Shown: positions 1-64,000 of the stretch, in pieces
How the letters are laid out: every line of letters begins with the position of its first letter
How positions within the stretch are numbered: the first letter of the stretch is position 1
DNA from: Candidatus Krumholzibacteriia bacterium
Lineage (GTDB): Bacteria > Krumholzibacteriota > Krumholzibacteriia > JAJRXK01
DNA length: 64,000 bases
Direction of reading: 5' to 3'
Assembly (NCBI GenBank): GCA_041484665.1
Contig: JBGPIA010000003.1
Location: 160,001 to 224,000 of the forward strand
The notes under the pieces: generated by a model
The model's input: the letters and a program-made list of their open reading frames with translations, nothing else
Databases searched by the model: none
What the model was told of the DNA's origin: nothing
Made by a program: the position numbers and the translations under genes

Positions 1-1
1 G

Positions 2-931
2 GGCCTGGCCGCTGGTCTGCTGGCCAAGGGTCACCTGGTGCTCTTCTGGACGATCTCCGCGCTGCTGGTGTGGGCGGGCTGGCAGCGGCGGTGGCGCGCG
101 GCCGGCGTGCTTGGCCATCCGCACGCGCTGGTGCTGGGGCTCGGGGCCGGGCTGCCGTGCTATGTGATCGAGGCGCTGCGCCACCCACAGCTCGTGCGAT
201 TCTGGCTGGGACGCGAGACCGCCGGACGATACCTGAGCGGCGTCCATGGCCGCCACGAGCCGTGGTGGTACTTCGCCGCAATCCTGCCCGCGATGGTGCT
301 GCCGTGGTTGCCGGAGATCGTGCGGGGCGCAGCGCGCGCGCTGCGCCGGGAAGCCACCGAGGCCGCCGCACAGGCCAGGCTGTGGGTGCTGTGGGCCGGT
401 CTTCCGCTGGTGCTGTTCAGCGTCAGCGGCTCGAAGCGCTCCAACTACCTGATCCCGCTCCTCGCACCGCTGGCATTGCTGGCCGCCTCCGCGCTCCCGG
501 CGCAGGCGTCGCGCCACCTGGGGATCCGCACGGGCGTGTGGTCGCTGGTGGTGCTGCTCTCGCCGTTCGTGCTGGGCGCGGTGCCCGGCCTCGCGCCTGC
601 GACGCGCGAGCTCGCGACGGCTGCGCGGCGGACGGGCGGGCAGCTCGTGGCGTACCACGAGCTGCCCACCAGCCTGCCCTTCTATTACGGCGCCAACGTC
701 GCGGCGGTGTTCACCGCCGTCGATGAGACACTCGATGACGCGCAGACATGCGCGCGCTGGCGGCCGCCACGCCCAGACGCTGTCGCGCCCGTGCTCGCCC
801 ATGGAGGGCTGGTCCTCGCTCGCACGGAAGACTGGCCCGTGCTGTCGAAGCTGGCAGGTGTGACGCTCACGCCGGTGGCGAGCGGCGGCGGGCGCGTGCT
901 GCTGCACGCGCCGGGCGCCGCGCGGCCGTGA
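2..931 (+). CDS. ArnT/PMT-like (GT-C, GT39/83) membrane glycosyltransferase, C-terminal part (5' truncated by window)
   Basis: Open frame from window edge (GLAAGLLAKGH...). ArnT-type motifs 'LAKG', 'HEPWWYF', 'LFSVSGSKRSNYLIP', and a C-terminal 'SLPFYY' domain. Confidence 0.8.
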   Translation, partial: GLAAGLLAKGHLVLFWTISALLVWAGWQRRWRAAGVLGHPHALVLGLGAGLPCYVIEALRHPQLVRFWLGRETAGRYLSGVHGRHEPWWYFAAILPAMVLPWLPEIVRGAARALRREATEAAAQARLWVLWAGLPLVLFSVSGSKRSNYLIPLLAPLALLAASALPAQASRHLGIRTGVWSLVVLLSPFVLGAVPGLAPATRELATAARRTGGQLVAYHELPTSLPFYYGANVAAVFTAVDETLDDAQTCARWRPPRPDAVAPVLAHGGLVLARTEDWPVLSKLAGVTLTPVASGGGRVLLHAPGAARP

Positions 932-1050
932 GCTGAACGGTATATCCCTGAAGCGGTTGAGGCGCCCGCGAGGGAGACGAGGCGTCCCCCGGGCGAACGG
1001 TCCGCCGCCGCTAGGCCGAGCGCGGGAGCCCCAGCCGCGGCATCGAGCCG

Positions 1051-1284
1051 CTACTTCTTCTTCGCGCGCGAGTCGAGCAGGCGGAGGATCTCCCCGTCCT
1101 CCGGGAAGCGGTCGAGCTGCTTCTTCGAGAAGATGAGCTTGCCGTCAGCGTCGACCTCGAACACTCCCCCGCTGCTCTCGATCAGCGTCACGTCCTGCCC
1201 GGTGTGCTGCTTGATCTCGGCGGCCAGACCGGTCGCCCGGGGCAGGTAGTTTCAGACACCGCAGTAGGTGATCGCGATCTTCAT
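1051..1284 (-). CDS. SelW/SelT/SelH (Rdx) family selenoprotein, 77 aa, Sec at codon 11
   Basis: Manual translation MKIAITYCGV-U(TGA 1254-1252)-NYLPRATGLAAEIKQHTGQDVTLIESSGGVFEVDADGKLIFSKKQLDRFPEDGEILRLLDSRAKKK*. Rdx motifs CxxU, GxFEV, 'IFSKK..RFP'. Purine-rich RBS upstream. Confidence 0.93.
1216..1241 (-). promoter_or_regulatory. Bacterial SECIS-like hairpin
   Basis: mRNA after UGA: AACUACCUGCCCCG-GGCGACC-GGUCU-GGCCGCC-GAG. Stem with a GGUCU apical loop 21 nt after the UGA, resembling the E. coli fdhF SECIS loop (GGUCUG). Confidence 0.75.
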
Positions 1285-1318
1285 GGTCCACTTCCCTTCT
1301 TGGGATCGTCAGCAGACG

Positions 1319-2011
1319 CTAGGGCAAGCGCGCGGGCGGTGCAAGCATCACGGGCTGCCACGGCTTCCCCTCCCGCAGGGGCTGGCCGTCACGCACCTGC
1401 AGCTCGCCCTTGGCCAGCCACTGCAACACCGTCGGGTAAAGCTCGCATTCTGCCACGAACACCCGGTCCGCCAGGGTGCGCGTTGAGTCACCCGGGAGCA
1501 CGGGCACCTGCACCTGCGCCAGGATCGGCCCGTGGTCGTAGCGGCGATCCACCAGATGCACCGTCGCCCCGGAGACGCGGTCGCCGGATGCGAGCACTGC
1601 GGCGTGCACGCGATCGCCGTAGCATCCCTTGCCGCCGTGGGCCGGCAGCAGGGCCGGGTGGATGTTCAGCACGGACAGGTCGCCCACCGCGGTCAGGTCG
1701 AGCAGCGACAGGTAGCCGCAAAGGACGATGACCTGGGCGCCGCAGGTGCGCGCCCATTGCAGCATGGCGCGATCGCGCTCGGCGCGCGACGGATGCTCCC
1801 CGCCCGGAAACGCGCGCGTCGCGACGCCGGCGTCGCGCGCGATGTCCAGCCCCAGGACGCCGTCGCGGTCACTGGCCGCGGCGACCACGCTCGCAGACAG
1901 GCGCCCCTCGCGGATGCACAGGAGCAGATTCGCGAGCGTGCGGCCCGTGCCGCTGAGCAGCACCGCGAGCGGCAGCACTCGTGCGGTCGGCCGTCGCTCA
2001 TCCCGACTCAC
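1319..2011 (-). CDS. purN: Phosphoribosylglycinamide formyltransferase
   Basis: Motifs 'AVLLSGTG', 'LNIHPALLPAHGG.G.YG..VH', 'SGATVHLV..YDHGPI'. GTG start overlaps the upstream stop (GTGA). Confidence 0.93.
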   Translation of the reverse strand: MSRDERRPTARVLPLAVLLSGTGRTLANLLLCIREGRLSASVVAAASDRDGVLGLDIARDAGVATRAFPGGEHPSRAERDRAMLQWARTCGAQVIVLCGYLSLLDLTAVGDLSVLNIHPALLPAHGGKGCYGDRVHAAVLASGDRVSGATVHLVDRRYDHGPILAQVQVPVLPGDSTRTLADRVFVAECELYPTVLQWLAKGELQVRDGQPLREGKPWQPVMLAPPARLP

Positions 2012-4101
2012 GGCAACAGCTCCATGCGCCACGCCCCACTGCGATCGAGCACCGCCACGACCTCCAGCTTTTCGGGGTCCGACCAGGCGAGGCCTTCGAC
2101 CCAGCGCGCGGCAAGGTCCACCTCGAGCTCGGCCCACGACCGCCCCGCATCGCGGCTGAGGAAGAGCATGGCCGGCGCACCCGCGGTTCCTCGGCACCCA
2201 GCCAGCACCCACCCCGAGCGCGTGGGATGCGGGGCGAGCACGTAGACGTCGCCGTTGCCCAGACCCTGGCCGGACGGGTGCCAGTCGCCGGTGCGCGCAT
2301 CGTCACGGTAGACTCCGAAGCCGGTCGCGGCGAGCAGCGCGCCGTCGGGCAGCGCGGCCAGATCGCGCACGTCCACGATCGTCGTCACCGCCTGCGTCGG
2401 CGGAGCGATGCAGCAGGTGTCCAGAGGCAGCCCGCCACGCAGCGCGTCGGGCAGGCCGCGGTCGTGCTGCTCCCAGGTGTCCGTGGCCGCTTCCAGCGCG
2501 TACACCCCTCCGCGGAAGGCGCCCATCCAGATCTGGGTGCCGACGAACACGAAGCGACGGATCTGTGTTGCGCCGGAGAGGCCATGCTCGCTCTCGAGCA
2601 CGCCGGGATAACCCAGGCCGCCGTGCACCCGCGACCAGCTCCGCCCGCTGTCGGTGCTGCGGTAGACTCCGTTTCCGTCCGCACCCCCCAGCCAAAGCCG
2701 CTCCGGATGGCCCGGCTCCTGCGCCAGCGCACTGACCTGGAATGGTTGCCCAGGATTGGCGTAATCGTCCAGCCCGGCACTGCGCGGGTCCCAGGGCTCG
2801 CCGACCAATCCCGGATGCCACTGCGCGCCAAAGGCGCCCCAGAAGACGCCGCTGGCGTCGCCGCGGTCCGGCAGCACGACGGTCAAGAACGACGCCAGCT
2901 GCGGCGTATCGAGGAAGTCGGGATGCGCATCAGCGGCATCCCCGCGATACACCTCTCCACCCACGCGGCCCAGCACCACCACCCCCTCCGCGCGCGGGTC
3001 CGCCGCGGCGCTCCCGAAGTCCAGGATGCCGCCGGCGAATGGGACGGGCGTGACTCCCGCCGCAAAGACGCGCTCGAGCTCGCCGGACACCGACACGACG
3101 TAGCCACCACCCTCCACGGCGACGGGCCCCTCAACACCGCCGACGCCTGCTGAAGCTGCAACGGACGTGGGGCTCGGGCCCGGTAGCATCCCGGCGAACG
3201 CAGAGCCGTCGTCGACCTGCGCGACGTAATCCACGACGGCGCCGCGCGCACGGACATCCGCGCGCTCGAACCGGCTCCCGCTGGGCGCGAGCACGCTTGC
3301 GCCCGGCCCGACGATGCGCGCCGGGGTCGCGTAGCTGAGCGCGCCATCGGGAAGCAGCGCCACACTCAGCACCGGCCCCTCCGGCGAAGCTCCAGAAGCG
3401 GTGAAGGTCGACCCACCGTCGATGCTCCGCCAGAATTGCCAGCCACCTGGCGTCTGCACGGCCAGCGCTACGCGCCCCTGGCCATCGGCCGCCAGCGGAC
3501 CGAACGCCTGCGGCGCGGCGGGGAGGCTCGCGGGCGTCCAGCTGTCGGTCTCCTGGGCGCGCACGAAGAGCGCGGTTCCCTGGACGACGGCCAGCGCTCC
3601 GAACGGGTGTGCGGGGCTGCGGGGCAGCGCCGCGATCCGATCGACGCCCGCCACCGTCGCCGGCCGTGCCACCTGCCGGAACGATCGTCCCCGGTCGTAG
3701 CTCACGTGGAGCGCGTCCTCGACCAAGCGCGATTGCACGATCCAGATGCTTCCGGTGACGTCGCCGTCGATGGCCACGATCGCCTGCAGCGACGCGTCGG
3801 GAGGTCCGGGCCGCCACGCGAGATCGGCCCCGCTCTGCACCACCCGGTACGCGCCGCGGTCGGTCCCCACCCACAGCAGGTCCGCCCGTCCGCGCAGCGC
3901 CGTGATGGCGCGCACGGCGGTGGGTCCGGCAAAGCCCTGCGCCACCACCCGTGCGGCCGGCGCCACGCCCGCTGGGGGTGTCCCGAAGTTCTCGCTGCAG
4001 CCGAAGCACCACAGCGCGCTCAACAGCATCGCGATCCGCCCCCTGCGGTTGGACGGGATGGCCGGGGCGACGAGCGGCGTCCAGAGTGCGGAAACGTCCA
4101 T
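2008..4101 (-). CDS. Putative lipoprotein with BNR/Asp-box beta-propeller repeats
   Basis: Lipobox-like 'RRGRIAMLLSALWCFG-C'. Repeated S-x-D-x-G-x-S/T-F/W boxes (SYDRGRSF, SIDGGSTF, STDSGRSW, SRDAGRSW). Start uncertain. Confidence 0.7.
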   Translation of the reverse strand: MDVSALWTPLVAPAIPSNRRGRIAMLLSALWCFGCSENFGTPPAGVAPAARVVAQGFAGPTAVRAITALRGRADLLWVGTDRGAYRVVQSGADLAWRPGPPDASLQAIVAIDGDVTGSIWIVQSRLVEDALHVSYDRGRSFRQVARPATVAGVDRIAALPRSPAHPFGALAVVQGTALFVRAQETDSWTPASLPAAPQAFGPLAADGQGRVALAVQTPGGWQFWRSIDGGSTFTASGASPEGPVLSVALLPDGALSYATPARIVGPGASVLAPSGSRFERADVRARGAVVDYVAQVDDGSAFAGMLPGPSPTSVAASAGVGGVEGPVAVEGGGYVVSVSGELERVFAAGVTPVPFAGGILDFGSAAADPRAEGVVVLGRVGGEVYRGDAADAHPDFLDTPQLASFLTVVLPDRGDASGVFWGAFGAQWHPGLVGEPWDPRSAGLDDYANPGQPFQVSALAQEPGHPERLWLGGADGNGVYRSTDSGRSWSRVHGGLGYPGVLESEHGLSGATQIRRFVFVGTQIWMGAFRGGVYALEAATDTWEQHDRGLPDALRGGLPLDTCCIAPPTQAVTTIVDVRDLAALPDGALLAATGFGVYRDDARTGDWHPSGQGLGNGDVYVLAPHPTRSGWVLAGCRGTAGAPAMLFLSRDAGRSWAELEVDLAARWVEGLAWSDPEKLEVVAVLDRSGAWRMELLP

Positions 4102-4250
4102 GGTGGCCAGGCCGGGGAAGACGGTCAGGGCGCGGCTCCAGGGTTGGGGGGACGCAAGCACGGTCCGGCGCCGGCTCCACAGCCGGGAATCGCCTCCACG
4201 GCCTGGCTGCGCCCGACGCTCCGGGAGCGGCTCCACGACCCGGGATCGCG

Positions 4251-5831
4251 TCAGCCGGGCCGGCGCCCGACCGCCAACAAGAACGCAAAGTTGACGGCGA
4301 TCAGCACGAACAGCGGCCCATCCCCGTGGCGCGTGTAGGGCGAGCCGGCCGCGGCAGGCGTGATCGTGCGCACGGCGATCGTGCGTTCGAACAAGCGCGT
4401 GCGGTCTACGATCCTCCCCGAGGGAAGCGCGAAGAAGCTGATCCCGTTGTTGGCGACGCGCACGAGCGGCACCCGGTTTTCCGCCGCGCGCATGGCCGCC
4501 ATGAGAGCGTGCTGGTAGGGAGCCAGCGTCCGCCCGAACCAGCCGTCGTTGCTCATATTGACCAGGAAGCCGGCGCCGCGCTGCACCGCCAGGCGGCTCA
4601 GCGGTGGGAAGATCGACTCGAAGCAGATCAGGTTGGAGAAGCGATCACCTTCGACGTCGAAGACGGTCATTTCGGGACCCACGGCCCACTCCGCCTGCCC
4701 CATGTCCCATTTGGCCAGCGCCGGGATCCAACGCTGGAACGGCATGCGCTCGCCCAACGGAAGCAGGTGGATCTTGTGGTAATGCCCGCGCACGGCGCCC
4801 GTATCGTCCATCAGGAGCGAGCTGTTGAACGCCAGCAGCTGCCCCTCCTTGGTCACCTCGCGCTGGGGGAGTCCGATGAGTAGCCAGGTCCCCGTACGCC
4901 GCGCGAGCTCCTGGACTTGCTGCAGGTATGCGGGCATCCGCAGCAGATCGAAAGGAATCGTCGTCTCCGGCCAGACCACCAGCCGCGCCCCCTCGCGGGC
5001 CGCCCGCTCGGTCAGGAGCGTGAACGGTACGAACGTCGAGTCGCGCTTGGCCGGGTCCCACTTGTCGTTGAGGTCCACGTTGCCCTGGATCACCGCGACG
5101 CGCAGCCCGGTGGTCTGCGGATCGGCGCGCTCGAGCGCGTGCATGGTGATCACACCGTACAGCGAGGCACCGCCCAGCAGGACCAGCAGCGACACGATTC
5201 CCCAGTAGCGGTGCAGCGTCGCCCGTCCCAGCGTCGGGTACTCCCCGCGCCACGAGAGCCAGATGACGACCGCGAGCACATTCACCCACGCAACCACGAA
5301 GGTCACGCCCAACTCCCCCAGTAACCCAGCCACCTGCAACAGGGGCACGAAGCGCCACTGGGTGGTCGCCAGCCGCAGCCAGGGGAAGCCCAACTCGCCT
5401 TTGGCCATGAGCCACTCACCGCACACCCACAGCCCCGGGAACCAGAAGATGGCCTGGGCGCCGTAGCGGTTGCGCAGCCGGCGAGCGATCCAGAGCGGCA
5501 GGGCATCGAAGATCGTGAGGTACAGGGTGAGCAGCAGCAGGCAGATCGGCAGCAGCCAGCGGTAACGGAACGTGGCCGCGTCGCCCAGCAGCACCAGCCA
5601 GTATAGCGTAGTGATGTGGTGCGTCAGCCCGAACGAGAGGATCATCGCACGCAGGCGAACCGGCTCCCCGGAGCGCACGCGCTCGGGAGAGAACAGCACG
5701 AGCAGCAGCGGCGCCAGCGCCACGAAGCCGAGCACGCCCAGCGGCGAGGGCGGTGACGCAAGGGTGAACAGCAGGCCGCTGGTGACGCCCGCAATGAGCT
5801 CGGGGGTGGAGAGGAGTCGACGCAGGCGCAT
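4251..5831 (-). CDS. lnt: Apolipoprotein N-acyltransferase
   Basis: Multi-TM N-terminus, 'LGFPW', 'IQGNV', nitrilase triad motifs 'WPET', 'YHKIHLLPLGE', 'ICFESIFP', and 'SNDGWFG'. Confidence 0.95.
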   Translation of the reverse strand: MRLRRLLSTPELIAGVTSGLLFTLASPPSPLGVLGFVALAPLLLVLFSPERVRSGEPVRLRAMILSFGLTHHITTLYWLVLLGDAATFRYRWLLPICLLLLTLYLTIFDALPLWIARRLRNRYGAQAIFWFPGLWVCGEWLMAKGELGFPWLRLATTQWRFVPLLQVAGLLGELGVTFVVAWVNVLAVVIWLSWRGEYPTLGRATLHRYWGIVSLLVLLGGASLYGVITMHALERADPQTTGLRVAVIQGNVDLNDKWDPAKRDSTFVPFTLLTERAAREGARLVVWPETTIPFDLLRMPAYLQQVQELARRTGTWLLIGLPQREVTKEGQLLAFNSSLLMDDTGAVRGHYHKIHLLPLGERMPFQRWIPALAKWDMGQAEWAVGPEMTVFDVEGDRFSNLICFESIFPPLSRLAVQRGAGFLVNMSNDGWFGRTLAPYQHALMAAMRAAENRVPLVRVANNGISFFALPSGRIVDRTRLFERTIAVRTITPAAAGSPYTRHGDGPLFVLIAVNFAFLLAVGRRPG

Positions 5832-5928
5832 GCTCAAAAGGCGATGGGTCCGGCTTGGTGCCGAGCGCCGTGGCAAGTCCGGCGCGTCCGGCCACGGGCC
5901 GTTGCGCGGGCGCCCGACAGGAGGGCCG

Positions 5929-5957
5929 ACTATAGGGAGCGGTTACCGTCCTGTCGA
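5929..5957 (-). promoter_or_regulatory. sigma70-type promoter for lnt
   Basis: Minus strand TCGACA-N17-TATAGT. Confidence 0.55.
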
Positions 5958-7639
5958 GCGTGGAGGTTGTGCCGTCGCAGCATCTTGTAGAGACCCTGAC
6001 GGCTCAGCCCCAACGCTTTGGCAGCCGCAGTCTTGTTGCCCTCGGTGCAACGCAGCGCGCGCCGGATCATGATCGCCTCGACGACCTGGTAGGCCGTCCC
6101 CAGCGGCAGCAGTTGCTGCAGCTGGCCCTGCGCGTCCGCACCCTCGCCGTCGCGCAGCGCCTCGGACAGCATGTCGGCGCGCAGCGCTTCACAGCTCCCG
6201 AACAGCCCCGCCAGACGCGCGGCCTCCGCGCGGAGTTGCGCCAGGTTGCCCGGCCAGCCACAGCGTGCGAGCAGCGCTGCCGCCGCTGGCTCGATGACCG
6301 ACAGAGCGGCGGGCGCTCCGCTGGCCGTTCGCACCAGCTCGCCCAGCAGCGCGGGGACGTCCGCGGCGCGGGCACGCAGCGGGGGCAGCAGCAGGGTGCA
6401 CGGAGCCAGGTGCCAGTAGAGATCCTCGAGGAATCGCCCCCGCCGCGCGTCGAGGCGCAGATTGCGGCGGCTGGATGCGAGTACGCGCACGTCGACGCCG
6501 CGCCGTACGTGTTCGTTCACGCGGGTCACCTCGGCGCATCGCAGTGCCTGCAGCAGGCGCTCCTGCAGCATCCGCGGCAGCTCGCCGACGTCCTCCAGCA
6601 TCAGCGAACCGCCGTGGGCTTGCTCCAGCGCGCCGGCCCATCCCGCGTCGGTGCGCCTGCCGCGGGTGGCCACGCCGAACAGCTCGCGCTCCAGGCGCCG
6701 TCTCGAGATGCCGGCGCAGCCGAGCACGACGAATGGCCCCGCGCGCCGGGGGCTGTGGGCGTGGAGCCAGCGCGCCAGCTCTACGGGTTCCGATCCGCTC
6801 TCAGCCTGCAGCAGCAGCGGCTCGTCGGAAGCGGCGGCCCGTCGGGCTCGCTGCCGAAGCTCCTGCGCTAGTGCAGACGGGCCGAGCAGCAGCAGGGGTG
6901 CATCGCCAGGGGCAGGCTCGGCCGGCCGGCGCGGACGCGAGGCCGCGCGGCGGCGCCCGGCAGGTGCCCGCGACTGCGCCAGGGCCGGCGCATCGTGCGC
7001 GCGCACGTTGCGGTCGGCGGGGGCGGCCGCTGTGCGCTGCGCGGACGCGGGCCCCTGCGCGGGGTGCGGAAGCAGGAGCCACTGCGGCGGCGCCAGTGCC
7101 CTGGCCAGCGCCTCCATCCCCTGCTCGGCCACGCGCAGGCGGCCTTCGCCGGGCTCACGGCCCGCAACGAACAGCGCGAGGAAGAGCACGCAGGGCAGGC
7201 GGTCGTTGGGCAGCGCCCAACCGCGCAGCACCGCGGCATCCTGGGCGCGCAGCCACGCCGCCAGCGCATGCGGGCCGTTCGCGGAGAGCTCGACGTGCCG
7301 TCCCTCGTCGATGAGGAGTTTGAAACCCGCCAGCGGCAGCGCGTCCTCGACAGGCCAAAGCGGGCCGGACTCTGCGACGGCGGCCAGGACCGCGAACGGT
7401 TGGGGCGACGGTCCGGGGAGGGCCAGCCGGCGGGCGAGACCCAGACGAGCAGCGCCGAGCGCCGCACGCAGACACTGCAGCCGCGTGTGGAGAAGTTCCG
7501 GATCCGGCTCGCGAAGCGGAGGCGCAGAGCGTGGGGCGTTGGTCACGGGCGATCCCCCTGGGCAGGCAGATGCGCGGAAGCCGCCGGCTAGAAGAGCAAG
7601 GGCGGTGCCGCCAAGCGGCTTTTGCCGCGACTGATGCAA
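5930..7639 (-). CDS. NtrC/Fis-family sigma54-activator-like protein with degenerate AAA+ domain
   Basis: bEBP scaffold recognisable (HSPRRAGPFV..C, ELFG, AHGGSL, VDVRV, LPPLRAR..D, WPGN) plus intact Fis HTH (GNKTAAAKALGLSRQGLYKML). Start uncertain. Confidence 0.8.
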   Translation of the reverse strand: MHQSRQKPLGGTALALLAGGFRASACPGGSPVTNAPRSAPPLREPDPELLHTRLQCLRAALGAARLGLARRLALPGPSPQPFAVLAAVAESGPLWPVEDALPLAGFKLLIDEGRHVELSANGPHALAAWLRAQDAAVLRGWALPNDRLPCVLFLALFVAGREPGEGRLRVAEQGMEALARALAPPQWLLLPHPAQGPASAQRTAAAPADRNVRAHDAPALAQSRAPAGRRRAASRPRRPAEPAPGDAPLLLLGPSALAQELRQRARRAAASDEPLLLQAESGSEPVELARWLHAHSPRRAGPFVVLGCAGISRRRLERELFGVATRGRRTDAGWAGALEQAHGGSLMLEDVGELPRMLQERLLQALRCAEVTRVNEHVRRGVDVRVLASSRRNLRLDARRGRFLEDLYWHLAPCTLLLPPLRARAADVPALLGELVRTASGAPAALSVIEPAAAALLARCGWPGNLAQLRAEAARLAGLFGSCEALRADMLSEALRDGEGADAQGQLQQLLPLGTAYQVVEAIMIRRALRCTEGNKTAAAKALGLSRQGLYKMLRRHNLHARQDGNRSL

Positions 7640-7922
7640 CTAGCGCAAGCACACGAGCCTCACCCGCGCTTGGAGCAGGTGCTGGCGCCCGCAGAGTGTC
7701 GCCGGGTGTCACCTCGGCCGGGCGGCGGCGTGCGACGATGCGCGGGTGCGCTGCTAAACCATTTCGTTGCAGCAGATCCGGCGCGCGCAGCGACATGCCC
7801 GGTGAGCAGGACACCCGGCGCGCACCGACGGCCCTACGGGAGGCATCGACCGGCCTCTCACCCGAGCAGCGCTGCGTGGCGTTTGCGGCTGGGCACCCAT
7901 GCAAACCCAGTGACGGCAACGC

Positions 7923-8942
7923 TCAGAGAACATCTCCCAGAAAACGGACAGGAGCACGGCCCGCGCGGGCGACGACCCGCCCGAGTGTGAAGGGCGGCTC
8001 CTCCAGAGTGGCGAGCACGGCCTTTGGGATCGGGGGCGCGACGACGACCATCCCCACGCCCAGGTTGAAGACCCGGCGCATCTCATCGACGGGGATCTGC
8101 CCGCGCTGGGCGATGAGCTGGAAGATCGGTGGGATCGTCCAGGCCAACGGATCGAGCTCGACCGCCGTGGCGTCGGGAAGCACGCGCGGAACGTTGTCCA
8201 CCAACCCGCCACCAGTAATGTGGGCGAGCGCCGCGATGCGGGCGCGCTGGCGCAGCGCAAGCACCGGCTGGAGGTAGCTGCGGTGCATGGCAAGCAGCGC
8301 GTCCGCGAGCGTGCCGCCCAGCCCGGCGGGCTCGGCATCGAGCGCAAGCGCGTCGGGTCCTTCGAGCAGGACCTTGCGCGCCAGGCTGTAGCCGTTGGTG
8401 TGCAGCCCGGTGGAGGTCCAGGCGTACACCTCCATGCCCACTTCCACGGTCTCTCCGGTCAGGAGGTCCTGCGGCTCGACCCGACCGACGATGCAGCCTG
8501 CCAGATCGAAGTCCTCGCCGTGGTAGACGCCGGGCATCTCGGCGGTCTCGCCGCCGATGAGCGCACAGGCATTCTCGCGGCAGGCCTTGGCCATGCCCTC
8601 GAGCACCGCGACAAAGCGGTCGCCATCCAGCCGTCCGGCCGCGAAGTAGTCCAGGAAGAAGAGCGGCGTCGCCCCTTGCACCAGGATGTCGTTGACGCAG
8701 TGGTTGACGAGGTCGGCACCCAGCCCGGCCAGACGGCCGGCGGCGAGGCCCACCTTGAGCTTGGTTCCGACGCCGTCGATCGAGCTTACGAGGTAGCTGC
8801 CGTCGGGCTGGCGGAACAGGCCGCCGAAGCTCCCAACGTCAGAGGCCACCTGCGGACCCCACGTGGAGGCGATCGCCTTCTTGGCGCGTTGGATGGCCGT
8901 CGTGGCCGCGTCGATGTCCACGCCGCTCTCACGGTACCGCAT
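7923..8942 (-). CDS. purM: Phosphoribosylformylglycinamidine cyclo-ligase (AIR synthetase)
   Basis: 'YRESGVDI', 'DGVGTKL', 'PLFFLDY', 'GGETAEMP', 'GLHTNGYSL', 'AHITGGG', 'FNLGVG'. Confidence 0.97.
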   Translation of the reverse strand: MRYRESGVDIDAATTAIQRAKKAIASTWGPQVASDVGSFGGLFRQPDGSYLVSSIDGVGTKLKVGLAAGRLAGLGADLVNHCVNDILVQGATPLFFLDYFAAGRLDGDRFVAVLEGMAKACRENACALIGGETAEMPGVYHGEDFDLAGCIVGRVEPQDLLTGETVEVGMEVYAWTSTGLHTNGYSLARKVLLEGPDALALDAEPAGLGGTLADALLAMHRSYLQPVLALRQRARIAALAHITGGGLVDNVPRVLPDATAVELDPLAWTIPPIFQLIAQRGQIPVDEMRRVFNLGVGMVVVAPPIPKAVLATLEEPPFTLGRVVARAGRAPVRFLGDVL

Positions 8943-8948
8943 GGCGGC

Positions 8949-8977
8949 ATCCTAGGGGGAGCCGCGAGCGATGTCAA
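8949..8977 (-). promoter_or_regulatory. sigma70 promoter, probably giving a leaderless purM mRNA
   Basis: TTGACA-N17-TAGGAT, then 6 nt (GCCGCC), then ATG; no SD. Confidence 0.75.
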
Positions 8978-9048
8978 AGCAGCGCGCGGCGCGGAGACGA
9001 CCTGCTGAAGGGACCGTGGGCGGGCGGAACGGGCAGATCGCCGCGCGA

Positions 9049-9119
9049 CCGAGCGGCGCGGTCGTTGAGCGGCCGCGGGCTGAGCGGTGGTCCCGCTGAG
9101 CCGGGAATCGGCTAAGCGG
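9049..9119. repeat. Five regularly spaced copies of an 8-bp motif (consensus CTGAGCGG), period 15-16 bp
   Basis: ccgagcgg 9049, ttgagcgg 9065, ctgagcgg 9080, ctgagccg 9096, ctaagcgg 9112. Confidence 0.6.
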
Positions 9120-10449
9120 CGTCGCGCTGGGGAAGGATAGTGAACGGCTGCGCGGCCTCGCGCAGGATGCGCTGGATCTCGAGGGCGCTGCCGTCGGTCT
9201 GCGGGATAATCGTGAAGCTGCCCTCGTTCACCATGCGCTCGAGCGTGTCCACCACCCGGATGTCGAACTGCGTGCCGCGAAAGCGCGTCAGCTCCGACAT
9301 GCACGCGTCCAACGAAAGTGCCGCCCGATAGGGGCGGTTGCTGGTCATGGCGTCGATTGCGTCGCAGACATTGAGGATGTGGCTGCCCTGGCTGATCTCC
9401 TCGCCGGTGAGTCCGTCGGGGTAGCCCTGACCATCGGGGCGCTCGTGGTGGTGACGGACCATGTCGGCGGCCTCGCGCAGGAATTTCATCTGTGACACGA
9501 TCTCGCCGCCGATGGCCGGGTGCGCGGCGAGGATATCGAACTCCTCCTTGGTGAGTCGCGCGGGCTTGCACACGATGTCGTTGGTGATCGCGATCTTGCC
9601 GATATCGTGGAGCAGGCCGCCGTACTCGAGGATCTCCAGCTCGCGCTCGCTCATCCCCAGCTCGCGGCCCAGCGTCGTTGCGTACTTGGCCACGCGGTAG
9701 CTGTGGCCGTGCGTGTACGGCTCGTCGGCTTCCAGCGCAGTGGTGAGCGCCGCGACCGTGTTGATATGCGCTTCCTTCATCTCTTCGAAGAGCTTGTGGC
9801 TGCGCCACACGATGAACAATGGCAGGCTGAAGAGCAGCAGCGACCACAGCCCCGCGTACTTGTAGCTGAAGATGAGGAACGCGCTCAGTAGCCCCGGCAA
9901 CAGGCCGCTCAGGAAGTGCCAGCCGTAGTTGCTCCGCCAGACCTGCACCAAGTTGCGCCCCTCGCTGAGGGCAACCACAAAGGCGGCCAGCGTCATGTTG
10001 ATCGCGGAGAACACGGCGTAGGCAATGATAGCCGGAACGAGGAACAACGGGGACGTAAGATCGCGCCCCCACGGGATCGCATGGAAGACCACGCCGGCCG
10101 TACCAACCGAAATGGACATCGCCGCTGCGTTGTAGATGAGCTTCAGCGGATGCTTGCGCTTGATCATCCCGTCGCCGAACGCGACGCCGAGGATCTCCAT
10201 CGCGATCGCCACAATGGGGCCCAGAGTAGCGATGACCGCAACGTCGATCGTGGACGACGGGAGCCATCTGCCGCCCATCGCCGTCTTGATCTCGAACAGC
10301 TCGACGCCGACGAGGAAAGCCGTGAAGCACAGCAACGGAATCCACTGGTCGCGAGTGAGTGGATGGTGGGGCCAGATCCACATAGTGAGCATTGTGCCCA
10401 CGCTGGTGAGCAGCAGGAGGTAGAGGTAGAGGACGAGTTTGTGCTTCAT
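9112..10449 (-). CDS. Membrane-anchored HD-GYP cyclic-di-GMP phosphodiesterase (multi-TM N-terminal sensor)
   Basis: About 7 hydrophobic segments, then 'PYTHGHSYRVA', 'LLHDIGK', 'HHERPDGQGYPDGL', 'DAMTSNRPYR'. Confidence 0.92.
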   Translation of the reverse strand: MKHKLVLYLYLLLLTSVGTMLTMWIWPHHPLTRDQWIPLLCFTAFLVGVELFEIKTAMGGRWLPSSTIDVAVIATLGPIVAIAMEILGVAFGDGMIKRKHPLKLIYNAAAMSISVGTAGVVFHAIPWGRDLTSPLFLVPAIIAYAVFSAINMTLAAFVVALSEGRNLVQVWRSNYGWHFLSGLLPGLLSAFLIFSYKYAGLWSLLLFSLPLFIVWRSHKLFEEMKEAHINTVAALTTALEADEPYTHGHSYRVAKYATTLGRELGMSERELEILEYGGLLHDIGKIAITNDIVCKPARLTKEEFDILAAHPAIGGEIVSQMKFLREAADMVRHHHERPDGQGYPDGLTGEEISQGSHILNVCDAIDAMTSNRPYRAALSLDACMSELTRFRGTQFDIRVVDTLERMVNEGSFTIIPQTDGSALEIQRILREAAQPFTILPQRDAA

Positions 10450-10482
10450 GGTAAACTGGAGCCGGTCGGGGAGGTGGTCAGG

Positions 10483-10521
10483 CTACCACTTGATCTTGCT
10501 TCCCAGCAGCCAAGCGATCAC
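10483..10521 (-). CDS. Putative small peptide MIAWLLGSKIKW (or 17-aa MRWFAVIAWLLGSKIKW from GTG 10536)
   Basis: GAGGTG SD 7 nt before GTG at 10521. TAG at 10485-10483, 33 nt upstream of the HD-GYP ATG. Below the ORF-track size cutoff. Confidence 0.55.
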   Translation of the reverse strand: MIAWLLGSKIKW

Positions 10522-10718
10522 GGCGAACCACCTCACTCTTGGTTGATTTGCCGTCCAGCTCCGCTGATGGTGACGGCAGTGAGGCTCCGCTCAGCTCTGT
10601 TCGTTCCGCTTGTCCGCTTATTCCAGTGGTTCTCTCCTCGACCGGCCCATCAAAAGGTTGACGGGAGTCCAGCCACCGGCGCACCGGACCTGGCCCCCCC
10701 GAATGTCTCGGCGATCGC

Positions 10719-11504
10719 CTAGTGGGTGCCCGTGGCTTGCGAGGCCGGGTAGACGAGCTCCATGAACTCGGCCTGGCCCAGGCTGCGGTTCAGGGCATCC
10801 AGCGTGGCGTAAACCGCCGTCTCGTAGAGAGATCCTCGCTGCAGGCAGGTGCCGCAGAGGCGGCTGAGCTCCCTGCCCCTGCCGAAATCCAGGAGCACCA
10901 AGATCAGGCTGGTGCCCGACAGCTCCAGCAGCCTGACCTCGCGCACGAGGGCCTCGTAGCCCGGCTGGAGCAAATTGCGCACCGCTTCGACGGTCGCGCG
11001 GGCCACGATTTCGACCGCAGCCTCCTGGTCCTTGGCCGGACCCACGGCGCGGCCTGGAACGCCCTCGATTCCCTCGAACACCAGTTCGACCTCGGCCATG
11101 AAGCTGCCGCTGCCCATGGTGCAGTGTACGGCGGACAGCTGGACCCGCTCCCGCTCGGGGACCATCTTCAGAACGGCCGGCCGGGTTGCCTCGTCGCCTC
11201 GCTCATCCTCCGGAGAGTGCGGCTGGGTGTGCGCCATTGCGTCCAGCCCCCGCGGGCCCGGCTCGTTCTGGCTGACGAGCTGGACCACTCCGATCTTGCG
11301 ATGATCGATGTCGACGCCGCCTTTGCGGAGGATGACCTCGGCGTCCCGCACGATCTTCTGCGGGGCGCGGCGCGTGTCCGAGACGATGTCTACGTTGCGG
11401 ATCTCCCCGCGGTCATCGACGACGATCCGGCAATACCTGACGTTCTGGATCTGTGCGAGCTCGGTATCGAAGGCGTGGATCTGGTCGGGGGTGAGCCTCG
11501 TCAT
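10719..11504 (-). CDS. Conserved hypothetical cytoplasmic protein ('PQKIVRD...IDHRKIGVVQ' family)
   Basis: Strong AAGGAGA RBS and normal globular composition. N-domain 'DIVSDTRRAPQKIVRDAE...DIDHRKIGVVQL'. C-domain with two related motifs 'ARATVEAV' and 'VYATLDALNR'. Confidence 0.8.
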   Translation of the reverse strand: MTRLTPDQIHAFDTELAQIQNVRYCRIVVDDRGEIRNVDIVSDTRRAPQKIVRDAEVILRKGGVDIDHRKIGVVQLVSQNEPGPRGLDAMAHTQPHSPEDERGDEATRPAVLKMVPERERVQLSAVHCTMGSGSFMAEVELVFEGIEGVPGRAVGPAKDQEAAVEIVARATVEAVRNLLQPGYEALVREVRLLELSGTSLILVLLDFGRGRELSRLCGTCLQRGSLYETAVYATLDALNRSLGQAEFMELVYPASQATGTH

Positions 11505-11791
11505 GACCTGACGTCTCCTTTCCCAGCAGACCAACCCCGCTGAGTTCCTGGATGAACGTCAGCCCGTAACCACAAGCGTACCATATGACTTTCGTGCTGG
11601 CCAATCCATCCGGCCCGGCGCAGCGACCCCCTTATAGCACAGGACCACACCCAAGGCGCACGTGGAATTTCGAGCCCCTGACGGTCCCTGGCTCGGCCGG
11701 CCGCTGGCGTACGCCGGCTGGCAGCTGTGGCGCCCTCCCTGCGCCGGGGTCATGGCGGATCATGGGGCAGACCGGGAAGCAGGGGGGAAGG

Positions 11792-12700
11792 CTATTCCGG
11801 GGTCCAGCGCGTGAACGCGTGGAGCTCGGCGCATCGGCCGCGGATCTGGTCGGCCGTGAGATCCGTGATACGGTCCACGCTGAAGTGCTCGGTCGTGAAG
11901 CTGGCCAGGACCGTCCCGAATCCCATGGCGCGGCGGAGCTCCTCGTCGTCGAAGCGTCCGGCCCGAGCCAGGTGCCCCAGGAAGCCGCCGGCGAAGGCAT
12001 CGCCCGCCCCTGTGGGATCGAAGACGCGCTCCAGCAGCACCGCCGGTACGGCGAAGCGCGACTCCGGCGTGAACAAGAGCGCGCCGTGCTCGCCCTTCTT
12101 CACCACCACCCAGCGCGGCCCCAGCGCCCGGATCTGCGCCACCGCCGCTGGCAGCAAGGCGTGCCCGGTGAGCTGGCGGGCCTCCTCCTCGTTCACGAAC
12201 ACGAGGTCCGCGCGCGCCAGCACCGCCTTGAGATCGTCCAATGCCGTCTCGATCCACAGATTCATCGTGTCGACCGCGACAAGCCTGGGCCGGGAGATCT
12301 GGTCGAACACCTCCAGCTGCAGGGCCGGGTGGATGTTGGCGAGGAACAGGATCGGCGCGTCGCGGTAGGCGGGTGGCAGCTTGGGATGGAAGTGCTCGAA
12401 GACGTTGAGCTGCGTGAACAGCGTATCGCGGTGGTTCATGTCTTTGTGGTAGCGGCCGCCCCAACGGAACGTCTTTCCGGGCGCCACCTCCAGACCCGCG
12501 CAATCGATGCCGCGCCGCCGGAACAGCCCGCGCGCGCTCTCGGGGAAATCCTCCCCCACCACCGCTACCAGCTTGATGCTGGTGAAATAGCTCGCAGCCA
12601 GCGCGGCGTAGCTGGCGCTGCCGCCCAGGCACTCCTCCGCCGAGCCATACGGCGTGCTGATGCTGTCCAGGGCGACGGAGCCGACGACCACGATGTCCAT
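11792..12700 (-). CDS. PfkB-family carbohydrate/nucleoside kinase
   Basis: 'VVGSVALD', 'LGGSASY', 'VNEEEA', 'KKGEHGA', 'DPTGAGDAFAGGF'. Confidence 0.93.
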   Translation of the reverse strand: MDIVVVGSVALDSISTPYGSAEECLGGSASYAALAASYFTSIKLVAVVGEDFPESARGLFRRRGIDCAGLEVAPGKTFRWGGRYHKDMNHRDTLFTQLNVFEHFHPKLPPAYRDAPILFLANIHPALQLEVFDQISRPRLVAVDTMNLWIETALDDLKAVLARADLVFVNEEEARQLTGHALLPAAVAQIRALGPRWVVVKKGEHGALLFTPESRFAVPAVLLERVFDPTGAGDAFAGGFLGHLARAGRFDDEELRRAMGFGTVLASFTTEHFSVDRITDLTADQIRGRCAELHAFTRWTPE

Positions 12701-12733
12701 GACGGATCCTTGGCGGGTGCGGCGCGCCGCGCG

Positions 12734-14461
12734 TTACATGCGCTCGGGCGCTTCGATCCCCAGGAGCCGCAGCGTGTTGGCCAGCACGATCTGCGTGGCG
12801 CGGCTCAGCGCTACGCGGGCCTTGGCCAACGGCTCCTCGTCCGTGAGGATCTTGCACTGGTGGTAGAACTGGTGGAAGGCCGTCGCCACGTCGACGGCCA
12901 GGGCCGTCAGGCGTGCCAGCTCCCTGCTGGCCGCCGCGCGCGCTACCGCGTCGGGTAGCTCTGGCAGCAAGCGGAGCAACGCCAGCTCCGCGTCGTGGGT
13001 GAGCAGGGCGAGGTCCGCCGCGGAGGCCTCCCTGAGATCGCGCCCCTGTGCCTGGGAGTTGCGCAGCACGCTGCAGATGCGCGCGTGGGCGTACTTCACG
13101 TACCAGCCGGGATTCTCATTGCTCTGGCTGCGTGCCAGATCGAGATCGAAGTCCATATGGCTGGTGTTCTTGCGCGCCAGGAAGAAGAACTTCGCCACGT
13201 CGGCGCCCACCTCAGCGATGAGCTCGTCCATGGTAACCAGCCGCCCGGCCCGCTTGGACATCTCCAGCGGCTTGCCGTCCAGGATCAGGTTCACCTGCTG
13301 CAGGATCACGATCTCGAGCCAATCCGGCGCGTAGCCGAGGGCCTGCATCGCTGCGGCCATGCGCGCGACGTGCCCATGGTGGTCGGGGCCCCAGAAGTCG
13401 ATGACGCGCTCGAAGGCGCGCTGGTGCTTGTCCGCGTGATAGGCGATGTCAGTCAGGAAGTAGGTGGGCTCGCCGTCCTTCTTCACGACCACGCGGTCCT
13501 TCTCGTCGCCGAAGGTCGTCGAGCGGAACCACTGGGCCCCTTCGTGCTCGTAGACGTGGCCGCGCTCGCGCAGCGCCGCCAGCGCCCGCTGCAGGCGGTC
13601 TCCCACGTGCATGCTGCTCTCGAGGGTCCAGGTGTCGAACTCGACGCCGTAGCGCACGCAGGTCGCCCGCTGGCCGGCCAACAGGGCACAGAAGGCGTAG
13701 CGGCCGAATGCGCGCGCTGACTCCGCTGGCGGCAGCGCCAGCCACTCGTCGGGAGTCCCCTGTACTTGAGGCAGCGTGCCGGCGATGCGGCCGGCCGCGG
13801 CATCGCGCAACACGGCCACGGCGCCCGGCTCTTCCGCCGCGAGCCGGCGGGCCAGCTCGACTAGGTACTCCCCCTGGTAGCCGCCCTCGGGCACCGCGAC
13901 GTCGTCGCGGCCGAGCAGCTGGGCGTAGCGTGCGCGCAGGCTCTCGCCCAACAGCTCCACCTGGCGGCCGGCGTCGTTCACGTAGAACTCGGATTGGGGC
14001 CGGTAGCCGGCCGTCGCCATGGCGCGCACGAGCGCCGCGCCGACCGCGGCCGCGCGGGCGCTCACGATGTTCAGCGGGCCGGTGGGGTTGGCGCTGATGA
14101 ACTCCACGTTCACGCGCTGCCCCTGCCCGGTGTTGCTCTCGCCGTAGCGCTCGCCCTGCTGCAGGATCTGCGCGACGACGTCCACGAGCCGCCCGTGGGC
14201 GAGCCGGAAATTGATGAAGCCCGGCCCGGCGATCTCGACCGCCGCCACCAGCGACCGGTCCAGCGCCAGGCGCGCGGCGATCTCCCCGGCCAGCTCGCGC
14301 GGCTTGCGCGCGAGGCGCTTGGCCAGCACCAGAGCGACATTCGTGCTGAGGTCGCCGTGGGTGGAGTCCTTGGGGCGGTCCAGCTCCAGGACGAAATCCT
14401 CCTCGAAGACGCCGTAGTCCTCGAGGGCTTCCAGGATCGCTTCGCGGATGCGCTGCTCCAT
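12734..14461 (-). CDS. argS: Arginine--tRNA ligase
   Basis: 'HGDLSTNVA', 'GPGFINF', 'EFISANPTGPL', 'EFYVNDAGRQ', 'DIAYH..K', 'GPDHHGH', 'MSKRAG', 'YAHARICS', C-terminal 'APERM'. Confidence 0.97.
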   Translation of the reverse strand: MEQRIREAILEALEDYGVFEEDFVLELDRPKDSTHGDLSTNVALVLAKRLARKPRELAGEIAARLALDRSLVAAVEIAGPGFINFRLAHGRLVDVVAQILQQGERYGESNTGQGQRVNVEFISANPTGPLNIVSARAAAVGAALVRAMATAGYRPQSEFYVNDAGRQVELLGESLRARYAQLLGRDDVAVPEGGYQGEYLVELARRLAAEEPGAVAVLRDAAAGRIAGTLPQVQGTPDEWLALPPAESARAFGRYAFCALLAGQRATCVRYGVEFDTWTLESSMHVGDRLQRALAALRERGHVYEHEGAQWFRSTTFGDEKDRVVVKKDGEPTYFLTDIAYHADKHQRAFERVIDFWGPDHHGHVARMAAAMQALGYAPDWLEIVILQQVNLILDGKPLEMSKRAGRLVTMDELIAEVGADVAKFFFLARKNTSHMDFDLDLARSQSNENPGWYVKYAHARICSVLRNSQAQGRDLREASAADLALLTHDAELALLRLLPELPDAVARAAASRELARLTALAVDVATAFHQFYHQCKILTDEEPLAKARVALSRATQIVLANTLRLLGIEAPERM

Positions 14462-14868
14462 CAGGGGCGGACCTCGCCGGCGGCGGCGCGGTCACCTGGC
14501 GCGATGGGGCGCCCGAGCTCATCGTAGCGCACGATCGTTGCGTCGGCCCACAGGCGCTCCAACGCGTAGTAGCGCCGCACATCGGGCAGCATGACGTGGA
14601 CGACGACGTCGATGAAGTCCAGCAGCGCCCAGCGGCCGGCGTCGCGTCCCTCGACGTGCTCGGGTCCCACGCGCGCAGCGGTGGCGCCGTCCCAGATGGC
14701 ATCGCTGATGGCCTGCACCTGGACCTGCGATTGCCCGGTAACGATCACGAAGTAGTCGGCCACGTCCATCAGGCCGTGCAGGTCCAGGACGACCACGTCC
14801 TCGGCCTTCTTGCCCAATGCCCAGGCGATGACGAGCTCGACGAGCTCCCTGCCTTCAACGCGGCTCAT
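14461..14868 (-). CDS. rsfS: Ribosomal silencing factor RsfS (Iojap)
   Basis: 'KKAEDVVVLDL', 'DYFVIVTG.S..QVQAI', 'W.LLDF.DVVVHV...R.YY.LERLW'. Confidence 0.93.
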   Translation of the reverse strand: MSRVEGRELVELVIAWALGKKAEDVVVLDLHGLMDVADYFVIVTGQSQVQVQAISDAIWDGATAARVGPEHVEGRDAGRWALLDFIDVVVHVMLPDVRRYYALERLWADATIVRYDELGRPIAPGDRAAAGEVRP

Positions 14869-14908
14869 CGCTTGCGGATGGGCTGGGCGGAGGGCGGGCT
14901 GGGCCTTC

Positions 14909-15907
14909 TCAATCGACACGGCCGAGCACGTAATCCACGGCCGCGGCCAAGATGTCGCGTTGGGGCTGGATCGAGATCCCCACGAGGCATTCCTTGGCCT
15001 GGCGCCCGAACTGGCGGGCTTTCTGGTAGGCGTAGTCGAGGCCGCCGTGGTGCTCCACGAAGCGGCGGACGTCGGGCCACAGCGCGCTGCCGTCGACCAG
15101 CGTGGCGAGGGCGTCCCGCAGGCGCTCGCTCTCGCGCGGCGGCGCGTTGCGCCAGGCCGAGATGAATGGGAGCGTGATGCGGCCTTCGCGCCAGTCACTG
15201 CCCACCGGCTTGCCGAGGCGGCGCTGGTCGCCGAGGTAATCGAACATGTCGTCGATGATCTGGAATGCCAGTCCGATGTTGAGCCCGAAATCGGCAAAGC
15301 GGTCGCGCTGGCCGTTGATGCCGCGGTTGAGCAGCGCTCCGATCTCACAGGAGGCCTGGATCAGGCTCGCCGTTTTCTGGTGGATGATGGCGAAATAGTC
15401 CTCCTCGCTGACGTCGAGGCGGCGCCGGCGCTCCAGCTGCATCATCTCGGCGATGCTCATCTCATGCGTGGTCCTGGCCAGGATGTTCATGGGCTCGAGC
15501 ATCCCGCGCGCCGTGAGCTGGGCGAAAGCCTTGCTGTACAGATAGTCGCCCATGATCAGCGCGGCGCTGGCGCCCCACTTGACATTGACGGTGGGCAGGC
15601 GGCGGCGCACCTCGGCCTCGTCAATGAAGTCGTCGTGGATGAGCGTGGCGGTATGGATGATCTCGACGACCGTCGCCGCGAAGATCACTTCGGCGCTCGA
15701 TCCGCCGCGGTCCTTCGCAGTAACCAACAACAAGGTCGGCCGGAAGCGTTTGCTTCGGCCGCGCTTGAGGTGCTGGCAGATCTCGTTGAGGAGGGGCAGC
15801 TCGGCGCTGAGCTGCTGCTCGTATTCGGCCTCGAAGGCGGAGAGCTCGCTGGCGACGACCTCCTGCAACGACTCGAGTTTTACGCGGTCCTCTCCAGCCA
15901 GAGGCAC
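14909..15907 (-). CDS. Polyprenyl diphosphate synthase (IspB/HepT-like)
   Basis: 'KRFRP', FARM 'HTATLIHDDFID...RR', 'KTASL', SARM 'FQIIDDMFD', 'GKPVGSD..EG.ITLP'. Start uncertain. Confidence 0.93.
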   Translation of the reverse strand: MPLAGEDRVKLESLQEVVASELSAFEAEYEQQLSAELPLLNEICQHLKRGRSKRFRPTLLLVTAKDRGGSSAEVIFAATVVEIIHTATLIHDDFIDEAEVRRRLPTVNVKWGASAALIMGDYLYSKAFAQLTARGMLEPMNILARTTHEMSIAEMMQLERRRRLDVSEEDYFAIIHQKTASLIQASCEIGALLNRGINGQRDRFADFGLNIGLAFQIIDDMFDYLGDQRRLGKPVGSDWREGRITLPFISAWRNAPPRESERLRDALATLVDGSALWPDVRRFVEHHGGLDYAYQKARQFGRQAKECLVGISIQPQRDILAAAVDYVLGRVD

Positions 15908-15972
15908 GTCAACCCTTTCAGCAGGCAGGCGCTCCATGCAGACGACCGGATGGGGCCGCAAAGACCTCCAAA

Positions 15973-16001
15973 CGTATACGCTTCGAGCGGGAGACTGTCA
16001 A
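15973..16001 (-). promoter_or_regulatory. sigma70-type promoter upstream of the polyprenyl synthase
   Basis: TTGACA-N17-TATACG; the -35 overlaps the tatC stop codon. Confidence 0.55.
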
Positions 16002-16759
16002 TTCGATTCGGCCAACTGCCTGGCTTGCTTCCGCTTGCGCCTCCAGGTCACCAGCAGGGCCGCGAACACGCTCAAGAAGTAGAGCAGCAGGATGGGCACG
16101 CCCAGCATGATCTGGCTAGCGACGTCGGGGCCCGGCGTAAGGACCGCCGCCGCGATCATGATGATCACGACCGCCTCACGCCAGCGACGCATGAGCATGC
16201 GTGGGCTGACGATTCCGATCGTGGCCAGGGCGAACACGACGAGTGGCAGCTCGAACATGGCGCCCATGGCCAGGCACATGCGCGCGGCCAGCCCCAGGTA
16301 CTCTCCCGCCGAGAGCCAGGGCTGCAACGACTCGCTGGCGAAGCTGAGCCCAACGCGCATCAGCACGGGCATCAGTACAAGGAAGCAGAACACAACCCCC
16401 GTGTAGAACAGCGCCGTCCCCACCACTAGCACCGGCGTGATCACCCGCCGCTCGCGCTGGCGCAGCCCCGGGAGCACGAACCCGTAGATCTTGAACAGGA
16501 TCAGCGGCGCAACCGCCAGCAGGCCTACGAATCCCGCGGCCTTCAGGCGCAACATGAGCGCGCCCAGCGGGCTGGTGAAGTAGAGGGAGTGGTGCCCGGC
16601 CTGCACTGCGGGCCGCAGCAGGGAGTCCACGATGCGGGCGCTGAAAAACCAGGCCACCAGCGCGGCGCCCGCCGCCAGGGCAGCGGCCCAGATGATCGTG
16701 TCGCGCAGCTCGGCGATGTGCTCGAGGATCGTCATCTCCTTCTCGGATGACCGGGCCAT
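15998..16759 (-). CDS. tatC: Twin-arginine translocase subunit TatC
   Basis: 'MTILEHIAELR', 'FVLPGL...ERR', 'FELP', 'AAVLTPGPD..SQ..L..P'. Confidence 0.93.
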   Translation of the reverse strand: MARSSEKEMTILEHIAELRDTIIWAAALAAGAALVAWFFSARIVDSLLRPAVQAGHHSLYFTSPLGALMLRLKAAGFVGLLAVAPLILFKIYGFVLPGLRQRERRVITPVLVVGTALFYTGVVFCFLVLMPVLMRVGLSFASESLQPWLSAGEYLGLAARMCLAMGAMFELPLVVFALATIGIVSPRMLMRRWREAVVIIMIAAAVLTPGPDVASQIMLGVPILLLYFLSVFAALLVTWRRKRKQARQLAESN

Positions 16760-16762
16760 CGA

Positions 16763-17242
16763 CTAGCCGCCTCCCCGCGACCGCCCCTGGGTGCGCTCCA
16801 GGATCTGCCGCAGCTCGTCCATGAATTGGTTCACGTTGCGGAAACTGCGGTAGACCGACGCGAAACGCACGTACGCCACCTCGTCGAGCTCTTCCAGCTC
16901 GGCCATCACCGCCTCGCCGATCTCGGTGCTGGTCACCTCGTCCTTGGCGCTGGAGAAGAGCCGCGCCTCGACGCGGTCGGCCAGGGCATCGATCTGCTCA
17001 CGGCTGACGGGCCGCTTCTGGCAGGCGCGCATCACACCGGTGATGACCTTTTCGCGGTCGTAGGGAACGCGGCGCCCGTCCTTCTTGGCCACCAGCACCG
17101 GGGCGCGCTCGACGTACTCGTAGGTGGTGTAGCGGTGCTCGCAACGCAGGCACTCGCGGCGCCGGCGGATCGCGGCACCGTCGCGGGTCGCACGCGAGTC
17201 GACGACCCGATCCTCGTCGTGGCCGCAGGCGGGACAGCGCAT
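16763..17242 (-). CDS. nrdR: Transcriptional repressor NrdR
   Basis: 'MRCPAC...VVDSR...IRRRRECLRC..RYTTYE', ATP-cone, 'VAYVRFASVY'. Confidence 0.97.
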   Translation of the reverse strand: MRCPACGHDEDRVVDSRATRDGAAIRRRRECLRCEHRYTTYEYVERAPVLVAKKDGRRVPYDREKVITGVMRACQKRPVSREQIDALADRVEARLFSSAKDEVTSTEIGEAVMAELEELDEVAYVRFASVYRSFRNVNQFMDELRQILERTQGRSRGGG

Positions 17243-17255
17243 GGGGGCGGAGGTC

Positions 17256-18503
17256 CTACCCCAGCTCCGGGTAGAGGGGGAACGCGCTGGCCAACGCGTG
17301 GCTGCGCTGCTTCAGCCGGGGCAGCTCGGGGCTCTCCCGTCCCGCCGTGAGCGCCGCGTCGATGATCTCGGCGATGGCGCGCATCTCAGGCTCCTTCATG
17401 CCCCGGGTGGTCAATGCGGGTGTCCCGATACGGATTCCGCTCGTGACGAACGGCTTCTGCGGATCGAACGGGATCGTGTTCTTATTCACGGTGATCCCCA
17501 CCTGGTCGAGGATCTCCTCGGCGTCTCTGCCGGTGAGACTGCGAGGCCGCAGGTCCACCAGCAGCAGGTGGGTGTCCGTGCCGCCGCTCACCAGACGCAG
17601 CCCCCGCGCCACCAGCTCCTCGCCCAGCACCCGGGCGTTGGCGACGGTCTGGTGCTGGTCGAGGCGGAACCGCTCGGTCATCGCCTCGCGGAAGCAGACG
17701 GCCTTCGCGGCGATGACGTGCATGAACGGGCCGCCCTGCGTCCCGGGAAAGTTCCACTTGTCGATCGACTTGGCCCAGGCCTCTTTGCAGACGATCAGGC
17801 CGCCGCGCGGGCCACGCAGTGTCTTGTGCGTGGTCGAGGTGACCACCGCGGCATGCGGCACGGGATCGGGATGCAGCCCCACCGCCACCAGCCCGGCAAA
17901 GTGCGCCATGTCCACCAACAGTGGGATGCCCAGCTCCTGGGAGATCGCCCCCAGGCGCTGGAAGTCCCAGGCGCGCGGATACGCGCTGCTACCCGCCACC
18001 AGGATCGCAGGGCGCACCTCCTTGGCCTGCCGCAGCAGCGCGTCGTAGTCGATGCGCTCGGTCTGTCGGTCGACCTCGTAGTGGTGGGCCTTGAACAGGA
18101 TGCCGCTGAAATTGACGTTGTGCCCGTGGGTGAGGTGGCCGCCGTGGCTCAGGCTCAAGCCGAGGATCGCCGAGCCGGGCGCCGCCAGCGCCAGGTAGGC
18201 GGTCATGTTGGCCTGGCTGCCGCTGTGCGGCTGCACGTTGGCGTGCTCGGCGCCGAAGAGCTTCAGCGCGCGCTGGCGGGCCAGCGTCTCCGCCTCGTCC
18301 ACGAACTCGCAGCCGCCGTAGTAGCGCTTGCCGGGGTAGCCTTCGGCGTACTTGTTGGTCATCACCGAGCCCATGGCCGCCAACACGGCCAGGCTGGTGA
18401 AGTTCTCGCTGGCGATCATCTCGAGCTGGCCACGCTGGCGCTCCAGCTCGCGCTCGATCGCGGCGGCGATCTCGGGATCACTCGTGCGCAGATGCGTGAA
18501 CAC
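17256..18503 (-). CDS. glyA: Serine hydroxymethyltransferase
   Basis: 'MIASENF', '[16 protein letters not shown]', '[11 protein letters not shown]', '[12 protein letters not shown]'. GGAGG RBS before GTG. Confidence 0.98.
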
Positions 18504-18550
18504 GGGGTCCTCCCCGGGCGCCCGCCCACCGGCTGGCGGAACGGACCGGC

Positions 18551-19495
18551 CTACAGGAACTCCAGCCACTCGTGCCGGTCCTCCGCGCGCCCCTCCAGGA
18601 TGTCGAACAGCGCGCGCTGCAGGCGCTCGGTGACCGGGCCACGCTTGGCGTTGCCCACGGCGATGCGGTCGACGGTGCGGATCGGCGTAATCTCGGCGGC
18701 GGTGCCCGAGAAGAACGCCTCGTCGGCGCTATAGAGCATCTCGCGCGGCAGCACCGCCTCCTCCAGGCGCAGGCCCAGATCCGGCGCGAGGCGGAACACG
18801 CAGTCGCGGGTGATCCCGCCCAGGATCGAGGCTCCGAACGGCGGCGTGTAGATCGTGCCGTTGCGCACCACGAAGAGGTTCTCGCCGGTTCCCTCGCTCA
18901 GGTTGCCGTGCGAGTCCAGCATGACGGCCTCGGCAAAGCCGAGCAGCACGGCCTCCATCTTGGCCAGCGATGAGTTGACGTAGTTGCCCGTGATCTTGCC
19001 CATGGCCAGGTGGGTGTCGGGCGCCATGCGACGGTAGCTGCTGACGCACACGTCCACCCCGTCGGTCAGCGCCCCCTCGCCAAGGTACTTCCCCCACTCC
19101 CACACCGCGATGAACAGCCGCGTAGGATTGTTGAGCGGGTTGACGCCGGCGCGGCCCGTGCCGCGGTAGGCCAAAGGGCGCACGTAGCACGCCTTGAGCT
19201 TGTTCACCCCCACCGTCTCGCGGATGGCGTCCATCACCTGCTCGGGTGAGAAGGCGATCTCCATGCGCAGCATCTTGGCCGACTGGAACAGGCGCGTGAC
19301 GTGATCGCGCATGCGGAACATCGCTGAGCCCTTGGGGTGAGCATAGACGCGCGCGCCCTCGAAAACGCCGCTGCCGTAATGGATCACGTGGCTCATCACA
19401 TGGATCTTTGCGTCCTCCCATGCGACCAGCTCTCCGTCCATCCAAACGTACGAGGCTTTGGGTCCCGTGCTCTGGGTGCTCATGCGCCTGCTCAC
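18551..19495 (-). CDS. ilvE: Branched-chain amino acid aminotransferase
   Basis: 'HYGSGVFEG', 'YVRPL', 'KITGNYVNS', 'EGTGENLF', 'ILGGITR', '[14 protein letters not shown]'. Confidence 0.95.
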
Positions 19496-20019
19496 GATCC
19501 TTTCTGGAGGCTGCCGTCCGAGGCGTTGGGGGCGCTCTGCGCGCGACGGGCGCGCTCGGCCAGCACCCGTTCCTTCACGCGCGGCACCGCGGCCCGGACG
19601 TACTCCTCGAGCTGGAAGTAGGCGCGCTCATACAGCGCGCGCGGCCCGCCGATCGGATCCTCGACGTCCTGCCCGCGCGCCACGCCGGAGAACTCCGCGA
19701 GCGTGAAGACCTTCTCGCCTAGGCCCGGCTGCAGATGGAGGAGCTCCTCCTTGTGCCGCCGCGTCATGGTCAACACCAGCGCGCTGCTCGCCATCAGCTC
19801 GGGCGTGACCGGACGGCTGCGATGCCCGCCGAGGTCCCCCCCCATCTCGTGCACGATGCTCTGCGCGTGAGGCGCGGCCGGCTGCCCGTCCGTCGCCCAC
19901 AGTCCGGCCGAGGACACCTCAACCTCCGGCCCCAGTGGGACCAGGTAGCGGCGCCCCAGGTCCGCGGCCATGGGGCTGCGGCAGGTGTTGCCCGTACACA
20001 CGAAAACGATGGAAAACAT
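19492..20019 (-). CDS. Low-molecular-weight protein phosphatase, YwlE-like (arginine phosphatase)
   Basis: P-loop 'FVCTGNTCRSPMA', 'SAG', 'LVLTMT..HK', 'DVEDPIGG'. Confidence 0.88.
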   Translation of the reverse strand: MFSIVFVCTGNTCRSPMAADLGRRYLVPLGPEVEVSSAGLWATDGQPAAPHAQSIVHEMGGDLGGHRSRPVTPELMASSALVLTMTRRHKEELLHLQPGLGEKVFTLAEFSGVARGQDVEDPIGGPRALYERAYFQLEEYVRAAVPRVKERVLAERARRAQSAPNASDGSLQKGS

Positions 20020-20075
20020 GACGGTTACGCCACTTCTCAGGATGCCGGCAACCGTAGCCGACGCTCGCCCCGAAG

Positions 20076-20669
20076 TCAAGGCGGCCCCTCCCCAGGAGGC
20101 CACGCGACGGCCCCGGCGCGGACAACGCGGCCGGGGCTGACGGTCAGGTCGACGATCGTGGAGGGCGGCCGCGCGGACCCGCCCCCCAGGTCGTACGCGC
20201 GCAGCAGCGGGAAGATGCCGCAGGCCGACGCCAGATCGCCCGCCGGCGACTGGCCTGGCCGGTTCGCGCTGGTGCTGAAGAGCGGGCCACCCGCCTCCCG
20301 GATCAGGGTGCGCAAGCTCTCGTGCGCCGGGACGCGCACGGCGATGGAGCGCCGCTCATGCACCCACGCGGCGGGTGCCTCTGCGGTGGGACACAACAGC
20401 GCGGTGAGCGGCCCAGGCCACACGCGCAGCAGCCGATCCCGGTCCAGCGGCGAGGCAGTCCTGCCGCAGGCCAGGACCTGCGCTGCATCGGCGAACAACA
20501 GCAAGAAGGGCCGCGCCCCCGAGGTCCCTTTGGTCGCACGCAATTCATCCGCCGCGCCGGGACGCGTCGCCAGCGCGTGGAGCCCGGGGACAGTGTCCGT
20601 GGTGAGCAGGACGATTTCCCCCGCCCGCAGCGCCGCGGCCGCGGTCACGCTCGCCCTGGCCGCGGTCAC
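20076..20669 (-). CDS. tsaC: L-threonylcarbamoyladenylate synthase (TsaC/Sua5/YrdC)
   Basis: 'TDTVPGL', 'WPGPLT', 'IAVRVP', 'PLFSTSAN', 'PSTIVD'. Confidence 0.85.
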   Translation of the reverse strand: MTAARASVTAAAALRAGEIVLLTTDTVPGLHALATRPGAADELRATKGTSGARPFLLLFADAAQVLACGRTASPLDRDRLLRVWPGPLTALLCPTAEAPAAWVHERRSIAVRVPAHESLRTLIREAGGPLFSTSANRPGQSPAGDLASACGIFPLLRAYDLGGGSARPPSTIVDLTVSPGRVVRAGAVAWPPGEGPP

Positions 20670-21145
20670 CGGCCCCCCGCGGCGAGCCCCGCGCGATACT
20701 CGCGCAGACGGCGGGCGATCTGGGCATTGGCCAACCCCAGGATCTGCCCGGCGAGCACCGCGGCGTTCTTCGCCCCGGCAGTGCCGACGGCGAGTGCGGC
20801 GACCGGCACCCCGACGGGCATCTGCACCACGCAGAGCAGAGCGTCCAGCCCGTCGAGCAGCCCGCCCTTCAGCGGCACGCCGAGCACGGGGAGCGCGGTG
20901 AGCGACGCCACGACGCCGGGCAGCTGCGCCGCCATCCCGGCCATGCAGACGAAGACCTGCGTGCCGCGGGCCTCGGCGTCGGCGACGTAGGCGCGCAATG
21001 CGTCGGGCTGGCGATGCGCGCTCAGCACGCGGCGCTCGTGGGCAATGCCGAGGGTGCCCAGCAGCTCCGCGCAGGCGTCGACCGCCGCGTCATCGGAGGC
21101 GCTCCCCGAGAGGATGGCGACAAGGGGTGTCGTGGAGCTCGTCAC
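20666..21145 (-). CDS. purE: N5-CAIR mutase
   Basis: 'GSASD', 'SAHR.P', 'AGMAAQLPG', 'PVLGVP', 'VQMP.GVPVA'. Confidence 0.95.
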   Translation of the reverse strand: MTSSTTPLVAILSGSASDDAAVDACAELLGTLGIAHERRVLSAHRQPDALRAYVADAEARGTQVFVCMAGMAAQLPGVVASLTALPVLGVPLKGGLLDGLDALLCVVQMPVGVPVAALAVGTAGAKNAAVLAGQILGLANAQIARRLREYRAGLAAGGR

Positions 21146-22476
21146 GGGCGATCCTCCTCTTCGTGGTCTGGATCCTCATTGCCGGGGATGCCCTCATCCC
21201 CGGAGAGGTTCTCGTCCTGCGCAATCTCCTCGTCTCGGGCAATGTCGTGGCGCATCTGCATCCCCTCGAAGCGGATGTGCTCTGCGGCGGACCGGGCACG
21301 GCGCCGGGCGGCGGGCACGTTCGCCGCCGTGCCGACCACGCACAACACGCGCCCCCCCGCGGTCACGCATCGGCCGCCGTCTTGGCGCGTACCAGCGTGG
21401 AAGACCAGCGCCTGCGCCGCAGCCTGCTCGATCCCCGTGATCGGCCGCCCCTTCACCGGCGAAGCCGGATAGCCCTCGGCGGCGAGCACGACGCAGACGG
21501 CGGCCCCGCGGCTGCGCAGCTCGCCCTGCGCCGGCAGCTCGCCGCGGGCGGCCCCCCACAAGAGCGGCAGCAGATCGAAGTCGAGCGTGGGCAGGACGGC
21601 CTGGGTCTCGGGATCGCCGAAGCGGCAGTTGTACTCCAGGACCTGCGGGCCGCGCGCGGTGAGCATGAGCCCGACGTAGAGCAGGCCGCGGTAGTCCAAG
21701 CTCCGGCGGCGCAGCTCGGCCAGCGTCGGCTCGAGCACCTCGGCCACCACCTTGCCCATGAGCTGCGGGGTGGCGTCGGACACAGGCGCATAGGCGCCCA
21801 TTCCGCCGGTGTTAGGCCCGCGGTCTCCGTCCTCCAGGCGTTTGTGGTCGCGGCTGGGCAAAAGCCAACAGCAGCGCTCCCCGTCCAGCAACGCGAACAC
21901 CGACAGCTCGCGCCCGCACAGACGCTCCTCGATCAGGATCGTGCGGCCGGCGTCGCCGAAGGCGCGCTCCTGCAGCGACTCGCGCACCGCCGCACGCGCC
22001 TGCGCCGGATCGTCGCAGACCGTCACGCCCTTGCCCGCCGCCAAGCCGGTGGCCTTGACCACGCACGGCGCGTCCAGCCCATCGACGTGACGCAGGGCCT
22101 GCTGCAAATCGTCGAAGGCGCGCGCTTGCGCGGTCGGCACGCCCGCAGCGCGCATGAACTCCTTGGCAAAGGCCTTGTCGCCCTCCAGCCGCGCCGCGGC
22201 GGCGCCGGGTCCGAACACCGCGCAGCCGCGGGCCCGCAACCGGTCCGCCAGCCCGCCCGCCAACGGGCCCTCGGGTCCGACCACGACCAGGTCGATGTGA
22301 TGCTCGGCGATGAGCGAGGTCCAGCCGGCCTCGTCGGCGACGGGGATCACGGTGGCCACGTCGCGCATGCCATCGTTGCCGGGCGCAACGTAGACTGCCG
22401 TTGCCAACGGGCTGTGAGCGAGCTTCCACGCCAGGGCGTGCTCGCGGCCACCGCTGCCTATGACGAGGAGCCGCAT
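21142..22476 (-). CDS. purD: Phosphoribosylamine--glycine ligase
   Basis: 'GSGGREHAL', 'VGPEGPL', 'GLAAGKGV', 'GPNTGGMGAY', 'EYNCRFGDPETQ', 'TAGGRVL'. Confidence 0.97.
   Translation of the reverse strand: MRLLVIGSGGREHALAWKLAHSPLATAVYVAPGNDGMRDVATVIPVADEAGWTSLIAEHHIDLVVVGPEGPLAGGLADRLRARGCAVFGPGAAAARLEGDKAFAKEFMRAAGVPTAQARAFDDLQQALRHVDGLDAPCVVKATGLAAGKGVTVCDDPAQARAAVRESLQERAFGDAGRTILIEERLCGRELSVFALLDGERCCWLLPSRDHKRLEDGDRGPNTGGMGAYAPVSDATPQLMGKVVAEVLEPTLAELRRRSLDYRGLLYVGLMLTARGPQVLEYNCRFGDPETQAVLPTLDFDLLPLLWGAARGELPAQGELRSRGAAVCVVLAAEGYPASPVKGRPITGIEQAAAQALVFHAGTRQDGGRCVTAGGRVLCVVGTAANVPAARRRARSAAEHIRFEGMQMRHDIARDEEIAQDENLSGDEGIPGNEDPDHEEEDRP
21157..21246 (-). repeat. Five degenerate 18-bp in-frame tandem units at the purD 3' end
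   Basis: Encode DIARDE/EIAQDE/NLSGDE/GIPGNE/DPDHEE. Confidence 0.65.
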
Positions 22477-22491
22477 CGCCGCGCGCGATCC

Positions 22492-23664
22492 CTAGCGGCG
22501 ACGCACGGAGTCGACGCACGCGCCCAAGCGCGTCAGGCCTTCCTTGAGGTTCTCGCGGCTGTTGGCGTAGCTGAGCCGCAGATAGCCCTCGCCGAAGCGG
22601 CCGAACGACGTCCCGGCCAGCCCGGCGACGCCGAACTCGTCGAGCAGGAGCCGCGCGAACTGATCGGCGGGCATCCCCAGCGCCTTGATGCTGGGAAATA
22701 CGTAGAACGCGCCGCCCGGCGTCGTGCAGGTCAAGCCGGGGATGCGGTTGAGCCCCTCCACGACCAGATCGCGCCGCGCGCGGAACTCTTCCACCATGCC
22801 CCGGGCCCCGCTCTGATCTCCGCACAAAGCCTCCACACCCGCGAGCTGGGTGAAGCTCGCCGTGCAGCTGTTGCAATTGGTCTGCAGGCGAGCGATGGCG
22901 GGCGCCAGCGACTCGGGCATCACGCCAAAGCCCAGCCGCCAGCCGGTCATGGCATAGGTCTTGGAGTGGCCGTCGAGCACGATCGTGCGCTCGGCCATCC
23001 CGTCGAGCTCCAGGATCGTGTGGTGCTTCTGGCCGTAGATGATCCGGCTGTAAATCTCGTCGGCCAGCACCCAGCAGTCGTGCGTGCGCGCCACCTCCGC
23101 GACCACCTTCAGGTCCTCCAGCGTAAGGACGCTCCCGGTGGGATTGCCCGGCGAGTTGAAGATGATGAGCTTGGTGCGGTTGGTGACCAGCTGGCGCAGC
23201 TCGCTGTGGTCGACGCCAAAGCCATTTTCCTCGCGCAAGGGCAGCGGCACGGGCTTGGCTCCCACGAAGTTGATCATCGACTCGTAGATGGGGAATCCCG
23301 GGTTGGGGTAGACGACCTCATCCCCCTCGTCCACCAGAGCCGTGATCACGTAGTACATGATGGGTTTGGCGCCCGGAGTGATGACGATCTGCTCGGGCTT
23401 GACCGCCAGGCCGCGGTCCTTGCTGAACGCCTCCGCAAACCGGGCCCGCGCCTGCGGCAGCCCCGCGGCGGGCCCGTAGTGCGTCGCACCGCCGCGCAGC
23501 GCCGCGATGCCGGCATCGATGATGTTGCGTGGGGTGTCGAAGTCGGGCTCCCCGATCTCCAGGTGGATGACCGAGCGGCCCTGGGCCTCCAGCGCTTTCG
23601 CCCTCGCCAGCACCTCGAAGGCGGTCTCGGTGCCCAAACGACCCATCCGGCTCGCAAGCTGCAT
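22492..23664 (-). CDS. PLP-dependent class I/II aminotransferase (aspartate aminotransferase-like)
   Basis: 'IGEPDF', 'TPGAKP', 'NSPGNPTG', 'DEIY', 'GHSKTYAMTGWRLG', 'GAFYVFP', 'LRLSYA'. Confidence 0.95.
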   Translation of the reverse strand: MQLASRMGRLGTETAFEVLARAKALEAQGRSVIHLEIGEPDFDTPRNIIDAGIAALRGGATHYGPAAGLPQARARFAEAFSKDRGLAVKPEQIVITPGAKPIMYYVITALVDEGDEVVYPNPGFPIYESMINFVGAKPVPLPLREENGFGVDHSELRQLVTNRTKLIIFNSPGNPTGSVLTLEDLKVVAEVARTHDCWVLADEIYSRIIYGQKHHTILELDGMAERTIVLDGHSKTYAMTGWRLGFGVMPESLAPAIARLQTNCNSCTASFTQLAGVEALCGDQSGARGMVEEFRARRDLVVEGLNRIPGLTCTTPGGAFYVFPSIKALGMPADQFARLLLDEFGVAGLAGTSFGRFGEGYLRLSYANSRENLKEGLTRLGACVDSVRRR

Positions 23665-23854
23665 CGGCACGGCGCTGCCTCCCCGCTGGGGTAATCGTCG
23701 CGGCTCGTCCTGCCAATCTAGGCTGGCGCGGCGGCGATTTCCAGAAACAAGGGAGCGCGCCGGGACGGCGCCCAGGCATCTCCGCATGGCGCTCGGAGCG
23801 CGCCGGGACGGCGCACGGGAACGGCCGCGCGCCGCTTGCCGCCCGGAGGTGCCG

Positions 23855-25504
23855 CTAGGGACGCGCCGGGGCCTGACCGAGGCGCTGCCGCAGTGCGTCG
23901 GCCATCCCCGGGTCGCCCGTCTGCAGGGCGCGCTCCCAGAGTGCACGCGCTCGGGTCCCGTCCCCCCGGCGCAGCGCCAGATCGCCGAGCTGGGCCAGCG
24001 CCCAGGCATCGCGCGCGTCCAATCCGACGAGGTGCTGGAGCACGGCCTCCGCTTGCGCATCGTGGCCCAAGCCCAGCTCAGCCTCGGCCAGCAGCCGTAG
24101 GACGCGCGGGTCGTCGGGCCGCAACGCGGCCGCGTGGGTGAAGGACTCGCGTGCCTCATCGGCCCGACCGAGCTGGAGCAGGCACCAGCCGAGGTTTGCC
24201 AGCGACTCCAGATGGTTCGCGCGAAGCACCAGCGCCTGCTGGAAGGAGCTGGCGGCCGCCTGGTACTCGCCCCGCTGCATGTGCACGACGCCCTGGTTGT
24301 AGAAGGGCATCATCCGCGCGGAGGCCTGCACGCCCGCCGGCCTGTAGAGGTTGAGCGCGACGGCCAGAAGCGCCGCTGCGGCCGCAGGGAGCGCCGCACG
24401 TGCGCGGCGCCTCGCGCGCGCCAGCTCCACGATGCGCGTCACCCCCGCCCCTGCCAGCAGCGCGAGCAGTCCGAAGCAGGGCAACCGGTAGCGCGCCGTG
24501 ATGAAGAACGGCAGGACCGAGAGCAGGCATGCGGCGAGCAGCCCGGCCAGCAGCCGCGCGTGGCGATTGGACCACGCCACGACGATCCCGCAGAGGCCCA
24601 GCGCCGCCACCCACCCGAAGCGCACCGGGTTGGCGCCCAGCAGCGCGGACTCCGTCCGCGCCTGGTCGAAGTTCTCGAGCTGAGGTGTCTCGTAGTCGCT
24701 CCAGAAGAGCACGAGCTTGCGCAGGACGAGCGCCAGCGTTCGGGCGGGATACGCGAGGTTCCAGCGCAGCCCCCGCTCCAGCCAGAAGCGCGAAGCTTGT
24801 GCAGGCGTGAGCGCGCGGCCGGCGGTGCGCTCGGCCAGCGCGCGGCTGCCGCCGTCCTGGTCGGCGCCCGGCTGGAAGAACTCGATTCCGGCGGGCGCCA
24901 CGAACGCTCCGGTCGCCAGGTCGTTGTTGCCGATGTAGTAGTTGATGCCTCCGTTGGTGGTGAGCGGCACGAAGCCTCCACCCGCGCGCAGGTTGTGCAG
25001 CGTGACGGGTGCGATCACGACCAGGCAGCCCGCGGCGATCAGCGTCGCGCACAGCGCGAGCACCACGCACAGCAGCAGCGGCTCCGTCGCGAGCTGCGTC
25101 TCCAAGAAGGTTCCGTACCCGTAGAGCGCGAGCAGCAGCCCCGCCACGGCGCCCGCGGTCACTCCGAACGCCCGCCGCCCCACCGTGAACGCCAGGGAAC
25201 ACGCCATCGCGCCGAGCGCTGCCTGCGTCAGTCGTGCGTGCGCCGCGCTGGGCCCGAGCGCCGCGTGGGTCAGTCCGAGCAGGTGGGGATACAGCGGTCC
25301 CATGAAGTAGGGCCCGGCAAGGTCGCCCCCGCCGGCCGCGAGGCGGCTGCCCCACTCGTGATAGAAACGCGAGTCCAGACCGAGCAGTTGCAGATCCGGA
25401 TGCCCGCGCAGGCTGTGGTCCAGAACCAGCCGGTAGCCCAATGCGACCGCGGCGGCCGGCCAGGCGCGCGCGAAGCCGCGCGAAACTCTAGAAGAGCGAA
25501 CCAT
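23855..25504 (-). CDS. GT-C (GT39-like) membrane glycosyltransferase with C-terminal TPR repeats
   Basis: 'LDSRFYH', 'YFMGPLYP', 'GGINYYIGNN..ATG', 'FFITARYRLP', then TPRs 'YNQGV..QRGEY..A...FQQAL'. Start uncertain. Confidence 0.8.
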   Translation of the reverse strand: MVRSSRVSRGFARAWPAAAVALGYRLVLDHSLRGHPDLQLLGLDSRFYHEWGSRLAAGGGDLAGPYFMGPLYPHLLGLTHAALGPSAAHARLTQAALGAMACSLAFTVGRRAFGVTAGAVAGLLLALYGYGTFLETQLATEPLLLCVVLALCATLIAAGCLVVIAPVTLHNLRAGGGFVPLTTNGGINYYIGNNDLATGAFVAPAGIEFFQPGADQDGGSRALAERTAGRALTPAQASRFWLERGLRWNLAYPARTLALVLRKLVLFWSDYETPQLENFDQARTESALLGANPVRFGWVAALGLCGIVVAWSNRHARLLAGLLAACLLSVLPFFITARYRLPCFGLLALLAGAGVTRIVELARARRRARAALPAAAAALLAVALNLYRPAGVQASARMMPFYNQGVVHMQRGEYQAAASSFQQALVLRANHLESLANLGWCLLQLGRADEARESFTHAAALRPDDPRVLRLLAEAELGLGHDAQAEAVLQHLVGLDARDAWALAQLGDLALRRGDGTRARALWERALQTGDPGMADALRQRLGQAPARP

Positions 25505-25911
25505 CGTCCGGGCGACGGAAGGGCCTCCCCGGGCCGTGGGGAGAGCGGGCATGCACGGGGGGGGCGGGCCTCGCCCCGCCAACGAGCCACCCTAGCACGC
25601 GCCCACACCCGAGCCCAGCGCGGGATGCCGCCCGACCCACCCCGTGCCGACGGTAGATCCGGCGAGTGGTCATCCCTCGCGCGGACGGGCGGGTGACCTC
25701 CTCGTCGAATCCCGGTGACCGCTGCCAAGCCGCGGTTTGCCCTTCGGGAGCTCGCCGAGGAATCTGTCGACATCGTACCTAGCGCTCCTCCAGGATCTGG
25801 ATCGAACTGACAGCCACCTCCCCGGAAAAGGCACGGTCCCCGGACGGGTGGCGGTCATCTTCCCTCTCGGATCAGCTCGGGGCCGGGAAACGGCTCCGAC
25901 CAGACCCCACG

Positions 25912-28125
25912 ATGGAACTCCACGACCCATTCGCCCGCCACGTTGGCCAGACCATCTTCCTGCTCGTGGTCGCGCTCGGCCCCATCCCGCTGTGCTTGCG
26001 GATGCTTCACGCGTTCCGCCGTGACATCGAACCGGCGGACTTTGGCCACGCGCACATCACCCTGTTCCTGTGCTGGTATACGTTGCAGACGACCCTGGCG
26101 CTCCTCCTGGGACTGCTGCATCAGTTCCAGCTGCGGGCGGTGCTTCTTGCAGAAGGACTCCTGCTGGTGGCTGGAGTGGTTTCGCTCGTCATCCTGGGTC
26201 GCAGCGCGAAGCGCGCATCCCTGACTCCCCTGCTCTGGCCGAAGCAGCCTTCCATTCCCCAGGCCACGTTGCTCGTGCTGTTCTTCTTCGTCACGTGCCT
26301 TTCCCTCTGGGGCATCTTGTCGAAACCCACCCACAACTTCGACTCACTGGCCTACCATCTGCCGGTGATGGCGCAGTGGGTGCGCACCATGAAGCTCACT
26401 GTCCTCTCCGACCTACACCAGCTCGCTCGCTACCCGTTCAATATGGAGTTGGTCTCTGCCCTCGTGGCAATTCCCTTCGGCGACGACCTGCTCGTCGCGC
26501 TCCCCAATCTCCTTGCCTGGATCGCTCTCGGTCTGGCTGTAACCTTGCTCGGTCGACAGATGGGTGCTTCGAGCCTTCAGTCGCTGGCCGCCGCGCTGCT
26601 CGTTCTCACCACACGCAGCATGCTCTCACGCATCAATGCCGTTCAACCGGACATCACAGTTGCGGCGTTCTTCCTGGCTGGCTTGTACTTTGGTCTTCGC
26701 TTCGCCCAGAGAGAGTCGGAACTCGACCTTGCCATGCTCCTCTGTTCACTTGCGCAGCTCGCAGGCTTGAAGATGTCGTGCCTGCCCTACGTGGTCCTGC
26801 TCCTCGCAGCTGTGCTGGCGGCGCGCTGTCTCAACGCAAGAGAGGCTGGACGTCGCTGGCAAGACTCATTGCGGGTCAGCAGTCCGGCGCTGAGGACCGG
26901 CCTCCTGGTGCTCGCGGTTGCGTTTCTCCCCGCCATCTACTGGTATGGTCGTAATCTCCTGGATCTCGGAAACCCCTTGGGCTTCATCGAGCTCAAAGTG
27001 GGGCGCACTCAGATCTTCGCGGGCGACGTAACGCAGGAGTTCTGGAAAAGGACCGCGTTGGCCTCCGTGTTCGACGCGGCTCGCCTCCACGACTGGAGGA
27101 TCCTCACCGAAGTCATCTTGAAGTTCTTGGGGTTGCGCTTCGTGCTCATGCTCTTTCTGGGGCTGGCGGCCTTGGTGGGAACGGTGCGCGGATCCCTACG
27201 AGCCCCCAAGCGCTCCGCGATCGTTCTCTTCGCGCTGGTGATGCTCACTGCGATTGTCTATTGGCATTCCCCCTACAGCGGTGACAACGGAACGCACGAT
27301 TGGAAGCTCACTCCCTGGTTCGAGGTGGGCCTGCGCTACGGATATGTCTGCCTCGGAGTTCTTGGTGTGACTGCGGCCATGGGCCTGAGGGTGGTGGGCC
27401 TGCAGGATCCCTGGGTGGTGGGGCTATCAACCCTGAGTTGTCTACTTGGCGTGATGGTTGGCCTGAAGCCAGGAGCGCCGGCTTCGATCGCTGCGCTGGG
27501 TCTTGCGCTCGTCCTCGTACTTGCCCAGCGCAGGATCCGTCTGCCCGTGGCGCCGCGCGCGCTCATCAGCACAGGAGTCGCTCTTGCGTTCGTGATCTTC
27601 CTGGGTGTCTCGTGGCGTGCGAGGGCAGCTCGTGAGGTCGAGCGCAATCGCTTCTATGGACCGCTCTATTCCTTCATGGAAGCCCAGGTGGAGCCCACCG
27701 CGACCGTGGGGTACGTGAACATGGTGGCGATCTATCCTCTGGTGGGCAGGGCATGGACGCGCGATCTGGTTGCGGCAGAGCCTTCGACGGACAGCTACGA
27801 GGAGTGGGTCCGGTGCTTGAAGGCGAAGGGGATCAGTGTCGTCGTCGTGGGGCAGGGGCCGGCTGCGGTCGACGCCTTGGCCGTTGAGCGTGTGCAGCGG
27901 TGGCTGCTCGGCGAACCGCCTGAGTTCGAGCTGCTCCAGCGTACCCAGTACCAAGGCGAAGGTGTCTCCCTGTATCGGCTGAGGAGGCTTGACGGATCGG
28001 CGCAGGGTGTTCCCTCCCAGCAGCCTTGCGCCCAGCGCACTCGACCGGTTGCTTCGGGATGGGTCCGTGGAATCCCCACGGGGCAGCACGACGCCGAAGA
28101 TCGCGCTCCCAGTGTGAAGGTCTGA
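25912..28125 (+). CDS. Polytopic membrane protein, putative GT-C glycosyltransferase
   Basis: Many TM segments, loop motif 'NFDSLAYHLP', 'YPFNMEL', 'WYGRN...GNPL'. Lower GC and opposite strand to its neighbours. Confidence 0.75.
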   Translation: MELHDPFARHVGQTIFLLVVALGPIPLCLRMLHAFRRDIEPADFGHAHITLFLCWYTLQTTLALLLGLLHQFQLRAVLLAEGLLLVAGVVSLVILGRSAKRASLTPLLWPKQPSIPQATLLVLFFFVTCLSLWGILSKPTHNFDSLAYHLPVMAQWVRTMKLTVLSDLHQLARYPFNMELVSALVAIPFGDDLLVALPNLLAWIALGLAVTLLGRQMGASSLQSLAAALLVLTTRSMLSRINAVQPDITVAAFFLAGLYFGLRFAQRESELDLAMLLCSLAQLAGLKMSCLPYVVLLLAAVLAARCLNAREAGRRWQDSLRVSSPALRTGLLVLAVAFLPAIYWYGRNLLDLGNPLGFIELKVGRTQIFAGDVTQEFWKRTALASVFDAARLHDWRILTEVILKFLGLRFVLMLFLGLAALVGTVRGSLRAPKRSAIVLFALVMLTAIVYWHSPYSGDNGTHDWKLTPWFEVGLRYGYVCLGVLGVTAAMGLRVVGLQDPWVVGLSTLSCLLGVMVGLKPGAPASIAALGLALVLVLAQRRIRLPVAPRALISTGVALAFVIFLGVSWRARAAREVERNRFYGPLYSFMEAQVEPTATVGYVNMVAIYPLVGRAWTRDLVAAEPSTDSYEEWVRCLKAKGISVVVVGQGPAAVDALAVERVQRWLLGEPPEFELLQRTQYQGEGVSLYRLRRLDGSAQGVPSQQPCAQRTRPVASGWVRGIPTGQHDAEDRAPSVKV

Positions 28126-28183
28126 CCCACCGCACCACGCGCCCGCGCGCGGCCGCGGCGCGCTGTGGCCATGCACCGCTGCT

Positions 28184-29773
28184 CTAGTCAAGGCCGTCGA
28201 GGTAGGCCTTGACCTCGTCGTAGACCTCGCGCCGCAGCCCGGTGCGGTCATTGAGCAGGCGTTTGAGCTCCAGCTTGCTGGTGTATTTCACGTGGATGAA
28301 CTTGCGCAGGGCCTTGACCGGCAGGCGTACCGGCGAGCGGAGCAGCAGAAGCGGCACGTTCTTGTTGGCGTAGCCGCTGTGCAGGGGCTTGCTCTCGCAG
28401 ATGAGCTCCAGCACGCGCAGGTTGCGGCAGCTGACGGCGACCATCGCCACGAGGCCCGGCGTGGAGATGACCTTGGAGTTCTTGAGCAGGCCCAGCAGCA
28501 CGCTGGTGTTGGTGATATTGGCGAGCACCAGGTCCTTGATCGTCGCGAACTCGTCCTGCGGAGTCGCCTCGGTGGGCGCGAGCGGCAGCGGTAGCCCCAC
28601 CGGAGCGTAGACGCGACGCGCGGCCGATGGATCGAACGGCAAGCGCAGGATGCCGTCGGCCAGCTCCACGCCCGCCGGCAGCGCGGGCTGCAGGGCCGCG
28701 CAGACCTCGCGCCCGGCGGGCAGCGTCACGCAGCGGTCGGCGTTGAAGTCCAACGCGAGCAGCACGGCCTCTACGGCATCCAGCGCGCGCGGGCGCAGCC
28801 CGGCCTCGTGAAGCACCACCCCCAGCCCGAGCAGACGCTCGGCGTAGTAGGCCAGCATCCGCCCCGGCAGTGGCGAGCGCTGGATGCCCGACAGCAGACG
28901 TCGCACGAGCTGCAGCCGCGGCTCGAGCCCGACGCGGGAGAGCAGCCGGCGGATCTCGTCGGTCTCGAGGTAGTCACGCAACAGTGGATGCTGTTCCTGG
29001 AAGATGGCCGATCGGCCGTGCTGCTCGAGGGCCTCGACGAACGCAAGGTGGTCGCGCACCTCGGAGTCAGCGCCGCTGAGGATCGGCATGACGAGGGAGA
29101 CGGCTCGCGAAGAATAGGGGTTGATCGAGCCTGCCAGCTCGCTCGCGCGCTGCTCGGAAGCCAAGAGCTCCAGGCGGGCCAGCTCCACGAAGCAGCTGAT
29201 CGCCGCCTCGGCCAGCACGCCCCGCTCATCGAGCTGGCGCACGACCGCGGCGAACGCCAGCCGCGGGACACGCGCCGGGCCCAGATCCAGCGGCGAGGGC
29301 AGCCCGCCCGCGTCGTGCCCGACCTTGTCGAGCACGTGCGCGTGGCGCTCCTGGGCTCGCGCCAGGCGGTCCAGCAGGTCGCACTCGGCCGCCGACAGTA
29401 CCTTCGCGCGGTCGCGGCGGTGCTGGTAGCGCTGTGCGATGCGGTGCAGGCTGCGGAACTCGCGGATGCGCTCGATCACCTCCGGCCCCGGCGCGCGCAC
29501 GGCCAAGAGCGCGGCGAGCGCAGCGACGCCGAACGGCTGTCCGGAGGCCGAGGCGGCGACGATCCCCTCCAGCGCGCCCACCAGCGAGGGCTCCCCCAGC
29601 CGCTTGCGCAGCCACCCGTACAGGGCGCGGGAGCGCGAGGCGACGTCGGACTCCCCGGCAAGTTCTTCCAGGAGGTCCACGGCCTCCCGCTCGATCCGGA
29701 CACGGCCCAGCAGGTGGGTTGGAGTGTCGAGGAGAGGCTCGGTCGGGAGGGCAATGTACTGGTTCTGCGCCAC
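28184..29773 (-). CDS. Hypothetical alpha-helical protein with conserved-looking C-terminal helical-repeat domain
   Basis: Long ORF with coding-like composition. C-terminal 'LLKNSKV...LELI...YANKNVPLLLLRSP...LELKRL...REV'. Start uncertain. Confidence 0.65.
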   Translation of the reverse strand: MAQNQYIALPTEPLLDTPTHLLGRVRIEREAVDLLEELAGESDVASRSRALYGWLRKRLGEPSLVGALEGIVAASASGQPFGVAALAALLAVRAPGPEVIERIREFRSLHRIAQRYQHRRDRAKVLSAAECDLLDRLARAQERHAHVLDKVGHDAGGLPSPLDLGPARVPRLAFAAVVRQLDERGVLAEAAISCFVELARLELLASEQRASELAGSINPYSSRAVSLVMPILSGADSEVRDHLAFVEALEQHGRSAIFQEQHPLLRDYLETDEIRRLLSRVGLEPRLQLVRRLLSGIQRSPLPGRMLAYYAERLLGLGVVLHEAGLRPRALDAVEAVLLALDFNADRCVTLPAGREVCAALQPALPAGVELADGILRLPFDPSAARRVYAPVGLPLPLAPTEATPQDEFATIKDLVLANITNTSVLLGLLKNSKVISTPGLVAMVAVSCRNLRVLELICESKPLHSGYANKNVPLLLLRSPVRLPVKALRKFIHVKYTSKLELKRLLNDRTGLRREVYDEVKAYLDGLD

Positions 29774-29849
29774 GCCCCACGGGCGAGCAACCTTTGCACC
29801 AGACGCCACAGGGGATCCCGTGGCCCGCTCGCGGCCGACCCTCCCGCGG

Positions 29850-31499
29850 TCATTCCCTCGCGTGGGCCATGAGGCGCACGCCCAGCTCGAGGGCATTGCC
29901 GCGGTCGCCGCCGGCTGCCGCGGCCAGATAGGCGGCCAGATCGAGGTCACCGGTGCGGGCCGAGAGCGCCGCGACGCCTCGCGCTCCGCCGGCCGGCACC
30001 CACGCTCCCACCGCCCCGTAACCGGGCGCAGCGATGGCCCACGGCGCCGCGCCCCCGGAGCAAGCGGCCGCCGCCAGCAGCCAGTGCGCGCCCGCCGTAC
30101 CGCCCAGTGCCCCGCGAATGGCCGTTGCGATCAAGATGCTTCCACCTCCGCTCGCACTCCACAGGCGGCGGGCGGCGACCTCCCGCTGGGGCCCGCCGAT
30201 CCCGGGTGGATCTCGCCAACGGACTGCGGTCGTCAGCTCGGGCGAGGCGGGTCCGGGACCCTCCAGATCGACGCGAGCCCAGGCTCGCCACAGCCCCGCG
30301 GGGCCGGGCCCCTCGGCGTCTGCCTCGAAGCGGTCCTGCGTGCGCTCCGCCCCCGGCGCACCCCGGCGCATGCGCCGCGCGAGGAACGTCGCGGACCAGC
30401 GGTCCACCCGGCGCACGAGCGTCGCCTGCAGCGCCCCATGTGGGCGATCGAGCGGCAGCCGCGTGATGGGATCCTCTCCTTCGCCCAGGCCCGCCGGATC
30501 GGCGGTGAGCGCCAGCCCCAGGCGGGCGCGCTCGCCGCGCGCCTCCAGTGCCGCAGCCACACGGGCCGGTGAGTGGGATGGCATTGCCAGCTCGCAGCGC
30601 AGGCGCGCAGTGCCGCGCGTGCGCTGGACCCACAGCCCCGTCTGCGCGTCGCCGCCGTGGACGGCCAGGGCGCCGCCCACTACGAGCGCCCCCCCGTCAC
30701 CGAGCGCGTGGCTGCCCGCCACGAGGGCGCGGCGGCGCCCCGAGATCGGGTCATCCGCGAGTGCGGCCAACGCCGCGAGCCGGGACAGTCGGGTAGCCCC
30801 CGCCAGTCCGCGCCAGCGGGGCGGCGCCGTGGCAGTGTAAGGGCGCAGCCCGAAGCGCTCCCCCAGCGCGACCGGGCCCGTGCGGCTGCGCGCAGCGGGC
30901 TCTCCCAGCAGCAGCCCCGAGCCCGTGGCCGGTTGCAGGTCGCCGACCACGAGCTCCAGACGCTCGCCGTGCACGTCCAGTGCGCCGCGTTGCAGCGCCG
31001 CGCCACCCGACGACCGCCGCAGGCGCGCCAGCGCGCGTGCCGCTCCCCACTGCAGCTGCGCCCATCCGCCGTGACGGCTGGAGCCCGCACTGTCCAGAGC
31101 CGACTCCAGCCGGACCGAGAGCGCCGGCCGTGGCGCTGCGGGCGACAGCGAAACGAACGGACGCAGCGCCTCCAGGATCTCGGCGTCGATGCCCGGCACG
31201 AGCCGCAGGTCCTCGATCCGCTGCAAGGCTCCCGCGTCGCGCAGCCCGACGATGGCATCGGCGGTGAGCGGATCGATCCACGGCAAGAGTACCAGCTCGG
31301 TCGCGGTGGCTTCGCGCAAGTCGAGCGGCTGCTCGAGCCAGCGTTGCAGCGCCTCCAACACGTCCTCGTCGTCATCCGCGCGGGCCATGGGCGCCACCAC
31401 GGCGAGCAAGCACGCTAGCGCCGCGAGGCGACTCAGCAGCGGCCGCACACCCAGACGGCCGGCGGGGCGCGGTCGGCTCCACGCGTAGCGGGGGCTCAT
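29850..31499 (-). CDS. Secreted ComEA-type helix-hairpin-helix protein with beta-rich C-terminal region
   Basis: Signal peptide, then 'PLDLREAT.TEL..LPWI....ADAIV..R...L..IEDL..VPGI....LE.LRPFV' (tandem HhH). Confidence 0.75.
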   Translation of the reverse strand: MSPRYAWSRPRPAGRLGVRPLLSRLAALACLLAVVAPMARADDDEDVLEALQRWLEQPLDLREATATELVLLPWIDPLTADAIVGLRDAGALQRIEDLRLVPGIDAEILEALRPFVSLSPAAPRPALSVRLESALDSAGSSRHGGWAQLQWGAARALARLRRSSGGAALQRGALDVHGERLELVVGDLQPATGSGLLLGEPAARSRTGPVALGERFGLRPYTATAPPRWRGLAGATRLSRLAALAALADDPISGRRRALVAGSHALGDGGALVVGGALAVHGGDAQTGLWVQRTRGTARLRCELAMPSHSPARVAAALEARGERARLGLALTADPAGLGEGEDPITRLPLDRPHGALQATLVRRVDRWSATFLARRMRRGAPGAERTQDRFEADAEGPGPAGLWRAWARVDLEGPGPASPELTTAVRWRDPPGIGGPQREVAARRLWSASGGGSILIATAIRGALGGTAGAHWLLAAAACSGGAAPWAIAAPGYGAVGAWVPAGGARGVAALSARTGDLDLAAYLAAAAGGDRGNALELGVRLMAHARE

Positions 31500-32269
31500 G
31501 GCGCACCTCCCGCCGAGAGCGAGACGCCCAGCGCCGCCCCGGCGCCGACCGCCGAGACGACGGGCACGGCCACGCTAACCGTCGCCGCGCGTACGCGCAG
31601 GACTGCGACCAGCTCGCCGTCGGACTCGCCGCCGCGCACTGCCAGCACCAGTGCGTGCCCCAGCGCGGCCCGCAGCCCCACCCGCCACGTCGGCGGACCG
31701 CCGTAGCGCGACGAGCGGCGCGCGACGCCGGCGGCCCAGCCGTCGCCGTAGACGTGCGCGCTCCACTCCAGCTGCGAACCGGCCGAGTTTGGGCTCGGGT
31801 GCAGCGGGCCTTCGAAGCGCGCTCCGGCGGCAGCGCGCCGGCCCAGGAACGCCGCATTCGCCGCAACGCGCAGTTGGGAGAAGCGGTCGATGCCCGCCAC
31901 CTCGGATTGCACGGCCTCCAGCCGCGCGCCAGCCGCCAACCTGGGCCCGCGCGCCCGCAGCTCCACAGCAGCCGCCAGCTCGTTCAGCGCGCCAGCCCGC
32001 AGCGTGGCGAGGGCGCCGGCGGGCTGCAGCGGCCCCTGCACGGGCAGCACGCCGCAGATCCAACCGGCGCGAGCGTCCAGCAGCTCCACCGGACGTGCGA
32101 CGCCGAAGCCAAGCGAGCCCGCGTCGGCCTCCAACCAGCGGGACGCGGGCAGCGTCTCGAGGCGCTGCGGGCCGTCGAAGCCCGCGGCGCGAACGGTTGG
32201 GCCGACGCAAGTGGCCATGAGCAGTAGCGCCGTTGCGTGCACCGCAGCAGCGCGGCGGCGCGCGCTCAT
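31496..32269 (-). CDS. Hypothetical secreted protein, possible small beta-barrel
   Basis: Signal peptide and alternating beta pattern. C-terminal 'VGAGAALGVSL'. ATGA overlaps on both sides. Confidence 0.5.
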   Translation of the reverse strand: MSARRRAAAVHATALLLMATCVGPTVRAAGFDGPQRLETLPASRWLEADAGSLGFGVARPVELLDARAGWICGVLPVQGPLQPAGALATLRAGALNELAAAVELRARGPRLAAGARLEAVQSEVAGIDRFSQLRVAANAAFLGRRAAAGARFEGPLHPSPNSAGSQLEWSAHVYGDGWAAGVARRSSRYGGPPTWRVGLRAALGHALVLAVRGGESDGELVAVLRVRAATVSVAVPVVSAVGAGAALGVSLSAGGAP

Positions 32270-34020
32270 CGCCGCCTCCCCAGCACGGTCAGCGCGCGCC
32301 AGGTCGCCCCCGGCGCCGCCGGCGTGGCGCCGGCGCGGACCACGACGACGTAGGCGCCCACAGGCGCGGGGCGACCGGCGGCGTCGCGGCCGTCCCACAG
32401 CCACTGGCGCAGCGTGCCCCCGCCGTCGTCCTGCCCCAGAGCGAGCACGCGCTCGCCCCCCAGGTCGAGCACCTCCGCCGCCAGCGGGCCGGCGGGCTGC
32501 TGCACGTGCAGCAGCACGTGGAGCACGTCACCGTCGCCGTCGGCGTCGGGCGTGAACGGGTTGGGCGTCACCAGCAGCCCGGCGCGCGGCGGCGCGACCG
32601 CCGCCGAGAGGTTCGCCCGCCCCGGCGTCGGGTTCCCGGGGGCGGGAAACCACGGCGCCGGGCTGTCGCCGTCGAACAGCCCGCGCTCGATGCTGCGCCC
32701 GGCTTCGCGGAGCAGACGCGCATCGTAGGCCAGGTAGTCCACGGCCGCGCCGGCCCGGTCCAGCAGCAGGATCTCGTCGATCACGTCAGCGCCCGCGCCA
32801 GCCGTGTTGTTCAAGGAAGGCCAGCCCTCTGCCACGCCCGTGCAGGTCACCGCCGGCGGAAGGGCGCGGCGTTCGCGCAGGCGCTGCGGATCGGCGCTCA
32901 GCAGCAGGAACTCGCCCGCGCGCAGCCGCGGCGCGCCGGCAATCGCGTGGGGCGTGCGCGTCGCGTCAGCGATGGACCAGCCGCTGAGATCCACGTCGTC
33001 GTCGCGGCCGATGAGCTCGATCCACTCGGGCTCGCCTTGCTGCGGGCGGGGCATGATCTCGCTGAGAGCGACCGGGCCGGGCCCCACGCGCAGCGGCACG
33101 CGCAGCGTGTCGGCCGGGCCCGGGCTCGCGGGCACCGCCAGCGCGCACAGCGCGTGCGTGCCCTCGGACAGCCACATGACAATCTCCGCCGCCACCGTGT
33201 CGGCGCGCGCGGCCTGCAAGTCCTGCGTGCGCAGCAGTGCTCCATCGAGCTCCCAGCGCAGCTCGCCCTGCTGCGCCGACTCGTACCCGCGAGCCAGCCA
33301 CTGCGTCCGCACGCGCAGCTCGCCGGCCGAAGGCCTCCAGGGCGGATCCGTGCGCGCGCCCAGCGCCACGAAGGCGTGGGCAGCCGCATTGCCGCGGCCG
33401 GGGCTGGGCTGCGGCAGCGCGGCGAAGTCGTGGGCGTTGTCGCCGCTGTCGCTGCCATCAGGCACGCGGCCAAGGCTGGTGCCCGACGGGTCCGGCGCCG
33501 GCCCGCCCTCGCCCAGGCCCGCGAGGTCGCCGTAGGCCAGGCGGTCGAGCGCGCTCGACCCGCGCATCAACCACAGCGCATCGGGCCCGTTCTGCAGCGC
33601 GAGGTCGGCCACCGCGTCGGCGCCCGGCACTTGCGGTCCGCCGATCACGAAGAATCCGCCGGGGGGGACGGTCGCCTGCCCCGTACCGGTCCACTCGGTG
33701 ACCGGCCGCTCTGGATCGGCACCATTGACGAACACCAGCACGCACCCTCCTACAGCGAGCGGCCCGCTGGTGGGATTGAAGAGCTCGACGAACTCGTATC
33801 CGGTGTCGGGTCCGGGCGGATCGTAGAGCACCTCGTTGAGAACCAGATCAGAGGGGGGCGCCGCGCGCGCGGTCGCTCCGTCAACGGACAGGGCGGCAGC
33901 GCAAAGCGGCCGGGCGGGTGCGCGCAGGACGGATGCGCCGATCGCGAAGAGGACGAGCAGCGGTAGAGGCGAACGCAGCGGCGGGCGCGGCGGCACGCTG
34001 CGGTGCGAGGGAACGCACAC
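32266..34020 (-). CDS. Secreted protein with two lamin-tail domains and a C-terminal FlgD-Ig/T9SS-like sorting domain
   Basis: 'LVLNEVLYDP.G.D...EFVELFNP' and 'LSEIMPRP....EWIEL....VDLSGWSI.D'. C-terminal 'PNPFTPDADG.GD...WDGRD..G...GAYVV'. Confidence 0.85.
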   Translation of the reverse strand: MCVPSHRSVPPRPPLRSPLPLLVLFAIGASVLRAPARPLCAAALSVDGATARAAPPSDLVLNEVLYDPPGPDTGYEFVELFNPTSGPLAVGGCVLVFVNGADPERPVTEWTGTGQATVPPGGFFVIGGPQVPGADAVADLALQNGPDALWLMRGSSALDRLAYGDLAGLGEGGPAPDPSGTSLGRVPDGSDSGDNAHDFAALPQPSPGRGNAAAHAFVALGARTDPPWRPSAGELRVRTQWLARGYESAQQGELRWELDGALLRTQDLQAARADTVAAEIVMWLSEGTHALCALAVPASPGPADTLRVPLRVGPGPVALSEIMPRPQQGEPEWIELIGRDDDVDLSGWSIADATRTPHAIAGAPRLRAGEFLLLSADPQRLRERRALPPAVTCTGVAEGWPSLNNTAGAGADVIDEILLLDRAGAAVDYLAYDARLLREAGRSIERGLFDGDSPAPWFPAPGNPTPGRANLSAAVAPPRAGLLVTPNPFTPDADGDGDVLHVLLHVQQPAGPLAAEVLDLGGERVLALGQDDGGGTLRQWLWDGRDAAGRPAPVGAYVVVVRAGATPAAPGATWRALTVLGRRR

Positions 34021-34120
34021 GACGGCTCCTTGCAGGAGGCCGGGGCGCGGGAAGCGTGAAGGCGGAGGCGCGCGGGAGGCGCACGGTCGGCAGAGCCTGG
34101 CAGCGTAGTGACCGGTCGAG

Positions 34121-36406
34121 CTACACAAGCCCCCAGCGCTTGCGCAACGCCCATTCAACTGCCAGGGAGCCCAGCAGCGGTAGCAGCAGCCAGAGGCTGT
34201 CCCACAGGTCGATGCGCCCGGTCAGGACGCTGTCCCGCGCGTGCAGCGGCAGCTCGCGGGCCCAGCGGTCGAGCTCGTCTGGGCGCAGCGTCCGGCCCCC
34301 GGTCATCTGCGCGATGCGCGTCAACGACGCGCGGTCGACCTGGGGATGGCGGAACTCCACCGAGTAGGGATCGATCTCCAGACGCGACCACGGGGCGGTT
34401 ACGCGCCCGGACTTCTCCTCCATGGCCAGGCGCAGCGCGTAGCGCCCCGGCGGAAGCGCCGGCAGGGCGATGGTTCGTCCACCGGGATTGTGCGGATCGA
34501 TCTGCATCGGCGCGCGCCCGGTGGGCTGCGCCGTGGTGTCGCCGGGCGCCACCTCTCCGGCAAGCCACTCGAGCCAGACATCGCTGACGTCATCGGGCTG
34601 CAAGCGCGGATCCAATGCCAGCCCGTGGAGCATGACGTCCTCGCCGGTGGCGAACACGGGCCGCGGTAGAACCAGGCGCAGGCGCGTGCGGTCGCCACCC
34701 TCGGCCAGGAAATAGAGCAGGTTGCCCAGCAGCGCCTCGAAGACGTCCTCGGTCTGCGTCTCGCCCAACCGCCAGAACGACCACGACCACAGCGGCGCGC
34801 CCAGCCACGCTGCCACCGTGCCCTGCCCTCGCTTGCGCACGACCAAGAGCGGTGTGGAGGTGGCCTCGGCCTGCGCACGCAGCAGCTCGTCGGTGTCGGC
34901 GGTCAGGGTGGCGCCGTGCAGCACCTGCCAGAGCGGTGGCAGCTCGTTCAGGCGTTCGTCGAGCGCGCCCAGCTCGGGCGGAAGCAACATCACCGGATGG
35001 CCGCGTCCGGTAGGTGTGACGCGCACGCGGTAGCGCCCCTGGACCCAGCCGGCGCCCGCGCCGAGTCCCAGGGGGAGCAGATCGCGAGCGTTGCGCGGTA
35101 ACGCCGAGAGGTCGACGCTGGAGCCCGGGGGCGCCTCCCCCAATAGTACGAGCAGCCCCGCGCCGCCCTCGATCGCCGCTGGCACCGCGCTGCCTTCCGC
35201 GCACAGCGTGGCGAGATCGGTGAGCGAGCCGGCGATCCAGGTATCGACCCGCCGCGCCTGCCGGGGTGAGGTGGGAACCGTCCAGCTGCTATCGGTGCCC
35301 GCCACCCGCCAGCCATCCTCGGCCCGGTAGACGCCGGTGAGCTTGAAGCGGCGGTCCCGCGCCGTCCGGCGGGCCAGGAAGTGGAAGTTCCAGCTGGGAC
35401 GCTCCTCCAGGAGCACCAGGCGCAGCCGCTCCTTGCGCACCTCCACTCCGACCTGGGCGGCGTTGTTCTGCTGCAGGTGCTCCCCCGGCGCGGGCTCGAC
35501 GCGCAGGGTCCACGAGCGCATCCCCAGACTGTCGGCTCGGACGCGGAAGGTGATCGGGAAGCGCCCCCCGCCCTGCGGCCACTGCACGCGCACGCTGTCC
35601 ACCGGCCCGCGCTCCCCGCGCAGGACCGCCGTAGTCGAGCCCGCCGCGATCCCATCGGCGACCACCTCGGCGTCGACTTGCAGGGTCTCGCCGCGATACA
35701 CCAACGGCGGGTAACGCACGCGATCGAGGCGCAGGTCGGCGGGCCCGATGCTGTCCCCGACGGCCACTGCGTACACGGGCACGTGGATCCCTTGCAGCGA
35801 GGGCGAGCGCGCAGCGGTAGTCACGCCGTCGGTGAGCAGCAGGATGGCGGCGAGGTTGTCCTCGAGGTGGTGCTGGGCGGCCGAGATCAGCAGGGCGGGC
35901 AGGTCGGTGCCCTCGCTGCTAGTGGAGGTGGAGGGAGGCACGGCCTCGCTCAAGGGCACCGAGGCGTGCAGGCGTGTGGAGCCTTCCCCGGCCCACAGCC
36001 GCGCGCCCTCGCCGCGGCCGCGCAACCGGGTGAGCGCCTGATCGCGGAGCGCGCGCGCCTGCTGGGCGCGCGTCATGCCTCCCTCGCCCTCGATGCCCAT
36101 GCTCCCGCTGTCATCGGTGAGCACGAGCACGCCCGGCGCAACGTGCACCTGCTTCTGCTGCTGCAGCACCGGCTCGGCCAGCATCGCAACGAGCAGAAAC
36201 AGCGCCAGCGCGCGCAGCGACGTGAGCGCGGCGCGCCGGACGCCTGCGAGCTCGGGCTCGGTGCGCCGGTAGACCAGGGTCGCAAAGACGATCCCGGCCG
36301 CGGCTAGGGCGACACTCAAAGCCAGCGCGCCGGTGCCGCCTGCCGCAAAACGCAGCGTGGCCGCAGTCGAAGTGGTCAGCGTGAAGGGGCTCGCGGAAGG
36401 AGTCAC
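34121..36406 (-). CDS. Membrane-anchored vWA-like / Ig / GATase-like multidomain protein
   Basis: Two N-terminal TMs ('LRALALFLLVAMLAEP'), MIDAS-like 'DDSGSM', 'LLTDG', 'PVYAV.VG', 'E...NN' Ig end, 'WSW.FW', C-terminal TM 'EWALRKRWGL'. Confidence 0.8.
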   Translation of the reverse strand: MTPSASPFTLTTSTAATLRFAAGGTGALALSVALAAAGIVFATLVYRRTEPELAGVRRAALTSLRALALFLLVAMLAEPVLQQQKQVHVAPGVLVLTDDSGSMGIEGEGGMTRAQQARALRDQALTRLRGRGEGARLWAGEGSTRLHASVPLSEAVPPSTSTSSEGTDLPALLISAAQHHLEDNLAAILLLTDGVTTAARSPSLQGIHVPVYAVAVGDSIGPADLRLDRVRYPPLVYRGETLQVDAEVVADGIAAGSTTAVLRGERGPVDSVRVQWPQGGGRFPITFRVRADSLGMRSWTLRVEPAPGEHLQQNNAAQVGVEVRKERLRLVLLEERPSWNFHFLARRTARDRRFKLTGVYRAEDGWRVAGTDSSWTVPTSPRQARRVDTWIAGSLTDLATLCAEGSAVPAAIEGGAGLLVLLGEAPPGSSVDLSALPRNARDLLPLGLGAGAGWVQGRYRVRVTPTGRGHPVMLLPPELGALDERLNELPPLWQVLHGATLTADTDELLRAQAEATSTPLLVVRKRGQGTVAAWLGAPLWSWSFWRLGETQTEDVFEALLGNLLYFLAEGGDRTRLRLVLPRPVFATGEDVMLHGLALDPRLQPDDVSDVWLEWLAGEVAPGDTTAQPTGRAPMQIDPHNPGGRTIALPALPPGRYALRLAMEEKSGRVTAPWSRLEIDPYSVEFRHPQVDRASLTRIAQMTGGRTLRPDELDRWARELPLHARDSVLTGRIDLWDSLWLLLPLLGSLAVEWALRKRWGLV

Positions 36407-36525
36407 TCTGCTTCGCTCACCGCGAGAGGCGCCAACTGCCCCGCGCGAGCCGCGCCCGGATGGGGGCCGGCTCCGCGTGCCGCGGGACCGGGAGGCGGTG
36501 GGATGTCGCAAGACAGTCTACGGCG

Positions 36526-36558
36526 AAAAGCAGCGGCTCCGCCAGTGAGGCGGAGCCG
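36526..36558 (-). terminator. Probable intrinsic terminator after the STAS gene
   Basis: Perfect 10-bp stem CGGCTCCGCC-TCACT-GGCGGAGCCG followed by CTGCTTTT on the minus strand. Confidence 0.65.
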
Positions 36559-36595
36559 GTGCGCGGGAAGAGCGATGGATCGGCGGTCGCGCCGG

Positions 36596-36961
36596 TCAGG
36601 AGGCGTGGGCGACGGCGGCCACCCGGGCATCCTCGACGGTGGGATAGGCCTCGAGGATGTTCTGGAACTCCAGCAGCTCGAAGACCTCGTAGACGTCGGG
36701 CACCATTCCCACCAGCTTCAAATCGCCGCCATTCTCGCGGATCTCGCGGATGACCGAGATGAAGATCCCCCAGCCCGCCGAGCTGATATAGGAGACCTTT
36801 CCAAGGTCCACGATGAGGTTGTAGCGGCCGTTCTGGATGAGCCGCTTCAGCTCCCGTTCGAGGTCCACGGAGGTGGTGGTGTCGATGTACCCGGAGACCT
36901 CGAGGGCATCCAGGTTCGCCTTCGGATCGATGGTGCGCGTGGAAACCGAGATACCTTCCAT
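36596..36961 (-). CDS. STAS-domain anti-sigma-factor antagonist (RsbV/SpoIIAA family)
   Basis: 'VSGYIDTTT', 'LIVDLGKVSYISSAGWG' (phospho-Ser motif), 'GGDLKL', 'VYEVFELL'. AAGGAG RBS. Confidence 0.93.
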   Translation of the reverse strand: MEGISVSTRTIDPKANLDALEVSGYIDTTTSVDLERELKRLIQNGRYNLIVDLGKVSYISSAGWGIFISVIREIRENGGDLKLVGMVPDVYEVFELLEFQNILEAYPTVEDARVAAVAHAS

Positions 36962-37089
36962 CGCGTGCCCAGCTCCTTTGCGGCCGGCCCCAGGGGGCCA
37001 ACTCGTTGCGATTCTTCGTGTTGCTCCTGCAGCCGCCCCCGCACCGCGTGCCGGCCTTCTGCGGGCGGTCACAGGCCAGGACAGGTCCG

Positions 37090-37106
37090 TGCAAGGTTCG
37101 GTCCAA
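37090..37106 (-). promoter_or_regulatory. Candidate sigma54 (-24/-12) promoter for the STAS gene
   Basis: Minus strand TTGGACCGAACCTTGCA (GG-N10-GC). Confidence 0.55.
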
Positions 37107-37110
37107 CGAG

Positions 37111-39696
37111 CTAGGGCAAGGAGGGCACGGCCGCGTCCGGCGCTGCGGGGCCTGCCGGCCCAACGTCGGGCAGGTCAACGTCCGACGCCGTTGCGCCTGG
37201 CGAGAGCGCGCCCAGCGCCGGCGCGTTGTGCGGCGGGGCGCCGCTGCCGCCGCCACCGGATGCGGTCCCCGGATCCGCGGGGTTGCCGCCGGAGGTCGCC
37301 CCGGCGCGGGGCGCCCACCCGCGTCGCCGCAGGTACGCCAGACGCAGCTCCTTGTTGTTGAGGCGCATGCGCACCAGCTCGTCGTAGACCACCCGATCGT
37401 CGACCGTGTGGCCGGTCTCCTCCAGGAGCCCGGCCAGACGCTTCGCGCCCAGGTCGGGATGGGCGCGGATGTGCGCCAGGAGCGCCCGGCGCTCCTCCAT
37501 GTTGAGCCGCCGCAGGGGCGTGGCGGCGGCGGGTACGGGTGCGAGCAGACCCTGCTCGCCCCCCTCGTCGCGCAGCTTGCGCCACCGGTAGTACGTGGAG
37601 GTCGAGACGCCGTAGCGGCGGCAGGCCTCCTCGACCGCGATCGCGTCACGCTCCACCAGGTCGAAGAGGCCGCGCCGGCGTTCCGCCTCCAGCTCGGCGG
37701 GACGCAGCTTCTCCTTGATCGCGACCACCGTGATGTCGTCGTGCTGGGGGATCTCACCGGTGAAGGCGGCCACGTCGCGCTTGAGCTCCTCGATGAACTC
37801 GCCGGCACCGCGACGGCCGTGCTGGCGCAGGCAGGCCACCATCCGATCGATGCCATACTGCTCGCGCTGTTGGTTCATCGCTTCGGTCACGCCGTCGGTG
37901 TAGACCAGCAGCATGTCGTCCTGCTGCAGCTGCACCCGCTCGACGTCGATGGTGCGCCCGAAGAGGCCGGGATCGGGCAGCGAGATCCCCACGGGGAAAC
38001 CCCGCGGATTGAGGAAGAAGACCTCGTCGGTCTCTGCGCGCAGGAGCAGCATCGGGTTGTGGCCGGCCGACGAGTAGCTGATCACCCGGGTGTGCGAGTC
38101 GAGGATCACGTAGAAGAGCGTGATGAACATCCCCTTGCGCATGTCGTCGGTCACGAAGGCGTTCATGCGCGTCATGACGTCGGAGGCCGAGTAGTTGCCG
38201 CGGGCCTCCATGCGCAGGGCGGTGCGGATCATGGTCATCACCAGCGACCCGGGCACCCCCTTGCCCGAGACATCGGCTACGACAACCCCGATCGTGTCGT
38301 CGTCCACCACGACGAAATCGTAGTAGTCGCCACCGACCTCCATGGCCGCCTTGTAGAAGGCAGCGATATCGTAGCCGCTGACCTCCGGATAGCGCTTGGG
38401 GAGCAGCGTCTCCTGGATCTCGCGAGCCACCTGCATCTCCTTCTGCAGGCGCTCCTTCTCGACGACGTGGCTCTGGGCCTGGCGGAACTTCGCGGTGATC
38501 TCGTTGAAGGCCCGGGCGATGGTCGAGATCTCCTCGGGACCCTCCTCCTGGATCTCCTCGTGCAGCATGCCGTCGCCGATGGCGAGCACGCCCTCGGTGA
38601 GCCGCTGGATCGGCCGTACGAAGAGGTTGACCATCAGCGAGATGAGCACCATCCCCAGCACCAGTACGCCGATCCCCAACAGCAGCGTGCGGCGCAGCGC
38701 CCGGCCGATCTCGGAGGTGACCTGGTCCTTCGCCACGCCCAGCACCACCGTACCGACCTCCACCGGCGAGGCGCCCTGCCCTTCCAGGCGTACAGACGCG
38801 CGCAGCTCCCAGATGGCGCGCCCGGTGCCGTCCCGCAACGCGAGCCACTCGCCGCCGCTTCCGCGCCACAGCCCAACGCCCTCGCTGGGGCGGTACGGCT
38901 CGAAGATTCTGTCGAGGCGGCTGTCGCACCAGACCGTTCCGTCGAGCTTGCGGACGACCCGGACGTACACCAGAGCGGGGTCGTGGCGCACCAGATCGGA
39001 CACGCTCTGGTTCAGCAGCGTGCGCTCGAGGCCGTATGGCTTCCCCTCCGCGAGCACGCTCACGGCGTCGCCGGCCAGCTGGCGGGCGGTGAGCTCGATG
39101 CGGCCGCGGGCATCGCGCAGCGTCACGCTGCGCTGATGGCTGTAGACGACGCCCAGCGCGCAGGCCGTGAGCGCGCACAGGCCCAGGCTGGCGCGCAGGA
39201 AGAACTTCATGCGCAGGCTGTGGGTCAGCCCGGTGGGCTCCACGCCCGGGATCAGCCGATCCACCCAGCGGCGGCGGTCCAAGCGCAGCAGGAGCTCGTT
39301 GGTGCCATTGCGGCTGGTGTACGCCACCGCGTCCATGATCTGGTTGATCAGGTAGACGCCCAGGCCGCCGCGTTTGCCGATCGCCACGTAATGGTTGAGG
39401 TCGGGCGTCTGCACGGCGTCGAACTCGAACGACGCTCCTGTGTCGCGGATGCGGATGTCCAGGTGGCCGTGCCCGTAGCGCACCAGCAGCTCGATGGTGC
39501 CGCCGCCGTCGTGGTAGGCGTGACGAACGATGTTAGTGCAGGCCTCGTCGACGGCCAGCTTGCAGTTGCTGATCTCGACGGCAGAGATGCCGGCGCTGCG
39601 TCCGAGGCGCTCGATGAAGTCGCGGACCTCGCGTAGGTGGATCTCGCTGGCCTCGACCTTGAGGGTGGCGGTGCGCGCCGTGCGCCGGATCATCAC
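37111..39696 (-). CDS. RsbW-type kinase - TM - periplasmic domain - TM - HAMP - SpoIIE/PP2C phosphatase - transposase-like double-HTH fusion
   Basis: N-box 'LAVDEACTNIVRHAY', 'IRDTG', 'GGLGVYLI'. Two TMs. HAMP 'PIQRL...EISTIARAFN'. PP2C motifs 'VGGDYYD', 'DVSGKG', 'SAGHNP', 'TDGVTE', 'DDIT'. C-terminal 'VEEACRRYGVSTSTYYRWRK'. Confidence 0.9.
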   Translation of the reverse strand: MMIRRTARTATLKVEASEIHLREVRDFIERLGRSAGISAVEISNCKLAVDEACTNIVRHAYHDGGGTIELLVRYGHGHLDIRIRDTGASFEFDAVQTPDLNHYVAIGKRGGLGVYLINQIMDAVAYTSRNGTNELLLRLDRRRWVDRLIPGVEPTGLTHSLRMKFFLRASLGLCALTACALGVVYSHQRSVTLRDARGRIELTARQLAGDAVSVLAEGKPYGLERTLLNQSVSDLVRHDPALVYVRVVRKLDGTVWCDSRLDRIFEPYRPSEGVGLWRGSGGEWLALRDGTGRAIWELRASVRLEGQGASPVEVGTVVLGVAKDQVTSEIGRALRRTLLLGIGVLVLGMVLISLMVNLFVRPIQRLTEGVLAIGDGMLHEEIQEEGPEEISTIARAFNEITAKFRQAQSHVVEKERLQKEMQVAREIQETLLPKRYPEVSGYDIAAFYKAAMEVGGDYYDFVVVDDDTIGVVVADVSGKGVPGSLVMTMIRTALRMEARGNYSASDVMTRMNAFVTDDMRKGMFITLFYVILDSHTRVISYSSAGHNPMLLLRAETDEVFFLNPRGFPVGISLPDPGLFGRTIDVERVQLQQDDMLLVYTDGVTEAMNQQREQYGIDRMVACLRQHGRRGAGEFIEELKRDVAAFTGEIPQHDDITVVAIKEKLRPAELEAERRRGLFDLVERDAIAVEEACRRYGVSTSTYYRWRKLRDEGGEQGLLAPVPAAATPLRRLNMEERRALLAHIRAHPDLGAKRLAGLLEETGHTVDDRVVYDELVRMRLNNKELRLAYLRRRGWAPRAGATSGGNPADPGTASGGGGSGAPPHNAPALGALSPGATASDVDLPDVGPAGPAAPDAAVPSLP

Positions 39697-41726
39697 TCCC
39701 TCCCGCCGCCGCCCTCTGCATCCGCTGCCGCGCTCTGCTTCTCGCCCAGATGCTCCATGCGCGTGCGCGCCTCACGGATGTTGCTCAGCGCTCCCGGATT
39801 GCCGGGGTCGATCTGCAGGATCTGCTCCCACTGCGCGATCGCCTCGCCGTAGAGCCCCGCGGTGAACTTGGAGAGCCCGGCGAGGTAGAGGCGCCGCACT
39901 TGCGCCTCGTGCTCGGGCGACAATGGCGCCGGACCTGCCAGCGCGCGGCGGGCGCGCTCCGCAAGCTCCCGGGCCTCGCGGTGCTCGGGAACCTGCGCGA
40001 GGATCTGCTGGGCAAGAGCCAGCGCCTGTTCCACCCGGCCGTCGGCGAAGGCCTGCAGCGCCTCGGTGTAGCGGTGCGCAAGCGTCAGCTGGGCCCCCGC
40101 TTGCGCCGCGCGCGTGCGGGCCCCTTGCAGATCGTCGCGCAGGCGCGCGATCTCCTGGTGCGCAGTGGAGTCTTGCGGCGCGAGCCGCAGCACGTCCGAC
40201 CACGCCTGCAGCGCCGCCAGCCAATCCCCCTGCTGCTGCGCCTGCCGCGCCGCGTCGGCCTGCTGCGCCGCCGCGGCTTCCAGCTTCACCGCCAGCTCGT
40301 CGCGGTAGCGGGCGAGCAGGGGGTGGTCGGCGGCGAGCTCCGCTAGCCGGTCGAATGCGCCACGCGCCCGCAGGGGATCGCCCCCGTCCAGTGCGGTACG
40401 CACCTGGTCGGCGGCCCCCGCGACGCGGGCAGCACGCTCGCGGAGATCCTGCGTCGAGACGGCCTCCTGCGCGCGGGCCGCGGCCAGCTCCTGCGCAACG
40501 GCGGCGACGTCCTGCGCGCTCGCGCGCAGGCCCGCCGCCCGCTGCAGCTCGCGCTCGGCGCCGGTCAGGTCAGAGGCCGCGAGCAGCCGATGCGCTTGCT
40601 GCAAGCTCGAGTCGGCCTGCGCCGCGAGCCAGGCCTGCACGGCCTGCTGCGTGGCCTGTTGCAGCGCGACGGCCCGTTGGCGCTCGGCGCGGTCGCGGCG
40701 CTCCGCGATCGTCTGCCCGACCCTCCAGGTGAGCGTGAAATAGTGGCTGGCCCCGAGCTCGCTGCCCGACTGGAAGGCGTAGTCCAGCGCATAGGCGCGC
40801 CAGCGACCGCCCGCGCCCACGCCCACGCGGCCGCCAGCCACACCCAGGCGCGCGCTCCACCCCGCGGGCAGCTCCGCCTCGGCGGCCAGACCGATGCGCG
40901 CGTCAGCATACTGGGCATGCTCGTAAGAGGCGGCCAGGCGCACGGACGGTCCTGGGCCGCTGCGCAGCTGCCAGCTCGCGGCGTAGCGCGCAGTGTGCGG
41001 CAGCGTGTCCTCGCGCTCGACCAGGCGGAACGAGGGAGCGATCACGTCCTGGAACGCGGCCGCCACCGAGAGCCGCGGCACGCGGGGCGGGTGGAAGCGC
41101 AGGCCGCAGTCGAGGCCGCCGCTGGTGGCGCTCTCCCCCACCTCCAGCCAGTGCACCTTGGCCGTCAGGCCCAGGTCCACGCGTCCGCCCAGCCACGGGA
41201 TCCGCACGCCGCTGCCGTACCCCAATAGGAGTTGCGTTTGCGCGAAGTCGATGCTACCCGTCGGGCGGCTGGCCGCATCGTAGGCGGGGATGCCGCTCAC
41301 GCCCACGCGCAGCAGCGCCACCCCGAAGCCGCCCGCACCCAGCGTCGGCACGACTACGCCCGCGTATTGCAGGGTCGTCCCATCGGGCCCTGCGGCCAGA
41401 CGGTTGTGGCTGAAGCTGAGCTGCGTGATGGGAGCGCGGCGCAGCAACGCCGGGTTCCAGAACGTTGCACTGGCGTCCTCCCCCAGCACGACCATGGAGG
41501 CGCCGAGGCTGATCCCACGTGCGGTGGGGCCGAAGCGGAACGGTCCCTCGGTGCCACCGCCATCGTCGGCGGCGGCGGGCCCCGCCGGGAGAGCCGCCAG
41601 AGCCGCCAACTCCAGGAGCACGACGCCGGCCAGCCAGGCGGCCGTGCGGCCAGCGCCCGCACCTCGCGCGTTCCGGTCACGCACGTCAAGCGCGCCGCCG
41701 CGCTGCGGGAGTAGCCGTGCGCTCAT
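39693..41726 (-). CDS. PorV/PorQ (FadL-like) outer-membrane beta-barrel fused to a coiled-coil/TPR region
   Basis: Signal peptide and PorV-type N-motif 'GPTARGISLG.S....EDASATFWNPALL'. Barrel end 'LDYAF...ELGASHYFTLTW'. C-terminal TPRs 'GLYGEAIAQWEQILQIDPGN'. Confidence 0.85.
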   Translation of the reverse strand: MSARLLPQRGGALDVRDRNARGAGAGRTAAWLAGVVLLELAALAALPAGPAAADDGGGTEGPFRFGPTARGISLGASMVVLGEDASATFWNPALLRRAPITQLSFSHNRLAAGPDGTTLQYAGVVVPTLGAGGFGVALLRVGVSGIPAYDAASRPTGSIDFAQTQLLLGYGSGVRIPWLGGRVDLGLTAKVHWLEVGESATSGGLDCGLRFHPPRVPRLSVAAAFQDVIAPSFRLVEREDTLPHTARYAASWQLRSGPGPSVRLAASYEHAQYADARIGLAAEAELPAGWSARLGVAGGRVGVGAGGRWRAYALDYAFQSGSELGASHYFTLTWRVGQTIAERRDRAERQRAVALQQATQQAVQAWLAAQADSSLQQAHRLLAASDLTGAERELQRAAGLRASAQDVAAVAQELAAARAQEAVSTQDLRERAARVAGAADQVRTALDGGDPLRARGAFDRLAELAADHPLLARYRDELAVKLEAAAAQQADAARQAQQQGDWLAALQAWSDVLRLAPQDSTAHQEIARLRDDLQGARTRAAQAGAQLTLAHRYTEALQAFADGRVEQALALAQQILAQVPEHREARELAERARRALAGPAPLSPEHEAQVRRLYLAGLSKFTAGLYGEAIAQWEQILQIDPGNPGALSNIREARTRMEHLGEKQSAAADAEGGGGRE

Positions 41727-44700
41727 CGCGTCACCGCGATCCGGAAGAACGACTGCTGCCCGCCGGCACGGATGCGACAGACGTAGAGCCCGCTGCGCAC
41801 GTCCTGGCCGCGTCCGTTGAGCCCGTCCCAGTGCACGTCACCGTCGTGCAGGCCCGCCGCTGCCTGCGGCTCACCGGCAGCGAAGCTCCACTGGCGTACC
41901 GGATTGCCGAGCAGGTCGAAGATGGAGATCTCCACGGAACCGCCTGCCGCGAGCGAGTACGCGATGACCGCCGCCTCACGGCTGGGCACGAAGGGATTCG
42001 GGTAGCTGTGCGCGGAGGCTGCGAGCGCCGCCGGCGAGCGCACCGAGAGCGCTGATGTCACATCGGTGCGCGGCGCGCCATGCAGATCGGTGAGCTGCAC
42101 CGCGACGGCGGTGCCGTCCGGGGCCTGGGCGGCAATGCCGGCGGCGCTCTGCACGCGCAGGGCGAACGGGACGAAGCTGCCGCCCTCCGCCGCGCGCGCC
42201 GCCAGGTGGAAGCCCCGCGCTTGCCCCGGAGCGAGGGTGGCCGTCAGAGCGATGGACGCGGGGTTGCCCGCCACCGCGCTGCTCCAGCGCGCGCCGGAGA
42301 CGTCATCGGTCACCGCGAGCTCCGCGAGCGTGCCCGCCGGATCTGGCAGCAGGCTGCCGCCGGCGTCCACCATCCACACCGACAGGGACGTCCACTGCAC
42401 GGCCGCGGAGCTGCCGTTGGAGAAGCCCAGCTCCATGCGGTCGCGCAGCGCGCTCCCCGCCACGATCGGCCCCTCGCCGACGGCGTCACCCGCCGCCAAT
42501 CGCACGAGGCTGGAGACCGTCGCCAGGGGCAGACGCACGGCGCGCGCCGCGTCGCCTGCGGGCAGCCCGCTGTTTGCATCCAGCGGCACGGTCGCAAGTT
42601 GCAGCACGAGCTGGTCCACGCCTGCGCCCGCGACCGCCGGCGCTTGCAGCGTCCACAGCGCCGTGTCGGCTGCAGTGGCGAGCGTCACGATCGCCACCGA
42701 CCCGCCGGTGAAGGGGTACTGTGGCGGCGGCGTGAGGCGCAGCGCGGACGGCCCGGCAAGGGTGGCGCTCCCAGCGGCCTGGATCCAGCCCTTCACCGTG
42801 ACCTGGGCGCCGGGATACACCTGGCCAAAATCGCGCGCGCTGGCCGGAGCCGCGAGCGCGCCCGCAGCCTCGGCGCGGGCGGCCTGCTCGACGGCGACGG
42901 CCAGCGTCGCGCAGGTCTCGGCCACGGCCTGACCGCTCTGCACATCGGTGGCGCTGGCGACCAGGCGGATCTGCAGCTGCGACGCCGGTGTGGCCGGCGC
43001 CTGCACGCGCCAGGAGGCGGTGTCCACGCCGGCCGCGAGCGCGCGAAGCGGGTCGCCTCCGGGCAAGGAGAGCGCAGGCGGCAGCAGCAGACGCAGCGCG
43101 CGCTGCTGCAGGTTGGGCGGAGCGCTCGCGCTTCCGCGCACCGTGAAGCTCTGCCCCGCGCTCAACCGCAGGTCGGCGGCTCCCGGCGGCGCGACCACGG
43201 CCAGCGCGCATGCGTCGATGCCTTGGCCGCCCTGCACGTCCAGCTGAACGCTGGCGCTGGTCTGGGTCGTGAGCGCGACCCGCGCGGGATCGTTGCGGTC
43301 GAGGCGGTCGCCGGCCAGCAAGGCGACGAGCGTGGTGAGGCTGGCCTGCGTCGGGGCGCGCAGCTGTAGCACGACCGCGGACTGCACTGGCGAGAGCAAC
43401 AGCGGCGCGGCCAGGGGCGGCTCCAGCGTGAACGGCGAGAGCGCCGGAAAGGTCACCTCCACCGGCAGCCAGTCGCCTTGGCCGTCCAACGGCGGCACAT
43501 GATCGAGCGCCACGCGCAGCGCCACGAGCTGACCGGGAGTGACCGCAGCGTGCAACGGATCGGCGCTGCCCGGCAGTGTCACGCTGAACGCGAGGCGAAC
43601 GGGACGCTGGACCTCCAGCGCCTGCACGTTGTCCAAGGGCGCCAGCTCCGGCACGGGCAGCCCGGTGTTGGCCGAGCGCGCGCGCGTGACGCGCGCGACC
43701 AACGTCTCCGCGCCCAGCGCGCTGGTCACCGCGACCTGGAAGTCCAGGGAGTCGACGGCCCCCGCGGCCAGGCGCGAGAGCACGGCCGGCGCCGCGCTGC
43801 TGGGCGGCGACATCGTGCCGGCCACGACCACTGTCAGCGAATCGACGGCCTCCTGGCCGCTGTTGCCCACCGCCACGCGCGCTCGGATGATCTGGCCCGC
43901 ATCGACCTGCGGTTGGGGCGCGCGCGGGTGCAGCGTGCGCGTGGACAGGATGCGCAGGCCCGCCGGCTGCTCCACCGTCAACGGGGTCTCGGCCTGCGCG
44001 GCCAGCCCTGCCCCATCGAGCACGTCCTGCGCGGCCGCGCTCACCCGCGCCAGTCCTCCGCCGGGCTGCGACCCAGCGCGCAGCACGCTGTAGCGCAGCA
44101 CCCCGCGTTGCTGGCCGTCCAGCAGCAGGCCGCCGCCGGCCAGCAGACCACCCGGCGCCGTCACCAGGTAGTCGGCCTGGGGCTGCCCCGCCAGAAGGAA
44201 TGTCACGTCCTGCGGCTGCGGCGCGGCAATCCGCAGCGGCGCGTCGCCAGCGTTGTGCACGTCCAGATCGATACTGAAGGCCGAGGTCTGCCCCGCGGTG
44301 ATGCGGTCGATGGGCGAGAGCGCTCCGTCGCGGACGATGACCTGCTCGGCGATGAGTGCCGCCGGAGCCACCGTCAAGAGCAGCAGTGAATCGCGCTCGG
44401 CGGAGGGCTCCAGCGCCGCCGGGCGGTTCCCGTAGCGGTCCACCGCCGCCACCAGCTGCACGCGCAGCCATTCCGCGGCGCCCGGCTGCGGTGCCGCCGG
44501 AATCGCCAGCGGTACGGTCGCCGTGTCGGTCAACTCCGGCCAGATCAGCGCGCTGTCGACGCGCCCCAGGGCGGAGCGCACCCGCAGCTGCACCGCGTCC
44601 GCGACCCCATCCCCGCGGTTCGCCAGACGGATGACGAGGGTGGCCGTCCCCCCCGCATCGACGCGGATCCGTCCGGGCTCCGGCGCGATCTGCGCGCCCA

Positions 44701-47700
44701 CGGCCCGGCCGGTCAGGCCGTTCAGCGCGACCTGCGGCGGCTGCGGCAGCGGGACGGCCGCCACCAGCGAGTCGGCGAGCAGCCGGCCGCTGTTGACCTC
44801 CTCGACCTGCACGCGCGCGGAGAGCGTCAGCGTGCCTGCCGTGGGCAATGGCCCCTGCGCCACGAACATGAGGCTGTCGGCGCCACCGGCCGGCAACAGC
44901 AGCGTCGCCGATCCGGCCCATGTCGCAGGCGTCAGCGTGGCGGCCAGCGGCCACGCGCCCAAGCCGGCGCGCGCGGAAAGCGCCGTGGCCGGTGGGAGCG
45001 GGCGCAGGCGTACCGTGCTGCCGCCACCATTGCGCACCGCCAGGCGGACCGAGAACGGGGCGACGCGGCCGGCGCTGAGCGTATCGGGCACGGCGCGCAG
45101 GGTCAGCGGCGCGAGCGCCGCGGGCGCCTGCACGAGCACCAGTCCGGATCCTCCGTCGCCCGAGCCGTCCTGCATCCGCTGCTGCGAGTTGAGGTCGACT
45201 GCCTCGACCTGCGGCAGCAGCACCAGCGGACCGGCAGTGGGTCCGGTCGTCAGCAGATCGACGCGCAGCGTGTCGGTCTCGCCGGCGTCCAGCCGTAGAT
45301 CGCCGCCGTCCAGCGCCGCGCGTGCCTGCGCCACGAAGCCCCCCGCCGCCGCACCCCCCTGCAGCAGGTCGAGACGCGTGCGTGTCGGGTCGGGGTCGAC
45401 GGCCAGCGGCGCCTGGCCATTGTTGCGCAGCGCGACCTTGACCAACCAGGGGCGCGCCTGTTGCGCGGTCACGGTGGCCTGGCTGGGAGCGGACGCCACG
45501 ATCTGCAGCGCAGCGGGCTGCTGCGCCAGCAGCGCCCCGGTCGCCAGTGGCAACGACAGTGCGACCACCGTCATGTTCTCGGTGCCGCGCAGCTCGACCA
45601 CCGCCGGCGGCGCGCCCAGCGTCAGGTCCAGGGGCAGATCCAGCGGCGCGAAGCGCAGGACCGTCTCGCCTGGCGGCAGCGCGCGCGGCCCCAGCGGATC
45701 GAGCGCCGCGCTCAGACGCGCGGCGGCCGGCTCGCCCAGGCGCAGCGTGGTCGCCAGGGGGTCCAGGTCCACGGCCGCCTCGCCGGAGTTCACCACGCGC
45801 ACCGTGAAACGCACGCTCGCTCCCAGGCTCACCGGGTTGGGCGAGAGCGCCGGCAGCGCCAGCGCGAGCGCAGCCGGCGCCTCCACACGTATGGCCGCGG
45901 GCCAGCGCAGCGTGTCGGCAAAGGCGCGGCCCAGCTCGTCTCCGCCGAGAATCAACACCAGGTCGAAGAGTCCAGGTGGGGCTGCCGCGTCGACCGTCGC
46001 GGCGGCGAACACGAGCTCGGTGGTGCCGCCGGCCGCCAACGCCATCGGTTGCGCCAGGGCCGCGGCCGCCGCGGCCGCCGCGCCGGTCTGCACGGTCGCG
46101 CGCGTGCGCGACGCATCGAGCGATACCGGAACGCCTCCGTCGTTGCGCACCTGGACGCGCAGCACCACCGTCGCGCCGCGGGAGACGCGCGCGGGGGTGA
46201 CGCCGCCCGCGACCGCGGCCAGCCGTGCGGCGGTGGACACCTGCAGCGGCAGCGCAGTCAGGCCGTCTTGGGCCAGGAAGTCGGCCGTGCCGCTGCGGCC
46301 GGCGACCTGGGCCCGGAAGCCGTAGAGGCCGGGCAGCGTGGCGGCGCCGACGCGCAGCCGCGTGCGGTGATCGATCTGCCCGCCGGGCGGAAGCAGCGGC
46401 AGCGCATCCTGTCCGACCGGCAGGAAGTCCCCCTGCGGCTGCGCGGCAATCGTCACGCTGGTGAGCTGCACCGGCGCGCCACCCACGTTGCGCACGCGCG
46501 CCACGACCTCCACCGTGTCCCCCACGACAGCGGCCACTGGCGCTACGCTCACCGCGGCCACCGCCAGCCCGCTGACGGCCAGCAGCCCGTCGGGTAGCAG
46601 CACCAGCCCCATGATGGGCTGGCCGTGCCCGTCCAGCCCGCCCAGGCGTACCACCGGACGATGCGCGCCGGGAGCGAAGGCGGAGTCCAGGGGCGCCGCG
46701 GCGAACCCCAGCAGCGCGGTGCCACCGCCGGGCACCAGCACGCCGCCCGCCAGCGCCGCGACGTAGGTCGCGCCCGCGCCCTCATCGAGCTCGAAGGTCG
46801 TGCCAGCGGCCGACAGCAGCGCGTCGGCCTGCCCGGCATTGCGCAGGCGCAGCGTGAAGGACACGGTCTCGCCCGGGGCAACCACCATGGGCGCGAGGGC
46901 GCCGTCGAAGACCAGCGCCGCGCGCTCCTCGAACGCCGCCTGGGCGCTGCCGGCGGCTGCACCCGCCACGAACGTCACCGTGGCCACCCCCGCCGAGATC
47001 GGCGCCACCAGGCGCGCCTCGACCTGGCCAGCGGCATCGGTGGCGCGCTGCAGGCCCGGCGTGAGCGGATCGAGGTCGTCGAAGAGCAGCGCTCCCAGCG
47101 TGCTGGCGATCGTCACCGGCGTGCCGGGGGCGACCAGGTTGCCCCAGGTGTCGGTCACCGGCCCGGCCGTGAGCCGCGTCGTCGCCAGGCCGTCGGCGGT
47201 ATTCACGGGCGGGTCGACACCCGGTACGGGGATCATGCCCGCGGGCGGACCGGCCAGCACCGCCCTCGGCCCTAGCGCCCCGCCGACCGCTGGCGCGGGA
47301 TCCCAGGACGCCCCAATCGTGAGCGTGCCCGCTCGCGATGCGGTGACGTCCACGCTGGCCGTACCGAAGGAAAGCGTAACCGGGTTGGGCGCGGTGGCGC
47401 TGCCTTGTGGGGAGAATGTCATGGTCACCGTGCCGGAGGCAGACACGAGATTGCCGGCGGCATCCAGCAGCGCGAGCGTCACGGCGCGGGGGACACCTGC
47501 CGTCAGCGCGCCCGGCGCCGTGGTCAGCTCGAGGGTGGCCGGCGCTCCCGCCGTGCCCGTGACGTGCCAGCGCAAGCTTTCCAGCGCGGCGGGTGCGCGG
47601 TCGAGGATGCTGGCCCGCACCTCGTGCACGCCGGCGTGCGCGGAGAGCGCGAGGGTGGCCTGCGCCTCGCCCTGGGCATCGGTACGCGCGATCCCGTCGT

Positions 47701-50668
47701 CGGGTGGCGGCGTCGCATCGCTCAGTGACGCGCCCGGCGGCGCAGAACGCAGCTCCAGGCGCACGGGCTCGCCGGCGACTGGATTGCCGTAGCGGTCCAG
47801 CACGCGCGCAAGCAGCGCCGACTGCGCGCCCGCCGCGATGACCACGGACGTGTCGGCCACGGCGACGATGCGGTACGCCAAGGCCGCCGTCACGGCGATG
47901 GCCGCGCTCGTGTCGGTGACAGCCGGCGCGGCGAGCAGCGCGGCGGTCACGCGCGCGCTGCCCGCGGCGGTGTCGGCTAGCGTGGCGCTCAGCAACCCGG
48001 AGGAGAGCGCGGCGCTCGAGGGAACGATGGACGCGCCCGCCCCCAGTGCGCCCAGCACGACCACGTCGGTGGCATCGTCGACGCGGTTGCCCGCAACGTC
48101 GACGGCCTCCACCTGCACCGGCACGGTCTGTCCGGCGGTGAGCGTGTTCGACGACGGCGTGAGCCGCAAGGCGGTGATGGCTCCGCTGCGCGTGAAGACC
48201 ACGAGCGTCCGCGTCTCGCGCGCGACGGGAACGCCATCGAGGATGGACAGGCGCAGGCGCGCCATTCCAACCTGGGAGTTCGTGCGCAGACGCGCGCTGC
48301 TGCGCCCGTCGAGCCCCGTGGCGCCGGGAGGGGACTCGAGCGTACCACCCTCGACCAGCACCGCCGTCACGGCGATCCCAGCAACGGCGTTGCCCCGCGC
48401 GTCGCGGGCCTCGACCTCGGCTGCTACCACGTCTCCCGCCACGATGCCGCGGAGCGTGTCGGGCCCGACGCTGACGAGCTCGAAGGCAGCGCCGGGGAGC
48501 ACCACCGTGGGCGGGCCCACGTATCCGCGACCCGCGGCACTGACGCGCAGCCGCAGCGTGAGGGCGCGGGTGACGCTCTGCAAGTTGGTCGTGAACGAGC
48601 CCGCGCCGAGCTGCCCGCTGGCGACGGCCAGTGTGGCGGGCGCGACGGCGGTCGTGTCGCTGGCGAGGACGGCGTCGAGGTGGAACGCTGTGCTGGCGTC
48701 CGCCGCGAAGTTCCCGAAGGCATCGAACCCCACCACCGTCATCGGGAACGGCGCGCCTGCCACGACCGTATCGGGCGCGCTGACGGTAAAGCTCGCCACC
48801 TGGCGGCCGGCGATCACCGTGACGCTCACGCTGTCACCAGCCAGCACGGCTGCTGGGTCCGTCACCGTCAGGGTGTGCGTGCCTGCCGGTCCGCCACGCC
48901 ACCAGCGCTGGGCGCTTCCACCCACGGAGACGGCCAGCGGGCTGACGAAGGGACCGGCGATGGACGCGCAGAGGCCGATGCCGCTGCTGGGGGCGGCGGC
49001 GACGCTCAGCGTGGCGAGGGCGTTGGTGTCGACGTTGCCATGTGCGTCGACCAGCGTGATGGCGAGTTGCCCGAGCTCCTCCCCCGCGCGCACGGGTCCG
49101 CTGGGCGGCTGCAGGCGCACCGCCACGGCTTGGCCCGGCCGGCTGGTCAACACGAGATCGCCGACCGCGCTGGCGGGCAGCCCGGGCGCGACCGCGTCGA
49201 GCCGGTCGGTGCGCCCGGCCTGCGTCGCCGCCCGATACAGGACGTGCACGCGTCCGTCGCCGCCCGTGCTGCCCCGCTGCTGCGCCACGCCGAGCGAGTC
49301 GGTCTCACCGGCGGAGGCCAGCGCGCCGTCGAGCGGATCGGTCACCAGCACGGTGACCTCCACTCCGGCCACGCCGTTGCCGAAGGCGTCGGTGGCACGC
49401 GCGGCCACCGTGGTCACCGAGCCCGCCTCGACGTCCACCGCGCCGTTGGGCAGCAGTGCGAGCGCCGCGAACGGCCCCGGACTCGCCGTCGCGTGGAAGA
49501 CGACCGTGTCGCCGAAGTCGGCGACGGCGAGCAACGTCTGGCTGCCGGCCACGGTCGCCAGCGTCCAGCGCGAGCAGCGCGCCAGCCCACCTTGGTCGGT
49601 GAGCGCGCTGGTCTGGTCCCCCGGAGTGCCCAGATCGGTGTCGGCCGATCCGTCGCCCATGGGCTGGAACGTGACGGTGCGCGCGGCTACGGAATTGCCA
49701 AAGGCGTCCAGCGCACGGACGGCAGGCGCCTGCGACACGGTCGCCGCCACAAGGGCCGTCTGGCCGTCGCCTGCCGCGGCCAGCAGCGACTGGGGAGCGG
49801 CAGCCTGCACGTCAAGCGTGGCGCCGCCACTGAGAGGGCCGTTCTGCGCGGTGATGTGCAGCGTCTCAGCGCGCGTGTCGCTGAGCGTGAGCTGCACCTG
49901 GCCCGAGTCGCCGGGAGCGAACGTGTACGCCGCCGCGCCGGGTGAGGTCGGCACGAGCGCACCCGCGCCCGCGGCGGACCAGGAAATATTGGTGCCGTCA
50001 CCGGCAGTGTCGGTCGCCAGCGCGGCGGTTCCGGCGTACGGCGCGACGCGATTGCCGAACGCGTCCACGGCGGCGAGCACGAGGACGTGCGGCGTCCCGG
50101 CGACGGTGCAGCCGCCTTCGGGCTGGAGGTCGAAGAGCGCCGCGGGCCCGGCCACCAGCGTGAAGGGGTCGCAGAGGGCCGGGCCCTCGAGCGTGGTGCC
50201 GGTGGCGTCGCGGGACTCCAGAGTGACCGTCGCGCTCCCCGCGCGGGTCGCATTGCCCACGCCCAGCAGCTCAATGGTCAACGCACCGGCGACGAGGGGA
50301 GCGCCGGTGATGGCCAGGACCGCCACGCTGTCCTGGACCGCCAGGATCACGCTCGCGGCGCCAAGGCCGCTGGTGGGGCCCAGCGCGGCCGACGCCAGCG
50401 TGAAGCCCGCTGGATAGCCGATGCGCAGCGAGCCACCGGCCTCGATGTCCACCTCCGTCGCGAGCATCACGACGTGGCTCGTGGTCGAGCCGACCACGTC
50501 GCTGGCGGGCGCAACGGCGCCCCCCGACAGCGCGTGCGCTGGCGAGGCCTGCCCCATCGCGAGCAGAGCGATGATGAGCAGTGCCGCCGGTCGTGCGACG
50601 CGCCGGCCGGCCCGCGCGCGCGATGCGCGCCGGAGGGATCGCTGGAGGGAACGCTGCATGCTCGCCAT
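41723..50668 (-). CDS. Giant (~2980 aa) secreted Ig-repeat surface protein (invasin/Big_1-like and CARDB-like repeats) with FlgD-Ig/T9SS-like C-terminal domain
   Basis: Signal peptide ending '...ASPAHA'. Repeated 'DAFGN/DAxGN' Big_1-like modules ('GDGQTA.V'). Second half has repeats 'P..V..G....F.V.V.N.G'. C-terminal 'SYPNPF...IFDLLG..VR...WDG.N..G..V.SGLY'. Confidence 0.9.
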   Translation of the reverse strand: MASMQRSLQRSLRRASRARAGRRVARPAALLIIALLAMGQASPAHALSGGAVAPASDVVGSTTSHVVMLATEVDIEAGGSLRIGYPAGFTLASAALGPTSGLGAASVILAVQDSVAVLAITGAPLVAGALTIELLGVGNATRAGSATVTLESRDATGTTLEGPALCDPFTLVAGPAALFDLQPEGGCTVAGTPHVLVLAAVDAFGNRVAPYAGTAALATDTAGDGTNISWSAAGAGALVPTSPGAAAYTFAPGDSGQVQLTLSDTRAETLHITAQNGPLSGGATLDVQAAAPQSLLAAAGDGQTALVAATVSQAPAVRALDAFGNSVAARTVTFQPMGDGSADTDLGTPGDQTSALTDQGGLARCSRWTLATVAGSQTLLAVADFGDTVVFHATASPGPFAALALLPNGAVDVEAGSVTTVAARATDAFGNGVAGVEVTVLVTDPLDGALASAGETDSLGVAQQRGSTGGDGRVHVLYRAATQAGRTDRLDAVAPGLPASAVGDLVLTSRPGQAVAVRLQPPSGPVRAGEELGQLAITLVDAHGNVDTNALATLSVAAAPSSGIGLCASIAGPFVSPLAVSVGGSAQRWWRGGPAGTHTLTVTDPAAVLAGDSVSVTVIAGRQVASFTVSAPDTVVAGAPFPMTVVGFDAFGNFAADASTAFHLDAVLASDTTAVAPATLAVASGQLGAGSFTTNLQSVTRALTLRLRVSAAGRGYVGPPTVVLPGAAFELVSVGPDTLRGIVAGDVVAAEVEARDARGNAVAGIAVTAVLVEGGTLESPPGATGLDGRSSARLRTNSQVGMARLRLSILDGVPVARETRTLVVFTRSGAITALRLTPSSNTLTAGQTVPVQVEAVDVAGNRVDDATDVVVLGALGAGASIVPSSAALSSGLLSATLADTAAGSARVTAALLAAPAVTDTSAAIAVTAALAYRIVAVADTSVVIAAGAQSALLARVLDRYGNPVAGEPVRLELRSAPPGASLSDATPPPDDGIARTDAQGEAQATLALSAHAGVHEVRASILDRAPAALESLRWHVTGTAGAPATLELTTAPGALTAGVPRAVTLALLDAAGNLVSASGTVTMTFSPQGSATAPNPVTLSFGTASVDVTASRAGTLTIGASWDPAPAVGGALGPRAVLAGPPAGMIPVPGVDPPVNTADGLATTRLTAGPVTDTWGNLVAPGTPVTIASTLGALLFDDLDPLTPGLQRATDAAGQVEARLVAPISAGVATVTFVAGAAAGSAQAAFEERAALVFDGALAPMVVAPGETVSFTLRLRNAGQADALLSAAGTTFELDEGAGATYVAALAGGVLVPGGGTALLGFAAAPLDSAFAPGAHRPVVRLGGLDGHGQPIMGLVLLPDGLLAVSGLAVAAVSVAPVAAVVGDTVEVVARVRNVGGAPVQLTSVTIAAQPQGDFLPVGQDALPLLPPGGQIDHRTRLRVGAATLPGLYGFRAQVAGRSGTADFLAQDGLTALPLQVSTAARLAAVAGGVTPARVSRGATVVLRVQVRNDGGVPVSLDASRTRATVQTGAAAAAAAALAQPMALAAGGTTELVFAAATVDAAAPPGLFDLVLILGGDELGRAFADTLRWPAAIRVEAPAALALALPALSPNPVSLGASVRFTVRVVNSGEAAVDLDPLATTLRLGEPAAARLSAALDPLGPRALPPGETVLRFAPLDLPLDLTLGAPPAVVELRGTENMTVVALSLPLATGALLAQQPAALQIVASAPSQATVTAQQARPWLVKVALRNNGQAPLAVDPDPTRTRLDLLQGGAAAGGFVAQARAALDGGDLRLDAGETDTLRVDLLTTGPTAGPLVLLPQVEAVDLNSQQRMQDGSGDGGSGLVLVQAPAALAPLTLRAVPDTLSAGRVAPFSVRLAVRNGGGSTVRLRPLPPATALSARAGLGAWPLAATLTPATWAGSATLLLPAGGADSLMFVAQGPLPTAGTLTLSARVQVEEVNSGRLLADSLVAAVPLPQPPQVALNGLTGRAVGAQIAPEPGRIRVDAGGTATLVIRLANRGDGVADAVQLRVRSALGRVDSALIWPELTDTATVPLAIPAAPQPGAAEWLRVQLVAAVDRYGNRPAALEPSAERDSLLLLTVAPAALIAEQVIVRDGALSPIDRITAGQTSAFSIDLDVHNAGDAPLRIAAPQPQDVTFLLAGQPQADYLVTAPGGLLAGGGLLLDGQQRGVLRYSVLRAGSQPGGGLARVSAAAQDVLDGAGLAAQAETPLTVEQPAGLRILSTRTLHPRAPQPQVDAGQIIRARVAVGNSGQEAVDSLTVVVAGTMSPPSSAAPAVLSRLAAGAVDSLDFQVAVTSALGAETLVARVTRARSANTGLPVPELAPLDNVQALEVQRPVRLAFSVTLPGSADPLHAAVTPGQLVALRVALDHVPPLDGQGDWLPVEVTFPALSPFTLEPPLAAPLLLSPVQSAVVLQLRAPTQASLTTLVALLAGDRLDRNDPARVALTTQTSASVQLDVQGGQGIDACALAVVAPPGAADLRLSAGQSFTVRGSASAPPNLQQRALRLLLPPALSLPGGDPLRALAAGVDTASWRVQAPATPASQLQIRLVASATDVQSGQAVAETCATLAVAVEQAARAEAAGALAAPASARDFGQVYPGAQVTVKGWIQAAGSATLAGPSALRLTPPPQYPFTGGSVAIVTLATAADTALWTLQAPAVAGAGVDQLVLQLATVPLDANSGLPAGDAARAVRLPLATVSSLVRLAAGDAVGEGPIVAGSALRDRMELGFSNGSSAAVQWTSLSVWMVDAGGSLLPDPAGTLAELAVTDDVSGARWSSAVAGNPASIALTATLAPGQARGFHLAARAAEGGSFVPFALRVQSAAGIAAQAPDGTAVAVQLTDLHGAPRTDVTSALSVRSPAALAASAHSYPNPFVPSREAAVIAYSLAAGGSVEISIFDLLGNPVRQWSFAAGEPQAAAGLHDGDVHWDGLNGRGQDVRSGLYVCRIRAGGQQSFFRIAVTR

Positions 50669-50785
50669 GGCCCGCAGTCCACGCGGTGGCGCCCGCGGCG
50701 GCGCGTGATCGCGCAGGGGGTGGGCGGCTCCCCGGCGCGCGGGCAGCGGCGGGACAGCCGATTGCGGGCAACCGCGCACGGGAGG

Positions 50786-50800
50786 GCAACTTCCGTGCCT
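50786..50800 (-). promoter_or_regulatory. sigma54 (-24/-12) promoter of the giant-protein operon
   Basis: Minus strand AGGCACGGAAGTTGC, a near-perfect match to TGGCACG-N4-TTGC, about 120 nt upstream of the ATG. Confidence 0.75.
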
Positions 50801-50856
50801 CGGGGCGCGCCGCCGACGCAGCGGCGGGCGGGGCTGTTGGGGCGCAAACGGGGGGG

Positions 50857-50892
50857 GGCGCTGCCGGCGCCCAGGTGGGCGCTCGCAGCGCC
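50857..50892. other. Long GC-rich hairpin (possible terminator or operator)
   Basis: GGCGCTGC-CG-GCGCCC-AGGT-GGGCGC-TC-GCAGCGCC, between the DUF4388 gene stop and the sigma54 promoter. Confidence 0.5.
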
Positions 50893-50955
50893 AGCGGGGG
50901 GAGCGTCGAAGACGCGCGGGGCGCGGAACGCGCGCGTAGTACAGCGGCGGGCGGG

Positions 50956-51447
50956 CTAACCGGGCTTGCGCATCTCGTCGAGCTTGCGCAGGCCCTCCAG
51001 CATCAGGTACTCGAGGCTGACGTCCAGGAGGATGTCCTCGTTCTCGGGGAAGATCATGCTGTAGAAGGCGAAGGTACCATCGGTCATCCCCACGAGCTGG
51101 TAGACGACCTCCTTGATCTGGTCGGTGACGGCGGTCTTGAGGTCGGACTCGGTGATCCCACCGCTCTCCACGAGGATCTGGCCGATGCGCTTGCCCCGCG
51201 CCATCTCGGCCTTCATTTTGGCGCCTTCGAGCTGGGACGGCTGGAGGATGCCCTTGCGCACCAGATACTCCCCCAGGCGCTCCATCTCGGCGTCGGTGCG
51301 CGCGTAGATCAGATTGCCCTGGTGGAAGTACACCCGGGCCTTCTGCGACGGGCCCACCAGCACGAGCTTACCCGTCGCTTCGGCCAGGTGAAGGAGTTGG
51401 AAGATGTTCGCCACCCCGAAGAGATCGATCCGGCCGCGCAGGTCCAA
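50956..51447 (-). CDS. DUF4388 (PatA-N-like) protein with inserted MshEN-like motifs
   Basis: 'LRGRIDLF....IFQLL....TGKL....VYF.QG..IYA', 'RLGEYLV..G..', 'RIGQILV..G', 'G.F.F', 'LMLEGLRKLDE'. GGAGG RBS before TTG. Confidence 0.88.
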   Translation of the reverse strand: MDLRGRIDLFGVANIFQLLHLAEATGKLVLVGPSQKARVYFHQGNLIYARTDAEMERLGEYLVRKGILQPSQLEGAKMKAEMARGKRIGQILVESGGITESDLKTAVTDQIKEVVYQLVGMTDGTFAFYSMIFPENEDILLDVSLEYLMLEGLRKLDEMRKPG

Positions 51448-51485
51448 GAACGGTCCCCCTCCGGTGGTGGCTGGTTCCCTACCAC

Positions 51486-54131
51486 TCAGCGATCCAACGC
51501 TGCCTGGGCCGCTGCCAGGATCGCGATCGGAACCCGGTAGGGAGAGCAGCTAACATAATCCAGGCCAGCCTGGTGGAAGAAGCGTACCGAGCTGGGGTCG
51601 CCGCCGTGCTCGCCGCAGACCCCGATCTTCAGACCCGGTTTGGCGGCGCGTCCCTTCGCCACGGCCATCGCCACCAGCTGTCCGATCCCCTCCTGGTCGA
51701 GCGCCTGGAACGGCTCCGCGGGCAGGATGCCCTTCTCCACGTACATCGGGAGAAACGTCCCGGCGTCGTCGCGGCTGAAGCCGAAGCCCATCTGCGTGAG
51801 GTCGTTGGTCCCGAAGCTGAAGAAGTCGGCGACCGCGGCGATCGCATCCGCGACCAGGCAGGCCCTTGGGATCTCGATCATCGTGCCCACCAGGTAAGGG
51901 ATCTGCTCCCGCTCCTCCCGCAGCACCTGCTCCGCGCGCTCGATGGTCTGTTCGCGCAGGATCGAGAGCTCCTTGGTGATCCCCACCAGCGGGATCATGA
52001 TCTCCGGTACCGGCTGCAGGCCCTCGCGCTTGACCTCGATCGCGGCGCGCAGGATGGCCTCGACCTGCATGAGGTAGATCTCCGGATAGGTGATCCCCAA
52101 GCGGCAGCCGCGGTGCCCAAGCATCGGATTGAATTCCTCCAACGCCTCCACGATCGCGTGCATGTGCGTTCCATCGATGCGCAACTCGCCCGCAAGGCGT
52201 TCGATCTCGTCCTCCGCCTGCGGGAGGAACTCGTGCAGCGGTGGATCGAGCAGGCGGATGGTCACCGGCAGCCCGGTCATGGCACGGAAGATCCCCTTGA
52301 AGTCCTCTTTCTGGAACGGGAGCAGCTTCGCCAGCGCGCGCTCCCGCTGCTCGCGCGTGCGGGCCACGATCATCTCGCGCATGGGTCCGATGCGCTCTTC
52401 GCCGAAGAACATGTGCTCGGTCCGGCAGAGGCCGATGCCCTGGGCGCCGAAGCGCCGGGCCAGCTCGCTGTCCTCTGGCGTGTCGGAGTTGGCACGTACC
52501 TCGAGGCGGCGGTACTCGTTGGCCCATTCAATGAGCTGCTCGAAGTTTGCGTCCACCTTGGGGGCGATGGTGGGCACGCGCCCCTCCAGCACCTCGCCCG
52601 TATTGCCGTTGAGCGTGATCACGTCGCCGCGGCGGAAGGTCTTGCCGCCCAGGGTCATCGTGCCGGCCGCCTCGTCCAGGCGGAGCTCGCCGCATCCGGC
52701 AACGCAGCACTTGCCCATGCCGCGCGCCACCACTGCGGCGTGGCTCGTCATGCCGCCGCGCTGGGTCAGGATGGCGGCGGCGGCAACCATGCCGCGGATG
52801 TCCTCGGGGCTGGTCTCCTTGCGCACAAGGATCACCACGCGTTTGGCCTCCGCGGCTGCCACGGCCTCCGCCGCGGAGAAGACGATCTCGCCGCCGGCCG
52901 CGCCCGGACTGGCGGGCAGCCCCTTGCCCAGCACCGTCACGTGCGCTGCGGGGTCGACCGTGGGGTGCAGCAGTTGATCGAGCTGCTCGGGTGAGACGCG
53001 CCGCAGCGCGGTTGGCTTGTCCAGCAGCCCCTCGCGCACCATCTCCACGGCCGCGCGGACCGCCGAGCGGCCCGCCCGCTTGCCGGAGCGCACCTGCAGC
53101 ATCCAGAGCTTGCCGCGCTCGATGGTGAACTCGATGTCGAGCAGATCGCGGTAGTGCCGCTCCAACTTGCCGACGATCTGCACGAACTGCTGGTAGACCA
53201 CGGGCATCACGTCTTGCAGGGCGCGGTCCTCCCCGGGCTGACGGCGGATGTGGCGCGGCGTGCGCACGCCGGCCACCACGTCCTCGCCCTGGGCGTTGAC
53301 GAGGTACTCGCCGTACAGCTGGTTCTCACCGGTGGCCGGATCGCGGCTGAAGGCGACCCCGGTGGCGCAGTCCTCCCCCATGTTCCCGAACACCATGGCC
53401 TGCACGTTGACGGCCGTTCCCCACTCGTCGGAGTAGCCGTGGAGGCGCCGATACGCGATGGCGCGATCGTTGTTCCAGCTGCGGAACACCGCGCGCACGG
53501 CCTCCCACAGCTGCTCCCATGGGTCCTGGGGAAACTCCCGGCCATGGTGCTCGCGGACGATCTGCTTGTAGGTGACGATCAGCTGCGCCAGGTCGTCCTG
53601 GTCCAGCTCGGTGTCCAGGTGGACCCCCTTGCGCTCCTTCAGCTGCTCCAGCACCCCCTCGAACCGATTCTTCTCCACCCCCAGCACCACGTCGCCGAAC
53701 ATCTGGATCAGGCGCCGGTAGCTGTCGTTGGCGAAGCGCGGGTTGTCGGTGGCTTTCGCCAGCCCCTGCACCGTGACGTCGTTGAGTCCCAGGTTGAGCA
53801 CCGTGTCCATCATGCCGGGCATGGACACGCGCGCGCCCGAGCGCACCGACACCAGGAGCGGGTGCTGCGGGTCGCAGAAGCGCCGGCCCATGATCGCCTC
53901 CACGCGGGCCATCGCCTCCTTGACCACCGGCCCCAGGCGCGCGAACAGCTCGTCGGCCCGGCCGCGATCGAAGTCGGTGCAAGCTTCCGTGGAGATCGTG
54001 AACCCGGGGGGGACCGGCAGCCCCAGATTGGTCATCTCCGCCAGGTTCGCTCCCTTGCCGCCCAACAGCTCGCGCTGCGTCGCGTTGCCATCCGCCTTGC
54101 CCTCGCCGAAGAAGTAGACCATTCGGGACAC
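51486..54131 (-). CDS. ppdK: Pyruvate, phosphate dikinase
   Basis: 'LLGGKGANLAEM', 'SVRSGARVSMPGMMDTVLNLG', phospho-His 'GGMTSHAAVVARG', 'GIGLCRTEHMF', 'FSFGTNDLTQ', 'CGEHGGDP'. Confidence 0.98.
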   Translation of the reverse strand: MSRMVYFFGEGKADGNATQRELLGGKGANLAEMTNLGLPVPPGFTISTEACTDFDRGRADELFARLGPVVKEAMARVEAIMGRRFCDPQHPLLVSVRSGARVSMPGMMDTVLNLGLNDVTVQGLAKATDNPRFANDSYRRLIQMFGDVVLGVEKNRFEGVLEQLKERKGVHLDTELDQDDLAQLIVTYKQIVREHHGREFPQDPWEQLWEAVRAVFRSWNNDRAIAYRRLHGYSDEWGTAVNVQAMVFGNMGEDCATGVAFSRDPATGENQLYGEYLVNAQGEDVVAGVRTPRHIRRQPGEDRALQDVMPVVYQQFVQIVGKLERHYRDLLDIEFTIERGKLWMLQVRSGKRAGRSAVRAAVEMVREGLLDKPTALRRVSPEQLDQLLHPTVDPAAHVTVLGKGLPASPGAAGGEIVFSAAEAVAAAEAKRVVILVRKETSPEDIRGMVAAAAILTQRGGMTSHAAVVARGMGKCCVAGCGELRLDEAAGTMTLGGKTFRRGDVITLNGNTGEVLEGRVPTIAPKVDANFEQLIEWANEYRRLEVRANSDTPEDSELARRFGAQGIGLCRTEHMFFGEERIGPMREMIVARTREQRERALAKLLPFQKEDFKGIFRAMTGLPVTIRLLDPPLHEFLPQAEDEIERLAGELRIDGTHMHAIVEALEEFNPMLGHRGCRLGITYPEIYLMQVEAILRAAIEVKREGLQPVPEIMIPLVGITKELSILREQTIERAEQVLREEREQIPYLVGTMIEIPRACLVADAIAAVADFFSFGTNDLTQMGFGFSRDDAGTFLPMYVEKGILPAEPFQALDQEGIGQLVAMAVAKGRAAKPGLKIGVCGEHGGDPSSVRFFHQAGLDYVSCSPYRVPIAILAAAQAALDR

Positions 54132-54208
54132 GTCATCGACCTTTCGCTGTGAGGCGCATGGGGATCGAGGCCTCGGGCTTGCAGGTAAGCCGCCAAAACG
54201 GCGCGCCA

Positions 54209-54237
54209 ACGATAGGACCGGCGCGGCGAGCTGTCAA
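54209..54237 (-). promoter_or_regulatory. sigma70 promoter for ppdK
   Basis: TTGACA-N17-TATCGT. Confidence 0.7.
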
Positions 54238-54566
54238 AAGCGCGACCGGTGGGCGCCGGAACCTCCGCAAGGGCCGGCGTTGTCGCCAGGCGAAGAGCTC
54301 ACCGGCCAGGCCCGGCGGTGCGAGCTGGAACTCCAAGAGGCCCTGATGCCGGCCCGGTGACGGGCAGCGCCGGGTCAGGCGTCGCCAGTGGGGACCATGC
54401 CCGCGCCCCCCACCATGAGAATCACAGATCGCGCGCGGGCGATGCGCGACCCCGTCGGGGACCACGACCTCCAGGGGGGCGTACTGCACGTTGCGGTGCG
54501 TTGCGTACGGGGAGTCCTCGTGGGGATCCGCCATGCGCCGCTCCGCGTGGTCCTCTCTGGACCCGC

Positions 54567-57032
54567 CTAACGGATGATGGTCAGGCGACCGAAGAGCTCC
54601 TCGCCGGCCGAGTTGGTGATGCGATAGATATAGACCCCGCTGGCCACCGACTCGCCGGATTCATTGCGTGTATCCCACTCGATGTTGCCGCGCGCGGCGC
54701 CCCCGGCCGTCACGTTGGCCAACTGGCGAACCAGATCCCCCGCTACGGTGAAGATCTCGCACTTCGCTCCCGGCGTGACGTTGAAGAAGCGGAGTGTGGA
54801 TTGGTCGCCCACGTCCCATCCGCCCTGGCGTCGCAGCGGGTTGGGCACCACGAACACGCCCTTGAGGTCGTTGGCCGGGTCCAGGTTGACCTGGAACTTC
54901 GTCTGGTTCGAATTCACCGCGCCCGGCACGGGCGAGCAGCCCAAAAACGGCTCCGACTGCGGCGAGTTCTCGTCTGCGCCGCGCGGGCTGAACGTCATTT
55001 CGCGGGCCAGCGAGGTGGGAAAGACGTTCCCGCTGTAGCCGTAGTCGAACGTGGAGACTGCGTAGTAGTACGTGAACCCGTTGTAGATGTCGCGGTCGAA
55101 GAACGACACGGAATCGCGGCCGAAGAACGTGAAACAGGCCGCGCGCTTGTCGGCGAAGCAGCCCGGGATGCGGCGCGGGAACTGCGCGTCGCACGGATCG
55201 GCGAAGCAGGACTCGGGGTTGGTCCGATCGTAGAGGCCGATGAGCTGCATCGTGTCGGGCCGCGGCGTGCGGCTGCGCCACACGGTGTAGCCCTGGTAGG
55301 TCTGGGCACGGACCACGAAGAGACTGTCATCCGGTGCGACGGGACCATCGTCGAAGCGGACCTTCAGGCCGAGCTCGAGGCCGAGCTTGTCCGGGTCCGT
55401 GTCGGGAGGTGGTCGGTAGGTGCGCGACAGGAGCACCGCCGTGCCGGCCCGGTAGACACCGCCGTTCTCCGTTCCCAACAGGAGCACTCCTGGCTGCTCA
55501 GGGTGCCACACCATCTTCGTCAGGTCGCTGTTCGTCAGGCCGCTGCCCCACGGGTCCCAGCCCGCGCCGCCATTGACGGAGCGGATCAGCCCCCGAGTCT
55601 CCGTCGCGGCGTAGATCACGCTGGGATCGGCCGCATCCTGCAGGATCGAGGGCAGGGCGGCGCTGCTGTCCGGCAGGCCCGCGCTGATGTTGGTCCACAC
55701 GTTGCCGAAGTCGACCGTGCGGAAGAGACCACGGCTCGTGGTACCCGCCAGGAGCACGTTGGGCGCGGTGGCATCCACCATGATCGCGGTTGGCTCCGCG
55801 GCGCGACCGTTGGAAAACCCGAGGCTCGGGCACTCGACCATCCCCTGATTCGCCCGCGCCCAGGTCAGGCCGCCGTCGGCGCTCTTGTAGACACCCCAGG
55901 TCTGCAGGCCCGCGTAGAGCTGACTGGGATTGGTCGGGTCGGCCACCATCGTGGTCACGATGGGCGTCCGCCGGGTCGTGTCGTTGGGGCAGACCACACC
56001 GTTGACGACGATGGGCACGTGGAACTCCTGCAACGTGAGCCGGGTCCAGGTGGAGCCGTCGTCGCTGCTACGGAAGAGCCCCAGCCCACGCAGGCAGGCG
56101 AACGATGTCCCCCCGGCGTACCCGAGGAAACTCACCTGCTGGATCGCACTCTGCGAGGGAAGCGTCGCGTCGACGACGAGCTTGGACCAGTGGACTCCGC
56201 CGTCGTTCGAGCGGTGGACGCCATCGTTGGTGCTGCCCAGCAGCACCAGATCGGGGTTGCCCGGAGACACGGCCAGCGCCACCGGGGCGAATGATGCCTG
56301 CACCGGCGCGCCGGGCAGCTTTGGATCGAGCGCGATCGTCCAGGCGATTGCGGTGTCGCTGGCCCGCACATCGGCACGCGCGAGCATGGTGCCGCTGTTC
56401 CCGGTGACCGCGGCGTACACGCGCGAGGCGCGCGCGTCAGGCGATTTCCATGTGGCCAGGGCCCGCACGTTGGTGTGGGGGAACAGATACGGCGGGATCC
56501 CGTTGTTCACCTGCTGCGCCTGCGCGGTGCCCGTGGCGACGAGGAAGAGCCCGCCCGAGTCGCTCACGTTGATCTTGCCGGTGAGGGCGCCGCTGATCCG
56601 CCCGGGCTGGCTGTCCATGTTGTTCCAGCTGATGACGAGCGTGCTTTGGGTGGGGTCACCGATCGTGCCGGCACCCTCGGCCGCGAACTTGAGCTGGCGG
56701 TCCACCAAATCGCGGTAGGCCCCCTCCAGCACCGGGTTGAATGGCGGGAGTACTGGAGGGTTGCGCAGCGAGCGAATCGATGCGCACGTTCCCACCGAAT
56801 CGGGCAAAGGGGTCCAGGTCAGCAGATTGCCTTGGACGCTGCGGCGCTCGAAACGGATATGCAACCCCTGTGGCGCACGCAATGCGAGCGTGTCGCCGTC
56901 GCAATCGTAGTTGCAGCTTCCGGACTGGGCGCCCGCCGCCCCGGCCCAGACCGCCAGTGCCGCCGCCGCGGCCGCCGCCCCCTTCGCGAACCCCCGGCTC
57001 CCGCCCCTTCGAACCAGCGTCGACCTCTTCAC
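54567..57032 (-). CDS. Secreted BNR/Asp-box beta-propeller protein with C-terminal FlgD/T9SS-like sorting domain
   Basis: Signal peptide ending 'AGAAGA-Q'. Five S/T-x-D/N-G-G-x-x-W-type boxes. 'NGFTYYYAVSTFD'. C-terminal 'VVPNP...FFN......IFTVAGDLVR...WD.RN.SG..VASGVYIY...TIIR'. Confidence 0.85.
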   Translation of the reverse strand: MKRSTLVRRGGSRGFAKGAAAAAAALAVWAGAAGAQSGSCNYDCDGDTLALRAPQGLHIRFERRSVQGNLLTWTPLPDSVGTCASIRSLRNPPVLPPFNPVLEGAYRDLVDRQLKFAAEGAGTIGDPTQSTLVISWNNMDSQPGRISGALTGKINVSDSGGLFLVATGTAQAQQVNNGIPPYLFPHTNVRALATWKSPDARASRVYAAVTGNSGTMLARADVRASDTAIAWTIALDPKLPGAPVQASFAPVALAVSPGNPDLVLLGSTNDGVHRSNDGGVHWSKLVVDATLPSQSAIQQVSFLGYAGGTSFACLRGLGLFRSSDDGSTWTRLTLQEFHVPIVVNGVVCPNDTTRRTPIVTTMVADPTNPSQLYAGLQTWGVYKSADGGLTWARANQGMVECPSLGFSNGRAAEPTAIMVDATAPNVLLAGTTSRGLFRTVDFGNVWTNISAGLPDSSAALPSILQDAADPSVIYAATETRGLIRSVNGGAGWDPWGSGLTNSDLTKMVWHPEQPGVLLLGTENGGVYRAGTAVLLSRTYRPPPDTDPDKLGLELGLKVRFDDGPVAPDDSLFVVRAQTYQGYTVWRSRTPRPDTMQLIGLYDRTNPESCFADPCDAQFPRRIPGCFADKRAACFTFFGRDSVSFFDRDIYNGFTYYYAVSTFDYGYSGNVFPTSLAREMTFSPRGADENSPQSEPFLGCSPVPGAVNSNQTKFQVNLDPANDLKGVFVVPNPLRRQGGWDVGDQSTLRFFNVTPGAKCEIFTVAGDLVRQLANVTAGGAARGNIEWDTRNESGESVASGVYIYRITNSAGEELFGRLTIIR

Positions 57033-57105
57033 GCCGCCCCCCTGTTCGACCTTGTGCCCATTGCCGTCCAGTGCCCCTGCCGCGCAGTCCGCCACGCCCC
57101 CCGCC

Positions 57106-59415
57106 CTACTGCGCCGGGATCTGCCACCGCTCGCGCAGGATCCACAAGAGCGAGCTGCGCACCGTCGCCTGGTCGAAGGCCAGCGGGTGGAAGCCCCACA
57201 GGAAATCCTCCGAGCCCGCCAGCGGCTTGCTCAGCGCGTAGGCCGTGCTCACGATCCCGATGGGCGCCAGGTCGAGCTTGGACTTCAGGAGGTGCTTTGG
57301 GTAGCAATTGGTATCCGCGAACGCGACGCAGCCCTCGTCGCGGCGGGCGCGCATGCGGTACATCGTCTGCTGGCAGTCGCGCAAGTTGAGGGCGACGTCG
57401 CGCGATGTCGTGTTGACGTTGTAGAACTCCTCGTGCTCGAACTGGAAGTCCCCTTTGCGATTAATGAAGTTCTGGCACGAACGATCGGCGCCGGACAGCA
57501 GGTCGACCACCTCGCCGTTGGCGCTGGGGTAGCTGGCCAGGAATTGGGGGTCGACCACCGCCTTGTAGATCCCGTCGCAGTTGAGCGTGCGGAGCTGCTT
57601 GCCGATGCCCGAATCTTCGTTGTAGATCTGCTGGGGCGCCGGGCGGATGACGTCGATCAGCTCCACACAGAATCCCGTATAGGGGTAGCGGAGCGTGCCG
57701 CGGTTGAACTTCGAGCCGTCGGCCGCGGTCTCCTGACCGAAGCCGTCCTGGCCGGGGCCGTCCGACACGTTGAAGATGATGGGATAGACCCACTGCGGCG
57801 GCGTGGCCACCGGCTCGTACTCGATGGTGTTGAACGCCGACTGTGGCCCGCACATGAGCACATTGCCCACGCGCGCCTGGTAGACCTCGAACCAGTTGTA
57901 CCTCGGCAACAGGGTGGTGATGGGCGCCAGCGCGAGGTGGAATTGCGTGTTGTGGTTGGCGCCGCTGCTGAAGTAGATGACCGACTTGTAGTTGTTCAGC
58001 CGCCGGAAGACGAACCCCCCCGTCTCGACGTGCGTGTCCAGCCGGTCGGCGCCAGGGTCGAAGTTGCTCACCCGCCCCACGAGCAGGTTGTCCCAGCGCT
58101 GTTTCCACTCGCGATGGCGGGCGATTTCCGGCTGCGTCTCGGTGTGGGGCCAGTCCTCCACCAGGAGCAGGTCGCGCTGGTTCTGGCGCTGTGCGATCTG
58201 AATCACGTCGAACTGGAAGATCCCGCGCACGATGGTGCCGGAGTTGTCGCGTGCCTGGACCACGAAGTTGGGTGTGCCCTGGCTGAAGGACTTGGGTCCC
58301 GCCCGGCGGAACAGCGGTCCCTCGCCCCACCCCACCGCCCAGCCGGGATCGTTGGGATCGTTGACGTCCTGCACCTCCCATCCGAAGCGGTAGGCGTCGA
58401 TCACGCCGGCGTACTGGCTGGCATCGGCCCGCCACTCGAACCGCAGCGGCTGCCCGGACACGATCTCGAACAGCTGCAGCCCGTTGGCGCTGCTGAACTG
58501 GAAGCTGCCCAGGAACTTCTCGGTCACCGTGAGCACGGGCTTCTGCGTGTCGCTGATCTGGACGTGGCGGACGTTGACGCCCCACTCGAAGGTCGGCGTC
58601 ACGGCTCCGGCTCCGTCCTGGGCCTGCACCGCGAAGAAGAAGTTCTGGAGCAGGGCTTGCCGCGCGAGCGTGATCGTCTTGCCGCTGTCCTGCGGCGCGT
58701 CGTAGCGCAGCCAGGGGCCCCATGCGCTCTCGGGCACCTGGGCCAGCGGGTTCTCCCGGTCGAACTGGGTCTTGGTCCAGCAATGGTCGGTCGGGTAGAG
58801 CAGGTAGCGTACGAATTCCGGCTCCAGATTCTCCGAGTCAGGGTCCTTCCCCAGCCAGCCAAAAGTCAGCACGCGCGCCGACAATTGGCAGGCCGTGACC
58901 GTCTGCGCCGGCGGCACGTTGATCTCGATGGTCGGGGTAAGCGTGGTGGCCGTGAAGCTCACCGTCGCCGGCGTCGGGTCGCGGGCACCGTCGTTGTCCA
59001 CGGCGCGCAGGAAGAACGTGTGGGTATCCCAGGCGCGGTAATCGCGCGGACCTTGCCTGGGATCGTTGACGTCGACGTTGAAGGAGTCGATATCGGCTTT
59101 GACGACGAAGCTCGAGTCGGTGACGGCCGTGCGATGCCACGCCAGCGACGACGTGTCGGCCACGTCCACGTGCCCGTCGCGACCGTTGTTGCTGATCCGC
59201 CACTCGAAGTACGAGACCTCGCCGTCCAGGTCGGAGCCCGTCCAGAAGAAGTGGACGGTGAAGTTCGTCTGCCCCAGCACCGGCGGCACGGCGGTCACCC
59301 GGCTGTCCGGCGGGGAGTTGGGGACAAGATCGCCATCGGGGGTGGTGCTGGCGCAGCCCAACGCCGCCGCTGCCAGCACGGCCAGCACGCCGGCGATCCA
59401 CGGTTTGGTCATCAT
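57106..59415 (-). CDS. Large lipoprotein with repeated Fn3/Ig-like modules
   Basis: Lipobox 'AAALG-C' and GGAGGT RBS. 'NSPPDSRVT...FFWTGSDLDGEV...HTFFLRAVDNDGARDPTPA', with further 'W.G.DPD...FAVQAQD..GA' repeats. Confidence 0.8.
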   Translation of the reverse strand: MMTKPWIAGVLAVLAAAALGCASTTPDGDLVPNSPPDSRVTAVPPVLGQTNFTVHFFWTGSDLDGEVSYFEWRISNNGRDGHVDVADTSSLAWHRTAVTDSSFVVKADIDSFNVDVNDPRQGPRDYRAWDTHTFFLRAVDNDGARDPTPATVSFTATTLTPTIEINVPPAQTVTACQLSARVLTFGWLGKDPDSENLEPEFVRYLLYPTDHCWTKTQFDRENPLAQVPESAWGPWLRYDAPQDSGKTITLARQALLQNFFFAVQAQDGAGAVTPTFEWGVNVRHVQISDTQKPVLTVTEKFLGSFQFSSANGLQLFEIVSGQPLRFEWRADASQYAGVIDAYRFGWEVQDVNDPNDPGWAVGWGEGPLFRRAGPKSFSQGTPNFVVQARDNSGTIVRGIFQFDVIQIAQRQNQRDLLLVEDWPHTETQPEIARHREWKQRWDNLLVGRVSNFDPGADRLDTHVETGGFVFRRLNNYKSVIYFSSGANHNTQFHLALAPITTLLPRYNWFEVYQARVGNVLMCGPQSAFNTIEYEPVATPPQWVYPIIFNVSDGPGQDGFGQETAADGSKFNRGTLRYPYTGFCVELIDVIRPAPQQIYNEDSGIGKQLRTLNCDGIYKAVVDPQFLASYPSANGEVVDLLSGADRSCQNFINRKGDFQFEHEEFYNVNTTSRDVALNLRDCQQTMYRMRARRDEGCVAFADTNCYPKHLLKSKLDLAPIGIVSTAYALSKPLAGSEDFLWGFHPLAFDQATVRSSLLWILRERWQIPAQ

Positions 59416-59487
59416 GACTCGAGCACCTCCACTTGCGCTGCGCAAGCGGCGCCGCGGGGCAGGGCCGCGGCGCCGCGAACGGTCCAC

Positions 59488-61710
59488 TCAGTTCGGCTGG
59501 CAGCCGGGGTCGTCTTGTGGTCCGTACCCCGGCCAGAGCTCCACGCGCTGGCCGGTGGCCGGATCCTCGATCCCCAGCAGAATCGTGAAATGGGCGACTG
59601 CTTCGTTCGTCTGCCGCCCGAGATCGGGCATCGTGCTGCTTTCGAATTGCGGGGTGCCGGACGGGCGGACCGTGAGCGGGTAGTGGGGGAATCTCGAGCC
59701 GGCGCCGGTCGTCTTCCCGATGACCTCCAGGGTCATGCTCCCCAGCTCCAGGCGTAGGGCACACCCCTGTCCGCGAAAGCTCGGGCTGGTGGGGCCGTCC
59801 GGGTCATAGTACCGCAGCAGCGTCGGGCTCCACAGCAGGTCGGGGATGAAGATCTGCACCCCGTTCGCGGCGCTCAGATCCAGACGGTTGAGCTCCGAGG
59901 ATGGGTTGAAGAAGTCGATGTTGTCGCGGCCGCCGCCCTCCTTGAGGAGGTTGTCGGGGTCGCGGTCCGAGTAGAGCGCGTACGCCCAGGAGCGGATCGC
60001 GCCGGCGATCCTGATGTTGTCGGTCAGCGGATCTGGATAGGGCTCACGCGGGTGGTTGGCGCCCTCGAAGACCAGCGAGTACGTGAAGATCGTGCCGGTG
60101 ACCGGCTCCAATCCTGGCCCGGCGCTGGGCAGGTAGCGTCGCGCCGAGTTGTCCCAGTAGAGCGTCTTGGCGGTCTGCGTGGTGTACGGCACGTGGTTGT
60201 CCGGCCAGCGCGACGCGAAGGGCGACTGCGGCCACTTCAGGATCAGCGAGTCGCCTTCGGTGGGCTGCACCCGCGTCATGCGCGGGCGAAAGCCGCCGAT
60301 GAAGCCGATCGTAGCGGGCGTGGGGTCGGGCCGCCCCAGCTCATCCTTGGTCCGGCCGTTGAACGTATAATCGAACGGACCGACGAAGAAACCGAGGGTG
60401 TCGGGGCGGGCCGACTCGTTGAATCCGTCGCGGAACTGCTGGAGAGATCCACGCTGGTCGCGGCCGAAATACTCCAGCTCGGCCTGAAAGGTCACCGCTG
60501 TGTCCGCCAGCGTCTTATCGCAGCAGAAATCCGGACCCAGGCCCGGACGGCCCTCGTACCGATCGAAGCCAGTGATGCGCACGATGGCATATGAGCCGGC
60601 GGGGATGGTGTCCCCGGGCGCAAACGTGCAGACCGTATAGCCCCCTTGTCCGTCCGGCACGCGGTATTGCGGAAAGGCGTACGGTGCCTCCGCCAATGTC
60701 GCGACCGTCTCGCAGCTCAGCGGCAGCGGCGGCGGCGGGATGAACGACTCGGGCGGGTAGTTCAGCTCGAAGGCGAACTCGCCGGAGTTGCGGGTGTTCT
60801 CCACGAGCGCGACGTCCTGGACCACGACCTTGAGCACGTGCGGGCCGCTCTCCCAGCGCAGCTTCTCGGGGCAGTCGGGGCCGAAGTCGCATCCGGACGT
60901 CCCGGGCCCGGTCGGCGTGTCGTTCTCGTAGACGAACGAGGTGACGGGCCCGAAGATCGCCAGCCCGGATTGTGGATCACGGGGGAAGAACTCGGCGTTG
61001 GCGTCCTGGCTCGCCAGGTACTTGTAACCGAGGATCTCGCCGTTGGGCGAGCTGGCCTCCCATGAGATCATGAACTTCTGCGCGAACCCGATGAACGGGC
61101 GCAGCGTCTGCTCCGGGGTGCCCGCAATGGGGCTGAACGCGTTTCCCGTCCAGCGCAGACGCCACTGGCCGTTCTCGAACGTCGAGACCCGGAAGACGAG
61201 CTGCGGATTGCCCAGGCTGTTGTTGAAGAAATGCAGTCGGGCCGGGCTGGCGTCGCAGCCTCCCCGGTCGTCGACGGCGACGATGTGGAAGGTGACGTCC
61301 TTGCTGTCCGTGGCGCCGCGGTCGACCGTGAAGACGAACACCGAGTCGGACTTGTCCGTATAGCCCACCACGCGCCCTTGGATGATACGCGTCGTCGTGA
61401 TGTCGTCGCACGGGTCGAAGCGGCTCTCCTCCTCGTCGACGTCGGGCGTATTCCGATCCTGGGCCGTGGAGTCGGTGATCGCCCAGATGTAGCGCACCAC
61501 GTCGCCGTCGGCGTCGGTCCCGTACCAATACAGGTGCCGGCGGAAGATCCCGCCGGTCGTCTCGGCCGGAGCGCCCGTCAGAAAGGTGTCGGGCGGCAGA
61601 TTCACGATCACGGGCTCCGGATTGAAGGCCCTGCATCCGAACAGCAGCGCCAGCGTGAGCAGGGCGCCCAGTCCGACCCCTGCGAGGACAGACTCGTTTC
61701 GGCGCGTCAT
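59488..61710 (-). CDS. Large lipoprotein, paralogue of 57106-59415
   Basis: Lipobox 'LLFG-C'. 'NLPPDTFLTGAP...LYWYGTDADGDV...TFHIVAVDDRGGCDASPA', and later 'KDELGRPDPTPA'. Confidence 0.8.
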   Translation of the reverse strand: MTRRNESVLAGVGLGALLTLALLFGCRAFNPEPVIVNLPPDTFLTGAPAETTGGIFRRHLYWYGTDADGDVVRYIWAITDSTAQDRNTPDVDEEESRFDPCDDITTTRIIQGRVVGYTDKSDSVFVFTVDRGATDSKDVTFHIVAVDDRGGCDASPARLHFFNNSLGNPQLVFRVSTFENGQWRLRWTGNAFSPIAGTPEQTLRPFIGFAQKFMISWEASSPNGEILGYKYLASQDANAEFFPRDPQSGLAIFGPVTSFVYENDTPTGPGTSGCDFGPDCPEKLRWESGPHVLKVVVQDVALVENTRNSGEFAFELNYPPESFIPPPPLPLSCETVATLAEAPYAFPQYRVPDGQGGYTVCTFAPGDTIPAGSYAIVRITGFDRYEGRPGLGPDFCCDKTLADTAVTFQAELEYFGRDQRGSLQQFRDGFNESARPDTLGFFVGPFDYTFNGRTKDELGRPDPTPATIGFIGGFRPRMTRVQPTEGDSLILKWPQSPFASRWPDNHVPYTTQTAKTLYWDNSARRYLPSAGPGLEPVTGTIFTYSLVFEGANHPREPYPDPLTDNIRIAGAIRSWAYALYSDRDPDNLLKEGGGRDNIDFFNPSSELNRLDLSAANGVQIFIPDLLWSPTLLRYYDPDGPTSPSFRGQGCALRLELGSMTLEVIGKTTGAGSRFPHYPLTVRPSGTPQFESSTMPDLGRQTNEAVAHFTILLGIEDPATGQRVELWPGYGPQDDPGCQPN

Positions 61711-61835
61711 GGTCACCCCACGACCCCCCCTGGTTCCCGTCAACGGCCAGGCACGATTTGAAGAGGTACTGGCGAAAAGCGTCTCGGTGGGGACGAGATG
61801 CGGGTCGATCGTCTGAGCCGGCAAAAGGCGCTGGA

Positions 61836-61865
61836 AAGATAGGGGCTTGCCTTCGCGGCTGTCAA
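61836..61865 (-). promoter_or_regulatory. sigma70 promoter for the lipoprotein cluster
   Basis: TTGACA-N18-TATCTT. Confidence 0.65.
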
Positions 61866-62076
61866 TAGTGGGGTCCCCGGCGGCGGCCCCCCTGGGGAGG
61901 CGGCCGGGGTCCGGGGGCTCCCGCCGCGGGCCCATCCGAGGCACCCGCCGCCCCCGGCCGACACCCTAGCGGAGCGCGCGGCCGGGTCCCGGTCCGCGCC
62001 CCGGGCCCGGCCCTGGGTGCGGCGCCGCGCGCCGCCGCGGCTGGTGCGCGCGGATCCGGCGCCAGAGGGGCGCCGA

Positions 62077-63999
62077 TCAGGCGCGCTCGGCGCCCACGGG
62101 AGTCGGGGGAGGCACGCGGGACAGATCGGCGAAGCGCGCGAACATGTAATGCAGTGCCTCGAGGAACGCGAGCCGTGCGCGCCGGAGCTCCGGGTCCGGA
62201 GCGTTGACCAGCACGGCGGTGAAGTAACGGTCGATGGGCGCTCCGAGCCCCGCCAGCGTCGCGTAGACGGCCTCGTAGTCGCCAGCCTGCTGGCCCTCCC
62301 GTAGCCGGGGCACGGCCGAGAGCGCCGCCGCGTACAGCTCCGCCTCCGCCGGCTCCCGCAGCCCCTGGGAGGAGAACCCGGGCGCGGCGCCGCCTGCCGC
62401 GTGCGCGACCCACGCTTCCCACCGCTGCCGCGCGCGTTGCTGCAGTTGTTCTGCCCGGATGTGGGGCGCGAGCGCCTCCTCGGGGAGCTCGCCCTCCTTG
62501 ACGAGGATATTGCGGCAGCGCTTGGCCCCCAAGAGCAGCATCCCGAAGCCGGCCTGGCCCTGGAAGGCGGCCAGCGCACGCGCCGCGCGCACGTTCTCGA
62601 CGGGGTCCAGCGGTGACACGGAGAGCACGGCGCGTACGATCTCGGGCGGCAGGTCGCCCAGATACGTCTCCAGGCGCCCCCAATACAGATCGTCGGTCTG
62701 CAGGAGCGCCTCACGGCGCTGCTCGTCCGTGGCCGTGAATCCCGCCAGCGCGCGCCGCGTCCAGTCGTCCAACGGCAGGTGCCAACCCTGCTCCACGAGG
62801 ATGCGCAGAACCGCCAGCGACTGCCGGCGCAGAGCGTAGGGATCCTGTCCTGCGCTGGGTGCGAAGCCTGCCAGCGCGCAGCCGGCGATGGAGTCGAGGC
62901 GGTCGGCCAGCGCCACGAGCAACGCGAGCGTCCCCGCGGGGAGCCGGTCCCCCGCAAAGCGCGGGTAGAGGTGCTCGAGCACGACGTCGGCTACCTCCGC
63001 CGGCTCGTGCGCCTCCAGGGCATAATAGCGGCCGATCACGCCCTGCAGCTTGGTGAACTCCTTTCCGTCCTTGATCATCTCGCTGCCGAGGTCGCTCTTG
63101 CACAGCAGCGCGGCGCGGCGCAGGAGCGCCGCGTCGACCGGCGCACGGAGAGCGCCGGCCAGCCCGTCGGCCAGGGCGGCGATCCGCTCGCACTTGTCCC
63201 GCACGCTGCCGTAGCCCTCCAGCCAGACGATGCGAGCCAGACGCTCCAGCTTCTGGTCGCTGGGCACGGCGCGGTCCTCGTTCCAATAGAAAAGGGCATC
63301 GTTGAGGCGGGCGCGCAGTACGCGCTCGTTGCCCTGGACCACGTTGGCCAGGGCGCGGTCGCCACCATCGCGAAACGTGATGAAGCGCGGCACGAGCGTG
63401 CCGTCCGGCCGCTCCACGCTGAAATAGCGCTGGTGCGCCCGCATGGCCGTGATGATGACCTCTTTCGGGAGCACCCCGACCACGGCGGGATCGTACGAGC
63501 CCGTCACCGGCCAGGGGTGCTCCAGCAGGTAGGTGACCTCCTCCAGGAGATCCGGGTCCTCGTGGAGACGTCCGCCCGCCTGCTGGGCGATGCGACGGGC
63601 CTCCTGCTGGACGCGTTCGCCGCGCAGCGCGGCCCGCGCGACCACGTGCGCACAGGCGAGCTCCGTCTCGTAGTCCGCAGCGTGCCGCAACGAGACCGGT
63701 CGATCGTCGAGGGTGCGATGGCCGCGCGTGGTGCGCCCGGCCACCAGGTGCTCCAGCCGCAGCGGGATCTCCTCGTCGCCGAGCAGGCAAACCAGCCAAC
63801 GGATCGGCCGCGCGTAGGCCAGCGCGCTCCCCGGAATCCAGCGCATAGTCTTGGGGAAGCCGAGCGCGATCAGGTGCTCGGCCAGCCCGTCGGCCAGCAG
63901 CAGGTCGCGCGTGCGCGCACCGCCGATCTGCACCTGCGCCCCCACGCGCTCGCCGCGCGGCGACGCGAAGCGGCCCAGCCCCTCCACCGGCACGCCCGC
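62077..63999 (-). CDS. glyS: Glycine--tRNA ligase beta subunit (5' truncated by window)
   Basis: 'FPKTMRW....YARPIRWL', 'TRGHR', 'HQRYF', 'GNERVLRARLNDA.F', 'KSDL...M...EF.KLQG..G.YYA', 'DPYALRR'. Confidence 0.96.
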   Translation of the reverse strand, partial: AGVPVEGLGRFASPRGERVGAQVQIGGARTRDLLLADGLAEHLIALGFPKTMRWIPGSALAYARPIRWLVCLLGDEEIPLRLEHLVAGRTTRGHRTLDDRPVSLRHAADYETELACAHVVARAALRGERVQQEARRIAQQAGGRLHEDPDLLEEVTYLLEHPWPVTGSYDPAVVGVLPKEVIITAMRAHQRYFSVERPDGTLVPRFITFRDGGDRALANVVQGNERVLRARLNDALFYWNEDRAVPSDQKLERLARIVWLEGYGSVRDKCERIAALADGLAGALRAPVDAALLRRAALLCKSDLGSEMIKDGKEFTKLQGVIGRYYALEAHEPAEVADVVLEHLYPRFAGDRLPAGTLALLVALADRLDSIAGCALAGFAPSAGQDPYALRRQSLAVLRILVEQGWHLPLDDWTRRALAGFTATDEQRREALLQTDDLYWGRLETYLGDLPPEIVRAVLSVSPLDPVENVRAARALAAFQGQAGFGMLLLGAKRCRNILVKEGELPEEALAPHIRAEQLQQRARQRWEAWVAHAAGGAAPGFSSQGLREPAEAELYAAALSAVPRLREGQQAGDYEAVYATLAGLGAPIDRYFTAVLVNAPDPELRRARLAFLEALHYMFARFADLSRVPPPTPVGAERA

Positions 64000-64000
64000 C

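Follow-up and report, generated by a model that had tools for sequence, protein, structure and literature searches.

The stretch of DNA analysed here (hereafter, the window) comprises 64,000 nt of a contig from a Candidatus Krumholzibacteriia bacterium (GenBank assembly GCA_041484665.1, contig JBGPIA010000003.1, positions 160,001 to 224,000). On its minus strand, a gene for a conserved hypothetical protein of 261 amino acids (11504-10719) is followed, after a 269-nt gap, by a gene for a membrane enzyme of 445 amino acids (10449-9112). Both genes are single-copy in the genome by tblastn, and the neighbours of the locus are pfkB, argS, purM, a sigma-54 activator, and lnt. The gap holds a short open reading frame (sORF) surrounded by RNA structure, and the features of the locus, in window coordinates, are as follows.

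9112-10449, minus strand: MASE9-HD-GYP protein, 445 aa; HD, HHHE, GYP, and RxYR motifs present; sensor modelled with an ECF S-component fold
10459-10473, minus strand: 3′ arm of the long-range helix P1, ending 10 nt before the MASE9 start codon
10476-10639, strand unassigned: stretch under one 164-nt soil metatranscriptome contig, nearly the P1 loop
10483-10521, minus strand: sORF of 12 codons plus stop, hydrophobic, with the C-terminus Lys-Ile-Lys-Trp
10528-10534, minus strand: Shine-Dalgarno (SD) sequence GAGGTGG of the sORF, 6 nt upstream of the GTG at 10521
10549-10578, minus strand: hairpin whose loop displays the SD-proximal AGCGG (window z -2.7; covariation across leaders)
10561-10618, minus strand: four AGCGG motifs, starting at 10618, 10610, 10591, and 10565
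10634-10648, minus strand: 5′ arm of P1, forming 15 consecutive pairs with 10459-10473 (0 of 40 shuffles as good)
10719-11504, minus strand: two-domain conserved cytoplasmic protein, 261 aa, with an N-terminal alpha-beta-beta-alpha-beta domain and a C-terminal LeuA/citramalate-synthase regulatory-type fold

The 445-aa protein joins an N-terminal MASE9 sensor (PF20972; E 9e-9, 36 bits against a cut-off of 24.3) to an HD-GYP domain (HD_5; E 2e-32, 112.5 bits), the domain pair also found in TM1467 of Thermotoga maritima and HdgA of Streptomyces venezuelae, and its HD, HHHE, GYP, D, and RxY[K/R] motifs predict an active c-di-GMP phosphodiesterase. The MASE9 domain, modelled at pLDDT 94.8, is predicted to have the fold of ECF S-components, which bind small ligands in an outward-facing pocket. 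It superimposes on these proteins with Z up to 14.7 (rmsd 3.4 over 189 residues); ECF-type substrate-binding proteins occupy the top 15 rows of the structural ranking, the next and unrelated fold reaching Z 8.1, and S-components rank within the first 17 rows of a Foldseek search in which no row reached E≤0.001. Relative to RibU, FolT, BioY, ThiT, and NikM/CbiM (Z 11.3-14.7), MASE9 differs in being fused to an enzyme and sharing at most 20% identity, and the shared fold shows no function; genes for an ECF module were not seen beside MASE9 in this locus. A complex prediction pairing the MASE9 domain of genome G125 with that genome's own 30-residue relocated peptide scored 0.05 (mark 0.32), a result that speaks neither for nor against binding, the 12-residue peptide of the window being too short for the tool.

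The preprint on the MASE9 domain suggests ligand binding within the membrane, and the catalytic motifs it gives for MASE9-HD-GYP proteins in its accessible part, including the N-terminal Glu and RxY[K/R], are common to the 445-aa protein; the same part names no ligand, peptide, or RNA element, and the word "peptide" does not occur there (bioRxiv 10.1101/2021.11.05.467447). An hdgA mutant of S. venezuelae had no developmental phenotype, and its authors, in the portion of the article available, suspect a missing activating signal (PMC6205966). Literature searches with terms including MASE9, HD-GYP, S-component, RNase III, and Thermotoga returned no paper on a peptide-MASE9 pairing; the accessible text of a Clostridioides difficile small-protein paper (PMC13724677) does not mention MASE, and one supplement of PMC8632094 held no match to the system.

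The sORF was located as previously described, behind a strong SD and ending 33 nt before the ATG of the MASE9-HD-GYP gene at 10449. The full open reading frame, 10483-10536 on the minus strand, translates as VRWFAVIAWLLGSKIKW* from a more upstream GTG that overlaps the SD (10534-10528). Because the starts of relatives lie at matching spacing from the same SD, the 12-residue form beginning at the GTG at 10521 is the likely product. An SD followed by an ORF of 10-30 codons ending in Trp occurs 27 times in the organism's 5.4-Mb genome (duplicates counted), which puts the chance of such an ORF at about 7e-4 per 270-nt gap. Across relatives, the SD, start, and frame are conserved and synonymous changes are in excess, and on this comparative evidence the sORF is a genuine protein-coding gene. 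Pairwise pN/pS, a crude estimate, is 0.05-0.32 in six of nine groups, with amino-acid conservation along the whole peptide; it is 0.60 in f1, the family of the window's own sORF, and 0.77 and 0.87 in two groups in which the ungapped alignment is unreliable. The counterparts thus appear to be mostly under purifying selection.

Such peptides are widespread. Using a rule that selects the best SD, 10-50 codons, and a hydrophobic stretch, a peptide was called in 85 of 113 distinct gaps between hypothetical and MASE9 genes: 62 of 64 outside the window's phylum and 23 of 49 within it. The 26 gaps of the latter group without a call comprise 24 from families f4, f5, f7, and f8, one from genome G024, and one cut by a run of N, which still displays the beginning of a peptide. 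Fourteen more regions of the window's phylum yielded 11 further in-locus peptides, and one is present in 28 of the top 30 Bacillota loci centred on MASE9. Cultured carriers include Symbiobacterium thermophilum (L098) and Thermosediminibacter (L090). Loci with counterparts span eight phyla, the window's own included, the others being Armatimonadota, Bacillota, Atribacterota, Gemmatimonadota, Sumerlaeota, Eisenbacteria, and Actinomycetota by the record titles of the best 80 of 577 matches. The preliminary description had suggested that Trp-ending sORFs and this hypothetical family occur beside membrane HD-GYP genes in other phyla; gene order across loci supports both this wider occurrence and the three-part cassette it proposed. 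Its suggested ending, G-[AS]-x-x-x-W, proved too narrow as a general motif, occurring in 10 of 79 distinct homologous peptides.

The peptides range from 11 to 47 residues, with forms of 11-15 residues in families f1 and f2. Trp is the last residue in 36 of the 79 and lies within the last four in 57, the last four lacking Trp in the other 22. All in-locus peptides have a hydrophobic core, which the calling rule demanded, and most long forms begin with basic residues and continue through the core and a Gly/Ala-rich site to a short aromatic tail, which can be read as the anatomy of a cleaved precursor. The Armatimonadota forms combine a signal-peptide-like half with a polar tail of 20-25 residues.

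The sORF lies inside a structured RNA. P1 closes a 160-nt loop around it, and across loci this helix has a median of 15 pairs, with arms that differ between lineages. Where a leader is present, the helix outscores every one of 40 shuffles in 78 of 96 loci of one set and 16 of 22 of another; the same holds for none of eight peptide genes whose genomes lack the hypothetical gene and for one of 24 relocated genes. Testing P1 by duplex free energy gave noisy results (cognate arm best in 16 of 85). An ungapped score put the cognate arm ahead of 40 random arms in 8 of 15 tests, a share limited by the arms that related loci have in common. The second element is the leader, in which peptide-bearing loci have two to six copies of AGCG[GA], usually in tandem at -65/-60 with another near -40, versus zero or one in the gaps of lineages without the peptide. 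The proximal copy sits in a hairpin loop with a mean of 10.7 enclosing pairs versus 6.7 in shuffles; z falls below -1.5 in 42 of 74 leaders, seven loci having no proximal motif. In an alignment of 47 of the 74 leaders, picked for their common layout, five pairs are formed at 85% with 61 cells changed on both sides, a result reached in 0 of 500 shuffles and compared with 36-56% in slid controls. Whole-leader folding energy is unremarkable (z -0.26), the signal being the two helices. Pairing of the sORF SD with a stretch after the stop codon was considered and rejected, since its z of -2.4 in the window was not conserved elsewhere (mean z -0.57 and -0.24).

At E<0.05, an RNA model built from the hairpin alignment matched the window once and recovered 23 of the 25 Actinomycetota loci whose genomes have the hypothetical gene, all of them outside the training set, and none of the 12 whose genomes have no full match to that gene. 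A genome-wide search gave one match in the organism's own genome, where no additional leaders forming a regulon were evident, and none in the f4-f9 or f6 genomes; as it was limited to 94 scored candidates per genome and did not recover known f6 leaders, these blanks show no absence. Rfam covariance models gave a best E of 4.6 over 10400-11800 of the window and no match to the element in 20 loci, apart from one unrelated raiA hit, although larger motif catalogues may hold the RNA. The leader and P1 around the sORF are an undescribed RNA element, absent from Rfam; this conserved structure is an addition to what the preliminary description had observed. The MASE9 start at 10449 has no SD of its own (-1.7 kcal/mol versus -12.3 for the sORF), in many loci P1 is succeeded by a pyrimidine-rich tail, and terminator prediction on the coding strand gave no intrinsic terminator downstream of the sORF. 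The soil RNA contig over the loop differs from the window at five positions and has a depth of 5.6 in one study, its strand and ends not being readable from contigs; the rest of 9000-11700 lacks RNA cover in that study, an absence that proves nothing. The genome encodes RNase III.

The 261-aa protein had no Pfam or NCBIfam hit, no PDB sequence match had an E below 0.95, and the Atlas returned only unnamed clusters. It was matched in 56 of 61 genomes and has a homologue of 47% identity labelled Krumholzibacteria by its source. Its model (pLDDT 87.5) matched LeuA in Foldseek at E 1.9e-5 and 3f6g with Z 9.4 (rmsd 2.9, 108 residues), predicting a LeuA-type regulatory fold for the C-terminal part; PF08502 itself matched one of 50 homologues (E 0.048). 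Residues 119-243 thus resemble the regulatory domain of LeuA and citramalate synthase, in a protein that, unlike those enzymes, lacks a catalytic domain. The N-terminal domain has conserved Arg, Asp, and Lys residues, and no assignment was made for it because several small folds scored about equally (ZnT C-terminal domain, Z 9.1; EscJ, Z 8.1).

Linkage of the two flanking genes is frequent. MASE9 comes next after the hypothetical gene in 64 loci among the best 80 of 577, and 11 of the other 16 run out within 600 nt. Among 151 Bacillota genomes, MASE9 occurs in 72, the hypothetical gene in 70, and both in 59; of the 13 loci with MASE9 alone, 11 were examined, nine having no HD domain in view and 10 no peptide. 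Thirty Actinomycetota pairs comprise 20 divergent, seven co-directional, and three unlinked, and where the genes are inverted the leader and sORF remain on the MASE9 side. Some genome tallies include the unpublished G132, G179, G219, and G251, from which no locus was used.

Natural rearrangements separate the peptide from the RNA. In families f4, f5, f7, f8, and f9, in which the in-locus sORF is missing, 40 of 42 genomes have a stand-alone gene for a hydrophobic peptide with one to seven G-x-S-x-W repeats; it was found in 0 of 25 other genomes at E≤1e-3, which excludes this type only, since a query built from three such peptides misses other types. A sigma-54-type motif precedes 30 of 36 stand-alone ORFs, and many of these genes have terminator-like hairpins. 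The relocation maps to one event on the MASE9 tree (support 97/89). The relocated genes adjoin a GAF-sigma-54 activator in f5 and f8 and lie far from MASE9 in f4, so their tie to MASE9 is inferred. Six low-GC Actinomycetota loci keep the peptide and MASE9 with no AGCG leader, two of them (L205 and L213) with identical tandem copies of the peptide, and renewed searches of five of these six genomes, which are small and of completeness not given, found no hypothetical gene. In other Actinomycetota loci without the hypothetical gene, the peptide gene is divergent from MASE9 in three of five and has no AGCG repeats. A pattern search for SD-led hydrophobic Trp ORFs found none in four MASE9-negative f2 genomes, its control being positive, whereas G024 has MASE9 and yielded neither an in-locus nor a relocated form. 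Because of the rearranged loci and the MASE9-negative f2 genomes, the peptide can be said to track MASE9. Loss of the in-locus sORF goes with loss of the leader and P1, and neither leader nor P1 was seen outside genomes that have the hypothetical gene; the converse fails, as the relocated clade keeps that gene without the leader, and RNA binding therefore cannot be the protein's sole role. Relocation, divergence, and duplication, all read from gene arrangement, argue for a peptide that acts in trans.

Several known systems combine some of these parts. In agr and comCDE, peptide quorum-sensing systems with a membrane receptor, a small hydrophobic peptide gene lies directly upstream of a polytopic sensor. 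The preliminary description had drawn this parallel, which holds in part: the sORF is likewise small, hydrophobic, and directly upstream of such a sensor; the likeness ends at the partner, which is a MASE9-HD-GYP protein with an S-component-fold model instead of a histidine kinase and response regulator, and at processing, as no AgrB- or ComAB-type maturation or export gene was seen in the locus and a 12-mer has no room for a signal peptide. Since the sORF is part of a structured RNA, there is also a cis-regulatory layer beyond this comparison. Propeptides of the Phr/PapR type provide C-terminal pentapeptides that are re-imported and bind cytoplasmic RRNPP proteins. They share with the long forms a signal-peptide-like precursor and a short C-terminal unit, repeated in the relocated genes, and differ in that the partner linked to the sORF is a membrane sensor. 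On the RNA side, leaders bound by CsrA/RsmA have a repeated short motif with one copy in a hairpin loop near the SD, and attenuators have a short ORF in a structured leader, an arrangement that the AGCG[GA] copies and the embedded sORF recall. Unlike the ANGGA sites of CsrA/RsmA, however, many copies here are AGCGA and lack GGA; csrA is present in the organism's own genome and was found in one of five other leader-bearing genomes, all Actinomycetota of completeness not given, and not in the remaining four. Compared with a TnaC-type arrest peptide, the sORF is in cis here, yet divergent, duplicated, or detached elsewhere.

The peptide is the likely signal for the orphan sensor domain of a membrane enzyme predicted to destroy c-di-GMP. 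More specifically, we lean, if narrowly, towards a reading in which the Trp tail is the MASE9 ligand that sets HD-GYP activity, with the RNA loop setting the output of peptide and receptor; this is supported by a peptide that travels with MASE9, the natural rearrangements, the ligand-pocket fold, P1, and the soil RNA contig. The peptide of most phyla would be a precursor in which a basic N-terminus and a hydrophobic core precede a cleavage-like site of small residues, and a Trp tail of four to six residues would therefore be released outside; the 12-residue peptide of the window would be a shortened version, and its having too few residues for a signal peptide counts against the ligand reading. 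So do the single relocation event with its inferred tie to MASE9, G024, the 22 peptides with no Trp among the last four residues, the hypothetical protein's retention in the leaderless clade, and the pN/pS of 0.60 in f1. The Trp-bearing tail would bind the predicted outward-facing pocket of MASE9 and so set how actively the fused HD-GYP domain degrades c-di-GMP. P1 would close the leader and sORF into a loop that may be cut out, with RNase III as a candidate, or stabilised as an abundant mini-mRNA, and would also cover the MASE9 start region; peptide and receptor would therefore be made at different levels, one transcript giving much peptide and little receptor. In the weakest step, the upstream protein would bind the AGCG repeats and gate the switch through its amino-acid-sensor-like domain. 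The preliminary description had proposed a ligand or modulator of the transmembrane sensor, and gene order and the ligand-pocket fold favour the implied trans action on MASE9, to which an RNA layer in cis is now added.

Three other readings have to be weighed against a released ligand. Small membrane peptides such as MgrB, which acts on PhoQ, modulate a sensor within the same cell, and an unreleased subunit packing against MASE9 and tuning the enzyme would be equally compatible with trans action; it would also accommodate the hydrophobic core of every in-locus peptide (with the proviso on the calling rule), the lack of an exporter or protease in view at the window locus, and the f1 and f2 forms, too short for Sec export. 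Twelve residues are also too short to span a membrane, however, and both the Trp pentapeptide repeats, which reach seven units in relocated forms, and the two-part Armatimonadota precursors look cut, so that this arrangement appears unlikely. If the peptide instead had no target, ribosome transit or Trp-dependent stalling on the sORF could open P1 and license HD-GYP expression. The placement of the sORF inside a helix whose 3′ arm stops 10 nt before an SD-less MASE9 start, the pyrimidine-rich tail, the joint loss of leader, P1, and sORF, and the single Trp codon near the stop are what such a leader peptide would have; conservation of the peptide's amino acids along its whole length, and peptide genes that lack P1 or AGCG repeats, lie on the opposite strand, occur in tandem, or stand alone with their own hairpins, make it distinctly unlikely as the full account. 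It may additionally operate in P1-bearing loci. A trans-acting peptide could also have a different target from MASE9, such as the upstream protein's LeuA-like domain, which has a ligand-binding-type fold, or the circuit of the sigma-54 activator that relocated peptides precede in f5 and f8. We consider this very unlikely, as peptides keep their place next to MASE9 in genomes that yielded no upstream protein, and no peptide was found in MASE9-negative genomes that retain that protein.

The ligand reading extends to an undescribed multi-phylum system of cell-cell signalling, comprising a Trp-tailed pheromone, a membrane sensor derived from a vitamin transporter (S-component) that switches c-di-GMP breakdown, and an excised, looped mini-transcript under a new RNA-binding, amino-acid-sensing protein, although as a whole this is doubtful. 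MASE9 is an orphan sensor whose one studied member gave no phenotype, possibly for want of a signal, and it now has a named candidate ligand that can be synthesised cheaply and a fold that suggests where it may bind. S. venezuelae would be a test species if its locus carries a peptide, with a heterologous host as the alternative. If true, peptide signalling and c-di-GMP turnover would be directly coupled in eight or more phyla, a transporter fold would have found a second use in peptide reception, and an RNA element that Rfam does not contain would be joined by a candidate new family of RNA-binding proteins.

Over residues 46-75 of the conserved 261-aa hypothetical protein, the positions V52, H68, A74 and Q75 are kept in 81-90% of 84 homologues whose loci bear the structured RNA leader, whereas the same positions are kept in only 0-17% of 23 homologues from the leaderless clade, a contrast between clades that represents a single event only. 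In one genome (G238; L198/L268), a degraded fragment of the hypothetical gene lies upstream of the MASE9 gene, and neither leader nor sORF was called at that locus. In two genomes of family f2 (G010 and G035; L151 and L152), the hypothetical gene is retained immediately 5′ of purM, and the MASE9 gene, leader, and sORF are all absent beside it. Elements annotated around these genes are given below.

Additional elements in the window and in compared loci
Window 5930-7639: sigma-54 activator-like gene, after purM
Window 8949-8977: sigma-70-like promoter match, before purM
L109 (Atribacterota), 2848-3051: raiA RNA motif, 5′ of the hypothetical gene
L058, L059, L154, L155, L158, L159, and L275: sigma-54-type motif, 100-150 nt upstream of MASE9

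Five loci (L063, L072, L074, L080, and L102) carry a single peptide gene followed by a tandem pair of MASE9-HD genes. The tandem pairing is like that of Streptomyces hdgA-hdgB (PMC6205966). A second AGCG[GA] tandem was found 5-50 nt 5′ of the MASE9 start itself in seven loci (L177, L181, L184, L186, L188, L209, and L227). Several Actinomycetota have a small helix-turn-helix ORF, presumably BldC-like, between the leader and a divergent hypothetical gene (L177, L178, L179, L184, and L189).

In families f4, f7, and f9, which have lost the in-locus leader, the motifs 5′ of MASE9 are of the -24/-12 type, six having been spotted by eye and that of L275 by pattern match. The relocated Trp peptide gene of f4 lies directly 5′ of a gene for a ∼300-aa membrane protein (L246, L248-L252, and L254-L257), which we take to resemble UbiA/MenA prenyltransferases, and the f4 peptide is a candidate for ComX-like Trp prenylation, offered as a lead. 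Given the motifs 5′ of MASE9 in these families, one sigma-54 regulator may be common to the MASE9 receptor and the relocated peptide.

Follow-up and report, generated by a model that had tools for sequence, protein, structure and literature searches.

The question raised by this locus is whether a giant exported protein, a barrel protein and an inner-membrane signalling enzyme, encoded side by side, could act as one chain across the bacterial envelope. The window analysed here, a 64-kb stretch from a Candidatus Krumholzibacteriia bacterium, contains four minus-strand genes that ORF analysis shows to be co-oriented and tightly packed (Table 1), with GC3 values of 0.81-0.92. An earlier note on this DNA had described such a set of four, and ORFs and domain matches confirm it. 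That note had also coupled the first three genes by ATGA overlaps; the giant/barrel junction (41726/41723) is indeed ATGA, but the barrel/receptor junction (39696/39693) is GTGA/TGATG instead.

Table 1. Features of the four-gene locus, in window positions; receptor domains are in residues.
Feature	Position	Strand	Length or residues (aa)	Basis
Terminator-like hairpin 3' of STAS gene	36534..36558	-		hairpin scan and relatives
STAS anti-anti-sigma-type protein	36596..36961	-	121, from ATG	STAS match
Inner-membrane receptor	37111..39696	-	861	domain matches and model
Receptor: RsbW-like kinase (HATPase_c_2)			15-138
Receptor: sCache-like periplasmic domain			about 188-335
Receptor: HAMP			355-400
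Receptor: PP2C/SpoIIE			465-661
Receptor: two IS481-like HTHs			674-795
PorV/PorP/FadL-like barrel fused to helical TPR tail	39693..41726	-	677	profiles and structure model
Giant Ig-repeat exported protein	41723..50668	-		ORF, domains, relatives
C-terminal T9SS/FlgD-like domain, module-specific subtype	41726..42025	-		profile searches
Sigma54 (-24/-12)-type promoter motif GGCAC-N5-TTGC	50786..50799	-		conserved upstream of giant gene in relatives

The frame of the first gene is open from GTG 50779 (3018 aa) and from ATG 50668 (2981 aa). The ATG is the likelier start, because the sigma54-type motif would start transcription near 50774, downstream of the GTG; signal-peptide-like residues 1-46 follow this ATG, with a hydrophobic N-terminus that ends in AHA (read by eye). 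Matches to Big_1 (4 stretches) and CARDB, both Ig-like, agree with the Ig-repeat protein of about 3000 aa reported before, and the giants of relatives span 2000-3700+ aa where complete. Family searches found no enzyme domain, and neither they nor an ESM Atlas search with the first 897 mature residues identified a binding domain; the Atlas returned unnamed clusters at 0.90-0.91 and Ig-like families below 0.8. Self-BLAST found no repeat pairs. The Ig-like repeats suggest the label of putative adhesin.

The C-terminal domain (CTD) of the giant had been called FlgD/T9SS-like. There is a weak match to the T9SS type A CTD (TIGR04183), but at 20 bits it misses the curated cut-off of 23, and the domain is better described as a distinct subtype. 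FlgD_ig exceeds its cut-off in one relative (28.6 vs 27), and the type B family CHU_C has no match in the giant and stays below its cut-off in another relative (16.7 bits vs 27). A profile built from 29 CTDs of other phyla ranked the three barrel-adjacent CTDs of this genome first among 206, at 86, 77.5 and 76.5 bits against at most 60.5 for the rest of the genome. With other-phylum profiles overall the three stood at the top of 206-208, and a generic CTD profile placed the same three 179th, 184th and 194th of 219. By these profile scores, the giant's CTD is a distinct subtype that goes with dedicated barrels. About 200 C-termini genome-wide match the CTD profile. The genome encodes the SprA translocon (484.5 bits vs a cut-off of 200), whose gene, like that of RpoN, precedes the window by 15-35 kb on its contig. 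A search for the GldM motor gave no match in the genome and matched no control genome either; the genome may possibly carry a T9SS without the known motor.

For the second protein, the claim of a PorV-like barrel with a TPR tail of about 300 aa fared well, with PorV the best match in both sequence and structure and the TPR present. The structure model (pLDDT 88.9, pTM 0.58, so that the relative domain orientation is uncertain) has 14 barrel strands at about residues 101-336, with an N-terminal hatch, followed by an all-helical tail of ~330 aa (about 340-671) with about five units of a long helix plus a TPR hairpin. The best PDB match of the barrel is PorV bound to a cargo CTD (8gl6_F), and FadL structures come next. 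Against the PorV/PorQ family NF033709 it scored 44.2 bits, below the cut-off of 90, alongside a TPR match, and the barrel of one relative exceeds the cut-off of Pfam PorP_SprF (32.4 vs 22.3). The barrel has no match to UPF0164 (PF03687), clusters of which ranked only 8-10 in a search by features that also gave Zixibacteria and Elusimicrobiota clusters. The N-terminus of such barrels is periplasmic and an even number of strands keeps both ends together, so the 14 strands of the model would place the tail on the periplasmic side rather than outside the cell. The best-conserved part of the whole protein is its last TPR (0.53 vs 0.36-0.47).

The HATPase_c_2, HAMP, SpoIIE and IS481-like HTH domains of the receptor were matched and its catalytic residues are intact, as expected of the kinase/phosphatase/HTH receptor with a periplasmic domain that had been proposed. 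Residues E51, N55, D85, G87, G110, G111 and G113 of the kinase and D457, D475, D601, D653 and D654 of the PP2C domain are invariant in 83 aligned sequences. The hydrophobic (TM) segments lie at 166-184 and 338-356, and Pfam sCache_3_2 was matched in relatives; the periplasmic domain is poorly conserved (0.34), with 1 of 148 sCache columns at least 80% conserved. The structure model has a pTM of 0.54, which leaves relative domain orientation uncertain. The PP2C domain of SiaA is the best fold match for that of the receptor, which scores 66.7 against the cut-off of 700 of the SiaA model NF038263. There is no central REC domain; a TM-sCache-TM-HAMP arrangement is found instead. The HTH region, compared with PDB sequences, gave only a non-significant match to the Sleeping Beauty transposase (E 0.18).

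The fourth gene most likely starts at ATG 36961, which matches relatives. Its product has a STAS domain in which alignment to solved anti-sigma antagonists puts Ser61, within YISSAGWG, at the acceptor position, which we take to be that of the phosphoacceptor, and the motif recurs in 86 of the 92 free STAS proteins of type I. An RsbV-like role is thus predicted, as before, and the parts of an Rsb partner switch are all present: RsbW-type kinase, PP2C and STAS with acceptor Ser, with catalytic residues intact. A domain search of the neighbouring genes found no cognate sigma factor encoded in the locus.

The motif ahead of the giant gene, which resembles the sigma54 consensus, is at chance level by itself, with 2 seen in the window vs 1.75 expected. 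Its conservation bears out the promoter that had been proposed: among relatives' type I loci with 450 nt of flank, 18 of 22 have it 5' of the giant gene, where fewer than 0.07 per 650 bp are expected. By group, the counts are 5/5 in the same family, 11/11 in the phylum of genome G208 and 2/6 in others; one type I locus lacking it is a frameshift fragment, and Calditrichota are not in the count since their giant starts fell outside the fetched regions. Among type II loci the motif was found upstream in 2 of 10. RpoN is encoded in the genome, and a sigma54 activator gene at 5930-7639 (-) of the window, with a sigma54-like motif inside its own 5' end (7596-7609), is a candidate activator for the operon. 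A sigma70 scan gave 0 sites and an Rfam search of window positions 34000-54500 gave 0 matches. Terminator-like hairpins are likewise at chance level on their own (3 found vs 3.6 expected); a comparable hairpin and T-run follow the STAS stop clearly in 3 of 5 same-family relatives and weakly in a fourth.

Full-length receptor matches (E <=1e-100) occur in 90 of 208 genomes of the window's phylum, one each, and in none of its families f2 (0/91) and f6 (0/12); in 80 of 86 genomes of Calditrichota, the phylum of G209; and in 18/20 and 22/81 genomes of two further phyla. The receptor is nearly always single copy, and the closest proteins carry the NCBI names Krumholzibacteria and Latescibacteria. 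Comparing the flanks of 40, 20, 13 and 15 receptor loci of four phyla, selected for the length of their contigs, we found the barrel-TPR gene directly upstream in 38/39, 19/20, 13/13 and 15/15, together 85/87. A CTD protein lies ahead of the barrel in 34/36, 17/19, 0/13 and 14/14, and STAS follows the receptor in 38/39, 20/20, 0/13 and 13/14. The synteny of PorV-TPR and receptor genes, for which the earlier note had proposed a search, extends across four phyla, with STAS beside them in three. At type II paralogous loci the barrel-TPR gene directly precedes the receptor in 15 of 16. Barrel and receptor genes are separated by no more than 45 nt in 71 of the 86 loci compared. The upstream barrel is missing at L104, L147 and L077. 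No CTD protein was found ahead of the barrel in 2/36, 2/19 and 4/16 loci, nor in any of the 13 from the phylum of G210. Generic SpoIIE loci served as a control: of 34 with 2300 nt or more of upstream sequence, 8 encode HAMP and none has a barrel-TPR gene directly upstream. Since loci of kin are not independent, these counts are best read as four lineages and not as 87 events.

Which parts belong together most closely is seen where the operon has come apart. In the phylum of G210 it lies in three pieces, with barrel and receptor still 3-44 nt apart in 13 loci and STAS adjacent in none of them; in 5 of 5 genomes tested a STAS ortholog (58-59%) and a module-type CTD protein (78-94 bits) were found elsewhere, four of the CTD proteins in frames of 4273-6593 aa and one of 1611 aa. 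Type II modules, of which this genome has one, retain the giant-barrel-sensor order. They have no HTH, and their kinase, either encoded by a gene of its own or joined to STAS, stands behind the PP2C. The one in this genome (L066, G000:C1:387000-401000) encodes a 3056-aa CTD protein, barrel-TPR, TM-HAMP-PP2C, a separate kinase, STAS and then a histidine kinase, with a sigma54-like motif upstream.

A reciprocal set of 20 regions, picked from barrel matches and mostly from family f2, contained 21 barrels. A CTD protein was directly upstream in 21/21 and a TM-sCache-TM-HAMP receptor directly downstream in all 20 with flank; 8 of these receptors end in PP2C and 12 in HD-GYP, with HD and GYP motifs intact. 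The HD-GYP output is found on the giant-barrel-sensor front end in f2 genomes (L159-L177), and in G146 (L166) an HD-GYP and a PP2C module stand in tandem. Because 12 of 21 paralogous loci pair the front end with HD-GYP in place of PP2C, the output is swappable. Quick trees of barrel and sensor largely share their groups, with HD-GYP forms nested at up to three points within the PP2C forms. Such agreement is expected for any genes of a common operon and does not demonstrate contact. Families f4, f5, f7, f8 and f9 have a receptor with three fused STAS domains, followed by genes for a ParA-type ATPase, a TPR protein and STAS; we rejected ParA and its TPR neighbour as core parts, as both occur in these families, ParA without the TPR protein also at L058, and are absent at this locus. 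Many free STAS proteins of two other phyla (11/20 and 11/13) come with their own copy of the second HTH of the receptor. One barrel of the present genome has no TPR tail, and no HAMP receptor stands beside it: at G000:C17 (L067:2103-16615) a 2409-aa protein with a module-type CTD precedes a barrel that ends in an FlgD-like domain, followed by a 1056-aa TPR protein and a TonB-C protein.

The tightest unit is thus the barrel-TPR protein with the sensor. Its output can be either PP2C or HD-GYP, one domain taking the place of the other, and the genome holds a second, paralogous module; the earlier note had seen none of the three. Synteny, split operons and swaps together mark out barrel-tail and sensor as the core that is conserved, with the giant as cognate cargo and the enzyme as an exchangeable output.

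On balance we lean towards an outside-in trans-envelope signalling chain as the function of this conserved four-gene module, every contact in which we infer. The SprA translocon would export the giant, whose special CTD would remain bound to the outer loops of its own barrel, like type B cargo on PorP/SprF. The claim that the barrel anchors the adhesin is upheld as regards a dedicated barrel and a matching CTD subtype; the anchoring itself is presumed. The helical TPR rod would hang into the periplasm, reaching, by an estimate from secondary structure, at most ~20 nm with its helices all in line, where its conserved distal TPR could touch the sCache-like domain. Engagement of the surface protein, or load on it, might then shift the HAMP domain and thereby tip the receptor towards its kinase or its PP2C activity. 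The phosphorylation state of Ser61 in STAS would follow from this, much as that of SypA is set by SypE. As no sigma factor is encoded nearby, output probably passes via STAS and the transposase-like HTH pair, and the HD-GYP fed by this front end in one family of relatives points to control of attachment or biofilm. Mutual information between barrel protein and sCache, a low-power comparison of 117 pairs, showed nothing above within-group shuffles. Synteny, CTD subtype, the predicted periplasmic tail, intact sites and sigma54 conservation all agree with the earlier note, whose interpretation is supported in part; none of the outcomes that it had named as refuting was seen.

Other readings of the same genes are less probable. 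The receptor might serve as a checkpoint that reads cargo loading of the barrel, or intact spacing between outer and inner membrane, instead of surface contact, and adjusts the expression of T9SS or envelope genes, following the precedent of PorA feeding PorXY-SigP (parts of PMC7712824). The pair's retention when the giant gene moves away would fit this, as would the near-core status of the module in two phyla (80/86 and 18/20); we nevertheless think it unlikely, since cargo of 2000-3700+ aa, where complete, goes far beyond what a loading reporter needs, and single genomes hold several modules with different giants (L066, L166).

It is somewhat more doubtful that the genes are co-regulated without contact, the barrel-TPR protein only anchoring the giant, with its TPR bound to peptidoglycan-associated or T9SS proteins as in PorP-PorE, while adhesion is controlled by a small ligand in the periplasm to which the receptor responds. 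sCache domains do usually bind small molecules, and the null covariation agrees with this. PorP-PorE-PG1035 is moreover a known static anchor with a TPR partner (parts of PMC9143113). Such co-regulation leaves unexplained why barrel and receptor, not barrel and cargo, are adjacent in 13 of 13 split operons, and why the two stay paired when one output domain replaces another.

Improbable, too, is a FadL-like importer passing a hydrophobic ligand along the TPR tail to sCache, with the giant as collector or bystander. A similar role has been proposed for treponemal FadL-like proteins with TPR tails (parts of PMC8407342), and FadL is the next-best fold match to a model that includes a hatch. Yet PorV is the best structural and sequence match, the distinct CTD subtype tracks these barrels, and a single well-conserved column in 148 suits one shared sCache ligand poorly. 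Least probable of all is inside-out control like that of an adhesin by LapD-LapG-LapA, in which a cytoplasmic state would act through receptor and tail to hold or release the giant: a gene of the c-di-GMP-binding DUF4388-MshEN type does lie upstream, and receptors of relatives can have as many as three STAS domains fused to them, but the former adjoins only in this family (5 relatives), no protease was found in the module, and both the PP2C and the HD-GYP forms retain intact catalytic sites, as output enzymes should.

Under the outside-in signalling chain that we favour, the module combines features of several known systems, while falling short of the defining tests of each of these families. 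In type B T9SS (SprB-SprF; PG1035-PorP-PorE) a large CTD cargo lies next to a dedicated 14-stranded FadL-family barrel anchor, and PG1035-PorP-PorE is further like the module in its TPR-containing periplasmic partner (parts of PMC9143113 and PMC12618676). Here, unlike there, the CTD is FlgD/type-A-like and not CHU_C, barrel and TPR form a single protein, next to which a signalling enzyme of the inner membrane is encoded instead of a peptidoglycan-binding OmpA lipoprotein, and the module occurs in phyla outside Bacteroidota. PorV-type carriers bind cargo on extracellular loops (parts of PMC10994853). SypE of Vibrio fischeri similarly joins an N-terminal serine kinase and a C-terminal PP2C in one protein that controls the STAS protein SypA, with no known cognate sigma in the parts of PMC3610818 and PMC8256260 consulted; its input is a REC domain, whereas the receptor has TM-sCache-TM-HAMP, an HTH pair and a linked barrel and giant cargo. 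SiaABCD of Pseudomonas aeruginosa is a phosphatase/kinase/STAS-like switch tied to aggregation and a c-di-GMP enzyme (parts of PMC7647112), but its kinase is separate, its acceptor is Thr68 and not Ser, and it has no barrel-TPR. TP0548, TP0859 and TP0865 of Treponema pallidum are predicted 14-stranded barrels with a periplasmic C-terminal helical TPR domain, for which a TRAP transporter is the proposed partner; their tail is one three-helix bundle, against about five units here (parts of PMC8407342). For PorA of Porphyromonas gingivalis, likewise a CTD protein, a role has been proposed in passing a surface signal on to a sensor of the inner membrane (parts of PMC7712824); PorA-PorV-PorXY-SigP has small cargo, a histidine kinase output and no fused periplasmic rod.

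Literature searches, with supplements that may hold gene-neighbourhood tables outside their scope, found no description of this combination. The module is a new assembly of known parts, real, conserved and undescribed in the papers searched. It is a serious possibility, if short of an expectation, that it forms a new class: a T9SS shuttle barrel turned receptor, whose fused periplasm-spanning TPR rod joins a 100-nm-scale surface protein directly to an sCache-HAMP sensor; plug-in outputs that are either a bifunctional Ser kinase/phosphatase with a DNA-binding domain that is transposase-derived and membrane-tethered or an HD-GYP phosphodiesterase; and a TonB-independent touch sensor for several deep-branching phyla. 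Were the tail-sensor contact true, it would establish a new class of trans-envelope signalling. Few systems that transfer surface contact across two membranes are understood, and this one would offer a simple physical path. T9SS shuttle barrels would gain a signalling role, with a further class of CTD/barrel specificity and T9SS biology beyond Bacteroidota. The module is near-core in Calditrichota (80/86 genomes), a phylum with cultured members, and the natural exchange of output domains means that a laboratory host can be given barrel, tail and sensor with a reporter as their output.

The neighbours of the locus are DUF4388-MshEN, PPDK and exported proteins. The gene with DUF4388 and the MshEN c-di-GMP-binding motif, at window positions 50956-51447 (-) upstream of the operon, was rejected as a core part, adjoining the module only in 5 same-family relatives. 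An exported protein with no Pfam or NCBIfam match (34121-36511, -) and an LTD-FlgD protein (32266-34158, -) come after the STAS gene, and the two trail it in the window's phylum and in that of G208. In 19 of 20 Calditrichota loci (L086-L105) the gene after STAS is what we take to be DUF4159-like. Further off in the window are a MASE9-HD-GYP protein (9112-10449, -) and, at 54567-61944 (-), a PorZ-like beta-propeller protein with a CTD and two ORFs of ~800 aa without family matches.

Follow-up and report, generated by a model that had tools for sequence, protein, structure and literature searches.

A transposase-type double helix-turn-helix as a predicted DNA tether on a membrane kinase/phosphatase of Candidatus Krumholzibacteriia

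The window, that is, the whole stretch of 64,000 nucleotides analyzed (contig JBGPIA010000003.1, positions 160,001 to 224,000, of assembly GCA_041484665.1), contains a conserved gene block, all features of which lie on the minus strand (-). Its first gene encodes a giant Ig-repeat protein (41723..50668; Big_1 and CARDB) and is followed by a gene for a 677 amino acid protein with C-terminal TPRs (39693..41726), which overlaps the start of the fusion gene considered here (37111..39696). A stand-alone STAS protein of the anti-anti-sigma type (36596..36964; PF01740, E 2e-19) is encoded next in the syntenic arrangement. The head of the block carries a sigma54-type -24/-12 promoter, GGCA-N6-TTGC (50786..50799), and such a promoter was found in 15/16 block-head upstream regions vs 2/315 coding control windows. 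A second conserved element, TTGGAC-N5-TTGC (37090..37106), has the sigma54-type GG-N10-GC spacing and precedes the STAS gene; a “GGC” extension of this element was rejected, as it is the coding end of the upstream TPR gene.

The fusion gene encodes 861 amino acids that combine an N-terminal kinase, two membrane helices, a phosphatase and a bipartite helix-turn-helix (HTH). The RsbW/SpoIIAB-type GHKL serine-kinase domain (39283..39654; PF13581, E 3e-26; HATPase_c_2 at aa 15-138) has intact boxes (N-box DEACTN, G1 D-x-G, G2 GGLG), and its key residues are retained in 105-106 of 106 full-length homologues. Two transmembrane helices predicted from hydropathy (39142..39204 and 38617..38691) enclose a variable segment, presumably a periplasmic sensor, in which PF17203 is present in many homologues. 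A HAMP domain (38497..38634; PF00672, aa 355-400) then leads to the PP2C/SpoIIE phosphatase domain (37714..38304; PF07228, E 3e-49, aa 465-661), whose motifs GGDYYD, DVSGKG, TDG and DD are intact and whose metal-binding aspartates are kept in 106/106 homologues. No Response_reg (REC) domain was matched in the protein, which has the transmembrane-periplasmic-HAMP arrangement as its input instead. The HTH module of 120 residues (37321..37680) lies C-terminal to the PP2C domain in the same frame, and a low-complexity tail of 69 residues closes the reading frame. The original prediction of an in-frame HTH at the phosphatase end is thereby confirmed, the peptide being located near the end of the 861-residue frame, and topology prediction places the module on the cytoplasmic side, after both membrane helices. 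The PP2C-HTH junction is crossed by contigs with no differing letters in three of four runs (X2, X3 and X5, from three studies); in run X4 a contig breaks at the junction.

The isolated module matches positions 1-111 of 284 of the NCBIfam IS481 transposase model NF033577 with E 5e-17, vs 4e-9 for IS630 and 6e-9 for IS3, which makes IS481 the closest family. In Pfam, HTH_23 (aa 674-718; 27.2 bits, cut-off 24.6) and HTH_28 (aa 688-718; 26.2 bits, cut-off 25) are above their cut-offs, and HTH_32 (aa 701-771; 29.6 bits, cut-off 33.7) is below. The IS481 N-terminus and the module share the order HTH1-linker-HTH2 and the helix that follows: the module of a relative matched 43 plasmid records at 26-32% identity over 86-98% of the query, and 27 of the 30 among those listed are annotated as IS481 transposases. 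The AlphaFold model of the module (pLDDT 82) consists of two three-helix domains joined by a flexible linker. Unlike an IS481 element, the fusion frame gives no Pfam match to a DDE/rve domain, and positions 112-284 of the IS481 model stay unmatched. Around the module (36800-38200) no terminal inverted repeats were found, just short, imperfect GC-rich pairs, and the host gene's own coding sequence borders the module on either side. One copy of the module is present in its genome, at a fixed locus with the same synteny across relatives, and no IS481 copy was found in the genome that carries the fusion. Codon style matches the host gene, with a GC3 of 0.93 in both the HTH and the PP2C parts. These features agree with the earlier description of a domesticated, transposase-type double HTH devoid of its catalytic domain and element ends.

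Structure comparison was less informative. When solved structures were searched by sequence, protein A repeats ranked top and nothing informative was retrieved, and Foldseek returned nothing at E<=0.001, its best weak rows including the Mu, TnsB and Tc3 transposases and POU domains. In VIA-align the best match was ArgR (Z 6.3, rmsd 2.3, 58 aligned), followed lower down by TnsB (Z 5.5, 122 aligned, rmsd 12.8) and Tc3 (Z 5.3, 98 aligned, rmsd 12.4); for a predicted model, these similarities are at the generic HTH level only. The same module is also found, doubled, on GT2 glycosyltransferases (GT).

In an unrooted quick tree of 135 columns, all PP2C-fused modules (41/41) fall into a single clade with an SH-aLRT of 99. 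From its sequence, the module is likely to be the N-terminal double HTH of an IS481-type transposase that was captured once, long ago. It could instead be an old cellular HTH pair sharing an ancestor with the IS481 transposases, a reading that fits the lack of a root, the weak support for the transposase and GT groups (69 and 79), the position of the PP2C-fused clade outside every sampled IS subgroup, and the absence of any transposase among the best 150 profile matches. However, the match to the IS481 model begins at position 1 and includes the two HTHs, the length of the linker and the next helix, and wherever the module was found outside transposases it is fused to unrelated domains, so that a cellular origin appears very improbable.

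The module is kept wherever the enzyme is found, since 63/63 genomes with the orthologous kinase also carry it, and in 58 of these both lie within one open frame. A single strong match per genome was obtained in five phylum samples, in 64/155, 13/61, 16/61, 16/18 and 3/6 genomes. In uncultured bacteria of at least five phyla, the module is intact, present in one copy and located at a syntenic position. In one genome (G151) it looks split, but the break is a scaffold gap. The median dN/dS is 0.13 for the module, 0.10 for HTH1, the lowest within the module, and 0.06 for PP2C, and the module ratio is below 1 in 19/19 non-overlapping pairs. Distances in the HTH and PP2C parts are correlated (Spearman 0.87; 0/500 permutations as high). 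Judged from these substitution patterns, the module is under purifying selection and is not a recent IS remnant, in line with the domestication proposed at the outset. Neither of the two refuting outcomes named there, orthologues devoid of the tail or a lack of HTH similarity, was observed. A functionless remnant or an assembly chimera could be argued from the shortened and decayed HTH2 of one relative (G021) and from the pair that includes the window, whose dN/dS of 0.62 is the highest, although dS is probably underestimated there at a GC3 of 0.93. Against it stand the junction spanned in data from three studies, the complete co-occurrence, the ratios below 1, the spread over five phyla and the lack of IS481 in the genome; it is rejected as exceedingly improbable.

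The enzyme part finds its closest parallel in SypE of Vibrio fischeri, in which one polypeptide starts with a serine kinase and ends with a PP2C domain, both acting on a serine of the STAS protein SypA (PMC10120452, PMC4517449). SypA is described there as lacking the classical anti-sigma role, and the pair works without a linked sigma factor (PMC10120452, PMC4517449). The syp locus is sigma54-dependent according to a reference title in PMC10120452. Both proteins place the two enzyme domains on one chain with a STAS partner. They differ in that SypE has a central receiver domain, whereas the fusion protein has two transmembrane helices, a periplasmic domain, HAMP and the C-terminal IS481-type double HTH; moreover, the syp locus contains polysaccharide genes and the fusion operon a giant Ig-repeat protein. 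By analogy, the fusion protein is predicted to work like SypE, but it is not a SypE orthologue. Bifunctional PP2C and GHKL kinase proteins with a STAS partner are also present in Pseudomonas aeruginosa (HsbR/HsbA) and Shewanella oneidensis (CrsR/CrsA), with the order receiver, phosphatase, kinase and no HTH in the available description (PMC6482189).

The adjoining STAS protein carries the phosphorylatable-serine motif YISSAGWG and, from sequence and position, is likely to be the substrate of the fusion kinase/phosphatase. A stand-alone STAS match is present in 55/80 loci, many of them short, and the genome holds 11 further STAS matches and 36 sigma70 region-2 matches, with just one such HTH module. 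Five multi-domain sigma70 factors other than RpoD, ECF factors and 27 sigma54 activators are also encoded in it. Sigma factors of the SigB/F/G type were not detected in this genome (93.65% complete), where the best TIGR02980 match reaches 128.7 bits vs a cut-off of 234. The original prediction had taken the missing sigma factor as a reason for a DNA output. This argument is weak, because SigB/F/G is absent from 155/155 genomes of the phylum, fusion carriers and non-carriers alike. In the HsbR and CrsR systems the sigma target is RpoS, which is encoded elsewhere and is not SigB-type (PMC6482189); therefore, absence of SigB does not equal absence of a sigma target.

The two HTHs have evolved differently. 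HTH1 (aa 673-716; 37549..37680) has a recognition helix of the form S-x-x-T-Y-Y-R with a net charge of +3, in which S698, T701, Y703 and R704 are invariant in 120/120 close homologues (query included); among 77 diverse representatives S/T698 is found in 70, K/R704 in 70 and K/R706 in 75. The mean charge of HTH1 is +3.0 in the fused family (77 representatives) vs +2.4 in transposases, and that of the linker (aa 717-731; 37504..37548), which is flexible in the model, is +0.1 vs +4.3. HTH2 (aa 732-778; 37363..37503) keeps P-x-x-G-A-K-R, and its recognition helix is now V-Y-D-E-L, with D/E at 772 in 59/77 and E at 773 in 65/77; this helix is acidic yet invariant at Y771, E773 and R776 in 120/120 close homologues. 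The last helix of the module, L-N-x-x-x-x-R (37321..37362), aligns with the post-HTH2 helix of one IS481 subgroup. The arginine of the HTH1 S-R pair is invariant in 7/7 IS481-like transposases and 98/98 GT-fused copies, and its position is T, P or S in the PP2C-fused family; like this arginine, the basic linker and the S-P-S-G-V-R helix of IS481 are replaced. Candidate backbone-contact residues are retained (S698, K/R704, K/R706, K752/R753, R776 and R785), and putative base-reading positions vary across the module family. The charge of the whole module spans -8 to +19 across representatives, and in a distant clade HTH1 has drifted to T-Y-A-Y-Y-K and the linkers are acidic.

The acidic but invariant HTH2 helix and the acidic linkers of the distant clade would also suit a module that docks or dimerizes proteins without DNA binding, for example by bringing the enzyme to its own STAS protein out of a dozen paralogues, or to an output protein. 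HTH1 additionally matches the SciP model NF051866 (E 2e-4), and SciP is an HTH protein that works via protein contact. STAS partners of three other lineages bear a basic or canonical HTH2 copy, which counts in favor of the DNA tether proposed below; in loci labeled Zixibacteria, a strongly basic HTH2 on STAS faces an acidic HTH2 on the enzyme, and in other homologues three STAS domains are fused directly behind the module (91/106), both of which would fit docking. However, the recognition helix of HTH1 is basic and conserved and lies in the segment whose dN/dS is the lowest within the module, the STAS-borne HTH2 of one relative has the canonical helix S-x-S-T-V-Y-R-R-L, and the STAS protein of the window is devoid of HTH2 although the HTH2 of its enzyme is intact. 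Docking as the sole function is thus considered unlikely.

A search for an HTH operator in 13 promoter regions was negative, with the best dyad in 5/13 regions where shuffles reach 3-6; the search has low power and the target is possibly elsewhere. Only the sigma54 box and IHF-like sites, counted with the IHF consensus, rise above shuffles, the latter in 7/13 regions vs a shuffle mean of 1.7 and a maximum of 5. The empty operator search, together with backbone contacts that are potentially kept while likely base-reading positions vary, is what would be expected if the module bound DNA nonspecifically and tethered the membrane enzyme to the nucleoid for positioning, with a downstream ParA-like ATPase. 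A ParA-like gene is located immediately downstream in 49/64 loci, and a C-terminal peptide of the W/F-x-x-Y-G/A-x-x-L type follows its presence (44 loci with both, 15 with neither, 5 with ParA only, 0 with the peptide only). This pattern was picked post hoc among related, non-independent loci, however, and 3 of the 15 loci with neither are frame-broken records. Furthermore, the HTH is retained where ParA and peptide are both absent, among them the window and its five nearest relatives, and the best ParA match in the genome is 33% identical and lies on another contig. Nucleoid positioning is accordingly held to be quite unlikely.

On the sequence evidence, the double HTH is likely to tie the signaling switch to DNA. 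The reading favored here, tentatively and at slightly less than an even chance, is a kinase/phosphatase of the SypE kind that HTH1 tethers to DNA and holds at a chromosomal site, with a transcriptional read-out. A periplasmic signal passed on by HAMP would decide, as in SypE/SypA, whether phosphorylation or dephosphorylation of the STAS serine prevails. DNA would be bound by HTH1, probably in dimers that the HAMP/PP2C stalk brings together, and HTH2 would no longer read bases but offer a backbone-contact or docking surface. The most likely target would be the protein's own sigma54-driven surface-protein operon, and a role as repressor or co-factor is proposed because, to our knowledge, a bare HTH is unable to activate sigma54. 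Several observations speak against this reading: the empty operator search, the lost transposase arginine and basic linker, the acidic HTH2 helix, the wide range of module charge, the HTH1 drift in the distant clade, the SciP similarity and the HTH2-less STAS protein of the window.

A direct DNA-binding output resembling that of ToxR/CadC had been suggested for the fusion. ToxR and CadC are defined by an N-terminal OmpR-type winged HTH. The fusion protein has no Pfam match to this type (Trans_reg_C), and its HTH, for which DNA binding is predicted only, differs in being IS481-type, C-terminal and placed behind two enzyme domains. The suggested topology stands, as the HTH is cytoplasmic behind two membrane helices; a sequence-specific transcriptional output is less certain, given that no operator was seen near the operon promoter, that the transposase arginine and the linker charge are gone, and that the HTH2 helix is acidic. 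In ToxR/CadC and hybrid TTRs, a sensor anchored in the membrane likewise carries its HTH in the cytoplasm (PMC10269533). The term “SpoIIE” occurs 0 times in the main text and nine supplementary files of that census of transmembrane regulators (PMC10269533).

Eukaryotes offer well-known cases of transposase DNA-binding domains that serve as regulators of the host. For such an HTH fused to a bacterial Ser/Thr signaling enzyme, the literature search, which covered subscription journals thinly, found no paper. The hosts of the fusion are uncultured and DNA binding is a prediction, yet the fusion is old and under selection in at least five phyla. A wider and rather doubtful scenario is a partner switch that needs no anti-sigma target: with IS481-derived HTHs on the membrane kinase/phosphatase, and in several phyla on its STAS substrate as well, the two would assemble into a DNA-binding complex, itself under the control of phosphorylation, which would gate the sigma54 promoters of the giant surface-protein operon. 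A second recruitment, in doubled form, would have placed the module on membrane glycosyltransferases, and bacteria would then have drawn repeatedly on IS481 N-termini for tethers between membrane and DNA. Several STAS switches, SypA among them, have no known output, and an enzyme that carries an HTH, as in some lineages does its substrate, provides a candidate STAS output that is testable using a fragment of 130 residues.

The fusion protein (861 aa; ORF 37111-39696, minus strand) comprises, by Pfam, an RsbW-type kinase (aa 15-138), a HAMP domain (aa 355-400), a SpoIIE/PP2C phosphatase (aa 465-661) and two HTH regions (aa 674-718 and 701-771), the last two forming the module at the 3' end of the ORF (37321-37680). 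Hydropathy puts two membrane helices at about residues 165-185 and 336-360, and with this topology kinase, HAMP, PP2C and HTH are all predicted to lie on the cytoplasmic side. The N, G1 and G2 boxes of the kinase and the PP2C aspartates are intact, as in 105-106 of the 106 full-length homologues. In AlphaFold (pLDDT 82) the module folds into two three-helix domains plus a final helix, the linker being loose, and fold searches with it return matches at the generic HTH level only. At the PP2C-HTH junction, contigs from three independent studies read through without differences, which argues against mis-assembly; in the fourth run compared, the contig breaks there. GC3 is 0.93 in both HTH and PP2C, in line with the original prediction that the HTH shares the codon style of its host gene. 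The genome holds one copy of the module, and no IS481 match was found elsewhere in it.

The proposed IS481/IS3-type transposase HTH is supported by a match to positions 1-111 of the 284 in the IS481 transposase model (E 5e-17), better than to IS630 or IS3, and in the alignment the likeness extends over the helix after HTH2. The module of a relative matches 43 plasmid records (86-98% of its length covered, 26-32% identity), and 27 of the 30 matches listed are annotated as IS481 transposases. The locus is not an insertion sequence: as originally observed, Pfam detects no DDE domain in the ORF and no terminal repeats were found around the module. In a quick, unrooted tree of 96 modules (41 of 78 PP2C-fused rows, 28 of 98 glycosyltransferase-fused copies and 27 transposases), the PP2C-fused modules form a single clade (SH-aLRT 99). 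Because this tree is unrooted and quick, we only infer the direction of transfer, from an IS481 transposase to the fusion gene; an old ancestry shared with IS481 transposases, with no capture, is improbable. HTH1 (37549-37680, minus strand) also weakly matches the CtrA inhibitor SciP and DUF1153 (E 2e-4 and 1e-3), a hint that SciP may be of similar origin.

The junction region occurs in 198 proteins, and 270 stretches of the genome collection matched, 80 of which were taken as loci; the records are labelled mostly Krumholzibacteriota, but also Zixibacteria, Eisenbacteria, Latescibacterota and others, and the closest five loci (L026-L030) stand at 55-57%. Within the phylum of the window, one strong match (E<1e-20) is present in 64 of 155 genomes, clustered by family (28/28, 15/16, 9/9, 4/4, 1/1, 5/9 and 1/5; 0/71 and 0/11 in two others), and samples of four other phyla give single strong matches in 13/61, 16/61, 16/18 and 3/6 genomes. 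The orthologous kinase end is found in 63 of the 155 genomes and the module accompanies it in all 63 (58 in the same open frame, four split over contigs, one with frame breaks), so no tail-less orthologue was found among them. For dN/dS, 76 of the 80 loci and the window gave 332 of 2926 pairs at 0.05<dS<1, reduced to 19 non-overlapping pairs, and all 19 lie below 1. Medians are 0.13 for the module, 0.10 for HTH1, 0.14 for HTH2 and 0.06 for PP2C; the highest value, 0.62, belongs to the pair that includes the window, for which saturation of dS is probable. HTH and PP2C distances are correlated (Spearman 0.87). The module is old and under selection, orthologues keeping it at dN/dS<1, and this retention leaves a recent IS remnant, absent from orthologues, with hardly any probability. 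In one lineage (L019, genome G021) the linker is shortened, HTH2 eroded, the final helix gone and the STAS copies divergent, an apparent decay of the module.

Residues S698, T701, Y703 and R704 of the HTH1 recognition helix are kept in 120 of 120 close homologues, the mean charge of this helix is +3.0 (77 diverse representatives) vs. +2.4 in seven transposases, and HTH2 retains P747, G750, K/R753, R776 and R785, all of which count for DNA binding. Against it count the loss of the arginine after S698 (present in 7/7 transposases and 98/98 glycosyltransferase-fused copies; T, P or S in PP2C fusions), a linker with mean charge +0.1 vs. +4.3 in transposases, and an HTH2 recognition helix altered to Y-D/E-E-L from the V-R-S-I-W or V-Y-R of transposases. 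Base- and backbone-contacting residues are here presumed to be those of HTH domains in general. The simplest reading is that HTH1 would still contact DNA, with changed or low specificity, and that HTH2 has been reshaped. DNA binding in some form is predicted and fairly probable; that the module serves in protein docking only is doubtful.

Two tandem IS481-type modules also stand N-terminal to membrane GT2 glycosyltransferases that reach 2950 aa in length (P0160, P0169, P0172, P0188, P0201, P0216 and others). Two-copy proteins make up 49 of 147 new matches, and 13 of the 14 scanned contain GT2, the other being a 333-aa fragment. With the arginine kept and G/S-x-H-G-V retained in the HTH2 helix, these modules look closer to transposases than the PP2C-fused ones.

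The fusion belongs to a block of fixed order: giant Ig-repeat protein, 677-aa TPR protein, fusion, STAS, 796-aa ORF (no clear Pfam family) and lamin-tail protein. Members besides the fusion are matched, in this order, in 58, 68, 55, 42 and 36 of the 80 loci, many of them short. Orthologues of the giant gene (41723-50668, minus strand) have between about 1450 and 5400 codons; its conserved C-terminal end also matches the end of gene 54567-57095 (FlgD-like match), a possible shared secretion signal. A plus-strand gene among minus-strand genes (25912-28125; weak PMT_2 glycosyltransferase match) has a GC3 of 0.76 vs. about 0.9 in its neighbours and was possibly acquired.

In the window, the fusion is followed by a gene for a stand-alone STAS protein whose serine motif reads YISSAGWG; three fused STAS domains sit behind the module in 91 of the 106 full-length homologues. 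In loci labelled Eisenbacteria or Zixibacteria, as well as in genome G159, the STAS carries at its end one or two copies of HTH2, either basic or canonical (L032, L036, L046, L049, L063, L076, L094, L100, L105 and L118:2277-3449, reverse); they are very basic in the Zixibacteria-labelled loci, double in G159, and one has a canonical S-x-S-T-V-Y-R-R-L helix. The window's own STAS carries no HTH2 copy. A ParA-like gene comes next after the fusion in 49 of 64 loci, often accompanied by a TPR gene; neither follows the fusion in the window. Comparing fusion ORF ends with the next gene (L031-L105), a C-terminal W/F-x-x-Y-G/A-x-x-L-type peptide, a pattern picked after viewing the data, occurs with ParA in 44 cases, both are absent in 15, ParA is alone in five and the peptide in none; it is a candidate ParA-binding peptide. 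A non-specific nucleoid tether acting with ParA is an unlikely role for the module. Immediately after the ParA gene of L105 lies a 98-codon ORF (L105:11603-11896), which we take to resemble ribbon-helix-helix partition partners.

A GGCA-N6-TTGC box (50786-50799 in the window) precedes the giant gene and is present in 15 of 16 upstream regions vs. 2 of 315 coding windows, five of 21 regions having been dropped for gapped or broken gene starts. TTGGAC-N5-TTGC (37090-37106 in the window), with equal GG-N10-GC spacing, precedes the STAS gene in 42 of 68 loci. In many, the final codons of the TPR gene preceding STAS coincide with the first half of this element; it is kept in the window, L026-L030, L058 and L083, all lacking that gene. 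Both elements are read, by the sigma54 consensus, as predicted sigma54 promoters. No further shared motif in 13 promoter regions rises above shuffles. The genome encodes rpoN and 27 sigma54 activators; one, with a Fis-type HTH (5930-7639, minus strand), scores 114 bits vs. 204-246 for the other 26 and is possibly degenerate.

The most likely reading, held tentatively, is that a SypE-like membrane kinase/phosphatase would set the phosphorylation state of its STAS partner while HTH1 holds the enzyme on DNA; most plausibly, the fusion would modulate, as repressor or co-factor, the sigma54 operon to which it belongs. It would work like SypE, HsbR and CrsR but, having no receiver domain, is none of them. 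The ToxR/CadC-like output first proposed survives as a similarity to transmembrane transcription regulators in topology only; the searched text and supplementary files of a census of these regulators have no SpoIIE entry (PMC10269533). The literature search found no paper describing this architecture.

The original prediction also suggested that the HTH might explain a missing sigma factor. This argument is weak: no SigB/F/G exceeds the TIGR02980 cut-off in this genome or in any of the 155 phylum genomes, and its lack is therefore not linked to the HTH. CrsR and HsbR target RpoS (PMC6482189), and SypA is described as no classical anti-sigma antagonist (PMC10120452); a sigma target of this switch may therefore lie elsewhere. 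Besides 36 sigma70 region-2 matches, the genome holds three other strong RsbW-like kinases along with 11 other STAS matches.
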